Shown piece by piece: positions 1 through 64,000 of a DNA stretch of 64,000 bases; positions within the stretch are counted from its first letter, which is position 1; the number at the start of each line of letters is the position of its first letter. The notes below the pieces were generated by a model that was not told where the DNA came from, did not search any database, and saw only the letters and a list, made by a program, of their open reading frames with translations. The position numbers were made by a program, and so were the translations under genes. Origin of the DNA: Rhizaria sp. SCN 62-66 (Eukaryota); assembly GCA_001724265.1 (NCBI GenBank), contig MEDY01000122.1, forward strand, positions 1 to 64,000, read 5' to 3'.

Positions 1-76
<76 letters not shown>

Positions 77-84
77 TGTTGCTG
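1..84 (-). repeat. (CAG)n microsatellite encoding polyglutamine
   Basis: 24 pure CTG units at 1-72, then mixed CTG/TTG to 84. In frame with the minus-strand CDS, giving at least 28 Gln; runs off the window. Confidence 0.95.
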
Positions 85-1713
85 GTGAAACTGCTCTTGG
101 TGTTGCTGCGCCTGCGACTGGAGCAGAGTGTGGTTATAGCGGCGCAACGTTAAGCCGCTGACATCCCATGCCCCCACAGGGGTCACGTAGCACACACTCG
201 CACTCTCAGTGTCGTCGCTCTCAGCATTGGCAGCAACATCAGTGGCAGCAGCAGCGGCGGCGGCGGCGGCGGCGGCGGCAGCAGCAGCGGCGGCGGCGGC
301 GCGCTCGCGATCATTGCCATAGTCTTGCTGCTGCTGCTCGTTGTCGTCGTAATACTCAGGCTCAGGCTCCGACTCCTGCTGCTGCTGCTGCTGCTCTTGC
401 CAGCCACAGTCGCCGTCGTTGTCCACGTCAGCAGCCCCGTTGTTGTCGCGGTCGAGCGCAGCTGCGGCGGCCTCGGCGAAGCCGTACGGCATCGTGGCAG
501 CGGTTGCGGTAGACGCAATCGCGTTCACAGGACTCGCATTGACGTTGTAACTGCCAACCGTGTTTTTCATGTTATTGCCGCTGCTGTTGCCGTTGAAGCC
601 GTTGAAGCCGCTGAGTCTGACAGTCTGTGCGTGCGACTGCAAGGGCGTCGCAACCCGGGCCAACGGCAGAGCCCGTTGGCTCGCCAGCGGCAGATGCTGT
701 GACGGCGACACGACAGGGGCGGCGACTGGCATCGAGCCAGAGCTGGGGCCAGAGCTGGAGGCAAAGATAGAGCCAGAGCCAGAGCCAGAGCCAGAGGCAT
801 GGACAGGAGCAGGAACCGAGACTGGGACTGGGACGCGAGACCGTGAGCGCGCGGCAGCGTGGTGCTCGGTGGAAGTGGGACCGTGGGTGTAAGTACCCTG
901 GTCGGCGTACGCATGAGGCTCAGGCGTGTGAGTCCCGTACGACATGTAAGGGTGCTCGGCAGCGTAAGCCTCGTGCGGGTGAGTGTAAGTACCTTCGTCC
1001 TCAGCCGCCGCCGGAGTGTAAGCGTGAGCGCCACTGGACATGTAAGGGTGCTGCTGCTGCTGTTGTTGTTGCTGCTGCTGGTACTGCTGTTGTTGCTGGT
1101 TAGCGCCACTGGTATAGACATAGGCACCGCTGCCACCACGTCCAACGGTATTGTGAGAGTAAGTATACAGCGACGGCGGCGCGTAATAATACGGTGTCTC
1201 CGCATTGACACTGACGTTGTGGCCACTAAAACTATTGCTCGGGTGGGTGTGGTGCGACTGGGAGCGCGAAGTTAGGCCGCCCAGCAAGGAAGTCAAGCCG
1301 CCAGGGATCGGCAGCGTCGACGGGTGGCTCGCGACGCCGCCGCTACTTAGACCAGTGTAAGTACCCGCATTCGCCCGATGATGATGAGAGCTGTTGTTGC
1401 TGTAACTCGCACTCACGTTGTTGTTGCTGTTGTTGACCCCGCCGCCGCCGCCGCCGCTGTTGTTCTGGTGATGGTACGAGTGCACAGGGGCGAGCAGCGC
1501 GTGTGCGAGCGAGAGCAGGCCGGGGGACGGCAGGGCGGCGGCCGCGGCGGCGGCCCGGGCGTCGGCCGCCGCGGCGGCCGCCGTCTCAGTGGCATCGGCG
1601 TGGGGGTGGGGACTGGGCTTGCGGATGCGGTAAGCGATAGGGGACGCGGGGGTGACCTTCTCGTCGTTATTTACAACAGCAGTGCTCATGCTCGTGTTCA
1701 GGTTGTGTGCGCC

Positions 1714-1771
<58 letters not shown>

Positions 1772-2412
1772 TAGGCGTAGAAGGACGGGTGGTGGGGGTG
1801 GGGGTACGCGTTCATCTTCGCGCCGCGCAAAACGGGGTTGTTCGAAAAGGGGACTGCGACGGGCAGCGTCTCAAAGCGCAACGGCTGCTGCTGTTGGTGG
1901 TAGCTGTTGCACAACGCAGAGCCAGAGCCAGCGCCAGAGCCAGAGCCAGAGGCGTAGTTGCTGCCCATGCTAGCGCTGGCGTTGACGTTGGCGTTACTGT
2001 TGTTGTTGTAGGTCGACGCAGGGTAGCGGGACTGGGGAGACAGAGCCTGCTGCCGCGGCAGAGGGTTGCCGTTGTTGTTGTTGCTGTAGCTGGAGCCGTA
2101 TTCACCCACAGTGCCATTGCCGTTGCTGGGCATGTTCATGGTCATGCTGGTGTTGTTGTTGCTGGTGCTGCGACGAGGAGTGGCAGGGGCGACGGCCGCC
2201 GCGGGGGCGGCTGCTGCGGCGTAGTGCGGCAGCGAGAGAGAGCTGGCGTTGTTGTGGCCGTTGTTGCTGCTGCTGCTGTTGTGCGCAGCGTAAGCAGCGG
2301 TATTGACACCGGCGCTGCCGTTGCCGCCGTGGGGGGTGTAGCCCTTGCTTGACCGCATTTGATACTCTGGGAGCGGTGTGATGTAAGAGCAGGATGTTGC
2401 GTCAATGGACAT
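1..2412 (-). CDS. Partial (3'-truncated by window edge) low-complexity Ser/Asn/His/Gln-rich hypothetical protein
   Basis: Minus frame from ATG at 2412 (MSIDATSCSYITPLPEYQMRSSKG...) appears open to the window edge; spot-checked, and consistent with its absence from the stop-terminated ORF track. Codon style (AAC/AGC/GCC runs) matches the other genes. No domain recognised; the true start could lie upstream. Confidence 0.75.
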
Positions 2413-2894
2413 TACTTGGGCGCCAGTCGGTCGCAAGTTGCCGTGCGCTTCCGTGCTGCTGCGACGACGGAGGCGGGCGCGTGAGATGCTGACTAAACGA
2501 AGGGCGAAGCGCTAGAACAAAATCAGGAATAAAGTGGGAAGATTAGCGTTTGATGATATGAAAAATAACTGTTAGATGAAAAACATATAATTATATCCGA
2601 ATTTTCAAACACAGATTCTCAGCACGTCTCAGAATCGAGATAATCTCTTCGCAAAAGGGGCCACCTCGACCAATCTCGATCGAGCCAGCCGTGCGCGATC
2701 TACGTGTCTCTCGAGAGAGGCAAGAAGCTCGCCGGAAATTGCATACTCTAATTTGATCGTCAAATGAAACTCAGGCGCGTCTCTTAATGTCTTGGCTACT
2801 ATTTTATCTTTTCGTGATATTAAACTCGCTAAATAATTCATCCTGCCTCGCCACGACTCGTCCTATTATCGCAGCACTAGCTTTCTCTCGCACG

Positions 2895-4234
2895 ATGTCC
2901 TCTTCCGCGGAGCTCGTGGAGCACCTGATTTGGCTCGACTGTGACCCTGGTCACGACGACGCCTTCGCGCTCATGCTTGCCGGCACGTACCCGGGCGCGC
3001 GGCTGCTCGGCGTGTCCACCAGCGGCGGCAACCAGACCGTAGAGAAGGTCACCAAGAACGCGCTCAACATCCTGAACCTGATGGGCCAGGCGGGGACAGT
3101 GCCGTGCGTGCGCGGCCAAGAGCACGCGCTGATGGACACCACGGTGCCGTGCCCCGAGATCCACGGTGACACCGGGCTCGACACGCACTGCGGCGCGCGT
3201 TTCCCGGCGCACTCGCACACGGCAGTGGCTCAGAAGTGGCTCCCGTTCATGGCCAACGCGATCCTGACTGCGCCGCAGAAGGTGAAGCTGATTGCCACGG
3301 GCCGCATGACCAACGTCGCCGTGCTGCTCACGGTCTATCCCGAGGTCATGCGCAACCTCGAGCTCATCAGCATCATGGGCGGCAGCTCCAAGGGCGGCAA
3401 CACGCACCCCGTAGCAGAGTTCAACATCCAGGTACGCAGCACTTTATACTCATATATCTCGCGAATATCTCGATATTGTTTTATTATTCAATTTATTTTT
3501 ATGTGTGGTTGTTTATTTATCGTGTGATTTTGTTTAATAATTCTCTATAAGTGTCTATGTCCGCTAATAATCTCACTTTCTATATCTCCTTCTATGTTGC
3601 TTGATTGCTTTGTCTCCAGGGCGACCCTGAGGCTGCGCAGATCATCCTCAACCACGCCATGCTGGGCACCGACGCCGTGACCGTGAACAAGGCCAAGGAT
3701 TGGAGCGCTGTCCCCGACTCGGAGCTGCGCGTGCCCGTCGTCTTCGTCATGCTCGACGTGACGCACAAGGTTCTCGTCAGCAACGACGTTCTCGCCACGA
3801 TCCAGCGCAAGCACCTCCTGGCCGACAAGACCAGCGCCGCCGCCACCGCCGCCGCCGCTGCCGCGGCGACGACGACGCCGCTGCCGTCGACGTCTCCGCT
3901 GCTGTCCAAGTACGGCCAGCTCATCACGTCGCTGTTCCTCTTCTTTGCAGACTCGTACAAAAAAACGTTTAAGTTCGACCATGGCCCGCCGCTGCACGAC
4001 CCCGTGGCAGTGTTCTACGCGCTCAACCCGGCCGCGTTCTCGGCGCCCGCGTTTCCCGTCGCCGTCGAGTGCGCGCGCTCGCTGTCGCGCGGCCAGACTG
4101 TAGTGGACGTCTGGGGACAGACGAGCAAGGAGGCCAACGCGCTCGTGTGCGAGTCCGTCGACCTGGGGCTGTTCTGGGAGGCCATGGGGGACGCGATCGG
4201 CAGGGTCGGCGAGACGGCGCAGATGGACAAGTGA
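2895..4234 (+). CDS. Inosine-uridine preferring nucleoside hydrolase family protein; exons 2895-3431, 3620-4234 (~383 aa)
   Basis: WLDCDPGHDDA (DxDxGxDD Ca-binding motif), IHGDTGL, EFNIQ|GDPEAA restored across a GTACGC...CAG intron, PPLHDP, SRGQTVVD; TGA stop. Confidence 0.95.
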
Positions 4235-4736
4235 GCCTGATGACAACGACGACGACAGCTCGCTTCTTGAGCAGCTATTTGCTTGGCTCAACCCCAAATA
4301 CGATGCGGATCATAACGAGCAACATTACGAGTGACAAGTTGTGCGAGTAAGAGCGAGTGGTATTGCCATGGTGATGATTAAAAAAGTATGCATATGTTGT
4401 TTTTTTGTTCCTTGAAGAACTATAAAAGAGAAAGGCCAGGAATACACAGATTATGAGTGCTTTATGACGAAGATGTGACTTCTTTTGAGTTTCATTTTGC
4501 GCACTTTTAAGGTATAGTGCGTCTCAAATGAATTTTGCGGCAATTAAAAGTGTGATGTAACATATAAATAAAAAGATCTAATAATATACTGCAATTTTAA
4601 CATGTTTTGTGTTAGTTAAGTTAAGTTTTGAGTTGATTATGATCTGAAAAAGGGTGCGCCGAGAGAAATTTTTAATATTAAGAGAGATAATTTACTTGGA
4701 CATTGAAAGAAAATTGCATCAAGCACGTTTCCTCTT

Positions 4737-4782
4737 TATAAAAGATTTTTTAAGCATCAAGATGCTTAAAAAATCTTTTATA
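4737..4782. repeat. Perfect 22-bp inverted repeat with 2-nt spacer
   Basis: TATAAAAGATTTTTTAAGCATC-AA-GATGCTTAAAAAATCTTTTATA. Confidence 0.95.
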
Positions 4783-4894
4783 TAAATTGAACAAGCCCGA
4801 GTTGGGTCGAATCAAAAACAGTGGCAAATATGATGTAAAAAAAAGGATGCTGACTTGATGATAGACAGTAAAAAAAAGAAGAAGAAGATGTGGC

Positions 4895-5040
4895 TGTCTG
4901 TACTAAGAATCGAACTTAGTCTCCACGCACATACGCCCGGCCTGCCTTCGGCAGTAGCAGGCATCTGAAAAACGGGTACAAACTTGGCAATGCAAGTTCC
5001 GAAGTTCAAGGTGCGTTGACCCTCCTCTAGCCCAACAGAC
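4895..5040 (-). ncRNA. tRNA-like RNA gene, copy 1 (80-nt structured insert in place of the anticodon loop)
   Basis: GTCTGT-TG-GGCT-AGAGGAG-GGTC-A-ACGCAC-[insert 4931-5010]-GTGCGT-GGAG-ACTAAG-TTCGATT-CTTAGT-ACAGAC-A, followed by GCCA and a T8 run (4870-4877). Contains A-box and B-box-like sequences. Confidence 0.85.
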
Positions 5041-5085
5041 TTTTAGCAAGTCGCGCCGGCATGTTTTAGCGAATATACTCAGAAT

Positions 5086-5122
5086 CTTAGAATCGAACTT
5101 GTCTTCCTCTAGCGCAACAGAC
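5086..5122 (-). pseudogene. Internally deleted copy of the tRNA-like RNA gene
   Basis: GTCTGTTGCGCTAGAGGAAGAC-AAGTTCGATTCTAAG: the 5' acceptor/D-loop part is fused directly to the T-arm part; retains the upstream motif. Confidence 0.75.
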
Positions 5123-5245
5123 TTTCAGCAATTTTATTCGCAAGTTTGGACAAACATAAGGTAAACCCCGCGAGACCTTTGAGAACACTCGATTGCAAAA
5201 ATAAAGGATGCTGATGAGAGGTAGTGAACAAAAAAAAAGATTTGC

Positions 5246-5389
5246 TGTCTGTACTAAGAATCGAACTTAGTCTCCACGCACATACACCTCACTATCTTGT
5301 GACAGTTCGGCATTTGAAAACAGGAGCTTGCAATAATTGCGGAGTTCCATAAAGTTCACGTACGTTGACCCTCCTCTAGCCCAACAGAC
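5246..5389 (-). ncRNA. tRNA-like RNA gene, copy 2 (78-nt insert)
   Basis: Same arms as copy 1 with one change (ACGTAC, a G-U pair in the stem); insert 5282-5359; followed by GCAAA and a T9 run (5230-5238). Confidence 0.85.
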
Positions 5390-5630
5390 TTTTAGCAACA
5401 CCTGACAGCAAGTTTTAGCGAATATATTCAGAATCACGATAGACACGAAAAATATTATTTATCTGAGCTTACAGTGCAAAAGCGCTTTTAATGCTTAAAA
5501 AGTTCATTCATAGTCGTGTTTTATTTTTTAAATTTTACGTGTATTTTCTTATCATTATCAATGAATCCCACACACAAAACTACAAAAAAAAGACACTTCC
5601 ACTCCCGACGCAAAAGCTCTCGATATACAT

Positions 5631-5648
5631 TTATTTGCCAAAACTTGC
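5631..5648 (+). promoter_or_regulatory. Conserved upstream element of the tRNA-like genes (consensus TATTYGCYAAAACWTGC)
   Basis: Equivalent motifs at 5059-5077(-), 5408-5426(-) and ~5140-5156(-). All end 18-19 nt before the first G of the RNA, while the spacer sequence differs. Confidence 0.7.
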
Positions 5649-5666
5649 AAGTAAGCAATCATGAGA

Positions 5667-5809
5667 GTCTGTTGGGCTAGAGGAGGGTCAACGCACTTGG
5701 ATATATGGGCGCACGCTTGCGCTGCTGCCCGTTTTTCAGATGCCTCCGACACTGTTACGTGTCAGAGGCGTATGTGCGTGGAGACTAAGTTCGATTCTTA
5801 GTACAGACA
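5667..5809 (+). ncRNA. tRNA-like RNA gene, copy 3 (77-nt insert)
   Basis: Arms identical to copy 1; insert 5697-5773; followed by GCCA and a T9 run (5816-5824). Oriented divergently from copy 2. Confidence 0.85.
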
Positions 5810-5815
5810 GCCACA

Positions 5816-5824
5816 TTTTTTTTT
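5816..5824 (+). terminator. Putative Pol III oligo(T) terminator of copy 3 (equivalents at 5230-5238 and 4870-4877 on minus)
   Basis: T8-T9 runs shortly after each 3' acceptor strand. Confidence 0.7.
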
Positions 5825-6145
5825 GTTCGCCTCACAGCCCAAGCGCTGTGTCTTTTTTTTTTTGACTCGCGAGACCAACGCGCAGGAGGAGTACTCAAAA
5901 GTCTCGTGGCACTGCTATGCTGTGAATATTCTGCATAAAGCCAATAGCCAGTACCCCACTAGCGTCGCTGATCCCGTCTGTGGCCAGCTGGTGTTACGAT
6001 TGTGTATAATACTAGTAAGCTTATAAGTACGACAGTTAACCAAAGAACCAAAGATATTCGTTTTATTCAAGTCAAAAGTTTATCAATATTATACTCGTCC
6101 ATTCCAAGTTCCGTCACTTTCTCTGTTTGCTTGGTTACCCTCGTT

Positions 6146-8528
6146 TCACTTTTCGAGCGCGATCCAGTAGGGCGCGAGCTCCTTGCGCGTCTTTTCGATT
6201 TGCCCCACCGCGTGCCGCGTGGCCACGACGGGCCGCATCACACCCGGCGCGTCGCCCAGCAGCGCCGCCGCGCACTCGGCCACGCAGTCTGCGACGACGG
6301 CGCAGTTATACCCGCCCTCGAGCACCACGACCACTTTCCCGCGCGCGAAGGCCGACACAAGGCGCAGCACGGTGGCGAAGCCCTGCGGCGTGACGGCCGA
6401 GTGGCCCAGCGGGTCCCCCTTGGCGGCGTCGAACCCGCCCGACACCAGAATGAGCTCGGGCTGGAACTGTGCCAGCAGCGGCAGCAGCAGCGCTGTCGCC
6501 ACGGTCAGGTAGTCGCCGTCGCCCATGCCTGGCCGGTTCCACCCCACGTTGGCTGTGGCGCCCGCGCCCGCGTCGCGTCCGACGTTCTCCTCGCTCTGCT
6601 GCTCGAACGTGCGCGGGTAATAAGTCCCGTGGTCGTGGCGGTGGACCGAAAAAACCACCACTCGCGGGTCGCGGTCGAAGATGGCCTGCGTGCCGTCGCA
6701 GAAGTGCACGTCCCAGTCGAGGATCAGCACACGCGACAGCTTGCGCGCCGCCAACGCGTGTTTCGCGGCCAGCGCCACGTTGTTGAGCAGGCAGAACCCG
6801 CCTGGCGTGTCCGCGCTCGCGTGGTGGCCCGGTGGCCGCACCAGCGCAATCGCGTTGCGGAGCCGGCCGGTGACGACAGCGTCGGTCGCGCCAACGGTCA
6901 CTGCCGCGGCGGCCAGCGCGGCCGAGGCCGAGGACGGACACAGGTACACGCTGTTGAAGCGTGCGGCCGCGGCGGCGAGCTCGGGGGGCGGCAGGTGCGG
7001 CCACACCTGGGTCAGGGTGTGGATGTAAGCGGGCGTGTGCACGGAGGTCAGAAGGGAGGTGGCACTTGCGTCGCTTGATTCGGAGTCTGCGGCTAAGGGG
7101 GTACTTAGGTCGTGTAAGGGCGTGAGGTGCATGCGGGAGAGCAAGTTGCGGCTGTGTAGAGTCGCGAGCGAGCTGAAGAGCCGCTGAGGCTGCTCGTACT
7201 GCTGCTTGACACCAGTGTGCTCTGCGCTACTACTGGAGCTGCCGCTGCTGATGCTGCTGTGCTTATCGTCCTTCGTGTTGCTGTTGTTGCTCTTGCTCTT
7301 GCCGTTTGCGTCTGTGTTGTGTGAGACTGAGATCGAGCTGAAGGCGCTCGCATGCACAGACTGCATTATCGGGCCAGATCCAAAGCCGGAGACAGAGCCA
7401 GAGCCAGAGCCGGCGCCAGAGCCAGCGCCAGCACTAATAGCTGTCGCTGTTGAGACCGCACTGAAGCTAGCGTAGTGCGTTGTCGTCGTCGTTGTCCTCG
7501 ATACAACCACAGGAGCAGAGGAAGCAAGGCTGTTGCTGTTGCTCGCCACAATCTCAGTCTCAGTCTCTGCCATTGGCGCAGACACCGAGGCAGACGCGTT
7601 AGAGCTCGAGCTAGAGCCAGAGCCAGAGGCTGAGGCTGAGGACAAAGCTGGGTCTGAGGCGGGATCGAAGTGGTTTGCGGTGACATCGCTGAAGCCGAAG
7701 CCTGTGCCGTCCCCCACAGGCCACTCGAACACACCTAGACCGTCCTCGTGCTTGCCATCGCTACCAGCAGAAGCACTTACACCGGCCGACGAAGTAGTGT
7801 TCCTGTTGTTGTAAAGGCAGTTGCTTTTGCGGCTGTTATCACCTGACGCCACCGAGGCCGCGAAGGCTGCCATCACCTGCTCACGGTCGCTAGCGTTGGG
7901 GTAGAAGTGGTTGAACCCCCAGTGCGTGGGCAGGGGAATGCGCTCGTTGCCGCCGATGACAGCGCTGAAGCGATCGTTTGCAGCAGCAATACCAGAACGA
8001 CCATTAGCAAAGCTAAATGCGCTGGTAACAGCAGCATCAGTCGACACGAATTGGACACTGCTGTTGCTGAAGGCAGTATTAGTGTTGAGATTGCTGTTAT
8101 TGGTGTTGGCATTGCTCGTTGAGAGCAACACAATCTCACCGTCAACTGCAGTGTCGTCATCGTCGTCGTCGTCGTCGCTGTTGTTGTGAATATCCGTCAC
8201 GGTTGCAGATGCAGGTGTCGCTGTTGCAGCAGTTGCCTTGAGCTGGCTCTTTTTACTCTGAGCACCGGCCGCAGAGCCTTGTTGTTGCTGTTGCTTTTGA
8301 CTCTTCTGTCGTTGTTGCTGCTGCTGTAAGAGCAAGAGCATATCTGCCGACTGCTCCGGTAAAGGAGGACACGGCAGCAGAATGCGAGATAAAACCGTAT
8401 TATCACACAGTTCACGGTCACTAAGCTTGCTATAATCACTCAGATTAGCATTGTTAACGTTGCTGTTATTGTTTTTAGTCATAACAGCAGCATCAGGCTT
8501 CAGCTCACTGTCACTCATCACTTGGTGC

Positions 8529-8563
<35 letters not shown>

Positions 8564-9886
8564 TTGCATTGATAACTATGACTGTAATTGTGAATGCGAC
8601 TGCTGGCGTTCACCGCCCCTGGACACGCTTGCACTGCGACCGCGGCTGCAACTGTGACTGTAAGCATCACCGTGACTGCGAGAATAACCGTGGGCAGCGA
8701 AGCCGCGTGAGTCGACTGCCACTGCCTGCGGTTGCGAGCCTAAAAGTGACTGCGAGTGTGTCTGTGTCTGCGTCGAGGGGTAAAAGGGCGACGGTTTGCG
8801 CCGCGGCTGCACTATAACAGGGGAAAATACTGCATTCGGGCCACCATTAACACTCGTATTGACATCATGGCTCCCGATACCTTCAGAATTCACATGCTGC
8901 TGCTGCTGCTGCTGCTGGTGCTGTTGATGCTGTTCGTGAGTCATGTTGGAGTCTTGCTGTTGCTGTGACACCCGAGACGGTGGCCGCGACAGCGTCAGCG
9001 GCTTAATTAAAAGCGGAGGATGCGGGTCTAAGTGTCCAGGTACGGACGAGTCTAAGGGGTTGTACTTAGCCCCGTGTAAGGGAGGCGATCGCAGCGATGC
9101 GTGCGACAACAAGTGACTGTGTGCATCCGAGTGACCGTGGGTGCCAATGGTACTCGTGATGCCAGTGTCACTCGTGATGTCATTGTTCGAAGTTAATAAG
9201 CTGAGACCTAAGCCTTGGAGGGTCACTTCGGTCGCAGCCAAAGCCTCAGTCGCCGCCGCCGCCGCAGCGGTAGAGGGAGCTGCACTCGAGCTCGAATTGT
9301 GTGTGTTGTAATTGTAGCTATGGTTGCTATGGGGGATTTCAGCCCCCGTGCTGGTACGGCGCGACCGTGACTGCGACCGGGACCGCGGCTGCGGCTGCAA
9401 CTGTGAGTGGGGTTGCGAGTGTAAGTGTAAGTGTGACTGGGGGCGCTGCGAGTAAGTGCTACTTACAATCGGGGGCAGCTGCACAAGCTCGTCGCTGCTG
9501 CGACTCAGACCGCTTACATCAGCAGCAGTAGCAGCATGAGCAGTAGAGGTACTCACATTCCCGCGATGAGCGCTACCCTGGGCACTTAGATCGCACGTGT
9601 AAGGGTTGTTGTGGACGTGATGAGAGCTCTGGTTATGGTGCAGCGGCGACTGGGAACGCGATCGCGACTGCGGCTGAAACGAAAACTGCGGCTGCTGTTG
9701 GCGTTGTGGCGCAAACGCAGCCGCGTTGGTGTGCGCGGTGTCGACGCTGATAACCGAGCCAGAGCCCGAGCTGGAGCCAGAGGCAGACCGACTGTGGCTG
9801 TGGGCGCGGCTGTCGTTAGTCGACGAGAGACGCGATTTCTTAATCGGGGAGTCCTCGTTAGTGCTCGAGGGAGGGGCGCGCCACAT
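6146..9886 (-). CDS. Class II histone deacetylase (HDA1/HDAC6-like catalytic domain) with long low-complexity N-terminus; one in-frame TAG at 8576-8578
   Basis: VRPPGHHA, GGFCLLNNVA, ILDWDVHFCDGTQ, FSVHR, VSGGFDAAKGDPLG, VLEGGYN. The two ORF-track ORFs (8576-9946 and 6146-8569) share a frame. The ATG at 9886 is inferred; the alternative start is 8569. Confidence 0.88.
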
Positions 9887-10475
9887 GGGCTCCACTGTCA
9901 CAAAGTAGCACTGCTGTTGCAAGAGACGGTCAACGTTCAGCTGCAACTCAAAGCAGGAGGTTCGACTTGGGAGGTGCGACAGAAAAGCTGCCTATAGAAG
10001 GCAAAGATGGCTACACACAAGAACACCGGTAGCACAGACAGTAAAATATAACAATTTAATTGCGGTTGATGAGTGGCACGCTTTAGGAATGAGACTGACA
10101 CGTATAAGTCGACGCCAGAATAGAGTTGGTTTCGAGCAGAGGGAGTCTTGGTAGGATTGCCCTGCGATATCAGCATCTTTTCCGCAAAGCCAGAATGCAT
10201 AATTTCGTAAACAAACACTAAAACAACACTAAATATCCCTAAGTGCCACAAAATCCTGTTTGACGGACTCTACAGCTCAGTAGACCCATGCATTTTCCGT
10301 CGACTCATCCCCATTTTCGAGAGTGACCGCCGTCTGTCAAACGGCTACATTCCATAAGCCACAGCAGTTCATTGCCTAAGTGCGCACAACACGAAACAAA
10401 ACTGAAATATATTATTTATTGATACACTATCGACATATAATCGCTGCTTAATTCTCATGAAGTTGATTGCACAGC

Positions 10476-12089
10476 TCACGCCAAGTTCTGTTCGAGACAG
10501 GGCGGGACGGCGTGCCGCACGCGCTGCTCCCGCGGTGCGATGTCCCAATTGGGTGACTTCTGCACGCGGTGCCAGTGGAAATCCGCGACGTGTGCCCACG
10601 CGCTCGTCGACGCCTCCTGCTCGGGGGTGAGACCGCCCCAGAGCGCGTCGCTGTTGAGCTGCTCCTTGCTCCAAAGCCCCTCGACACCAACAATGTCGCT
10701 CTTATCACTCTTGTCGCTCTCCGCACTGACGGTGCCAGGGCCGGCGCTGTCGCGATGCGGGGGCAAGAGCCCTGCGCCGCCCGCAAGCGGGACGGGGATC
10801 TGCGCGTCCCGCGCAAGCGCGGCCACGCGGGGCCCGTCCAGTGTATACGGTGCGAACAGCACGGCGCTCGTGTGCTCGATGATGGGCTCGGACCGCGTGG
10901 CGAGGGAGAAGTGCGTCCGCTGCGTGTGGTGAATGCGCGCCTGGCGGCAGGCCACGGCCACGAAGGCGTTGCGCACGCGCTCGATGTGCGCCGAGCCCGC
11001 GACGGGACCGAAAAACAGGACGCTGTTAGAGATGTCGTTGAAGCGTAGCGCGACTAAGGGAGTACTTACCGCGACGACGACGCACTGGTCCAAGTGCGTC
11101 AGCCACAGATCCGTGCCCGTGAAGTCGCGGTCGATGTTCACGATGCGCCACGGAGCGTCTAAGGGGGTACTTACATCGTCGTTGAGGTTGAGGTACTGGT
11201 GGGTCCAGGGGGGCAGAACGTCGGCGCCCCCCTTAGACGAGGCGACAATGCTCTCGGCAGTGTAAGTACCCGGGATATCCTTCCAGCTACGAGTACTTGC
11301 ATTATCCTTGTTGTTGTTGTTGTTGTTGCCGATGATGATGATGCAACGACGTAAGTTCGTCACATCAGGAGCAGCACCATCAATGTTACTGCTACTGCTG
11401 CTACTGCTGTTGCTGCTGTTGCTGCGGTTCGCGTCGTTTGCACTGCTGCTCTTGCTGAAGTCCGCCACGTGGGCGGAGACGGGCGTGGGGGCAACCATAC
11501 CGCTGCCAGCACCGCTTGTACTCGCACTCGCACTCGAGTCAGCTGCAGTCGCGAAGAACATGGACGCATTCTTGATCTGACTGTTCGCGTTGTTGCTGCC
11601 CGGAGCAACAGGGAGCTCTGGCCCGGACACAACAGTACCAGCAGCGGCAGCGCCCACGCCGCCAGCAGGCGCTGTGCTGCCACTGCTGGAGTCGGCCGCG
11701 CTGACCGCGTTGGCGCCGGCGCCGGCAGGTAGTGGGCGGCGGACGAAGGAGAACTGTGCCTTAGGCAAGGCCTTATCGCGGGAGGTTTCCACGGCGGCGA
11801 TGAGATAGTTGATCGCGAGCGTGCACTTGCGCTGCACGTAGCTCGGCAGCCCCTCCGAGATCTCGGCCAGCTTGCGCTGCAGCGCGATTGCGGTCGTGGT
11901 GGCCGTGGCGAACGCCGCCTCGGTCTCGGCGCGGTTGCCGGGGTGCGCGTTGGCGATCGTCGTCTCCAGCAGCACGAACACGGACGCGCGCGCCAACTCG
12001 ACTTCGGCGATAAAGGCGTCGGAGCGGTCCACGACGGCGCCGCGGGAAGGCGCGGTGGTCGCCGTTGAGGGGACGTCAGGAGTGCTCAT
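10476..12089 (-). CDS. TBCC: Tubulin-binding cofactor C (537 aa, single exon)
   Basis: N-terminal helical region with LPSY...PKAQFSF; C-terminal GPVAGSAHI, CRQARIH (catalytic Arg region), PIIE..FAPY, WAHVADFHW..SPNW. Confidence 0.92.
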   Translation of the reverse strand: MSTPDVPSTATTAPSRGAVVDRSDAFIAEVELARASVFVLLETTIANAHPGNRAETEAAFATATTTAIALQRKLAEISEGLPSYVQRKCTLAINYLIAAVETSRDKALPKAQFSFVRRPLPAGAGANAVSAADSSSGSTAPAGGVGAAAAGTVVSGPELPVAPGSNNANSQIKNASMFFATAADSSASASTSGAGSGMVAPTPVSAHVADFSKSSSANDANRSNSSNSSSSSSSNIDGAAPDVTNLRRCIIIIGNNNNNNKDNASTRSWKDIPGTYTAESIVASSKGGADVLPPWTHQYLNLNDDVSTPLDAPWRIVNIDRDFTGTDLWLTHLDQCVVVAVSTPLVALRFNDISNSVLFFGPVAGSAHIERVRNAFVAVACRQARIHHTQRTHFSLATRSEPIIEHTSAVLFAPYTLDGPRVAALARDAQIPVPLAGGAGLLPPHRDSAGPGTVSAESDKSDKSDIVGVEGLWSKEQLNSDALWGGLTPEQEASTSAWAHVADFHWHRVQKSPNWDIAPREQRVRHAVPPCLEQNLA

Positions 12090-12684
12090 GGCGGAACAGG
12101 GGCGCTTGCTCGAAAACGGCTCTATAAGAAGGGTTCAAAGTAACGAGTAAAGACGGTTGTTGGAGACATCTTGAGAAGATATACATAGCAAAATTGAAAT
12201 ATAGAGATCATTTGATAAGGCATATGTTGTGGTTAAGTCGTGTTGACGATGAGCACAGGCTCGTTTGGTTAGCTCAGGTCGGTCGTTTGTTCGTTCGTTC
12301 GTTGGTGGCTAGCTGGCAGCTTTTTTTTCGGTCCACTCACGCCAGGCCTGCATCTAACGCCTCATCATCATACATTACTGAGTACCTATTTATCTCGATG
12401 AATACTGCTTCTACAAAGAATATTAAAAGACATTAACAATTATAAATGTGAATTTAGTTTAAGAAATTGGTTCATATTTTATTTCACGATGTATATCATG
12501 CAGAACTTGCCGTTTTTTAAAAATGATAGCCGTTGGGCGTTATTAACTGATCGTCAAGCAAATCCTTCTGCATCTCCACAACAACTCTTTTAAATGCATT
12601 AAAGACCCAAGAATATGGAGCTGTAACACATATTAATTAACAATATTTTGCTTTAACACCATTTCTTGCCTGTATAGAGACCGT

Positions 12685-15600
12685 ATGAGTGTTCGCGATC
12701 GCGGCGCTGGCCCCAGCCCAAGCCCGGACCTGCTCGATCCCGTCTCTCAGCTCGACTACAACGACGATAACGACGCTGAAAACGCCGCTCCGTCTTCCCC
12801 CACAGCGTCGTCTGCCGGCGTTGACATCAAGGTTGTGCATGCGTCTGCAGGGCGCCGCTTCCAGTTCACCCAGCGCTCGGCGTCCAAGCCCCGGCCCACG
12901 AAGGCCTCCGAGGCCATGGCCGTCGCAAGGTGCGTTTATATATGCCTTAACGAGCAATTAAGCGAAGATTTTGTTATATGATATGAACTTTTTGTTAGTT
13001 TACTACGCACGCGGTGTACCACGGAACTCCTTGATTTGACAAAGATATCACTCATTGTAAGTCTTCTTCTCCCCTCGTGTTTCGTCACTGGCCACTTGTT
13101 TCTTCCCGTGCTCGCTGCTCTCAGGGCCGCTGCGCGCGTCAACCCCGAGTCTGCGGCCAAAGTGCGTCCCGGCGACCGCCTGACGATTACACCCGTCGCT
13201 GCCAAGCGCACTGCCTCTCGCACAGAAGGTGCTGGTACTGGCACTGGCGCTGGCGCTGGCGCTGGCGCTGGCGCTGGCAATGCTGCGACGCCGAGTGGCT
13301 GTGGCGTTGTGCCTGTGTTCTCACCGACGCACTCGCAGTCCCGATCACAGGCGCAGGCGCAGGGTGCGACCGCGAGTGGGGTCCGCCGCGGCAGCGTCCC
13401 CAACCTCGCTACTCACAGCGGTAACAGCAACAGCAACAGTAATGCGAGTGCGAATGCTAGTGCTGCCGCGAGTGGGCGCACGCTTTCGGCTGTTTTGGGC
13501 GTCAAGACGGGCACTCCCGCCCGGCTCACAGTCACCCCGCGCACCGCATCCCGCACCGCCAGTCACACTGCAACTGGAGCGCTCGGCAAGCCCTCGACTA
13601 GCACTGCGAGTGCTGCCGCGAACGTCGGCGTCAACAGCAGCGCCTCCAGGCCGTTGCGCCCCCTCACGGCCGCGTCCGCCTTCGCCAGCAGCCACAATGC
13701 GAGCGCTAGTAACAGCTCGAAGGGGGCTGTTTCTGGTGCCGGCGCACTTAGCGCGTCTAAGGGGGTCGGCGCTGGTGTAAGTGCCCGCAATCACACTCCC
13801 GCTAAGCTTGGCAGCGGTCGCCTCAGCTATTCAGTCGGCAACAACAACATGAGTCGCAGCGGTCTTACAAACAGCATCAGCACAAGCGCAGGCGCAAGTG
13901 CTAGAGCTGCTAGTGCGACCCAAGCGCAGGCTCAGGCCGAGACTGCGACTGCTGCTGCCGCCGTTGTTGTTCCTGATAACGCCGCTGCGGCCCAGACTGC
14001 GGCCGAGGCTGCGGCCGAGGCTGAGGCTGAGGCTGAGGCTATCGAGGCTGACGCGAGTGCCGCTGACACTGTCGCTGCTTGCAACGATGATGACGACGTT
14101 GACGACTACGAGGACGACGAGAACGACGTCAGTGCAGTTGTCACGAACATGCAGAGCGCTTTCGATCTCGCTGCTGCAGACCACGACAACATGACGAACG
14201 GCAACGACGATGATGCTGACAACAACACTGCGAGTGCTATGGCGAACATCAGCGTCAACATTAGCACTGCTATGGCTGCTGCTGCTGCTCCAGAGGCTGC
14301 TGAGGCTGGCATGAGCAAACGCAGCTTCATGTCGACGTCTCAGTCTCTCGACACCAAGCCAGCTGAGGCGGACACCAACACTAGAGTCGCAAACAATAAC
14401 AACACCAACAACAGCAGTAGCAGTAATGACGTCGCGAGCAGTGGCTTTGCGGCTGCAGCTGGTGTAGTGAGCAACAACGGCAATCTGCTCGACTTGAGCA
14501 CTGTTATCGAAGAGTCATTCTTCAGTGACACAAACAACGTCAGCTTCATGACTGTGCTTTCCCCTCAGCAGCAGCAACAAGAGCTGCAAAGCAGCCAGTT
14601 CTACAGCAGCAGTAGCAGCCAGAGCTCGACTGGGTTTGCGCCGATCGCCACGAGCACTCTCAGCGCGCACACCGTCGCTGCGACTGCTCCTGCGTCTGCA
14701 GCTGCGGCTACGACTGCTGCGGGCGCGAGTGCCGCTGCTTGCGCAACTCCTATTGCGTTAGTGCCTGCGCCGCCCCGTCGCAGCCTCGCTCGCCACTCTC
14801 TCTCAAACAACAACAACAACATTATCTATAGCAATAGCAACACAAACAGTGAGAAGACTCTGTCGCCGCGGTCGTTCGCCGACCGCTTCATCGACAGCAC
14901 GGTGACCGAGAACGAGATCCTCAGACTGCGCCTCCGCCGGCAGGAGCTGCAGCGCATCTATGACAACGAGAACGACGCTGTCGAGGGCAACAACGTTGAC
15001 GTTGCTGAGAACCAAGGCAGCGCTATTCCTGACGCGAAGGCTGTTAGTCACGTCTATAACGCTGTCACCGAGAACGCAAACATCGATGCCGCTGCTAGCT
15101 CAAGTGCAAGCGACGCTGTTAATACCAGCAACAATAGTATCGCGAACGCGAACGCGAACGCTAACAGCAACGACTGGCGCCGCGGGAGCTTCCTCTCGCG
15201 CTCGTTCCGCCGCTCGTCGTTGCCGTGCATGCCGTCGCCGGACCACTGCCTCCGCGGCCGCGCCAGCTTCTTCGACCTTAGCACCGCGATGCAGGCCGAG
15301 CTCGATAAGTCGCGCACCAGCCTCGGCGCCAGCTTCGCGCTCAACAACACGAACGCGATCAACGCTGATGCCGTTAACACGAGTGCGAGCGCGAGCGCGA
15401 GCTCGAGTGCTGGCAGTGCAATGGGCGGGGTTGAGAGCCTGCTTGCGCGCGCGTTGGGCAATAAGGCCAGCGGCGGCGTCAGCAGCATTGCTGGCCTGAA
15501 GCTCACTGTCAACAACAACGCTCAATCAAGTTCTAATGCAAGCGCAAAGTGTGACTTTATCACGTCTGTCACGAACAACAAAACTAGCAACAAGACTGTT

Positions 15601-18472
15601 GTCAATGCTACTGCAACTGCAACTGCTGCTACTGTCAGTGCCGGTGAGAATAGCACTGCGGCTGCTGGTTCTCACAGCCAGAAGATGAGTCCTCTCAAGG
15701 CTGCTATTCTCCGCTCTAACGCAGCTAACTCCAAGACCAGCGTCGGCATCAAGATCGACACCAACGCTGCAGCTGCTGCGAGCGCTGAAGACATTGATAT
15801 CAACTTCGTCACCCCCGTTGCTTCTCATATCAGAGTCAACAGTCAAAACCACGCTGGAAACACGCTTTCTGCGAGCGCCAGCGCCGTCAGCATCGTCAGC
15901 TGCGGCGCGAGCGCTCCTAGTGCCGTCGACAGCGATGAAGACGATGACGACATTGCAAGCCTGGTCAGCATGGCCCACAGCAAGCTGACTGTGTCGCCGC
16001 CGCTGTCGACGGCGAAGCTGCTGAGCGATAGCGTGAGGATGATGCCCAGCAGCTCTGCTAACGTCAACGATAGCGATCACGCGGAGTATGCTCACGTTGA
16101 TGTCAATGCTGATGCGGTTCCTGCTGGCCACTCTGCTGCTGCTGCTGCTGTTGTTGCTGTTGAGAGAGACGGCGACAACGTCGTCGTTGTCAACAATGAT
16201 GACGCCAACAGCGACAACGACGATGACCAGTATGAAATTGACTCGGAGTCGCTTTCCGTCGTCAAGTGCCTTTCGTTCTCCTCTGACAACAACAACAGCT
16301 GCATCAACAGCAGCGACTGCGACAGCGCGTGCGCGAGTCCCAGCGCGTTCACCGGCCCGAACAGTGCTGGCTTCAAGATCAAGGCCACCAAGGGCTCGCC
16401 ACCCCCGCCGCACACGTTCTCTGCGATGGCACACAAGCAAGAGCTCACAATCGCCACGAACAATGATAGCGACAATAGCGATATTGACAACGACAACGCC
16501 GCCGACTGCAAGGCTGAGGCTGTTGTGGCTGTCACCGCTGCTAATGCTGAAGCTGTTTCTTGTGCTGCTGCTGCTGCTGCGGCGACGGCCGCTGAGGCCG
16601 ATACCGTGGATACTGTTGTTGCGTCGCCCCTCAAGTCGCCGCACCGCATCCGCGTGAGCGATGAGGCCGTGAACGCGCTCGCGCAGCAGCGCCGCCAGCA
16701 GCAGCTGCTGCAACAGCTGAACACTGACGCAGTCGCTAGCAATGGCGGTAGCAGCAGTGTTCCTGCTGCCGCCCGCCCCGCCTACGTCTCCCCTCCCCGT
16801 ACCAGCCTGACCTCCAGCACCAGCAGCAGCGCCAGCAGCAACGGTGTCATTTCGCCGCGCAATAGCACTGGCTCCAACGCTGCCGCAGGCGGCGCGAGCG
16901 CGTTGTCGCCGCGCTATTTCAGCAGCCAGGGCGGCGCTATCACTTCACCCAGGAACGCGAGCAGCAACAGCAGCAGCAGCAACAAGACTAGCACTAGTGC
17001 TGCAGCCAGCTCACAGCAGCCGCAGTCTCTGAGTGGTTTCATGTCTCCCTTCGCTGCTAACCGCGCTAAGGCGAGCACCAGCACTGGCGATAACGCTGTT
17101 AGCAGCACCAATGCTAGTGCCGTTGGCGCGACGCTGAGTGGTGTTGATACCGCCGGTGCAAGTGACGCCGAGGGAAGCGCCTCTGCTGCGTCTCCGTCGG
17201 TCTGCAGTGGTAATGACCGGCTCGCACGCGAGCGCCCCGCGCGGCCTTCGTTGTCTCCGTTCTCGCCTCCCATGTCGCACTCACACTTGCAGTCGCACTC
17301 TCAGTCGCATATGGGCAAGGTAACTGCGTCGCCCGGCTCTGGGTGGCGGATGTCTCTCTCTCTGCCCCAGAGCACCACCAACAACAACAGCACCAGCAAC
17401 AGCAACAGCGGAAACGCGATGGAAAATGACAGCAGCAGTGTTGTTACTGCTTCGTCTGCTGTCCCCGCAAGTGCCAGCGCTGCTGTGGGTCCGATGCCTT
17501 CCGTGTCGTTCAGCTACCACATCGACAGCACTTACACCGCCACTGCGACTGCTTCGTCTAAGTACCCCGCGAGCCGTCTTAGCGCCGTAGCGGCTTCGCA
17601 GTCGAAGGGCGTTTTGATGCGCCGCAGCAGCAGCCGCTTCGAGCCCCGCTGCGTGTCGCCGTCGACGCTGGAGCCCAAGCTGAGGAGTCCGGAGCTGCGG
17701 AGCAAGCGCGCCTCGGACGGCGCCGCACCGAGAAAGAGGTACGCACACGTGTCGCGATGGTTGAAGCTTTCTTTCAAATTATTTTGAGTTATTTGTATTT
17801 TTTTTTAATGGATTAGTTGAAATGAATATTTGTACTTTTAAATTATATATATGCATTAATCTCACTTTTTCGATGTATTGATTGGTTTTGTTTTTTGCCA
17901 GGGTGTCGTTCTGCCTGGAAGCCTCCCCGCAGGCGCAGCAGCAGTGGGAGCACGCCTACTGCCGCTGCGCAGCGGGCCCCCGCGCCTGTACGTGCGACTC
18001 AATTAACTGGGGCGACGCCGAGGCTGAGGCTGAGGCTGCTTCCTTGAGCGACAGTAACGGCAGCACCAGCGCGAACAGCAGCAGCTTCGACGCTCGGAGT
18101 TGCTCGACCGCCGCTGCTGCTGATGCTTGTAACGCCAGTGCTGACGCCAGCGCCCTGCCAGTGTGGAACCCCGTCGCTATCACGAACGACGACGACGATG
18201 ACGACGAGGACGAGGCAGGCGGAATGACTGTGGGCTCAGTCCTCACAAAGGCGGCCAAGGGAGTTGCTATTGGTGCGGCTCTTTTCGCGCTGTACAGGCT
18301 CAAACCTCAGCATATCACGGCAGCGAACACTGCTGCTGTTGCTGCTGTTGGCGCTGGCGCTGCTGCTAGTGGCAACGGAAGCGCTATCGCAAGGCACAGT
18401 GGTTTGATTGTGACTGTCCTCAAGACTGCTGGCACCGTTGTTGCCGCGATGTTATCTAAGTCCCTTTTTTAA
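12685..18472 (+). CDS. Large disordered Ser/Ala/Asn-rich hypothetical protein (~1,809 aa); exons 12685-12929, 13125-17738, 17902-18472
   Basis: Phase-consistent GT-AG introns. Many S/T-P-x-K/R sites, RKRVSF across the last junction, a small Cys cluster and hydrophobic C-terminal segments; TAA stop. Confidence 0.8.
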
Positions 18473-19079
18473 GAACTTTATTCAACAATGAACGAGTTTA
18501 TAAGTTAGAATACGAGTATTATTCACTTGACTATATTTTGATCTTTAATTTTCTTCTTTAGTTTTCTTCATTCTGTCTTGTTGCGTCTGTCTTTCGTTGC
18601 AAGTAACACGACTCAACATGAGTATCCATACATAACAGTCAACATCAAGTTCGTTGATCCATTATTTTCTATGAAATATCAACGAGGCTTAAGAGTAAGT
18701 TTTACTTAAAATGTAGAGTGTTAGGGTGCTCAAGGTATTCATGTGCAGTCGCGCACAGGGATAACATCATCATCGGATACGTCCTTCCGAAACGCACACC
18801 ACTGGTATAAAAAAGTGCAGAAGAATATGGAGCCGGCTGGTATGGCCAGTCACGCAATTTTTGCTGGTTCATGTGTGACCTTGATGAAATCATGATGGGA
18901 GATGAAAACGCGATAGAAAAACACGAAAAATAAGGCAAGATGCTGTATTACACCTGCAAACATAAACTAAGTGACATATTATATTCCACAAGGACTAGTA
19001 TATCCTATTTCTCAGCGATGCGTACATCGCAGTGCAACTCGGACGTATCACCGAAACTCTACGTTCTTCCCGAGGCTTT

Positions 19080-22000
19080 TCACTGTTCGCTGGTCGTACC
19101 AATCTCAAAGTCGGTGGCGATGACCTCGCCGAGCTCCTGCAGCCGCTGAATGGTCGAGTCGTGCTCTGTCCGCGGGGTCAAGTCGACGAGACCGTTACTC
19201 CTACACAAATCGCAAGTGATCACAACATTAAAGTGAAATGTAATGATGAGTTATAAAGAAAAAACGAAATAAAATATATATTCAAATGAGCACTTTTAAT
19301 TCAAGATATAGACAATTTCACATCAAAAATGTCAACAGTAGATCTTGACGTACCGTGCGATAGCGTCCTGGATGCCGTGCACGATGCCGTCCACGCCGGT
19401 GTAGATGGGCACGCCGTGGCGCACCGCAACGTCGCGCAGGAACGTCCTGGCGCGGTTCAGGTCCTTGACTTCCGCGGCCGGCAGCGTGTCTTTGCCGACG
19501 CACGCGTTGTCGGCCATGGGCTGCACCACGAGGACGACGTTGCGGCCGCGGCCGATGTACTCGGACGCCTCGAGCATGCTGCCGATCGCGCGCGTGCGGT
19601 TATCGATGACGAAGAAGAGCACCATGCTTTCCTCCTTGGCCTTGGCCTCGGCCTGCACCATCTCCGGCACCCAGTTGTCGACCTGGGGGTTGTAGTACGT
19701 CACGTGGTGCAGCTCGCACAGTGGGATCGCAATGTCGCGCCGCCACGTTGTGGGGTCGCAAGATCCACCCAGGTAGATCTCCGCCTCGGCCTCGACACTG
19801 TACCGCTGCGGCGGCGGCGGCGGCGGCGGCAGCGCCGGCCGGCGGTAGCTCGCGGTCGCACCCGCCGCGCCCGCGCTGGCGCTGCTGTTGAGGTTCGCCT
19901 GCGACGGGGACTGGTGGAGCAGGGTGAGGGCGTGGTTCAGAGAGGCCAGGTCGGTGATTTCGTGCGGGTTGACGGTGTCTTCCAGCTCGTCGCTCGGCAG
20001 CTCGTAGTCCAACGGCCCCCAAACAGCGCTGTGCAAGAAAAATAAAAGAGAGGATATTGAATGAGAATACCAGATGATGAAGTTTCAAAGTCGCCAAGCA
20101 AAGATAACGACGTCAAATACAAAAATACAAATGAAGAAACTTTTGTTCCTCGTTTTAAATATAAATTAGAGAGACACGTACCGTACACCCGCTTCGACAC
20201 AGCGCAGCTCGTCGGGCACCTTTGGCGGCGCAATGACAAAGCGCGCCGCGTCAGCCTCGTCAGCCGCCGCGCTCGCGCTGGCCGCCGCCGCCGCCGCGAC
20301 CGCCGCCGCCGCCGCCGCGTGGGCGCCCGTGGCCGTCAGGTCCGTGGCGAGCGCGGCCGTGGCCCCTGTGAGCTGCTGGCGCGCTAGGATGGCCTGCGCG
20401 CGCACGCGGAACACCGAGGGGATGAGCGCCGTCGCCGCGGCCGAGTGTGAGAGCTGTGCCTGCTCGGCCAGCACCGACATCGCGCCGCCGCTTACCGCGC
20501 TGTGGCCGTGGATGTAGCCGTGGCCGTGGTGGCCCGTGTTGGCGTTGGCGTTAGTGCTTTGCAGAGCGCGGCGGAAGCGCGCGGCGGGAGGCGACGCCCC
20601 GGCCTTGCCGCCAGCACTGACGCTGCCGCGCTTGGAGCTGTAGCTGCTGCCGCCGCCGTCGTCGTCATCGTCGTTGTCGTTACCCTCGGCGATGAGCCGC
20701 TTCTTAAGCGCGGCCGCCTTGGCGTAGGTCCTGACGTCCTTGTAGTAGACAACGCCGCTGGCGAGCGAGCGCAGCTTGGCAACGACGCCGCTGCCCAGCC
20801 CCAACGCGCCCAGTTTGACGCGCACCTTGCGCACCTGGCCGGCCTCAACGCGCTCGCGGAGCACGCGGAACTGCGCGCGGCGGTGCACGAAGACGCTTTC
20901 GTCGCCCGGCGGCGGCGGCGCGTCGACCACGGACTGCGAGTCGGCGACGACGGTCAGTGTGACCACCACGCCCGGTGGCTTTTGCGCGATCAAGTGCGCG
21001 AGGTCCTCCTTGGTGCGCACGCGCTCGCCGTCGCACGCCCACAGCACGTCGTTGGTGCGCAGACCGGCGGCGGCGGCGGCGCGGCGCGGGGCGACGAACG
21101 TGAGCGTGACCATGCCTTCGAGCGGGAACGTCTCAAACAGCGCGCCCAGGTCGGGCCGCCACGAGGCCTTGGCCTTGCGCGAGTAGTGGACAAGGATGCG
21201 CCCCACGGCCTGCGCGCTGCTGTTGTCGGCAACCTCCTGCAGGCGCGCCGTCCAGTTGGACACCAGGTCGATGGCCGACACGGCCGTGCAGATGTCGTTG
21301 ACGGCGCGCGAGGGCAACTGGCCCAGCGGCCGCTTCCACGACTCGAGGAACGCGATTAGGGCAGAGTACGCGCGCGACTTGAGTTTATCAGTCCCGCCGC
21401 GCGCGCCACCGACGAGGCGGTCCTTGTCCTTGGCGTTGCCGCCCTCGATAAGGGTTTTGGAGCTGGCAGAGGACAGCGCGTGCTTGCCTTTGCCCTTGCC
21501 GCCTTTGCCGCCCGCCGTGGCCGTGCTGTTCGAGCCCGCATTCGCGGCGTTAGCAGAAACGTTGTTGTTGGCGTCATTGCTCGTGTTGGTGTTCGAAGCG
21601 GCGCTCGCAGAGGCGGGGACAAGAGCCGTGGACGTAGTCGCGGTGCTCGAGGTGTTGGCACCGGCCTTGCTCTTGTCTTGATCGCAGAGGGCAGCGATGT
21701 TGTGCGGAAGAGTGATGAGTCCAGTGAACAAAGGAACGCCAGACATGCCCGCGACAAAGCCCTCTTTCGTGCTTAACAGACCATCTGCATCGTCATCGTC
21801 GTCATCAGCATCGTTGTTGCCGTCAAACGCGTCACCTGCGCTTGCGTTTGCAGCCGCGGCACCGTTCGCGCCCTTGCCCGCGCCGCTCGCGGCGGCAGTG
21901 TTGGCGCCGCCGTTGGCGATGGCAGCCGTCGTGCCAGCGCCGTTGCCGAGAGAGCCGTTGTAGGCTGCACGCATCGCAGGTAGCAGCATCTGCTTCTCGT

Positions 22001-24571
22001 CGTCGCTGTTTTCGTCGTCGCTGCTGCTGTAGCCCGCGCCCGCGCCCCCGGCCGCGCCGCCCGCGATGTCGTCCTCGTCGTCGTCCTCGCCCGCGTTCTC
22101 GTTCACGACGGTGATGGTGATGCCGTCGCTGCCCGTCACAGTCGTGGTGTTAGGCTGCATCGTGTAGCTGCTGGGCAGCGCGACGCCGAGCAAGTGCGCC
22201 TTGGTGACCAGGTCTTGCTTCATCAGAGAGCGCTTTGCGCGCAGCAGCCGCCGCAGCAGTCGCTCTTTGCTGCGGACAATCTTCTGCACCTGTACTGGGT
22301 CCAGCGGCTTGAGTTTGGAAAGTAAGGCCGCCTGCGCTCTGGTTAGGCCGCCGCCGCCCGCGACGCCGCTGAAGCGCAGAAACGCGTTGCCGCGAGCGAC
22401 TACAGCGCTAGAGTTGTTGCCCGCGTTCGGCGCATTCGCAACGACGACAGCCGTGCTGTTATTGCCAGCCTTGCCGCCACCGGTGCCTTTTTTGCCGTTG
22501 CTGTTGTTCTTCGCCTTGCTATTACTGTTGTTGCTGTTGCTGTTGCTCGTGACGGGCCAGAGCAGCGACTCCGTCTTGGTGATGTCCCGGCGGAAAATGT
22601 CCCCGACCGTGCCCGTGCGCCCGTCGTCGACGGCGACGGCGAAGAGCAGCGTGCGGATGACTGTGCTCGACCGCACCAGCTCTACGGCCTGCGACTCGAG
22701 CTCGTGCTCCTCGAGCCGCGCGATGAGCCCCAGCATTTCATCCCGTAGATCGCGCTTCTCGTCGACGTAGCCGCGCACGGCTGTGAGCGAGACGTCGAGC
22801 GCCACTGACTGCGCGCGCAGCTGCGCCTGCAGGGCGACAACCTTGGCGGCGCGCGTGTTGGCCGTCGCCGCGAGCGATTTGACAAGCCCGAGCAGCTGAT
22901 GCTGCAGCGCGCGGAGTCCGTCGCGCTCGGCCAGCACGGCGTCGGCGTCCGTGGCCAGTCCGCGCGCCTTCTTCTTCTCCAACTTCGCGTTCGCGGCCTG
23001 CTGCTTGGTGATCGTGGTGAAGGTCAGCAGGTCCTGCTTGAGGTCGTCGACGGTGGCGAGCTGCTTGTCCAGCTGGCGCTGCACGGCCGCAGAGTGCGCC
23101 TGCTCCTGCAGCAGCTTGTCCGCAAGGATCTTGCCTTCCTGGCGCAACGCGGCTACCTGCAAATAGAAAGATCATAGAAACATACGAGTTCATTGATTGG
23201 ATAAGCATGGCATCTAAGCGCATTCGAGAACTCGGGCAAAGGTATGTCAAGTCAGTGACTCTTGTTGTTTTGTTCGATGAGTTAGGTGAACAACGTACCT
23301 GTGACTCGAGGGTGAGTGAACCGAGGCGCAGTTGCTCTTCAAGAGAGGAGATTTGCGCAGTGTGCTCATAAGCAAGTCCCTTGGCTTCCTGAAGCTCTCG
23401 CATCAACGCCTGCGAAGTCTCAGCAGCCTGAAAAAGGAGAGAGAAAACAACAACATAGCGAAAGAAAAACGTCAGATAACAAGCGTAAAACTTCACAGTG
23501 AATCCGATAGCAATAGGACAGTTGTACATGACATGAACAAAAGACGTTACGAGACAAAAATACATGAGCAAGATCTATTCTTCTCAACGCACCTGGCTCT
23601 GTCCCCTCTCGAGCCTCGCGACCTGCGCCCTGAGCCCGTGCGCGACGCCGCCGCAGGGCCGGTGCGCGTCCTCGACCTCCATGAGCCGCTGCAGCAGCGT
23701 CGCGCTCTCCCGCTGGTGCGCCTCCGACTCGCGCTGCGCCGCGGCCAGGGACTTAGACAGGGTGGAGACTTCGTCCGCCAGCTGGGCCTGCGAGGGTTGT
23801 GCGGAACAGAAGCATGAAGCGAGATAATACAGGAACATAATTGGGGTAAATGTTAGTATTATACGATGAAACAAAACTATCAATAAAAAAACTTGAACAT
23901 AAATGTGCTGATAGACTTTGATATTGAGGGCACGCGTATGTCAGCGATATATATTTCTTGAGAGTATACTGCACGTACCTGACGGAGCTCCTGCCCCATG
24001 CGCTCCTCGAGCCGCGCCCGCAGAGCACTGACGAGCTCGCCCTGCGCGCGGAACGCCTGCTCCAGGTGCGAGCGGCTGCCCGACGCCTCCAGCAGCGACA
24101 CCTTTTCGTTCAGCGCGGCGATGACGTCGTGGGACGTGTGTCGGGCCTCGCGGAGTTCGGCCAGCTCGCGCTGCGTCGACGGGTCTTGCGGGACCGTGCG
24201 GCGCAACGCCTGTGGTGGAGAGCGAATAACAAGAATTAAAGCAAAATAAGAGATTTTGAGATTAAAACAACAGGTTAAGGTTTAGATTTCGATTGATTGT
24301 TTCATATATCAATTGTAATTTTAGATGAAGGGAGTAATAGCTTCAAGTATGTCAAGTGGAATTATTGTTTCAGCGACGTACGACGCACTCGACGGCGAGG
24401 GCCTGCCGCAGCGCCTCAGTAGCGCCCAGTCTCTTCTGCAGCTCCCCAATATGCGCTTGCGCCTGCGCGGCGGCGGCCAGCAGCTCGGGCTTCGACAGCC
24501 CAGATAACGACGCCGCGGCGGCCGAGACAGCGGCGGGGGTGGGGGCGGGCACAGCGACCGGAGCCATGAGC

Positions 24572-24611
<40 letters not shown>

Positions 24612-26296
24612 TGGCGCCGACACCGGCGGCGCTGTCGCTATAGGCGGCGGCGTTAATGGAGGCCGCGGAGGTAAGCAGCAGTTGGGTCGTTGGGTTGCTG
24701 CTGGCACCAGCGTTGGCGTTGTTGATGTTTTGCTGAGCTAATGTGAATGCGTTCAAAGCGTTTGTGGTCGACGTGATGCTCAGGTTCCGGCCTAAAAAGG
24801 AGTGTCATATGTGAGGTCATATTTAAGTTGTAATTTGATAAGGGTAAATATAGCTTATGTTGAATAATCAAACAGCAAAAAGCAAAACAAAAGTGGGCAT
24901 AATAAAAAGAAACAACGTCGAGCGGACGAGTGAGACGCGTACCTGTTTTGTGCGAGTACGAAGGCATCTTGGACAGATACGGCGACGCGTTGGCGCTTGC
25001 GATGGCCGTCATCAGCCTCGCCACCGGCTTCTGCTGCTGCTGTTGTTGCTGAGGGGAGCCGAAGCCGGGCGTGTGCGTAGCGCTAGCGGGGACCGAGGCC
25101 GTGGGCCGCGCGGGCGTCTTATGATGCTGCTGCTGCTGTTGCTGCTGCTGTTGAAGCTGGAGCGGCTGCTGCGACTGCGACTGTGAGAGTGCTTGCGACT
25201 GCGACATGCCGCCCCTCGCACTGACGCCCGCGCTGGAGCTGGTGTTGGCGTCGACACGGCTGGTGGTGGTGTAGGACGAGGCTGTGAGCGACAGTGGCGT
25301 CAAATGTAGTGGCGCCAGCGCCGACGACGAGGCCGACAGCTGCGACGACGGCGGCGCGGCCGAGTGCTGCAGCATTGGCGTCTGCTGCGGCGTCCGCAGT
25401 GCGCCGTGGGCGTGGGCGTGGGCGGCAGCACTGGCGCTGCTGCTGCTGCTGCTGCTGTTAGAGCCAGAGCCAGTGTGGCCGTGTGCAGCCGCGGGAGCCA
25501 GAGGGGGGCCATGAGCAGCGCCAGAGCTCGAGCTCGCACTGACGCTCACGCTCACCACGTTGGCGCCGCCGTTGTTGTTGTTGTTGTTGTTGGCGCTGGA
25601 GTGGTCCCAGGCCATGACGTCGCCGGGGGCCTGGTTGTTGGGCAGGATCGACCCGTTGTGCAGCTGCGAGAGATTGAAGCCCGTGCCCACTAGCGCACTG
25701 CCGTCGCCAGCGCCGCCGCCGCCGCCGCTGCTGCTGTTCGCACCGGCGTTGTTGGCGTGGGCGCTTGAGTTACTATGGGCAGCGTTGGCAAGGGCGGTCG
25801 GGAAGGGGAGGGCGGGCGAGGTAAACAGTCGCGCGTTGCCGTTACCGTTGCCCGCGCTGCCGCTGTGGTGTGCTGAGTGGGCGGAACTCGAGTCAAAGCT
25901 GCCGCTGGCGCTCGCTGACGCGTACGCGGGGTTGCCGGTGGCGTTCGCGTTGGAAAATGAGGATGACAGAGACTGCTGTGTGAACAGGCGGCCGGGAGTA
26001 ACGGGAGCACCCCTGCTGGAGGAGGCAGCGGCCGCACCGGCTGCTGTTGCTGAGGAGGGAGTCGTTGTGACCATGGACGAGCGACCGTGCTTGTGGTAGT
26101 AAGACGAGGCGGCCGGGGAAGAGAAGCCAGCATTCGTGTTGTTGTTGCCGGAGCTAGGCCCAGTAGCGACGGGGTTGGTGTGAGGAAGTGTAGGGGAGGC
26201 GGCCGACGGGACGGACTCGAGCAGCGCGCGGTGCGCGTTCAGGGCGTCCTGCTGCGCGCTGCTGCCGCGGTTTAGCGGCGCAGTGACTCGGCTCAT
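19080..26296 (-). CDS. Coiled-coil + PDZ + Raw/OLRN-1-like (nucleoside 2-deoxyribosyltransferase-like) protein (~2,029 aa); exons 26296-24943, 24791-24382, 24209-23979, 23787-23593, 23427-23299, 23156-20182, 20028-19354, 19200-19080
   Basis: Seven phase-consistent introns. Heptad-rich middle; PDZ-like VAPRRAAAAAGLRTNDVLWACDGERV; IYLGGSCDPTTWRRDIAIP..YYNPQVDNW..LFFVID matches the Raw-type repeat. The last exon boundary is less certain. Confidence 0.82.
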
Positions 26297-27514
26297 AGTG
26301 ATTGGTGCCCGAGGGGAGCAAGAGGACAGGTGTAGGCTCTCAGGGATACCGTTATAGAGGTAGGACGAAGTGGCAATCTAAAGGGTTTTGGCTTCGAGGA
26401 TCGCGATTCTTGAGATGGAAAAAATGGACATATAAGAAGAAAACTAATTAGTGATAATAATATTCAGTGCAGGATATTTCCATGGTTTCAAGCACAGTTC
26501 AGCTGCACGATTGTTATCGTCTACGGGAGAGGTTTTTGTATCCTAACCGTTTTCCTTTCGCTGACCGACCGACCCCCCTCGCAGCCACCACCAGCAGTGG
26601 TCAAGATCCGCCCCCGCAAAAGAAGTGACCAAGTGAAGTGACGGCTGTAGCCCTTGAAGAGAGTATATGAAATGCTGTCACGTTTATTTGCGCATGGAAA
26701 GTAGTGTGACATTATGTGTACTCTCCAGTGCTTGATAAGGAGCGCTTATCACACTTGAAGTTCTCCGTGACACAACAGACCTACCCACACCACCCATATT
26801 GTGATTCTGGTGGAATGCTGACTTTCATCTTAAGCACTCACATCAAGCTCGCGCTAGTTTTTTTCAACGTAGAAAAAGCTTAAGCTCACGCGTTTATTTC
26901 ACCAAACTTGCGTTGCGCTCCCTATCCTCCCCCAAATAGGCTTTGCAGGCCAGACTTTCTTGAGGCTTTAAGAAAAACTGAGTAATCTGTAGCATAGCTT
27001 GACTTGTAGCAGAGCCTTGTGTCGACATCCACTTAAACACCGATTTTAAACTTGTTGAACAAACCGATCCTTGAGTTGTATTGACATTGCCTCTATTTGC
27101 TCCGTGCTATGAGCGTGAACCAGCCAGGAGGCAGCACGACTGTTTTTTCGCAAGCTGCAGAGTATGAAGCAAAATCTCGAGTTTTGTGATTTTAGTTATT
27201 GTCAATTTTTATTGTGCGTCGTATATCCATTATTGATCCTATCCGAGAGACACAACTCCAAGTCGATCCCTCTCTCCCCAACCTCGTCGAGTCACATACC
27301 ACGGCGTTTCCCGCGAATGTACAAACGCAACGCACACATTATTACAACATTAAAGTTCTTATTCAACCATAAACACACTTCTAAACTTCATCAATTAATC
27401 AACGACACTTTCCATTGAGTATTATATATCTTTTTAACAACAGTATCATCCTCGCAGAAGCAACACGGCAACAAGGACTTATTCCTTGCGAGCAATCTCG
27501 GTCAGTCGCTCGCT

Positions 27515-30500
27515 TCACGCGCGCTTCGCCGTCACCGCGGCGGCCGCGCCAGTGACTGAGCGGCGCATCGGCGTCCCAAGCGGCTTCCGGCCCAACACGC
27601 TGCTGCTGCCCATGCCTGCGCCCGCGCCGGCGCCCGCGCTGGCGTGCGTGAGCGGGATGCTGCCGCTGTGGGCAGCCGCGACAGCGCTCGCGCCTGCCGC
27701 GCGCGTCTTGAGACTCGACGCGGCCAGCGGGGGGCGCGCAGAGGCGAGCACCCCGGCGCCGGTGTAAGTGGTGGACGGGGCGCTGTTCTCGTGGGAGCGC
27801 GTGTAAGTGGCGCCGGAGATGTAAGTACCCGCAGCGCTCGTGTAAGTGCTGGTGTAGTCGCGGCTAGTGCTGCGGCGGTGGCCAGCAGCTAAGCCACGGC
27901 TAGAAACAGCAGCAGCAGCAGCAGAACTCAGACCCACGCTCGCGGTTGAAGTAGTCGCGATGTTGTCGTTCGTGTCGCCATCATTGTCGTCGTCGTTACT
28001 GTCCGTGAAGCGGACGCGCTTCTCCTTCGCAGTCGCGTTGCGCGCAACGCCTGCACTCGCAGCCACAGGAGCACCTACATTCGCAGCCGCAGCCGCAGGA
28101 GCAGCAGAGGCGGACGCAGCGCTGGCGCTGGCGGCGGCCGTGGCTGTGGCGGGGCGGCGGCGCGAGGAAAGGGCGGGCTTGCGGATGCGGCGCGCGATAA
28201 CGGCAGCCGCGTCATCGGCACTCAGGTCCAGCGTCGAGTTGAGCGACACGTCCGACTCGGCGATGTCGCTCTCGTCGTCATCGTCGGCGGCCACGTTGAC
28301 GGGCGCAGCACTGAGCGGACGGCGAGCGTTGTCGCCGCCGTCGCTGTTGTCGGAGAGGCGGCGGCGGGTAGCCGCGCCCGTGCCCGTGCTGCTAACATTC
28401 GGGCCCGCGCTGGAGGCTGTGCCGAGGCCGGTGCTGCTCGACTCGTCCGACAGACGCTTGCGGCTGCTGCGGACACTGCTGACGCTCGCAGCAGACGCAG
28501 TGGGAGCCGGGGCAGCAGCTGTGGCGCGGACGCCGATAGCCGCGAGCGCCGCGCCGATCGTCGAGCGCGCCTGCAGCACGATGCTACTCGCGCTCGCGCT
28601 CGCGCTCGCAGCGATTGGAGTTGCGGCAGCGTTGGCGCCGAACATGTTGTTGCCGCCGTTGTTGGTGGGGGTGGGCGGGGCGGGGGCGACGGTGACGGGG
28701 AGTAGCGCGGCAGTGGCAACGTTGCTGCTGATGTTGGCGTTGCGGCGGCTTAGCTTCGGGTTCAGCGGAGGCAGGCCACTGACAACAGGCGTGATACTAG
28801 GACCAGCAGTCGCGAAGTGTGCGTTCGTGTCAAAGTCATTGGCATCACCAGCGTCGTCGTCGTCGTCGTTCTGAGCACTGATGCCGGCGACGTCACTCTC
28901 GGCGGCATTCAGCTCGTCCCAGTCGTCGTCGCGTTGTTGCGCCGTCTCCGTGTCCACGCTCACGGTCACCGGGCCGCGGCTTGACTTCCCGCCACCCAGG
29001 GGCTCCGCGGCGTTGTGGTAGCTGGCGGCGTCCGCGGTGATGGCGGCGCCTGTGGCACCGTTGACCATGAGTGACTGGCGCACGCGCTCGCGCGCGACCG
29101 CCAGCGAAACCAGGGCCGATGCGTGGGAGCCAAACGGGGCAGCAGGAGCGGCAGCAGTCGCACAAACGCTCGCAACGGCAGCAGAAGCAGCTGCAGCGGA
29201 GCTCGCAGTGGCGGCGTTGGCGGTGAGGGGGCGGCGACGGCTGGCGTCGACACGACCGGCAACAACGCCGGAAGTGCTAGAGGCTGCAGCATTGGCATTA
29301 CTGTTGCTGTTGCTGTTAGTAGCAGCAGAGGCGAGCTCCTTCTCGGTGCGCTTGAGCTTCAGTGCCATTGCGGCCGACTCCTGCTGCGTGCTCTCAAGCT
29401 TGGTCTCGAGCAGCTTGAGCTTCTCCTTCATCACGCGCAGCGCCTCGGCAGCAGCCTTCTTGCCCTCCTCGGCCGCGGCGGCGTCTTTTTTGAGTACCAG
29501 CACTTCGTCGCGTGCGCTCGCGAGGTCCTCCTTGACCTTGATCAACGCGGCACTGCTGGCCGCCGACGAAGCTGAGCCAGCACTGCCGCTGCCGCTGCCG
29601 CCGGCGGCGCTGTTGCCGCTGCCGGCCTCGGGGCGGACGGCGTTGACAATGCCCTTGGACATCTGCTTCTTGGCGGCGCCCAACTGCACGTTGCGCACGC
29701 GCTCGGCAAACTTGAGCGAACAGCTGCTTTCTTGGTGGTTCGAGTCCGCGGGGGAGACGTTGCAGAACATGAGGCACTTGCTGTTACCACCGAGGCAGTC
29801 TTGCAGCAGGTAGGTCAGCTTGCTATCGCGGTAAGGAATGTGCTTGTTTTTGCTCTTGAGCGCCGCGATCACATTGCCGAGCGCGGAGAGCGACTGGTTG
29901 ATATGCTGTGCTTCCTTGAGCGCGGCGCCCGCAGCCTCGCTCTTCTTGACGCGCTCCGAGCCGGCGAGGTCGATGAGCACGAGACGTCCGTACGTCGCGT
30001 CACCAGTCTCCTTGTGCGTGCCCGTGATGTTGACGAAGACGAGCGAGTGCGAGCGCGACGACGCCGCATTCATCTGCGTCGCCGCCACCTGCCGGTTGGG
30101 CGCGGCGCGGTGCTGCATCAGCTCCTGCACCGCCGAAACCGAGCTCACGGTAACTTCGGTCAGCCCAGGCACGTGGATGCCGCCCTTGGCGTTCTGCCGG
30201 ATGTCCAGTCCGCCAGTCTCGGCGCACTTCCGGTAGCTCGCCTTGTCCAGCAGCAGGTCGCGTACTTGGTCGTTGTAGATCTCGACGACAGAGACGCTGA
30301 CGGTGAACGTCTCGTGGGTTGCTTCGGCCACCGAGGTGAAGAGGAGGTCCAACGCGCGCGGCACGACACCCGACAGCTCGCCGACGACGCTGGGCGGCGC
30401 TGCGGCGCTCGCGCTCATGTAGCTGAACACAGCGTCACCACTCTCACCGCCGCCGTTGACAGCATTGCTGTTGTTGTGAGAGTTGTGACTGCTGCTGTTG

Positions 30501-32233
30501 CTGCTGCTGCTGTTGTGGGTAGCGTTGTTCGTGCCGTCCATAGTGTGGGTCTTGCCGCTGCCGGTCTGGCCGTAGGCGAACACGCACACGTTGAAGCCGT
30601 CGATGGCGCTCTGTACAAGCGGAGACACTTCATCGAACACCTCGACCTGGCTGCTGCGGGCGCCAAACACGCGGTCGAACTCGTACTCGCACGGCCGCGC
30701 GCCGCCCGCCGCGCCCGCGGTGATGGTCCCGGGCTCATACAGCAGCAGGCTCGTCTCGTCGATGATGCGGACGCAGCCGGCGTCACCCTGGGTCTTTTCC
30801 TTGGAGCTCAGCGGACGCACGCGCGCAAACACGCGGATGTTGCCCTGGATGTCGATCAGCTTGCTCAGCAGCATCTTGCGCTGACGCTTCTCCTTGGCGT
30901 AGCGACCGTGGTGATCGCCGCACGCGCGCGTCAGAGCCGAGGAGAAGGCTGCGAATGACGAGTTGAAGCTGGCCAGCTCCTCCTTGATGGCCTTGGCGCT
31001 CGAGTTGAAGCTCGAGGTGGCGGCGAGGATGAGCAGGTCCTTGTCGCCGCGCCCGTCGGCGGCTTTGGAGTGCCTCAGGGCGGCGTTTTCGCGCTCCAAC
31101 GCGCTGAGCTTGGCCCGCAACGCGACGCTGTTGCCGCCGCCGGTGCTGGTGTCGCAGTCGTCCTCGTCGAGGTCGAACGGCACGGCGTTGCTAAACGCGC
31201 CGCTGCCAGCGCCCGCGGCGGTAATGCGGAAACGCGAGCCAGACTTATTGAGGTCATTGTTGTTACCCGTGCCGTAAGCGCAGCGGCGGATGGGGGACAT
31301 GATGGCATCGCCGTTGGCGGCACCTGCGCAAGATTGAACCACGATATGAATGAACCACAAAATACGAGAAGATTATAGAGATGAGGACATACGTTTAGCG
31401 CATGACATCTACAATTTAGTTCGATGGGCATCGATTATTGAGATTAAAAGCGCGGTTTAGTGCGTACCTGTGCGGTCAACGATGGACTGAAGGTTCTGCA
31501 GGATGCGGGCGGCTTGAGCAGAGCCATTGGCAGCGGAGGCCGCGGCTGCCGCGGCAGAAACAGAGACCGACGCAGAAGCGGCCGCGGCGGACACGGCGGC
31601 AGGCGACGCAGAGGGGAGATACGCGTTGGTGTTGTTGTTGTTGTTGTTGTTAGGGTTGGGCGCGAAGGCAGACGGCAGCTGAGCGCGCTGCTTGGCGGCG
31701 GACACAAGCACACTGGAGCCCGCACCGTTCGCGCCCGCGCCGGCCTTGATGGGGGAGCGGAAGCGCGCAACCTCGTGCTCCGCGAGCAGGGGAACCGCGG
31801 CCTCAGTGTTGGCCTTGAGAGCGAGCAGGCAGTCCACGACGCGGCGGGGGCGTTCGCAGCGGTTGAGGTCCGCCCAGTCGAACAGCTGCGCCGGGGGCAC
31901 GCCGCAGCGCGCGCAGCCCTGCAGGAAGTTGTTGACGTTCTCGTACTGCTTCATGTAGTGGCGCGAGGCGTGCTCCATGGGGGACACGGCGACGAGCCCC
32001 GGGTGGAGGGCGTTGAGCAAGTTGCCGAGGGTCACGCCCGTTTTGAGCTCGTCGAGGAAGCCAGGGAGCGCGTCAGACTGGTCGTTAAACCGCATGTCGA
32101 GCGTGGATTCAATCCATGCGCGAGCGTCACGTCGGAGACGAATGAACTCTTCGTCTTTGGCTGCAAGGAGACGCTCCTCGAGAGTGGAGCGGGCCGCCGA
32201 GACGGGCTCACTCGTCGTGTCGGCAGCGTCCAT
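27515..32233 (-). CDS. Kinesin-14 family motor with N-terminal calponin-homology domain (KCH-like, ~1,524 aa); exons 32233-31468, 31323-27515
   Basis: CH: AWIE..FLDELKTGVTLGNLLNALHPG..ENVNNFLQGC..LFDWADL..VVDCLLAL. Neck GNIRVFARVRP; P-loop AYGQTGSGKT; NAASSRSH; DLAGSER; HIPYRDSKLTYLLQD. Confidence 0.95.
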
Positions 32234-32851
32234 TGTGCAACGGTAACGGCACTAGAAAATCAAGAAACAGAAGTGATATTTTAAATAAAATATGCGTTTG
32301 TTCACTTTAAACGTACAATAATTCGATTCGACGATGAAATGATGGAGATATACACATCTTCTTTAATCTGTCCGTTAGCCTCAACGGCTCGCTCGTCGTT
32401 TGCTCGCTCGCTCGCTCGCAAATAGGGCTGAAAAAAGATTCCACCACAAATCGCTTCTGCTTCACCCGTCACCACAAACAAAGCGAGTGAGTCGCAACTG
32501 GATGCGAAAAGTTCGAATGCATAGGCAAGATGTCGTGTTGGCGGGCTAATTCTGTCGTATCATGCCGCACCAAGCACATGAGTTCTTATCTCTTTTTGTT
32601 CCCGATTTCGCACTTTGTTCTTGTTGCGTGCGCAAATTCACTTCTCTCCAATGGCACCCTTCAAGCTTCCCCTCATCACAACTTTGTTGCCTTATTTATC
32701 ACTGTTTCTTTCCGCCACCCTTTATGCAATCTTTAGAACCCGCGACTTTTCTTTGACTTCTCCCCATTTATTCCGCGTAATCAAGCACGACACGCGCTAT
32801 ACCCTGTCAAATCCCTCTGGATACCAGACTCCCTTCTTCTCTCCTGCGCTA

Positions 32852-35800
32852 ATGTCTGCGACCGCTGCTGCCCCCGCTGCTGCCACCGGCGGCCCCGTGG
32901 GCTCCGCCTCCTCTGGTATCGACATCACCCGCGAGGTGATTCTGCTGGACGAAGGCTGGGACATCATCCTCAAGTCCGGCCTCCGCCGCCTCGAATCCCT
33001 CGTCGAGTCCCTCGGCCGCAGCAATAACAACAGCACGACCAACACAAACGCTTCGAGCTCTCTTTCTGGCGGCTCTGCAGCGTCCTCGTCTTTCGCCGAC
33101 GCGTGCCCCGTTGACGACGCCGCGTTCTCCCGCGACGCCGCGCCTCTGTTCACCCCGCGCGAGTCGATGGGGCTGTACTCGCTGATCTACCAGCTCTGCA
33201 TCCAGAAGGCGCCGCACTGTTACACGCCCAACCTCTACACGCGTCTGGTCGCCCACCTCGACGACTACCTCACCTCGACCGTCTTCACGGCCATTCGCGA
33301 CAAGCAGGGCGCCGCGCAGCTCACCGAGCTCGTCCTTCGCTGGCGCCAGTTCGAGGTCTACCAGCGCTGGATCTGCGTCTTCTTCCAGTACCTCGACCGC
33401 TACTACGTCGACCGGTACAAGAAGCTCAAGCTCTATGCACTCTGCTCCTCGCGCTTTGAGCACCTCGTGTTCCAGCCGCTGTCGAACACCATTACGGCCA
33501 CGCTCATCACCGCCTTCCAGGAGCTCCGCTCTGCAGCCGTCGAGTCCGTGCTCCAGCACGAGAAGTCAAGCCGCGCCGCCACCACTGCCACCATCGCCTC
33601 GAGCAGCAGCTCTCTGAGTGCTGGCTCTGCTGCTGCGAGCGGCAAGTCCGCGTCGTCGTTTGACCCCGCGATGCTGACCTTCGCGTCGCCGATGTCGGTG
33701 CTTCTGCGCCAGGTCCTCGCCGTGCACGTCTCGCTCGACACAGAGCGTCTCCGCGTCTACATTGTGCGCGCTGAACAGCCCCTTATCCACAACGCGGCCT
33801 CCTATTACGCCTCGCTCGCACCTCAGTGGCTTGCTGAGCCCGGTACGTGCAGCTACTGTTCCGAAAGAGCATTCAAACCAATTTGTAATGTTCTTTGCCA
33901 AATTTATTTCAACAAATCATCATATACCGACACACATGTCTCTCGCTTTCTTTCTTTCTCTTTCTCTCTTTTGCATCACCGTGAACCCCGGCCCCAGGCA
34001 TGACTCTGAGCGGCATGCTGCACCGCGCCGGTGCCGTCATCGACACCGAGCGCGCTCTGATCCGCTCCCACCTGCGTCCTATCGCCGAGCGCCTCGTCGT
34101 CACCGCCGTGGCTTCGGCGCTGATGCTGCGGCCGCAGGCGTTGATCTTCGCGCTCCCGCTGCCGCCGCTCACCGTCACCGTGCCCGTCACGACCACGGAC
34201 CCCGCGACCGGCGCCTCGGTCACCACGACGGTCACGAAGGCGGCGACGCTCGACGACCTGGTCCCCGGGAGCACTGACGCCATCGCCGCCTCCAACGGGC
34301 CCCGCGTTACGGCGGGCCAGACGAGCGCGTGCTTTGGCTGCGGGCCCGTGCCGGGGGGCCTCTTCGCCCTGCTCGCCACGCGCGACCGCGTGGCTCTACA
34401 GCTCGTCAACGTGCTCTACCCGACCGCCGACGCCGTGGCCGACGCGTTCAAGCTCGATGTCGCGCTGCGTCTGCGCGCCGCGCTCACGGTTGACCTCGCG
34501 GCGCCCACGCAGCTCACCACCTGCACGCTGCCGCTGCCGCTGGACCCGCTAACCGGCGGCGCGCCCGCCCCTGCCACGGCGGCGCTGCTGGCCTCGGGCG
34601 GACTGGTCGCCGTTGCGGCGCAGCGCATCGCGGTGCTGTTGGCGACCATCCAGGACATCCAGTCGGTCGTTGACGAGTGCTTCTCGGTGCGCGGCCGCAT
34701 CGCGCGCATCGTCCGCGGCGAGCTCCAGAAGCTCAAGGCCGCTAAATTCACCGTGACCAACGCGTCCGCGCACGCCGCGACGGCCGCGCTGAGCGCCGAT
34801 GACATCCCCTCGCTGACCGAGGTGCTGGTTTACCGCATGGACCTGCTGCTGCGCAAGCGGTCCCCCGCCGAGGCCGCGCCCGCGCTCGCCGCCGTCGTCG
34901 CGGCGGGGCTGGCGGCGAGCACCGAGGCCGCGGCGGGCGTGCTGACCGTGGCCCGCGACTCGAGCCTGAACCTCATGGCCTCGCTGGTGCCGCTCGCGGC
35001 CGACTTTGACTACCTCAGCGAGATGTACCGCCGCGCGCTGTCCAAGCGCCTGCTGCTGGAGCGCTACGTGTCGCTTGGCTTCGAGGAGAGCTACGTCGTC
35101 ACGCTGGGCCAGCGCTGCGGCATGCGGCTGTCGCAGGTCGACGTGCTCATCAACGACGTCAAGAGCAGCATCGAGGCGCACGACGTGTTCCTCGAGTGGA
35201 TTGCCACGGACCGCGCGGTCAACCCCGCCGCGCCTGCGCTCAACACGCTCCCCGCGGCGGGCTCCGACGAGGCCATCGCGCGCTTCGGACCCCAGGTACG
35301 TTCACTCAAGCTCTTAAGAAAACAAACGATTTTTTTGTGATCCATTTTTCAACTGACCAACTCACTATTTTCGTTTTCTTGTTGCTATTTTTTTTTCTTC
35401 GCTTAATCTCAGGCGCTCAACGTGCCCGACGGCTACTGCAACGGCGTGAACCTGTCTGTGCAGACGCTGACCTCGGCCTGCTGGCCCGTGGAGGCGACCC
35501 CGGCAGTGAACCTACCCGAGCCGCTCAAGTCGTGCGTGCAGTCGTTCGAGACCTTTTACGACTCGGTGACGCGCGCGCGCGTGCTGCACTGGGTGCACAA
35601 CGTCGGCGCTGTGACCATGACGGCGCATTTCACCGAGCAGAAGCTCGAGCTCGTCATGTCCGCACTCCAGGCCGCCGTGCTGCTCCAGTTCAACGCCAAG
35701 ACGCGCATGACCGTGGCCGCGCTCGGAAAGGAGCTCGGCCTCGCGCCCTACATCGTCAAGCTGCAGCTGCGTTCGCTTGTCTCAGGACCTGTACCGCTGC

Positions 35801-36397
35801 TCATCAAGGAGCCCTCGAGCGGCTACGCTCCCGACCACGTCCTCCGGTACGCACGAACGACTGCGGCAACATTATAACTATCATTTCGGATATTTTGATG
35901 TTTTTCTTTTTGTTCATGTTGTATTATTATCTGACAAGTAATCTCTATATACCCGAAATATGTGCGATTTTTGTTAATCCTACAGGGTCAACGTGGACCT
36001 TAAGTCCCCGCACCGCCGCATCCGCCTCCCCCCGGTCGTGGCCAAGCCGCCCCCCGCGGCCACAGCCGCCGGCGTCGCCGCCACCGGCGGCGCTGGCGCC
36101 GCGGCACCCGGCGGCGACTCCGCTGCCGCCGCGGCCGCGACTGCTGGGACGGGTGGCCTCAGCGGCAGCACGGGCGAGGGCCCTTTGTCGGCCTATCAGA
36201 CCCACGTCACCGAGGCGCTCATCGTGCGCACGCTCAAGGAGAAGAAGTCGCTCTCGTTCAAGGACCTGGGCAAGGTGGTTGACGGCACGCTCCCGTTCCC
36301 TGTCTCGGTGGCCAATCTCAAGATCGTGGTCCAGGCGCTCATCGCGCGCGACTTCGTCGAGAGGAGCGCTAACAACGTCATTTCATACATCGCGTAA
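32852..36397 (+). CDS. Divergent cullin (CUL1-like N-terminus, ~1,044 aa); exons 32852-33842, 33998-35295, 35413-35846, 35986-36397
   Basis: LDEGWDII, LYSLIYQLCIQKAPHCY, RW..YQRWICVFFQYLDRYYV, YRRALSKRLL, VQTLTSACWP, winged-helix ALIVRTLKEKK...LIARDFVER..YIA-stop. Confidence 0.9.
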
Positions 36398-37632
36398 ACA
36401 CAAGTGCGGTCGATGAAACACGCTGTTAAAGGGGGATAGTCGGGTTTCGAGGAGGAGCTAGTTTTGTTTTTGTGTAGTAGAGGGTATGCTTGGGTATGTC
36501 ATGTTTTGTTTTCGCTTTGGTTGCTATTTTCTTGGTTCTTGAAATACATTCGTGTTGTACGGTTTTTACTGGTTTCTCTACGGTTTTCTCTCATATTTTT
36601 TTTAACTACAGGTATTGCCGGAACAAAATCCGTGTATTGTTTGAAAGCAACACTCTGATTTAAGTGAAAAACCAGAGGAGTTGGCCAGGGGACATGACCA
36701 AAATGTCTGAGTCCGAGGCATGCACAGGTATCGCATCAGCGTCCAACGTGCATATGAAAGATGGGAAAAAAACCCTGCATAAAGTTCATCATTAAAGCCA
36801 CGGTAGATTAAAAAAAGGTAGATTAAAAAACGATTTTGTCGTATACGTCCATGTACACACTGTTAGCTGTTGATTATGACAACATGTCTTCGATGTTAGT
36901 AGTCGCGAGAAAACGTGCACGAGCTCGAACACGCGAAGAGCGTGCTGAGACTCTTAGTTTTGTGCATTATTAAGCAGTCAAAGTAGAGTACTAGCCAGTG
37001 ACAGAGGTAGGGAAAATATGATAGTAACTTATCTGCTCAAGATGAGCGCGTATTAACCAATGGAAAGTTTGCCGTTTTTGTGTGTGCGTTGTACAGCGGT
37101 TATGTGAGTTAATACAGAAAAGATACTGATGACAATTCTGCTTCTCACCACGAATTACATCATGAATTGAGGGGACAGACTGCTATGTAGTGTACATGTT
37201 AACGTGTTAATATGTCGTGGTCTTAAAAAAATTTTAAAAATCTTATTTGATAGAACTTTTAGTTCTTGCCGTAGTTGTGTTTACTGAGTTTTGTGACTGT
37301 TTTAAAGTAACATGAAGATACGTGCGGAATAATTTCGAGAATTGAAGGAGCGTTAGAAGCACGTTGGATTGGAAGAACAAGACAGAAAAAACACAAAATC
37401 TGATGATGAGTATAAAAATGGCATCCAAAGTAATAAGCATAACTGGATGTCACGATCAGGTCGAGGAGACACGTGACGTCGTCATGATAACCGATCGCAG
37501 AAGCAGAATCGGTAACGATGGCATCAGCAAGATACGTTTCGATGCGTGCCATATAAAGGAGGCAACAGCAGCGTTCAAAAGCAGGAGACAATATGCGGAG
37601 CGGGATACACGTGGGAGTGTTCCATCGAGTAC

Positions 37633-40600
37633 TTAAACGATAACCGCCATCTCTACATCACCACCCCTCGTCGTCGCCGGAGCGCTCTTGGCCGCATTTG
37701 TCTGGCTGTGAACAGGGGCGCCGTTATCAGTGCTGCTTGCGGACGAGTCGACGGCCACCTTGTTCGAGCGAGCAAAGCAGAGACACCTCATAACATAAGC
37801 GATAAAAATGCAGAGTGCAACCAGAAAAGCGGTGCCAATCGGTACAACGATTGCGACAATTAACGTAGTGTCGTCATTACTGCCACTACCGCCACCACTG
37901 TCACCATTGCCACCACCGCCACCGGTTCCGCTGCCATCACCCCCGGTGTTAGCGTCAGTGTAGTCGTTAGTGCCAAACGATGCTGGCAACTCGTCCCCGT
38001 CCTCCGCATTAGCATCATTCACAGTCATTCCAGCTGCAATGTTGAGCCAGCTGTTGTCGCCACCAGCACCCGCAAGGCTGTTTCCGCCTGTAATCAAGTC
38101 AGCCTTAAGCGCGTTAACCGCGGTGTACAGGCCGCCCATGTTCGCGCCCGCCGCCGCCGCCGCGAGCGTTGTGAAGTGCGCAGTGATGTCGAAGCTAGGC
38201 CGCGTCGATGTCGTGTTGTCGAACAAAACCGTGCCGAGGACATTCTCGGGTGCCGCAACCCACTGAGTGGAGCAAGCACTCGCGCTCGTAATGTCGAGCT
38301 CGAACTTGAACTGCTTAGCGGTGGCGTTAAGGTTGACAAAGCGTGCTGCAGTAATCTTTGTGCCCATTGCCATGACAGTAGCCATTGCAGCGCTCTGAGT
38401 CGCAATCCACGTCTTAAAATTGGCGCGCAGAGCATCCGTAACCACGGTGCTTGCAGCCGTAATCCAGCTGGTCGTGTTCTTATCCATGTGCCCGACAAGA
38501 CCGAGCGTAATAAACCGACACAGACAGTCGCTCTCCTCGGTGAAGCCAGCCTCGCACACGCACTTGTCACAGTCAGCGTTAGCAACGGCCTGGTTGTAGC
38601 AGCTGCGCTGGCATGCACTGCAGACCGCGCCGCCCCAGACGCCCATTGCGGGACACGTGCACGCATCGTTGCAGGCGAGGTCGCCGTCTGGGGATACAAT
38701 GCCTGAGTAAAAGCCCTCGTGCTGACAGGTGCCGCTGGGTTCGCCACAGCCAGCCTCTTCGGCCGGAGTGCGGCAGTCATCGCCGGTAAACAGCAGAATA
38801 CCCTCACCGTTAGTGCGGCAGACGCACGTGGCGCGCTGCGTGTTCGCATCAACATCGCAGGAAGACGCTGTTGCGAGACTGCAACCAATGGTAGCACAGG
38901 GCGGGACAGAGCAGAGCGCGCCGGACCAATCCCCTTTGCACTCGCACTGCTGTGTGTCAGTGTTGCATAAGCCATGCGCGCCGCAGTCATACTTGCACGC
39001 GGCCTGAAGGGTAAAGCTGTCGCTCTCGTAGGTGACTGCGGTGGAGTACTGTACGTGAAGGGTGTACGCTTCCGTGGTCCTCTTAACCGTGCTTGGCAGC
39101 GTAAAGTTAAACACAAAGCGCTCACCTTGGTCGTAAAAGCTCAACGCGCTCGGCTTGACGCGGCCAAGCGTGACATTGGTAATTGTGTCGGTGGGCGCCA
39201 CCGGCTTCAACGTCAAAGTAAGCCAGCGTGGGACTGTCTCTAAGCTTGCAAGAAAAGCCGTCATGTCTGCATCGGTGATCAACATTGGGAACGTAATCCA
39301 AACACTAAGCACGTCACTAACATGATAAAAATCGGCAAACTCGACTGAGAATGGATTCGCGCAATTAGCGCCAAACCAGTCGTCTGCACAGACGCAGTCG
39401 CCGGCGGCATTGCTGTACTGGCGCCCCACGGCGTCGCCGAGGGCGCGCGTAACGCACTGACCGCCGTTCTGGCACTGCATAGGGCTCGCATATATGCACT
39501 GCGTGTAGCTTGCGGCGGGAGCGGGCAGTGACGCGCAGAGAAAAGGCGAGACCGTAACCGGGGACATGCCAGTTAAGGTCGCCAAACACGTGTACTTAAT
39601 ATATGAGCTCTGGCGGCACGCTGTGGGGTATAAAGGGCAAGACGTCACGTTAACCTGCGACCAGCTGTACATGGTGGTTGCGCCGTCTTCCGGACACGCT
39701 GGCAACACGCACGACGCCGTGAGCTGTTTGGTGCTATCGCCGCCAGTGCAAAGCTTTGAGGGGACAGAGACTCCGGTCACTTTGTGGACGCAGATTGCGG
39801 ACGTGACGGCCAACGGACTCTGCGCCGTCTGATTGGTGTAGCAGGTCAACGCGGTCGTATTGACGGTGCAGCTGCCATTGACTATGACGCGCGCCTCGCA
39901 GTCCGACGTCAGATCGGGGCAGGCAGCTGTCGCGGCGGGCTTGGCGACGGCACTGCACTTAGAGTCGACCGCAGCCTGGCCGTTTACAACACAAATCACA
40001 ACGCGGCGCGTGGTGCCGGTGCCGAGCGCGCAACCATCTTTGGGACACGTGTTCTCAAAGCCGACAGTGTCAGAGCAAAGCGTGCCGGTTTCAAACTCGA
40101 TGTGGTCTTGGGCAGCCCTATCAGGCGTCAGGCAGTGCCACGCGGGGTTCGCGTTACAGCCAGTGCTACTAGAACATTTTTGCGAGTTTGCCGGCGGCGG
40201 TGACATGACTGAGCACGGAAGCGTGTTGATATTTTCACGGTTATAACTCTGCGTGAAAGAAGGGTACGCGTATGAAACGACTTCGTCTTTGTCCACCATT
40301 GCGCAGCGCACGGCACGATGCGCAATGCCCGTGCCGCAGCTCCTGGTGCAAAGAGCGTTGTTCAGACTAACGATGGATTCGGAGCACGGGTGCCACGTCA
40401 GATCCTCATCGTCAAGTCCGTCGACGTCGAACATCACGGCGCACTGCCACTCGAACCGACTGCACATAAATGCGCTACAATCACGTGTGAGCGCGGGCGC
40501 GTTTGCGATGCCCTGGCACTGCGTTGTGCGCACGGTGCTCTTGCTGAAGGTTGGAGCCGTCATGTCAATGCAGAAGGTCTTGCGCGTCTGCTTGCCTAAG

Positions 40601-42897
40601 CCGCATTTCCCAGCGGTACATGCGCTCCACGAATCTTCGCTGTCGCCATTAGCGTTGGTGCCGTTACATGGAAGCGGGGTTAACACTGAAAGTTGATGTA
40701 ACATCTCGTATGCGAGTGTAGATTCCGCGCTAAGACACGCAAGTCCGCAGCTGGAACTGGGAGTGCACGTGGTCGTCACATTAGGATACGGAACTAGATT
40801 TGTGGGACAAAATGTTTCCGCATCAAGCGCGACACTTGTTTTTGAAGCAAGGGAGCACGTCATACTGCTGTAGCTTACGGAGATTGACTGTGCAGCGTCC
40901 TCGCAGCCGTCGGGGCAGGTGGCGTGCTTGGCGGCGCACACTTCACGGGGCTGGCCGGGCACTGAGGGCGGGCAGCGCCACACACCGCAGCCCGACGTCA
41001 CGGCAACGGGCCCAGCAAGGGGCGCCAGAAAGGAAAGACAGACGTCGTTGGTGTAGGAGCTCATGAGATCGGGCTGCGTCTGCAGCGAAATGTCGGCGCA
41101 AGCCTGTGAGGCGGGATAGAACTGCATGCCGCAGTTGTTGGTAGGCCGTATCACCACACATTTGTCCCAGGTGGTGCCGTTATTGCACACGCGCTGCGGT
41201 GCAATAGTAGCGCCGTTAATGGTACTGTAGCCGGAGCCCTGCAGAAGCGTGCTAAATTGTGTGGGCAAGCCGGGAGACATCAATGTGCTCACTGCGTGGA
41301 AAGTCATTGCGGCGTACGCCTGCACGTGCAGCAGTCGATTGCGGCATGTATCGTGTTGGGGAAATAAGAAAGTATAATAAAACAACAATACGTGGTGATT
41401 CTTACAAAATAACAGTAACTAGCAAACAAAATGTACAAATGCAATACAGCATGAAGAGTAAGGCAAAATGCGTAACGTAAGACCGCAAGTAAATGTGACT
41501 TGAATTCAAGAATTGTGACGTACTGCGGAGGCGGGATACTTGAGCGAAAACAACGTGTGAGCAGGCTCATAATCGCGGTGATAGGTGCACGCGTCGGCCG
41601 TAATGTTGAGGTTTGGAAACGCACTGTTGACGTCGGAAACAATGCCCGCACACGCCGTCGTAAAACCAGCTAAGACGGACTGGTCCGACTCGCTCATGAG
41701 CTGCCAGATTGTGAGGTACTCAATGTTGTTGCTCTGTAACCGCCACTTTGCCTCCGGGCAGAGAAATAGCGCCGCCGCGCCGTCTGTGGCGAGCTTGGAC
41801 GAGTCGTAGACTGTCGGCGCCACGACAGCGACCATCCCATTGATGAAGTCACCTGTCTTGCGCAGTCCTGTGCACGTGAGCGCAAGGCGCATGCGATCAG
41901 TCATAGGGATAGTGTTAATCGCGTCCAAAAACGCGGCCACGTTGCTCGAGTTGGAGATCGTGCCGGTGTACGCACCGTAGTGTCCTTCCAGTGTGAGCAG
42001 CAGCGGGGACATCTCAGTCGTCGTGGGGAAGCCAGCGTCTTGGCTGAACATAATATAACACGTGGGCTCGCCACTTGCAAGCAGCGTGCGTGGGATGTTG
42101 AAGTTGATTGCGAAAGCACCGAAGGTGATCGACATTTGGCGGTAGTAGGTGGTACGATAGACCAACGCAACGTCGTCGAAAGCCGTGCCATCGCCAGTAA
42201 ACGCGATATCCGCGGACGAGTCGGGGAACAGGTTCTGATCGTTCTTTGCCTTGTCGCCAAAGCTTGCCAGTGGCAGTGGCAACAGAACCTGGAGGTTGTA
42301 GGCCAGGAAATAGCCAGAGTACGGGTAGTACGGGTGGACGCGCAGCGAAAAGTACCCAGAGGGCTTGGCGGCGGCGACGGTGAGGGGCGCAGCGATGGGG
42401 ATCCAAAACGTCAGCTTCGTCGAATTACCAAGGCCCACATGGTCCATGTACGCTTCGGGAGGGTCTGACGTGAAACGGAAAAATTGGCATGTGCGAGGCT
42501 CGTCAGTGCCCAAGGCGGAGTAGCCCATAGCGTAGGAGTCCACAACCCACGGGGTCACGACATAGATATGGTCAAGTGAGAAGGTGTAACGAAACGTCTA
42601 CTGATCGTCTTTCAACACATGGTCTGAGTTTTCGAGAGCCTCAATAGTGAGCGCGACGAACGCAGCGTTGTTTTGCACGCTTGTGAGCGTATAGCCAGCA
42701 ACGCCGACGGTTGAGACGAGCGATGACGTGAATGTGAGGTTCGCAAGCGTCGGGCCCAAGGCAGCCGCCAGAAAGACGCTTTGCAGCAGGAACACCAGCA
42801 CAAACGCAAACGCAGCTAAAGCGGAGCTACGAAAAGTGCGCAAAGATGAGTTTGCGACGGTGGGGTGCGGTCGCATGTGCGGATAGGGGCGACGCAT
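37633..42897 (-). CDS. Type I membrane protein with TSP1-like and EGF-like Cys-rich repeats (~1,686 aa); exons 42897-41524, 41319-37633; one in-frame TAG at 42598-42600
   Basis: Signal-peptide-like ALAAFAFVLVFLLQSVFLAAALG; WSACTAGKCGLGKQTR and CTRSCGTGIAHRAVRC (TSP1); CQNGGQC..CVC..WFGANC and CGAHGLC..CECKGDWSGALC (EGF); TM LIVAIVVPIGTAFLVALCIFIAYVM; short tail. Start ATG is 42897 or 42876. Confidence 0.85.
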
Positions 42898-43965
42898 GTG
42901 AAAAAACGACAAACAGGCTGTTTCTTGCGAAGAACCTTAGAACAAAGAACAACGTCAACATATCGCGCGAAAAAGAGGGGAAGAAGAAGAGGCAGCAAAA
43001 AGCAAGATGTGTAAATAAAGTGAAGTTCATGTGAGAAAAGCGTGTGCATTGTGAGTGATTGAACGTGTCAAACACGCATATGTTTGAAGGTCTAACTGCG
43101 TGGCGAGGGTAATAACGTCGAGAGACACGAAATGCCTTGATGCACCACAGATTACCAACAAAGTACACTTTCGTATTAATGGTTCACACAATTCGACAAA
43201 TAGAAATATAAATTTGACGTATGTAGTCCAATATCACGTCTGTGGATGGCTGGTAAACGTAATCATTACACTCTCAAGGTGTCAAACAACGCCCGATCTC
43301 TGGAGATCTTGTGGAGAGAAAAATCTTGACCAAATAAAGGGGTTCGGAAGGTATGACAAAAACTACATGTTAAATTTAATAGATGATGCATTTATGGCAT
43401 TCGAAATTCGCTCAAAGCACCCAGTTTTGACAGCATAAAGGGTCAAAACAAAATCGCTCGTCGCAGCATCGCCTTTGTCGTCAAATTTTGACAGGCACCT
43501 CACAACCACATCAGTCGTCAAAACTCGTGGTAAATTTTGACTGGGCTGAGTGAGTCCCACGTCCAACGGCTAGCGCGCCGCGGGCCTAGCTTGGTGATTG
43601 TTCGAAATCTGTCGTGTGGGGAATTGAAAATGGGCTCGTAGATCTTTCGTGATTTGGAATTTTATTAATGTTAACAACAGCGAAATAGAGCGTTCTAACA
43701 GGTCATTTTGCGTAAACTTCACAATACGCGGTTTACTGTCGCGCTTTCCCCGCATTTTGCGACATACTCACAAGCGCACGCCACACCGCTCAACCTTCGT
43801 ATTTCCCCAGCTCTTTACTCTCTAAAAAATTGTCTTCTCAGCTTACATTCAAATTTCGTATTTTACGTGTTCTATTGTACACTTCCTTTAGCTTTCAATC
43901 TTATAGCTCTTACTTTGAGCTCACAAACCCTCTCCTAAGCAGACTCAACCCCAGAGCTCACCCTC

Positions 43966-46900
43966 ATGTCATACTATCAGGCGCCCACCGCGGCCGCTGC
44001 GGCGGGACTTGCCACCGCCCGCCCGACGCACTTGCTCGGTATGATTGATGCTGCACCCTCTGCTGCGTCGGGAAGCTCGATTGACGCGCTTATCAACGCG
44101 TGTTTCGACGCTTTTGTTCGCTCCACCCGCAGCTACCTACACGAGTCGCTTCAAGGTACACAATCCCCTCCTTCCCAACCCCCTCCCCCCCAGCAAGATC
44201 TTAAGGAAATATATCAATGACGTGCGCTTAATTGTCGCTTCACCACGAACATTATTTTGTTTTTATTGAAACAAACCATTATCTTGCGTGTTGTAAACCT
44301 GCTCCAAATCTTACCTGGCCGCAACTCAGACCTCACCTTTCCGTCTCTATCTAACCTTGCGCCCTACACCGATATTAACACCCACACTAGACACATGGGA
44401 CCCCGCGAGCCTGCGCGTGTTCCTAGACCAGGAGTTTGCTCCTATCTGGACGATCCGCTCCTTGGTCATATTTTCCCGCACCAACCTCGACATCGTCGTC
44501 TCATTTCTGCGCCAGTGGCGCGAAGTCGTGCTCGCTGCCTACGACCACACGCGCCACATCACGCAGTCCTCGGTTGCGCCCACGTCCTCCGCCCTCGGCG
44601 CCAACAGCAGCGGCGCGAGCGAGAACAACGACGACGACCTCCCGGCCGGCGTCCCCAGTACTTCCGCCACCAAGGAGTCGATGTATAAGCTGATTGTCGA
44701 CGTCGTCTTCTGCCGCTCGCTATTGCTGATCGCGCTCCCGCTCGTCGACGACGCCTACGACAGCATTCTCGCGGTCAAGAAGGCCTCGGTGCCCGGCGCC
44801 GCCTCGTTGGGCGCCTCGTTGGCTTCCACTGCGGCTGTAAACGCGAGCAGTAACAGCAACAACGCCAATGCGAGCACGAGCTTCGGCTCAGCCGCGCTCG
44901 ACGCCAACGCCAAGCGGCTGGAGCCCCTGTACAACCGCCGTGCGAGCGCCGTGTTCACCCACAACGCGGCGTCGCTGAACCCGTACGCGGCAATGAATCC
45001 CGACATGTTCAAGTCGACGCTCGCGACCATCAGCTCGCTGCGCAACCTCTCCACCGAGGCGCAGGCCAACGACCTTTCCGTCACGCTGCGGCTCTGCCAG
45101 GTGCGTTCTGGCAAACACATGTCTTGTCAGCTGTCACTGTTTCCGAGTCTTTGCATGCATCAAAGCAGAGATGACTGTATCTGAAGGCGTAGATGATCAT
45201 TTCATGGTGTAGTCTCAAAACATAGATTTTTTTTTCGCTTACGAAATAAGTTTCCTGTTTCTCGCTTGATAATATTGTTTTGTTTTCTAACTTGCGATTT
45301 CTCCAGGAAGACGCGACGGCCATCGAGGCCATGTGCTGCGAGTTCGTCCGCCTGTCCCCCGTGCCACTGCCTTCCCTAACGCTCTGGCAGCGCTTTGTGC
45401 ACCGTTCGGCCAAGTCCAAGGCCGCGTACCAGCTGCAGCATCTGCACCACGTGTGCTATGCGGTGCTGTATTCGTTATGGCCCCACGCCGTGGGCTGTCT
45501 CTCGGCCGCCTCCGCGCTCATCAACAATGACTGCGAGGCCAAGCAACAGGACGCACTCGCCCGCGCCGCCGCCTCCAGCGCCTCGGCGAGTGGGTTATCG
45601 GGCAACGGGCCCAGCTACGCGTACCCGTTCCAGCCGCCGCCGGTGGTCTCGGCCGCGCCCAGCGCGCTGATGTACCTTCCGCCCGCGGCGCACGCACAGG
45701 AGTGGTTACGCACGCAGCAGGAGCTGCACGCACGCAAGATGGCCGAGGCGCAGGCCCAGCTGCTGGCGTCGCCCGACACTTACGCGCAGCTCATTCAGGC
45801 CAGCCCCATGCAGTCGGTCGAGCGCCCTCAGGTATGTTCTAGGAGATCTTTATAGAGAAACAAAGATTTATGGAGGCATTAAAAGAGTATATTTACGAAT
45901 ATCATTGTGTTTTACTTCTAGATGTCATTTAAGCTTACTACGCAAAGTCAGATATCTGACTTAAACATGACTCATAAATCCTAAACCACTGCTCACAGTC
46001 ACACCTCGTTGTTCTATCAATACCCGCCTCTAGGTGCAAGTGTCGTTCGGCTTCCTGCTGTTCGGCATGATCAGCCTGAAGAAGGACGTGAGCGTCGAGC
46101 ATGTGCGCCGCGCCGCCGGCATGCTGACATGGTTCTGCATTGATCTCATCTCGAAGTACAACTTAGTCACCGCCTCTGCGGCCGCCGAGTCCCTGCTGAC
46201 ATTGTTCAAGCACTCTAAGGGCGACAAGGGCCGGTCCGTCGTTAAGCGCATCCTCTGCGTGGCCATCTACAACATGCTCTGGCCCGTCGCCGAGGCTAAG
46301 TGGTCGACGGCGCAGGACTATTCGCGATGGTTCGCGCTGCTCATTGACCTCCACTCGACCGTGCTCGCCTGGGCGGTCAAGAAGAAGAACGATTGGCTCG
46401 TCGCCCTGCCCACTCTCACCGCGCTTATCTGCGCATCGCCGCGCGAGAACTTTACGATGAACTTCAGCGCGATCCGCCACACGCTCGTGCAGGCGTACGG
46501 GCACCCGGGGTCATGTGTCACCGCGCTCCGCTGCGCGCAGCGCGTCGTGTTCGTCTACCTGTCAAAGGTCTGCGACCGCATGGAGACGACGGTGAATGCA
46601 CTCTCTCTGATTTTGACGGATATCCTCACGGCCGCGCAGACGCAGACGTTCTCGTTGCAAATGATGGCCAACACTGCGACTGGCAGTGGCGGCAGCGGCG
46701 CTGGCTCGGCCGCAGGTGCGGGCAGCAACAACGCCGACGCACTGCTGCTCGAAAGCGAAGGCAAGAGCACGGCTTTTGGTGCCGGCGTTGACGCCTCGCA
46801 CTCGTTGGCCTCGCTCAACACTACCGGGGCCGCCGGCGCCGGCAGCGGCAGCGGTGATGACGTCAACGGCGGCGCCTTCGGGGCAGGCGGCGTGATGAGG

Positions 46901-49900
46901 GGAGGCGGCACGGCCTCGGCCGCCAAGGTCCGCTCTACCGCCAGGGGTACGTCTTTATATAATAATAACGATTTGGCGTTATATATCTTACTTTGGATCA
47001 ATGAGGCTGCTCTATTTCTGTTATATTTTGTGTAAAATTTTACCCTGAAGTGTGACTCACGTGTTTCGTCTCGCTTCGCTTCGTTTTCTCTTGCTTCTGT
47101 TTGCCACTGTGTGTGTAGCTCTGCTGCCACAGCACTCACACTGGGTTTTGGGCGACTTGGAGTCCGAAAACGCGTTTCTATCCGTTATCCTCACCGTGGC
47201 GTGCTGGTCTCCAGTGTACGCGATCGAGAACATCATCCTGCCGCTGATCTCATCGCCGACAAACACGGACAAGAACAGTGCCGTTGCCCACAGCGACCGC
47301 GCCGCCGCCATCATCCTCAACACACAGGCCGCCGCGGCCATGACCGTGGGCCTCGGCTTCGCTTCCTCTTCAGGCGGCAACAGCGGGGATAAGCCTCTGT
47401 TGCTGCTCGAGCCTGTTAAGAGCACGCGCCCCGGAGCCGGCAACGTGCAGCCTGGTTGCTACGATGCCAACGTCGTCGTGGGCTTGCGGGCGCTCAATAT
47501 CATCATGTCCGGCAAGCTGGCTCTGTCGCCCATCCAGTACGCGCCCGGTACGTTAAGTGAATCATTAGCAGATGTATACGCTTTCAAACTGACTAGAATT
47601 TCTATTATTGACACGATTTATCCTGTAAGATACCAGGAGCGATTGTTTTCATTCTTCAATGACGATACTTTTCACTAATCACGAAACTCCTTCTTTGTTT
47701 CGCCTCGATCTTAGGCCTGAAGCTCGCTCCCGGCCCCACCATCGACATCCTGCTGCATCTGCTAGGCGCCTACACCGACGCCGCGGCCGGCAGCGACCCT
47801 TCCGCGCTGCTCATCAGTTCGGCGGCCTCGCTCAAGGCCCTGGTGTCGGAGCAAAACGGCGCTAGCGGCGGCGACGGGAAGAGCGGCAAGAAAGACGTGA
47901 CCAACGCGGCGAGCGAGCTTCCCGAGTACCTGGGCAAGAACAACACCTTTGCGTGGCCGTCGACGGCCTCGGTGCTGTGCCAGCTGCTGCCGCTGCTGCA
48001 GCACGTCACGGCCTCGCACCTCATGTCGCTCGCAACCCGGGCCTCGGGGCGCGCGTTGGCCTTTGCGCTGTCCCAGCTCATGACGCAGTCGTTCGTGACC
48101 GTGGGTACGCTGCTGTACCCGTCTTACTCGCCCGCCGCGACGCCCGAGCTGCTGGCACGCAACAAGGCCAGCATCACGGCGCTGCGGCTCATCATCCGCG
48201 CCGTCGCGTACGTGTGGCCCAACGAAATCAACGCCACCGACTTGCTGTCGATGGTCTGCGCCGCCGTCATCCACCTCGACCGCGGCGTGCGCGCCGCCGC
48301 CGCCTCGTTGCTGGGCCTGTTCACGCGCGACTCGAGCCGGCCCCATGTGCGCGCCGCCGCGGTCAACGAGCTCTCCCTCTTCCTTTCCTCGCTCCCCGCG
48401 GTCAGCGGCAACCTGGACCTGCCCCAGGCTCTGCTGGCGTGCCCCGAGGCCGTAGCGGTCGCCACACGCACCGCAGAGAGGCTGCGCGCCGCGGTGCCGC
48501 CCCCGCCAGCGCTCCATAGTACGGCGGCGGGGGCCGCGTCCGCCGCGGGTTTCGGCAGTTATAACAGCGGCAACGGCGGTGCGCAGAGCGCCAGTGTCGG
48601 CGAGTCCGGCACCGGCGTTGTCGGCGGCGTGAGCAGTATTGGCGGCCTCGCGGCAGCGGCGGCGGCGGCCGAGCTCGCGCAGAGCTCGCTGGCCCCCAAC
48701 GCGACCCACGAGGCCACGTCGCTGCACTTCCGCAGCGGCGGCGGCGGCGGGAGTAATTCTTCCGGCGGTAATTCTTGTAGCAGCGCCTCGACCGCGGCGG
48801 TGCGGCACTTGCGCGTCGTCTCGCTGGAGCCAACCGGCCTGGACACGAGTCTCATCGCCACGCCTATCAAGGGCCTTTCCGAGAGCAATGGCAGCGCGAG
48901 CAACGGCGTTTCCGCCGCGAACAACTCATCTTATGTTGAAGGACTCGGCGGCTTTACGGTGCCCGACGCCGAGGACACGGTCTTCGCGATGAAGCTCAAT
49001 TCGACCATTTCTGGCGCCGATCGCGCCGTGGCGCGGCTGCAGATTGACGTCATCCGCGGCACTGACCCCAGCGAGGCCGGCAGCGAGGTCACTTTCGCCG
49101 TCCTGGCGCAACTGCAGCGTCTGCTGACCATCTGGGCCGAGGACGCCTGCCAGACGGTCTGCGAGGCCGCCGAGGTCGCGGCCGACCTGCGGGCGCAGCG
49201 TACTGACGCCATGGAGCAGTCCCACTGGCGCAACACCCTCAACAGCGCCAGCAACAGCAGCAACTCAAAGGGCACTCTCCGCAAGCAGACTAAGGCGTAC
49301 GCTGGCCCCGGATCCTTTTTCGGAACCGGCCCCCGGTTGTCCGCCGACGGCGACGCCGCTGCCGAGACGCCCCAGGAGCGCGCCGCGCGCGCCGCCGCCG
49401 CGGACCGTGTGTGTCTCGGCGAGATCGCGCGCGCCGGGCGTGCCGTGCAGACGCAGCTCAAGGGCCTGGCGGGGCTCGACTGGCCGGGCATCGAGGCGTC
49501 GGTCGCGGTGTCACTGACGAGTGCCAGTGGCGGCGTGCGCGTGCTGTCCCTCGAAACGCTCTCGCTGCTGCACGCGCTGGCGTCGATGCACGTGCGGCTG
49601 ATCGATGCGCTCGCGCAGCTCGAGAACAAGCGCGAACAGGTGCTGGCTAAGTGGGGCGGTGTTGATCCCTCGACGCTCACTGTCGCCAGCGCGCTCGCGG
49701 CCAGTCAAAGCAACGACAGTCAGGGCAACTCCCACTCGGGCGCTCATGAGGCCAATGCTAGCATGTCTGGCAACAGCGGCTTTACTTCTGCTGCTGCTGC
49801 AGCTAATGGTAAGCGCGCATTCGGCTCCTCCCGCGCGATGGCGGCGTCGCTGCGACGGCAGAGCGCAATGCACTGCAACCCGCTGACTTCGGCCAGCGCA

Positions 49901-52900
49901 CAGCAGCACACAGGAGTCGAGGCCGACTCCCTGTGGTCGCTTAATCTGGGCAACGGCAGCGGCAACACCACCAACAACAGCAGCAATGACAACAGCGCTG
50001 CTAACGCTTCCTCCGCCAGTGCCGGTTTGACTAGTCCGACGGCTGCCAGACGCCGCCCTCCCCCCGCCCTCCCTGGCGTTAGCGCTAACAGCAACAACAG
50101 CAGCAACAGTTCCAGTCTCCAGGGCCTCGCAGCCGTTGCGACCGCGACTGCCTCCGCGTCCCTCGCTTCCTCGTCGTCCGACCAGAGCTGTAGCAGCGCG
50201 ATGGGCCCCACAGTGAACGTCGATGAAGCGATGGCGTGCAACAACATCTCCGGTTTGGCGCACTACTCGAGCGCGTTCCTGCCCCCCGGCCGCCACATGA
50301 TCGCGACTCTGTGCGCGTCGCATGGCGGGCTCCGCAAGCACTTGCTGTCTCTCACCCAGGCCACGCCCCTGCCTTCTGCTTCGCAACCTAATTCTCACTC
50401 TCAGTCTGGCTCTAGCTCTGGCTCTAGCGCCGCTAACCCGAGTGATATTTGGTGGCGCAACAACACCGCCGTCGCGAGTAACATCGCTGGCAAGAGCGCA
50501 TCTCCCACGCAAAGCGCCTCATTCGATGACGAGGACGCGGAGGGCGACTGTGGGATCTCGGCCCTCTCGGCGTTGTCCCCGCTCGACCCCCAGGGCTGGG
50601 ACTTCCTGCTCTCGCTGGCCAGCGCCACCTCGCTCGAGGGCCAGAACCAGTGGACGCTCGCGGTAGGCTACCTCTTCCGCTCGGCGCTGACGGCCGTTCT
50701 GTCGCAGCAGGTCAAGCTTCAGGTCAGCAACTTCGAGGTGGAGAAACACGTCTCACTGCTCGCTCCCTCCGCCTCTGCCGCCCACGATCGCTTCGCCGAC
50801 GGCGCGGCGCCCAAGCTCGGCGTGTCGTCCTATTTCGTCAAGTGCTCGATGGGTCTGTTCACCTTCCTGGCGCCCCCGCCCACCGCAACCCTGCTCCGCG
50901 CTGTTACATATGCAAAGACGCGTCTCTCGCCGCTGCTGCGCCCCGCCGGGTCCGCGTTCGCTGCGGCCAACGTGACCGCGCTCACGACCCACCGCGTCGC
51001 CGTCGCGCCCACGCTGCTGCCGTCGAGCATCGCCGCCGCCAGCAACGGGAGCAGCGCGGCGGGGCTAGTGCAGGCGCTGGACAGCAACGCGCCGCCGTCG
51101 CTGCTGCCGCTGACGGCGACGCAGGTGCAGCAACAGCAGTCGGATATCTACGGCAGCACCAGCGTCTCTCTGCTCATGCCCACCGCTGATAGCAACAGCC
51201 ACAGCAACAGCAGCAACTCTGTGAATGCTAATGCGAATGCAAACTCTGGCACGGGGGTGACCGTGAGCAGCACTGCCTCTGTGGCCGCCGTGTCCGGCGC
51301 CGCTCAGGGCCAGTCTCAATCCGCCGGTCAAAGCGCCACCCACAACGGCGCCGGCGGCAGCGGCAGCAGTGGCGCCAGCGGGTCTCAGGCGCAGCAGAGC
51401 GGGAGTGGCAACGGCGGACACACGTTCGGCGTGGTCCACGACCAGTCTGACGTGACGCTGACTGCGATGCGCAACACTGCGGTACTCATGGCCATCACGT
51501 GTATCGTCCCTAGCAAGGCGCTGCAGCTGCCGCTGGACTACATCGTCACTGCGCCCGCCTTCTACAACGCGCTCAACGCCACCAACAGCGACTACCGCGC
51601 GAATGCGGACGCGAGTGCGAGCGCGAGCGCTACTGTGGACTCGCTGCTGTCACCGCACCTGTTCAGAGACGGCCACTCGATCTACCAGGACCTGACCCTG
51701 CTGCTGCTGTCGACCTCGCTGCACGTGCGCCGCATCGCCGCCACTGCGCTGGGCGCGGCGCACCCGCTCGCAGTGCCGATTGTGCTTCACGGCATGCTCG
51801 AGCTCGAGAAGGCAGTGTACACTTCGACGGAGCCCTTTGAGCTGCTTCCTCCTTTCGCTCAAAACATCTTCACCGGCATCAACAACGGCATGGCCGCAGG
51901 CGGCGCTGCTGCTACTGAATCGAGCAGCAGTAAGTCTAGCGGGAAGGATAAGGCGATTGTCGACAAGGACCGCAAGGTTCGCCTTGCAGCCATGCAGCTG
52001 ACCCCACTTGCGCTCACCCACAGCGGGAACGGCTCCGGCAGTAGCAACAACAACGTCGACATGCTGTGCTCTAGTGCTTCCGGGGACAGTGTTGCTCTTG
52101 TCAATCCCTCGTCCGGTAGCGGCGGCACTGCTGGCAGTAACCGTTTCCCTCCCTGCGACCCGACTGGCGGCCTCGCCATCCCGCTCATCAAGGGCGTCCT
52201 CTCGCTCTCAGGGCTCGGCCCCAACCCCAGCGGCAGCAAGTCCGCCTCCGCGGTACGCAAGCTTACTGATGACCTCCGCATCGGGCTCGCGCACGTCTAC
52301 CGCCTGCTCTCGGAGCACTTAGACGCGCAGTACTTAGACCGGCACTTGCACGTCAAGGCCCGGTTCTTCATCGCGATCAATGAACACTTTTCCTTCTTTT
52401 CGCAGCTCGGCAGCGACTTGCGCTGGGATTTACTCGCGCTGCGCACTGATTTCTGCATTATCCTCCGCCGTGTCGCCTTCGAAAGCCTGTCTGCCACTCT
52501 CTTGCGCTCCCGCCTGCTCCCCGCTCTCACCCACAGCTCTGCCAGCTGTTCCGACTCGAGCAGCTCGAGTGGCTCCAACAGCTCTAGCTCCAAGAAGGGC
52601 GTTAGCTGCGCTGTGCCGTTCGCCTTTGCGTTCACCACGGAGTTGCGCTCGGCGCTGTTTGAGTTCATGCTTTCCTGGTGCGGCCTGGGTCCCGCTACGG
52701 CCACAGCGAGCTACCACACGCGCATCGCGCAGCACAAGCAGGAGCTCCTTGCGCGCGTCAAGAGCAAGGACACGGCGCTGCGCGCGACGCTCGAGGCAGC
52801 CTTCACGGAGCAGGTCGCGGGGCTGCAGCACGAGACACTGCACGCCATGGCCTCTCTGTTGGGAGGACCCAACTTCGACGGCACGGTGCTGGCGCTGCTG

Positions 52901-55900
52901 CAGGAGGCGGCAACTGGCGGGCCTGCGACTGCCGCAGCCGCGGCCGAGGAGGCCAAGGCCGCCGCCGCCGCTGCCGCCGCCGCCGCCCGTGGCGGCAAGA
53001 GCAGCAGCAGCTGGTGGGGCCGCAAGGGCAAGCGCGAGGTGACGGACGCGCTCACAGCCCGCAGCGCAGTCTTCTCCTGGGTCAACGCGCTGCTGTTGTC
53101 ACCGGCGCCGGCCGTGCGCGACGTGGGCTTCCTGGCGCTGCACGTGTTCATCTCGAGCAACAAGGCGCTGCTGCCCGCTTTCATCAACCAGTGCTACGCG
53201 AAGCAAGCTGCGCTCGGCCGCCGCTACTTCCTCGTCGTTGCGCGCGTCATCCTGCTCTGTTACAGCGGCCACGACTTCGTTGATAACGCACTCGGCCGCA
53301 AGTCCCTCGCCAGCAGCCCCACGGGTGACCCCATGGGTACCGGGAGTTACAGCAGCTTTCGCGAGCGCGGGTGGCATATCCCGCTCGACCTCGTGACTCA
53401 CCTGGCCATTAACAAGCTCGGCGACGCCAGCTACAGCGTGCGTTCGATGGCCCTGCGTCTGCTGCCGCTGCTCGAGCAGCACTTGTCCGAGCACGCCACT
53501 GCGCTCGGCCTGTCTAACGTCGCTGCATCGAGTGACCGTGAGCAGCAGCAGCAGGGTGACCGTGAGCAGAGTGACTGTGAACAAGAGGAGGAGCAGCAGC
53601 AGTACGGTGGTCTGTTTGGATGGGACGCTGATATGAACTACATTTCGAGTCACTACACCAACACCAACAACAGCAACAGCCGCAGCAGCTTCTACGTCAA
53701 CAGCCACGGCAACTTTGCTGCCGACAACGAGGAGTGTAAGGGCGGCGACGAGGACGACTGTGAGGCTAAGAGTGCTGCCGAGGCTGCTGACACCGTTTGC
53801 TTGCAAGACGACGCTTACGGCGACGCTGCCCGCTTACGCGCAGACGAACACTACTTAGAGCAGCAGGAGAGGTACTCAGAGCAGCAGCAGCAGCGTAAGA
53901 GTAAGAGCAAGAACAAGAAGAAGGCTGCCCGGTCTAAGTACCCCGCGCCCTCAGCGGCGCGTGTAAGGGGCGCCCCCGAGGACGTTCCCTTAGACTGCTT
54001 CGACCACGAGCCCTCGGCCATCCTCACCTCGCACCTGCCCGACACGTACCTCAAGGTGCAGGTCTCCTGGTCGCGCCGGCTGGCCGGCAAGTTCTCCCAC
54101 CTTGCGCTGCCGCTGCTGCAGGAGGTCGCGGTGCGGATCCACTTTGTGGCCACGGCGGCCGAGCAGCAGCAGCTGCTTGAGTACACGCGGCCCTGGCTCC
54201 AGCACATCGTGCTCACGAGCGCCGAACACTGCTTCCCGCCCAAGCCGTCCGCACTCTACGCAAACCCCCTCAGCACCAATGGCGCTGCTGTTGACGCTTC
54301 GAGCAACAACAGTCAGAACGTGCAATTCAATAACTTCGTTGAGAGTGCTGCTGATGGTGCATTTGCGGGCCCTGTTTTCTCGGTCCCGTCGCAGTCGACC
54401 TCGACGTGCGTGATCCTCAACGACGCCGACAGCGACGCCCTCATCACCTGCCTGCTGGGTCTCATGTGCACGCTCGGTGGCCATTGCGCGCAGCAGCTCG
54501 ACGGGCTCTGGACTGCACTCGTCTGCTCCACCTTCGCCGAGGATACCACGCCCAGCGCGTACGTCAAGTTCGTTTATAACCCCCTCTCTGTCTCTGCCTC
54601 TAACCCTCAGAGCAACACTGCTCGCATGAGTGATAGTGATGGCTCTGGTGCTAGCGCCAGCAACGGCGGGATGGAGGCCATTTTCGCAGAGGAGGAGCCT
54701 AGCAGCAACACAAACACTAACAGGTACGCATTATTTTTCAGTCAAACGTCACTTTAAAATCACAATTATTCGCATTTCCGTTGAATATCTTCTCACAGTA
54801 GATTATGCTTTCCTTGTTTTTGTTATATCTCTTCTCCTTATAGGCGCGATGTGTTCAAGATGCAGAACACCGCGGTTGTTCTGACGCACCTGCTGCTCAC
54901 CGTGAGCGGCCGCGTCCATGGCCGCTTCGACAACACGTTGCTCCAGGCCTGCAAGTCGGTCACTCTGTACCTCTCGCGCGCGTGCCCGCTCTACGTGCTC
55001 AACGCGCTGGCCCTGCAGGTAACGCCCAACAGCCTGTTCGAGGCCGGCATTCCCCCGCCTCCGCATAGTAGCAGCGGCGACGCGGCGACCGCGACGTTCT
55101 CATCGGTCGCCCATCTCTACGCAAGCAACGGCAACGCTGCCGCTGAGAGCGACTCGAGTGAGACCGCTATTGTTACCGCTGCTTCTGCGTCTGCGCCTGC
55201 TACGAGTTCCAGCAGTTACTCCACCACTGCTGGCCTCTCTAGCTTCAGCCCCCGCAACTCCGCTAACTCCAGCGCCCCCGGCTCTCACATCGCCGCCGCC
55301 GTCGCCGCCCTGAGCAGCGGCGGCGCCGGCGTGGCCGCGGCCGCGGGCTCCGCCGCGCCCCGCGTGGACTGCGCAGCCGACCTCATGACCGTGGGCGCCA
55401 GCGCCTTCACCACGACGGCGCGCTCGACGGACGTCGCCGCCATCGCCGCCACGGTGCCGTACACGGCGCCTGTCGCGGCCGCCGCGGCAGACGGGCCACA
55501 GGGGCCCGGTTTGCTGTTCTCGCCGACAGCGGCCGCCGCCACTGCCAATACCAGTGCGCACACGCGCAACGCCGTCAACAGTCACTTGAAGTTCACCTTT
55601 GCCCCGACGACGACTGCTGGTGCTGCTGCTGCTGCTCCCGGCGACTTTGCAGGCAGCAGCGTTGCCGCAACCTACGACGTCCTGGTCAACTCCCCGAACC
55701 CCTCCGCCGGACTCGAGGCCTTCACCGTGACGTCCTCGACGGCCTACGGCAACTACTTCCCCGGCGAGGCAGTGTACATGTCCCCCTCGACGCTCGCACT
55801 GTCGCTGCTCATCGACTCCGTGTACGAGCTCTCGCTCCCCGCCGCCGCCGCTGGGCTGTCCGCAGACACGGCCGCGCTTGAGGCAGGCGCGAGCTATCTT

Positions 55901-58900
55901 CTGAACAACAACAACAGCAACGGGAGTAACAGCGTGACGGCGGCGTTCTCCGCGCTATTCCGCCGGGCAGTCTGCGGCCGCAACACGAGCGGCGTGAACA
56001 CCACCGCCAGCAACGGCTGCGGCTACTACAACAACATCAGCAACAACACGAAGGGCGGCGCAAGCGAGAGTGAGAATAGCGGGTGTGTATTGGGCGACAG
56101 CTGGTCTCGCCAGCCCGTCTACAGTGCCGCTGCGCTCTTCGAGCTGCCAACGCTGACCGAGTGCTTGGTGCAGATCTTACACATCGGCGTCCAGGGCTTG
56201 GCGGCGCACAACAAGCTCATCGTGCGGCACCACTGCGCAATGCTGCTTGTGAATCTCACGCACGCCGTCACCTCGCTGCCCCCCATCAAGAGCGCTCACG
56301 GACAGTTTGTCGGCTCTGCTGCTCACGGCCACCCCGCCACTGCCGCCGCTGGTGCGACTATTGGTGGGGGCTACACTGGCGAGCGCGGGGCGTTCGTGCG
56401 CGTGCAGCAGCTCAAGGCACAGGCCTCGGCCCGCAAGCAAGGCGTCACCATGCTGCTCTGCGGGTACCTCGACTCTCTGCTCAAGACCACGGTGGACGAT
56501 GTGAGCGCGACGATCGCCTTCACGCCGCGCTGCTGGGACATCGCGCTGCTCTACGACGCTAGCACCAGCGCGCAGACCGCCACCGCCGCGGCCGCCGCGC
56601 TCAAGGCCGGTGCGCGCAATCTAAGTACCCCGGCCACCGGTCTAAGTGCTGGCGCCCCGGTGCCCGACGCCGCAAGTGTGTCTGCGCAGTCCCCCGCCAT
56701 CACCGTTGACGACGCGTCCTTGACCTCGCGCGTGACACGCTTGCTGCTCTCGGTCCTCGCCGACGCCGGTCTCTCACAGGCGCAGCTGGCCTTCTGCTGG
56801 GGCCATCTCGCGCTGCGCTGGGCGCTGGCGTCGCGCCACCCGCAGGCCAAGCTGCGCGCGCTCGACGTGTACCGCAACGCACAGCCGCAGTTCCAGCCCT
56901 CGGCGCTGCCGCTGCTGGCCCAGCTGCTGGCGCAGACGGCCGCCGGCACGCCCACCGGGCTGCTCGACGACAGCGTAGAGGGCTGCCTCCGCCGCGCCTG
57001 CGCCCCGCTCCTGGGTAACGTTAACTCTAATGATGCGAACTGTGGCGCTGCGAGCAGCAGCAACGCCGTCACAGTCACGGAAGCGTTTGTGGTTACTCGC
57101 GCGCTCGAAGACGCCCTGCAATACGACCGTCGCCGGCTCTTGATCGCTGCTACCAGTGTGCCTCAGCTCACCCCTGCCGCAAACGCGTCATCTGCGAGTA
57201 CATCCACGGGTTCTGACAGCTATAGTAGCAACAACGGCGGTGTCACATCCCCGCGTGTTGCTCTGGCCAACCGCATGTCCTCTCTGTCGCTCTCCGACGT
57301 CAGCAGCAGCGTCCGCGCCCTGTTGGCCGCCGCTGGCCGTCTCCCGGCCGGCCGCGCCGAGGTGGCAGCGCTGGGCGCCGGCTTGGGCGCGGCGGCGGGG
57401 GCCGTGGACTGGGTCCTGGTGTCCAACACCGTGGGCGCAATGCAGCACCTGCTGGCGACTGCGCCGGCGGCAGTCATGAGCATCACCAACCACACGCTCG
57501 TCGCCGATAGTGACAAGGCGGGGGAGAGCGAGGCGCCGATAACGCTCATGGGCTGGTGCTCCCTCGCTTCCACTCTGCAGTCGCGCACGAGTGTTGCGGG
57601 AGCCACCGCCGCTGTGAGTGCCAAAGCTGTCGCTGCGCACAGGACCCGCGCCCTCGGCAAGCTCATTACCGTCGCCGCGGCCTTCCGCGCTGTGCTGTGG
57701 TCCGCCGTCGGCCTCATGCGGCTTGACTTGCACACCGACCCCGCCGATAATAGTCGCGGCATGCTGCAGTCGCCCGTCTTCCCGCCCGCCTTCACCGCCG
57801 GCGCGAGGCTGCTGTCCGCGTTCGTCGACTCGCCGCTCACCACGCTGCACCCCGTCACGGCCAGCAGCGCGCACAGCGCATACGTCACCTCTCTGAACAG
57901 CAACAGTAACAGCAGCAGTACTGGCGCATTGATGGCGCTCACGAACAACCGCCGGTGGGCGGTCGCGACGGCCTTCACCCAATTCCTGCAGTGGCACGCC
58001 GTGGCGCCGCCCGCGGAGCTGCTGGCGGTTCTCAGCGACAACAACGGTGCCGCGCCGCTGCTGGCCGCCGGCGGCGTCCGGACGGCCACCGCGGTCGCCC
58101 GGTCCCGCCTGTCGCTCGCGGGCGCCGCAGCCAGCATGCAACAGTTCCAGTACCAGAACAACAACAGCAGCGGCAACGGAAGCGGCGGCTCCTCGAGTAA
58201 CGGTGTTGCGCCGATGGCGTTCGCGTTCACCGGGCTGCACGCGCTGCTGATGCGCGGTGTGAGCACACTTAATACGCACGTCCGCGCCGTCGCCGCGCAC
58301 AGTTTGCTGTCGCTGTGGTCCGCGCCCCCGACCCTGCTCACGGTCACCGACGTGGCCTACTTCGACAAGACGCCCTTCCACACCGCGGGCACCGCCGCGG
58401 CCGCCGTTACTGCGCTCGCGCAGAGCAACGGAAGCCAGGCCGCGCTGGGGGCGGCTTACCTTAACGTCGAGACGCTGCTGCCGCAGACCGCGGTGGTGAC
58501 GGCGACTGTGGAGCAGTTCAACATCGCTGCCCCGCTTCTGCTGCGCCAGACGCCCGCCTTCTTGGCGCTCGTCACTGCGATTCCTCTGCTGATGCACGCG
58601 TTGTCCGAGCCCCGATCCTCGCTGCACGTGTTCAGCGACTTGTACGTGCCGGCCACCTCCGCCACCCATAACCCCACCGCTGCGACCGCTAATAACAGCG
58701 GCGGCAACGCCGTGTACGTGAGTGGGCCCCAGAGGTCCAAGGCCGTCGCCGCCAAGGCTGCCGCCCACCAGTCCTCTCTCGCGAACAGCAACGGCAAGAA
58801 CACCTCCGCCGTTGGTGTTTCGACCGAGAGTGGTTTCTTTGGCGTGGCCACACACAGCATCCATGACCCCTTTGCGACGGCCACGCTCGTGTCGCTCGCG

Positions 58901-61900
58901 GCGGGGCTGGCCGAGGCCCTGGCCAAGACGCCCAACGGCGCCGGGCTGCCCACTGCGCTGCACTCGGTCAACCTCACGCTGTGCCCCAACACCGCCGCTG
59001 CCCAGCGCAACGGCAGCAAGAGCAGCAGCTACAGCAACAGCTGCGTGAGCGGCCACAGCAACGCAGTGCACTACTCGCAGCTGGCGGTTATCCGCGCCGG
59101 CTCTGTGCCGCCGCTGCTGGCCTCGACGCTGCTAGCGCTGTCTCTGGCGGCCAAGGCCCGCGGGCTCGCCTTCGCGCTCGACGAGGTTGAGCTCAGCGCG
59201 GTCTTCGCGGCCTACTGCGAGAACGAGTACTACGAGCTCAAGTTCGTGCCTTTCTCCAACGACCAGGACGTGGCGCCCGACGACTCGTCGCTGCGTCGCC
59301 AGGCGGTCTATTTCTCGCGCACCCATAGTACGGGGGTGGGGGGCCGCGCACATGCCGCGAATGCGGCCGCCGCAGACCGTTCCCGTGCTCTGCTGTCGCC
59401 GACCGCTTCGGCGGCACTGACGTCGCCGCTGGCCTCTGCGTCGTTCTCGTTCTTCCCGTCCAATTCCACGTCCATCTCGAGCTCTCTTTCCTCGTCCAAC
59501 GCGAAGTCTTCAGCGGCATCGTCGTCGAAGTACCCCCTTGGTGCTTCCTCTGCTTTGCCCCCCGCAGGCTACACGGCTTACACTCACAGCGACGACACGG
59601 CGGGCGGCCTAACTTCCGCCGGCGGCCTCTCCGTCCCGCCCGCGGCGCGCTTCCTGCAGGACGCGGGCGCTGTGCTGGCCGAGGCGCTGGCGTCGCTGCA
59701 GGTCTCGGCGTCGTCCCGCCTCACCAAGACCACGGCCGTCACGACGGTGCTGACCGCCTGCGCGAGTCTGCTGGAGCCGCTGCTGCGGCCGGTGCACTCG
59801 CTCGCGCTGCTCGACGACCCGCACTACCACAACAACGCGAGCGGCACCCGCGCCGCCGCAAACGGCCGCCATGGCTTCGGCTCCGGCTCCGCAGGCCCCG
59901 CGGTCGGCACCGACGGTGTCTTCCGTCTCCCGACCGCTTTATCGTCGCTGTCTGTGCCCAGCGCGCTCGCACTGCTCCACACGCTCGGTGCGGGCTCGGC
60001 CGCCACGGCCGCGTCGCTGCGCGCGTCCGCCACCGCCTACCTCGGCCAGCTCCAGCAGCAGCAGCAACAGGCTAACAACATCAACGACTCTAGCGCGAGC
60101 ACGAGTATGAGCGTGAACGCCAGCGTCAACACTGCGACTGCGATGCTGCTTTCGGCGCTGGATCCTTCTCTGGCGCGCGCGCTGGCCGTCAGCGGCCCCG
60201 GCGACGAGCTTCTGGCGCTGCACACACTGCGCTTTGAGGCCCACCAGACCGAGCTGCTGTACGCGATCATGGCGCACTCTGACTGGGGCTCGCCCATCTC
60301 TATCGACTCCGCGAACACGGCCAACAGCAGCAACGCGGTGGTCGTCGCGAGCGGCAGAGCGGGCAGCACGCGCAGCTCCGTCAGCGGCAGCGGCGCCGTC
60401 ACTGGGGCGGGCGCGTCCCGCCTGGCCGAGGCCGCGGCCGCGGGCGCGCTCTTCCACGAGCTGGGCGAGCTTCTGGCCACGGCCGGCTGGCGGTCGATCG
60501 ACCGCGTGCTCTCGCTCGCCGTGCGCACCAACACGGCCTCGGCCAGCAGCAGCACCGATCACGGCGACGGCGCGCGCGGCGGCTCCAGCACCGAGGTCGA
60601 GGACGGGCTGCGGTCGCGCCGCTACCTGGCCCACGTGGCCATGTCCGCGCCGGGCACGTACACCACCAGCGTGGGCTTCGCGACGCAGCAGGCGGCGTCG
60701 GTGGCCGCGCAGCTCGAGACGGCGCGCGTGGCTTGCCACAGCAAGGCGCTTGCCCGCAGTGCCAAGCAGCAGAGCGACGTAATGCGCCGCCGCTCGCTCG
60801 CGTTTAATAACAGCGACAACAGCAGCGGCAACGGTGCTAACACCCCGAACGCTGCTGCGAAGCTGAGCACGCGTGCTGTCGTCGTCGACGGCGCCGACGA
60901 CGGCGACGACGTTGGCGTGGGCGAGGTCGTGGCTACCGGCGTCCGCCGCAACCGCGCCAGGTTTTCGCTGGCGCCCGCCGCGGCCAACTTCAGCGCCTTC
61001 GACGGCAAGGAGCAGCGCAAGCCCGATGCCGAAGAGGAGGACGAGGAGGACGGTGTCGGCGTGCCAACTGCGCACAGCAACCTGACGAAGCCGCCTAAGT
61101 CCCACGGCGCACAGCCGCAGCAGAGGCCCATGAGACCGACTCCGCCCGTGCCTGTCCGTCGCCGCCCGGCCCCCGCGATTCCGTCTACCGCGAACGCTGC
61201 TATCGATGAGAGCAACAGCGAGTTGACCGACACCATTCTCAACAGCTTGAATGTCGGCGCCGGAAGCAATGCAGTCGTTACCACGACCAACAAGGGTTCG
61301 ACAGTCACCGTCACTGTCACGGCCACTCTGTCCCCGCGTGCGAACGCGGCCAATGGCGCCAGCAGCGGGCATACCAAGGGCAAGAACAACTTCAACATCA
61401 CGAGCGTCAACAGCGTCGTCACCGACAACAACAACGGCGCCGTCATTGCCACCACGAATAACAACAATAATACCGCTCACACTAATACTGGCGCTAGTGG
61501 CTTCCTGAACGCCACCGCCCCAGCGAGTGGAATGAAGAAGCGTGGTGTCGCCCTGGCCCCTGTGACCGTGGACTCCGACTCCGAGGCCGAGACGGAGCCC
61601 GTCCCCCGCCTGCATACTATGGGCCTCGACCCCGCACCCGAGTACGACGACATTGACGCGATTGCGTACGCGCAGCAGCAGGCGGTGGCGGCGGCGGCCG
61701 CGGCGGCTGCTGCGATGACGGAGCAGCAGCGCCAGAACCAGGCGTACCACACCGCGAACTACTCGAGCGACCACGTCAGCAGCGCCACCGCGAGCGCTAC
61801 TGCTGGCGGCCCTGAGTATGCTGACGACGGCGACTATGAGCACAAGGAGCAAGACGAGGAGTACTACTCCGACCACGAAGACACTGGCTATGACCAGGAT

Positions 61901-63556
61901 CAGGACCAGGAGGCTGAGGCTGAGTCTGAGGATGAGGCCGTGCTGGCGCTGGTGCAGTCGTCGGCGTTGTCCAGGTCGCGTCGGTCGCTGCTGATGTCCG
62001 AGCAGCAGCGCGCTGACATGGAGGCCGAGGCCGCCGCCGCCGCTGCCGCCGCCGTCGCCGCCGTCAAGGCCCGGGCGCAGCAGGCGCAGGCTCAGTCTCG
62101 CGCTCATGCCCAGGCCCAACAGCAGCAGCAGCAGGATTACGCCGACTATGACGATGAGGAAGATGCCGGCAGCGAGGCCGAGGCCGAGGCGGCGCTGCGG
62201 GCCCGCGAGGCCAACCGTGACAGCTACCTGGACCAGCTTATGGTGTCACCCCGCAGCCACCACACTGGCGGCGGCCGCCACGGCCACCACAACAACAGCG
62301 GCAGATACTACAACAACAACGACGACGACGACGACGCTGACCAGGACGGCGACTGCGACGAGAACGACGTGAATGCCCACTTACACGATGTAAGTATCAG
62401 CGGGCTCGACGACAGCTCGGTCGATCCGGACACCGTGATCTCATTCGCCAACGCCATCGCAGACGCGATGAAGGCCATCACCAACACCGCCGCCACCAAC
62501 AACAGCAACGGCAGAAACAGCGGCAACGCCGGCTCTAGAGCCAGCGCCAGAAACCCGTCCGCCAAGGCCAACGCTCCCGCTGCGACTACCCGGGCGAACG
62601 CAGCCTCCGTCAAACTTGCCGCTGCTACTGGCGCTGGCTCTAGCGCTGCTGGCAAGAGCGCGAGCGCCCGGGCGGCGGCCGTTGCGGCGCGGCAGCAGCA
62701 GCAGCAGGCTTTGATCAAGGCCAACAAGCAGAAGGCCGGCGCCGGCGCCCCTGCGGCCCCCGCGGCGGCAGCCGCTGCTGCCCCCGCTGGCGCCGGCCCC
62801 AGCATGCTGACCGCGGAGCAGAAGCGTGCAATGATGATTGTCCGCAACGCACTCAGCCCCCGCCCCAATAACAACAGCGGCAACAGCAGCAGTGGCAGTG
62901 GCAGTGGCAATGCGAGTGCGGGCGTGCCTCGCGTGGCCAATCTCGCCAGCACGCGCACTGCGGCGGTGCAGCACACGCACAACGCCCACGCCGCTAGCAG
63001 CAGCAACGGCAACATCAACGGCAGCAGCACTGGCGCTGGCACTCCGTACAAGTCGCCGCTGATGCGCCCCGCCTCGGGCAACACACACGGCTCGCCGGCG
63101 CCCGCCTACAGCAGCAGCAGCGGCAGCGGCGGTAGTAACAGCAACGTCAGCGCTGTTGCGAGCCGCAGTGCTGCCCTGGCCGCGGGCCGCAGCGCCAACG
63201 CAGGCGCCGCGAACGGCAACGCGCGTGTGGTGCCGTTGTCGTTCAACGGCAACAACAGCGCTGCCTCGGCTAGCGCGAGCAGCAACAGCCGTCTTAAATC
63301 CCCTGCACCGGCGCCTGCCACCGCCGGTGTTGGCAGCAGCTCGAGTGCGGGCGCCGTCAAGTCCCCGCTGCTGGCGGCTATGCGCGCGGCCAAGAAGGAG
63401 CCGGGCAATCCTCAGCAGCAGCAACAACAGCAGCAACAGCAAGGCGGCAATGTGCGCCGTATGGGTGGCACTGGCCTCACGGCGAGCTATCAAGAGTTGG
63501 AGGCGCAGCTGAGGGGCGCGGGGCACCTCGATCTTGGCCCTCCCCCACAGAAGTAA
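43966..63556 (+). CDS. FRY: Furry / Tao3(Pag1) / Mor2 family scaffold protein (~6,160 aa); exons 43966-44155, 44391-45100, 45307-45831, 46034-46946, 47119-47547, 47715-54723, 54844-63556
   Basis: Six phase-consistent introns give one frame. Blocks KKKNDWLVALPTLTALICASPRENF, ALRCAQRVVFVYL, VGLRAL, KLGDASYSVRSMALRLLPLLE, SRRLAGKFSHLALPLLQEVAVRI and LLEYTRPWLQHIVL resemble conserved Furry-family segments in the expected order. Confidence 0.85.
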
Positions 63557-64000
63557 GGGCGGAGACACTTGAGTATAATGTTTAAGAAGTACACGTACTT
63601 CATCATCATCATTTGCTTTGCGGCTCGCGAGTCCTTTGAATTTGTTTTGTTTATAGTTTTGTTTGATAATACGTTTACAAAAAGCGAGATGCAAGCTGTC
63701 GATAATACGATTATATAATCTTGAGGAATAAGACACATCGACGATGATCTCGAAAAGAAAGATTATGATGATGGCGAAGTTTGATTATTATGATAATGAT
63801 GACAGATCGTTTGTTGCATCAATATGAGAAAAGAAGAGAATTAACATGTAAAAATACAGTTCTATTGTTTACGACGTTAAAAAAATTGTTCAGAGGGCGT
63901 GAAGGTACGCTAAGAAAATGAAAATAAATCTATGTATTGTGTGATATTTAAGTAAACAAGTCAAGCACGTTACTGTCCTTGCAGCAACGATTCTATGTAA

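Follow-up and report, generated by a model that had tools for sequence, protein, structure and literature searches.

Three genes for putative small RNAs, each made up of tRNA-like arms that enclose an insert of variable sequence, lie together with a truncated fourth copy (Table 1) in the stretch of DNA of Rhizaria sp. SCN 62-66 that was analysed as a whole (64 kb, referred to as the window). The source is a microbial eukaryote of wastewater.

Table 1. Genes and associated features of the cluster (positions in the window)
Feature	Position	Strand	Remarks
Copy 1	4895-5040	-	146 nt; tRNA-like arms and insert
Copy 1, insert	4931-5010	-	80 nt
Copy 1, predicted hairpin 1	~4965-5009	-	
Copy 1, predicted hairpin 2	4933-4964	-	
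Copy 1, upstream element	5059-5073	-	TTCGCTAAAACATGC; ends 18 nt before the gene's first base
Copy 1, T8 run	4870-4877	-	3' of the gene (A8 on the + strand), 17 nt past the discriminator
Truncated fourth copy	5086-5122	-	Repeat families D3, D4, I7, I16
Fourth copy, upstream element	5140-5154	-	2 mismatches; 17-nt spacing; repeat family I10
Copy 2	5246-5389	-	144 nt
Copy 2, insert	5282-5359	-	78 nt
Copy 2, predicted hairpin 2	5284-5313	-	
Copy 2, upstream element	5408-5422	-	TTCGCTAAAACTTGC; 18-nt spacing
Copy 2, T9 run	5230-5238	-	3' of the gene
Copy 3	5667-5809	+	143 nt
Copy 3, insert	5697-5773	+	77 nt
Copy 3, predicted hairpin 1	5697-5739	+	
Copy 3, predicted hairpin 2	5740-5771	+	
Copy 3, AU linker	5772-5773	+	
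Copy 3, conserved strand	5728-5744	+	CCCGTTTTTCAGATGCC
Copy 3, upstream element	5634-5648	+	TTTGCCAAAACTTGC; 18-nt spacing
Copy 3, T9 run	5816-5824	+	3' of the gene
Copy 3, second T run (T11)	5853-5863	+	

The arms of the three genes are very nearly identical. In every copy pair the 3' arms agree at 36/36 positions, and the 5' arms agree at 29/30, 30/30 and 29/30; the sole difference is a C to T change in copy 2 (ACGTAC), which gives a G-U pair with GTGCGT. The 66 nt of common tRNA-like arms with one G-U change described in the initial annotation are thereby borne out. Patterns taken from 27 nt of the 5' arm and 29 nt of the 3' arm find exactly three sites each, with 0 mismatches where up to three were allowed, and have matches in 0/100 shuffled sequences. 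A covariance model built from the three copies (R1), as had been proposed earlier, scores copies 1, 2 and 3 at 169, 132 and 145 bits and has only these three matches in the window, all inside one 0.9-kb cluster; its structure-guided realignment, on the other hand, only gave the MAFFT register again (for three paralogues of one organism). Outside the genes, identity between copies is 51-73% over the 60 nt upstream and 54-58% over the 100 nt downstream, compared with ~50% for shuffled pairs. Pairwise identity of the inserts is 61-63% (shuffled-pair mean, 49%). Since the flanks have diverged almost to random similarity and the arms are still 97-100% identical, the arms are probably under selection, but complete arm identity is also what a genuine tRNA, or gene conversion, would give.

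It might be argued that the genes are non-functional remnants (insertion-disrupted tRNA pseudogenes, a tRNA-derived SINE or some other mobile element), one copy being plainly truncated and the tRNA body being slightly non-canonical. The difference between arms and flanks speaks against this, as does copy number: the common 42-nt unitig has a depth of 132 in one run (X1), where unique neighbours have 36-55, and of 25.8 in a second (X2), where they have 3.9-13.2; unitig depth being a rough proxy, this suggests ~3 copies per genome. The matches in the window are confined to the one cluster, where each copy comes with an upstream element and a T run of its own, and the unit has no internal A-rich or LINE-type tail. 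An origin as remnants is scarcely credible, and the SINE that the initial annotation had named as a refuting outcome is not borne out; the evidence supports a real small gene family under selection, and neither a SINE nor decaying duplicates.

What decay looks like at this locus can be seen in the fourth copy, which had escaped the initial annotation and is new here. Its 5' arm, which runs as far as the D loop with 2 substitutions over 18 nt, is joined to a decayed T arm with a broken T stem, and it lacks an anticodon-type stem, an insert and the 3' acceptor strand. At E<=10, model R1 does not detect it.

The ends of the three genes fold as a tRNA body, with an acceptor stem, a D arm and a T arm whose loop is TTCGATT. 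The anticodon-type stem is 6 bp long, and in the predicted fold a two-hairpin three-way junction replaces the 7-nt anticodon loop. Folds constrained to the cloverleaf lie 1.4-2.3 kcal/mol from the MFE; in these, a 6-bp acceptor stem and a 6-bp T stem add up to 12 bp, with U7 taking the place of U8. The body departs from canonical tRNA, having either a U7-U66 mismatch or this 6/6 stem split (and, unless the stems are split 6/6, an acceptor-to-D-stem spacer of one base instead of two).

This tRNA-type body has no anticodon conserved at the canonical intron position. An intron at 37/38 leaves TTG/TGA/TGG (Gln/Ser/Pro) or TGA/GAA/GGA (Ser/Phe/Ser), depending on stem register, so that the triplet differs from copy to copy as originally stated. 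At default settings ARAGORN finds 0 tRNA genes in the 64 kb; with introns allowed it draws a cloverleaf in 3/3 copies, copy 2 requiring lowered stringency, and assigns the conflicting identities Thr(TGT), Ile(GAT) and Thr(GGT) to copies 1, 2 and 3. Rfam has no match on the genes at gathering score or at E<=10, the tRNA and Y_RNA models included, and no Vault match at E<=10 on positions 4700-6000, and a literature search found no description of a tRNA body with a two-hairpin replacement of the anticodon loop. No clean Rfam assignment, which the initial annotation had named as a refuting outcome, has thus come to light, and its remark that it recognised no described family with this layout agrees with these results.

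A consistent anticodon does appear when the intron is placed elsewhere, and to that extent the earlier claim, which holds at 37/38, has to be qualified. With an intron of 75-78 nt at the non-canonical position 33/34 and a 3' exon of YGU-A37-U38, all three copies read Thr (CGU, UGU, CGU), and the genes would be working tRNA-Thr genes (two CGU, one UGU). This reading, missed previously, takes CGYAC/GTGCG as the stem, shifted by one pair and with two loop bases drawn from the 5' side; the resulting loops, CU-CGU-AU, GU-UGU-AU and UU-CGU-AU, have U33 and A37 in 3/3 copies and place the only difference in GGYGU at the wobble base. ARAGORN's intron mode, with its three cloverleaves, calls Thr for 2/3 copies. 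Identical exons with diverged introns are usual in tRNA gene families, and that is the pattern here. Ectopic introns are also carried by nuclear tRNA genes of a red alga (PMC3728597). However, for the Thr register the D stem and the anticodon stem must be two bases apart, whereas the other register fits canonical counts (and in this body-fitting register 0/8 intron placements give U33 and R37 in all three copies). Position 32 would be C, G and U in exons that are otherwise identical. The 3' cut would fall inside the AUGCC/GGYGU helix and not in a bulge, and a 33/34 intron forms no bulge-helix-bulge; a discarded intron would, moreover, leave a 17-nt conserved strand and the maintained hairpins of the insert unexplained. 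That one canonical-looking loop emerges is not very surprising, since there are ~25 conserved bases and 16 placements were tried. Thr tRNAs with a 33/34 intron are very unlikely; if real, they would constitute an unusual splicing case in a nuclear genome.

Several other identities were tried and rejected. For tmRNA, ARAGORN finds none, and acceptor pair 3:70 is C:G, not G3:U70. For a UGA-reading tRNA (UCA in the conserved UUUCAGA), TGA is found to end long ORFs of the window, those of the histone deacetylase, cofactor C and kinesin among them (23/45 ORFs of at least 250 aa). Inspected by eye, readings as Leu (CAG/CAA, 6-bp stem), Gly (GCC) or Tyr (GUA), as hammerhead, H/ACA, C/D box, Sm site or SRP Alu domain, or through the splice-site-like strings UUUUUCAG and GUAUGU, do not agree with all three copies or with the geometry needed.

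In its predicted fold the insert makes up a tight three-way junction with two hairpins, clearly so in two copies and weakly in the third. Folded separately, copies 1 and 3 have MFE structures of identical topology (6-bp stem, two hairpins, AU linker), with hairpin 1 closed by UUGRA/UUCAG and hairpin 2 by AUGCC/GGCGU. The MFE structure of copy 2 has hairpin 2 and is without the lower stem of hairpin 1, whose formation costs +0.9 kcal/mol and whose pair probabilities are 0.09-0.24 against 0.78-0.98 in copies 1 and 3. Hairpin 2 is predicted in 3/3 copies, and its upper stems, CUGCC/GGCAG, ACUGUC/GAUAGU and GACAC/GUGUC, are as first described: different in sequence, with pairing kept. Both hairpins are short, about 13-14 bp, and lie inside the anticodon-type stem. 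Conservation of sequence is seen in the junction-side strand CCYGUUUU(U)CARAUGCC (17 nt), along with GGYGUAU. By chance, a hairpin-2-like domain forms at the same place in 28, 23 and 29 per 1000 mononucleotide shuffles of copies 1, 2 and 3; for a tight junction of two hairpins the figures are 37, 14 and 34 per 1000. Folding z-scores are modest to weak for copies 1 and 2 (-1.6 and -1.2) and strong for copy 3 (-4.0). Taken as predictions, these folds support an insert that retains its structure while its sequence varies. Its complementarity to the rest of the window amounts to chance matches of 9-15 nt.

An insert that keeps its fold and 17-nt strand beyond the needs of a discarded intron might itself be the functional product. 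The tRNA body would then be a processing chassis from which tRNA splicing endonuclease cuts a stable linear or circular RNA like the tricRNAs of metazoans, the ligated body being a by-product or a mascRNA-like mini-tRNA. In eukaryotes the endonuclease takes the mature domain as its reference for measuring and accepts varied intron structure (PMC4090602 and PMC6614914), and stable circles are known from tRNA introns (PMC6614914 and PMC4536317). A scan of all cut-site pairs for a splicing motif gave one candidate common to 3/3 copies, a bulge-helix-bulge-like alternative consisting of the ACGY/GYGU helix with bulges ACN and AUG. This alternative, however, requires two outer pairs from the D-stem region, dispenses with the 6-bp stem as well as hairpin 2's lower stem, and would join the two stem strands without a loop. 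All intron-bearing tRNAs of Drosophila have a proximal pair by nucleotide 32 and a 3-nt bulge at the 3' cut, with the 5' cut six bases past the proximal pair (PMC6614914). The present genes differ from these pre-tRNAs in having no such pair and bulge in the predicted junction: only a 2-nt AU linker follows hairpin 2, C32 pairs with G38, and the motif is not formed. Finally, a role confined to processing would allow compensated changes in the arm stems, and there are none among the three copies. Release of a functional insert in this way is improbable. The likeness to intron-containing nuclear tRNA genes and tricRNAs extends to identical 'exons', diverged inserts at the anticodon loop, a tRNA-type leader, trailer and T run, and acceptance by ARAGORN's intron mode; it ends at the canonical 37/38 anticodon, which is not conserved here, and at the insert, which keeps its fold and one conserved strand.

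Promoter-like and terminator-like signals accompany all three genes. The A-box-like TGGGCTAGAGG begins at +7 and the B-box-like AGTTCGATTCT between +122 and +125, both of them with 2 mismatches against the consensus; 29/5000 shuffles attain both boxes at this level. A T run comes after each gene, and the A/B-box-like sequences and T8-9 tails of the initial annotation are accordingly confirmed. A conserved 15-nt upstream element, which it had missed and which is new here, occurs at 4/4 gene starts (the truncated copy included) with a spacing of 17-18 nt; there are 5 matches in the 64 kb, a number reached by 0/100 shuffles.

By analogy, the layout appears closest to that of vault RNA, and the genes might encode this organism's vault RNAs or Y-RNA equivalent, with TEP1 or Ro60 as the TROVE-domain protein that binds them; in the vault version the RNA would be housed in vault particles. 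Vault RNAs have paired ends, slight conservation outside box A and box B, a central domain of varying length and sequence, and type-2 internal elements plus upstream elements, and their genes occur in small paralogue clusters with pseudogenes (PMC7058938). The present cluster of three paralogues and one dead copy resembles this in its conserved paired ends, its paralogue-variable central domain, its length of 143-146 nt, and its combination of an upstream element with internal boxes, which have 2 mismatches each to the consensus. The upstream element is not of the CRE/PSE type of mammalian vault RNA genes (PMC7058938). There is also no Rfam Vault or Y_RNA match at E<=10, which is weak evidence because the models were built from distant lineages, and MVP, TEP1 and Ro60 are not among the 19 ORFs scanned in the window. 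The cloverleaf of vault RNAs is presumably far less complete than this body, which is a near-complete one, with a D arm, a TTCGATT T loop and a 6-bp stem bearing a closed two-hairpin junction. Identity with vault or Y RNAs is decidedly improbable; were it correct, the genes would help to define the vault RNA family outside animals and trypanosomes.

The locus itself is found at >=99% identity in contigs of two runs from separate studies. Searches farther afield returned no relatives: JGI metagenome contigs contain 0 matches to a 22-nt 3' arm query, and the 9 loci that they yield to a D-loop, gap and T-loop pattern are all unrelated (7 are one homologous locus), none matching model R1. Viral contigs have 0 matches to the arm and 0 to the central motif, and prokaryote genome contigs have 13 loci with the central motif, in unrelated bacteria and at about chance expectation, of which 0 match R1. 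The best non-self protein matches of the window are a kinesin motor at 60% identity (P0004) and tubulin cofactor C at 30%, and the host lineage appears from its sequences to be without close relatives in databases. For the histone deacetylase, the protein atlas returned generic eukaryotic clusters only. In poly(A) metatranscriptomes, one run (X9) has nothing on the stretch and another (X5) has one 210-nt contig at 5054-5263 (depth 2.5), between copies 1 and 2, which leaves the inserts uncovered and may be DNA carry-over.

The preferred reading is that the three paralogues and one dead copy represent a selected, non-decoding family of structured RNA genes, to which we assign a probability of roughly 0.8. 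The three clustered genes look like an undescribed non-coding RNA family, for which the evidence base, one organism and three paralogues, is thin.

How such an RNA might be made and used can be outlined more tentatively. Transcription by Pol III would proceed from the internal A/B-box-like elements, with help from the conserved element upstream (-33 to -19), and would terminate at the T8-T9 run. The 12-bp stack of acceptor and T stems would permit end trimming by RNase P and RNase Z, with CCA possibly added to the trimmed RNA, and the L-shaped body would then confer stability and export. (Processing by tRNA enzymes is an assumption because the body is non-canonical, in its U7-U66 mismatch or its 6/6 split.) The RNA would remain unspliced. 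The conserved strand of the junction may be a protein-binding surface and the variable tips spacers, and the RNA can therefore be thought of as a candidate small RNP scaffold, as vault or Y RNAs are. For this scheme in its entirety we put the chances somewhat below even.

Elements of the proposed arrangement have parallels. The TMERs of murine gammaherpesvirus 68 use a non-decoding tRNA-like body as a Pol III promoter and as a handle for the processing or stability of attached hairpins, and engineered 'tRNA scaffolds', which are artificial, carry cargo in place of the anticodon loop. The present genes share with both a tRNA-like, non-decoding body that bears hairpins, and with the engineered scaffolds the replacement of the anticodon loop. 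In TMERs the hairpins, which are Dicer-type precursors, are found downstream of the tRNA-like portion, whereas those considered here are short and within the anticodon stem; unlike the engineered scaffolds, these genes are cellular. L-shaped tRNA mimics in non-decoding roles also include mascRNA, the trypanosomatid SRP-associated tRNA-like RNA, YrlA and tmRNA (the last two bacterial and of different topologies), and tRNA mimicry for non-decoding use is what is proposed for the present RNAs. To our knowledge, none of the four replaces the anticodon loop with a junction of two hairpins; this sets the present genes apart.

A bolder proposal, and on balance an unlikely one, is that the genes specify a natural 'tRNA scaffold', a new class of cellular RNA in which the two-hairpin junction sits permanently on a selected tRNA body. 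Components of the tRNA-handling machinery (processing enzymes, exportin and perhaps a synthetase or elongation factor) would make use of the body in trans, and the junction would bind a dedicated partner. If true, such an RNA would be neither vault RNA, Y RNA nor spliced tRNA, and it would link some cellular process to the tRNA pathway.

For annotation, the genes matter in that standard tools overlook them or, in intron mode, give them conflicting amino acids. Few tRNA-derived Pol III RNAs without a decoding role are known (vault RNAs, viral tRNA-like RNAs and mascRNA among them), and most have no clear function as yet. The family, if real, would be a clean natural case of tRNA as a scaffold, every base of the tRNA body being kept and the anticodon loop giving way to a module that is conserved in structure and variable in sequence.

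The three tRNA-shaped RNA genes (copies 1, 2 and 3) each consist of conserved tRNA-like ends, the arms (30 nt on the 5' side, 36 nt on the 3' side), and a 77-80-nt insert held within a 6-bp anticodon-type stem. Patterns for the 5' arm (27 nt) and the 3' arm (29 nt) each match three times in the window with 0 mismatches and never in shuffled sequence, placing the genes where the initial annotation had drawn them. The covariance model proposed there, built from the three copies, returns the same three genes only from the 64 kb at E<=10; model-based realignment brings no better register. The cluster lies inside an AT-richer spacer (4298-6145) between two convergent genes (G+C is 41.9% across the surrounding 1.3 kb, 4701-6000, versus ~60% for the window), and no spacer-confined ORF exceeds 67 aa. 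The truncated fourth copy is devoid of anticodon-type stem, insert and 3' acceptor strand and exemplifies decay at this locus.

Features of the RNA gene cluster and its flanking genes
Feature	Position	Strand	Remarks
Inosine-uridine nucleoside hydrolase	2787-4234	+	left of spacer; two ORFs, the last ending at 4234
Copy 1	4895-5040	-	arm pattern matches
Truncated fourth copy	5086-5122	-	2 substitutions in 5' arm; T stem broken
Copy 2	5246-5389	-	arm pattern matches
Copy 3	5667-5809	+	arm pattern matches
Histone deacetylase	ends at 6146	-	right of spacer

The 5' arms are pairwise identical at 29/30, 30/30 and 29/30 positions and the 3' arms at 36/36 in every pair; the sole change, a C-to-T in copy 2 that turns a G-C into a G-U pair, is the one already annotated. 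Identity between copies is 51-73% in the 60 nt upstream of the genes, 54-58% in the 100 nt downstream and 61-63% in the inserts (shuffled pairs align at ~50%). Because flanks and inserts have diverged while the arms are nearly identical, the duplications must be old and the arms held constant. Gene conversion, as opposed to purifying selection, is a less likely source of the arm identity, since it would have to stay within two 30-nt tracts flanking a diverged insert.

The whole 1.5 kb of the cluster is covered at >=99% identity by contigs of two sequencing runs from different studies (13/13 pieces in run X1, 12/13 in X2). The runs in which at least half of the sampled words occur belong to three studies, with samples that are labelled bioreactor or wastewater or are unlabelled; one of these runs may itself be the source of the window. 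A 42-nt unitig common to the three 3' arms has a depth of 132 in X1, against 36-55 at unique neighbours, and of 25.8 in X2, against 3.9-13.2. Taking unitig depth as a rough proxy, the family has about 3 copies per genome, which argues against a dispersed, SINE-type repeat, the outcome named at the outset as contrary to a discrete gene family. X2 differs from the window at 5713 (T instead of A, in apical hairpin 1 of copy 3) and at five further positions over the 1.5 kb, all in flanks and none in the arms.

A 15-nt element, TTYGCYAAAACWTGC, precedes each full copy, the gene starting 18 nt downstream; the truncated copy has a version with 2 mismatches at a spacing of 17 nt. This pattern has 5 hits in the window, a number reached in 0/100 shuffles (the fifth is a 2-mismatch site elsewhere in the window). 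The A- and B-box-like sequences and T8-9 tails originally described are present in every copy, the A-box-like sequence at +7 and the B-box-like one at +122 to +125, each 2 mismatches away from the consensus, the T8-T9 runs 6-17 nt past the discriminator and followed by a further T run. Conservation ends two bases past the discriminator A, as is typical of a tRNA gene that carries a trailer. Boxes, upstream element and T runs together suggest that the three genes are transcribed by Pol III.

Copies 1 and 2 share a AAAAWAAAGGATGCTGA block (4837-4853 and 5198-5214, + strand) just past their first T run, followed on the gene strand by the second; copy 3 has a hairpin, CACAGC...GCTGTG, with T11 in its place. 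A weak match to the Dictyostelium C/D snoRNA DdR1 (E 2.5) falls at 4827-4895. At 4737-4782, ~500 nt downstream of the gene for the nucleoside hydrolase, an AT-rich inverted repeat pairs perfectly over 22 nt around a loop of 2 nt, TATAAAAGATTTTTTAAGCATC / GATGCTTAAAAAATCTTTTATA; its Rfam matches to plant-miRNA families are weak (best E 0.0013, far under gathering score), and candidate readings are a bidirectional terminator and a small inverted-repeat element. In the poly(A) metatranscriptome run X5, one 210-nt contig (depth 2.5, 0 mismatches) covers 5054-5263. It is confined to the spacer that separates copies 1 and 2, spanning the truncated copy and the T run and last 18 nt of copy 2; its source could be read-through, a different transcript or carried-over DNA.

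With introns allowed, ARAGORN fits a cloverleaf to each of the three copies, copy 2 requiring lowered stringency, and folds forced to contain acceptor, D, T and anticodon-type stems lie 1.4-2.3 kcal/mol over the minimum free energy (MFE). An extra A-U pair lengthens the T stem in the constrained fold, so that acceptor and T stems can be read as 6+6 bp, which preserves the usual stack of 12 bp and puts U7 at the position of U8. The insert is closed by the stem ACGYAC/GUGCGU. Copies 1 and 3, folded independently, arrive at one common junction. Its hairpin 1, of 43-45 nt, is predicted to begin 0-1 nt past the stem and is closed by UUGRA/UUCAG, above which a small internal loop rich in U leads into a GGR/YCC helix. 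Hairpin 2, of 30-32 nt, comes next without spacer, closed by AUGCC/GGYGU, and a two-base AU linker rejoins the 6-bp stem. The proposal that all inserts fold alike thus stands for copies 1 and 3 and in part for copy 2, in which hairpin 2 is predicted and the lower stem of hairpin 1 lies 0.9 kcal/mol above MFE. Hairpin 2 is predicted in 3/3 copies with, as first noted, three unrelated yet paired upper stems; where its lower stem has its seventh pair, copy 1 shows G-C, copy 3 C-G and copy 2 a tandem G-A. For each copy, 23-29 of 1000 shuffles produce a hairpin-2-like domain at the same place. (With three sequences a covariation statistic is meaningless.) The conserved single strand, CCYGUUUU(U)CARAUGCC, sits in an 18-nt block that is identical in copies 1 and 3.

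Rfam gives no match to the three genes at gathering score or at E<=10, and ARAGORN at default settings finds no gene. Every division of the seven loop bases between the 5' side (k) and the 3' side (7-k), considered in two stem registers, gives 16 intron placements; in the canonical-spacing register no placement has U33 and R37 in every copy. At the canonical position, 37/38, the reading is Gln/Ser/Pro, a different triplet per copy as claimed; the other register gives Ser/Phe/Ser, and the placement chosen by ARAGORN, 35/36, Thr/Ile/Thr. The sole consistent placement is a tRNA-Thr with an intron at 33/34 and the stem shifted by one pair (loops CU-CGU-AU, GU-UGU-AU and UU-CGU-AU). The probability of this reading is low because it requires two bases between D stem and anticodon stem, makes position 32 C, G or U although the exons are otherwise frozen, puts the 3' cut within a helix, has no bulge-helix-bulge support, and is one success in 16 placements. 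According to PMC6614914, all Drosophila intron-bearing pre-tRNAs form a proximal pair by nucleotide 32 beside a 3-nt bulge at the 3' cut; neither forms here. The only bulge-helix-bulge-like candidate common to the three copies borrows pairs from the D-stem region and would leave the stem strands fused and the loop absent. A UGA-reading tRNA is excluded as harmful, since the ORFs for histone deacetylase, cofactor C and kinesin end in TGA.

The window codes for ordinary eukaryotic proteins (kinesin-14, cullin, tubulin cofactor C, a furry-like protein). The best non-self match of the kinesin motor is a metagenome protein at 60% identity, and the named hits noted, from animals, plants, an oomycete, a haptophyte and an amoebozoan, range from 34% to 52%; tubulin cofactor C has 30% identity to its best non-self match. 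To judge from these proteins the host lineage is unsampled, which would explain why no relatives of the RNA genes were found in the metagenome, viral or prokaryote contigs scanned. Seven metagenome loci (L002, L004-L009) share a homologous stretch (e.g. L006 11455-11564) with tRNA-like A-box/B-box ATAGCTCAGTGG ... GGTTCGATTCCGG ~60 nt apart; ARAGORN finds no tRNA there, with or without introns, and these loci are unrelated to the RNA genes. Among the protein genes, the nucleoside hydrolase ORFs cover Pfam positions 1-165 and 166-297, the ~77-nt gap likely being a short intron; the cullin-family protein (32615-35340, +) is split into ORFs 32615-34003 and 34000-35340 with a 4-nt overlap, suggesting a frameshift, tiny intron or assembly error; and a very large gene (44357-63556, +), whose several long ORFs include a pair in one frame, of 2304 and 2901 aa, apparently encodes a MOR2/PAG1 (furry)-like cell-morphogenesis protein.

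Compared by description, the layout of the three genes is closest to that of vault RNAs. These, according to PMC7058938, are conserved in little but box A and box B, pair at their ends, have a central domain of variable length and sequence, combine internal with upstream promoter elements, and form small paralogue clusters including pseudogenes. All these traits have counterparts here; what sets the present genes apart is that the tRNA body is nearly complete and the junction defined. The Rfam Vault model has no match on them. They also resemble engineered tRNA scaffolds and herpesviral tRNA-like RNAs. Full-text literature searches, judged by title and abstract, did not find such a layout (which falls short of proving it undescribed), and passages of the tRNA review PMC7954030 do not mention one. 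The favoured account, from transcription onward conjectural, is that of a scaffold: the RNA would remain unspliced, have its ends processed and, tRNA-shaped, serve as an RNP scaffold, the conserved junction strand binding a partner and the hairpin tips being free to vary. As far as three paralogues of one organism can tell, the gene family is real, selected, small and unusual in design, and most likely represents a new form among tRNA-derived non-coding RNAs.
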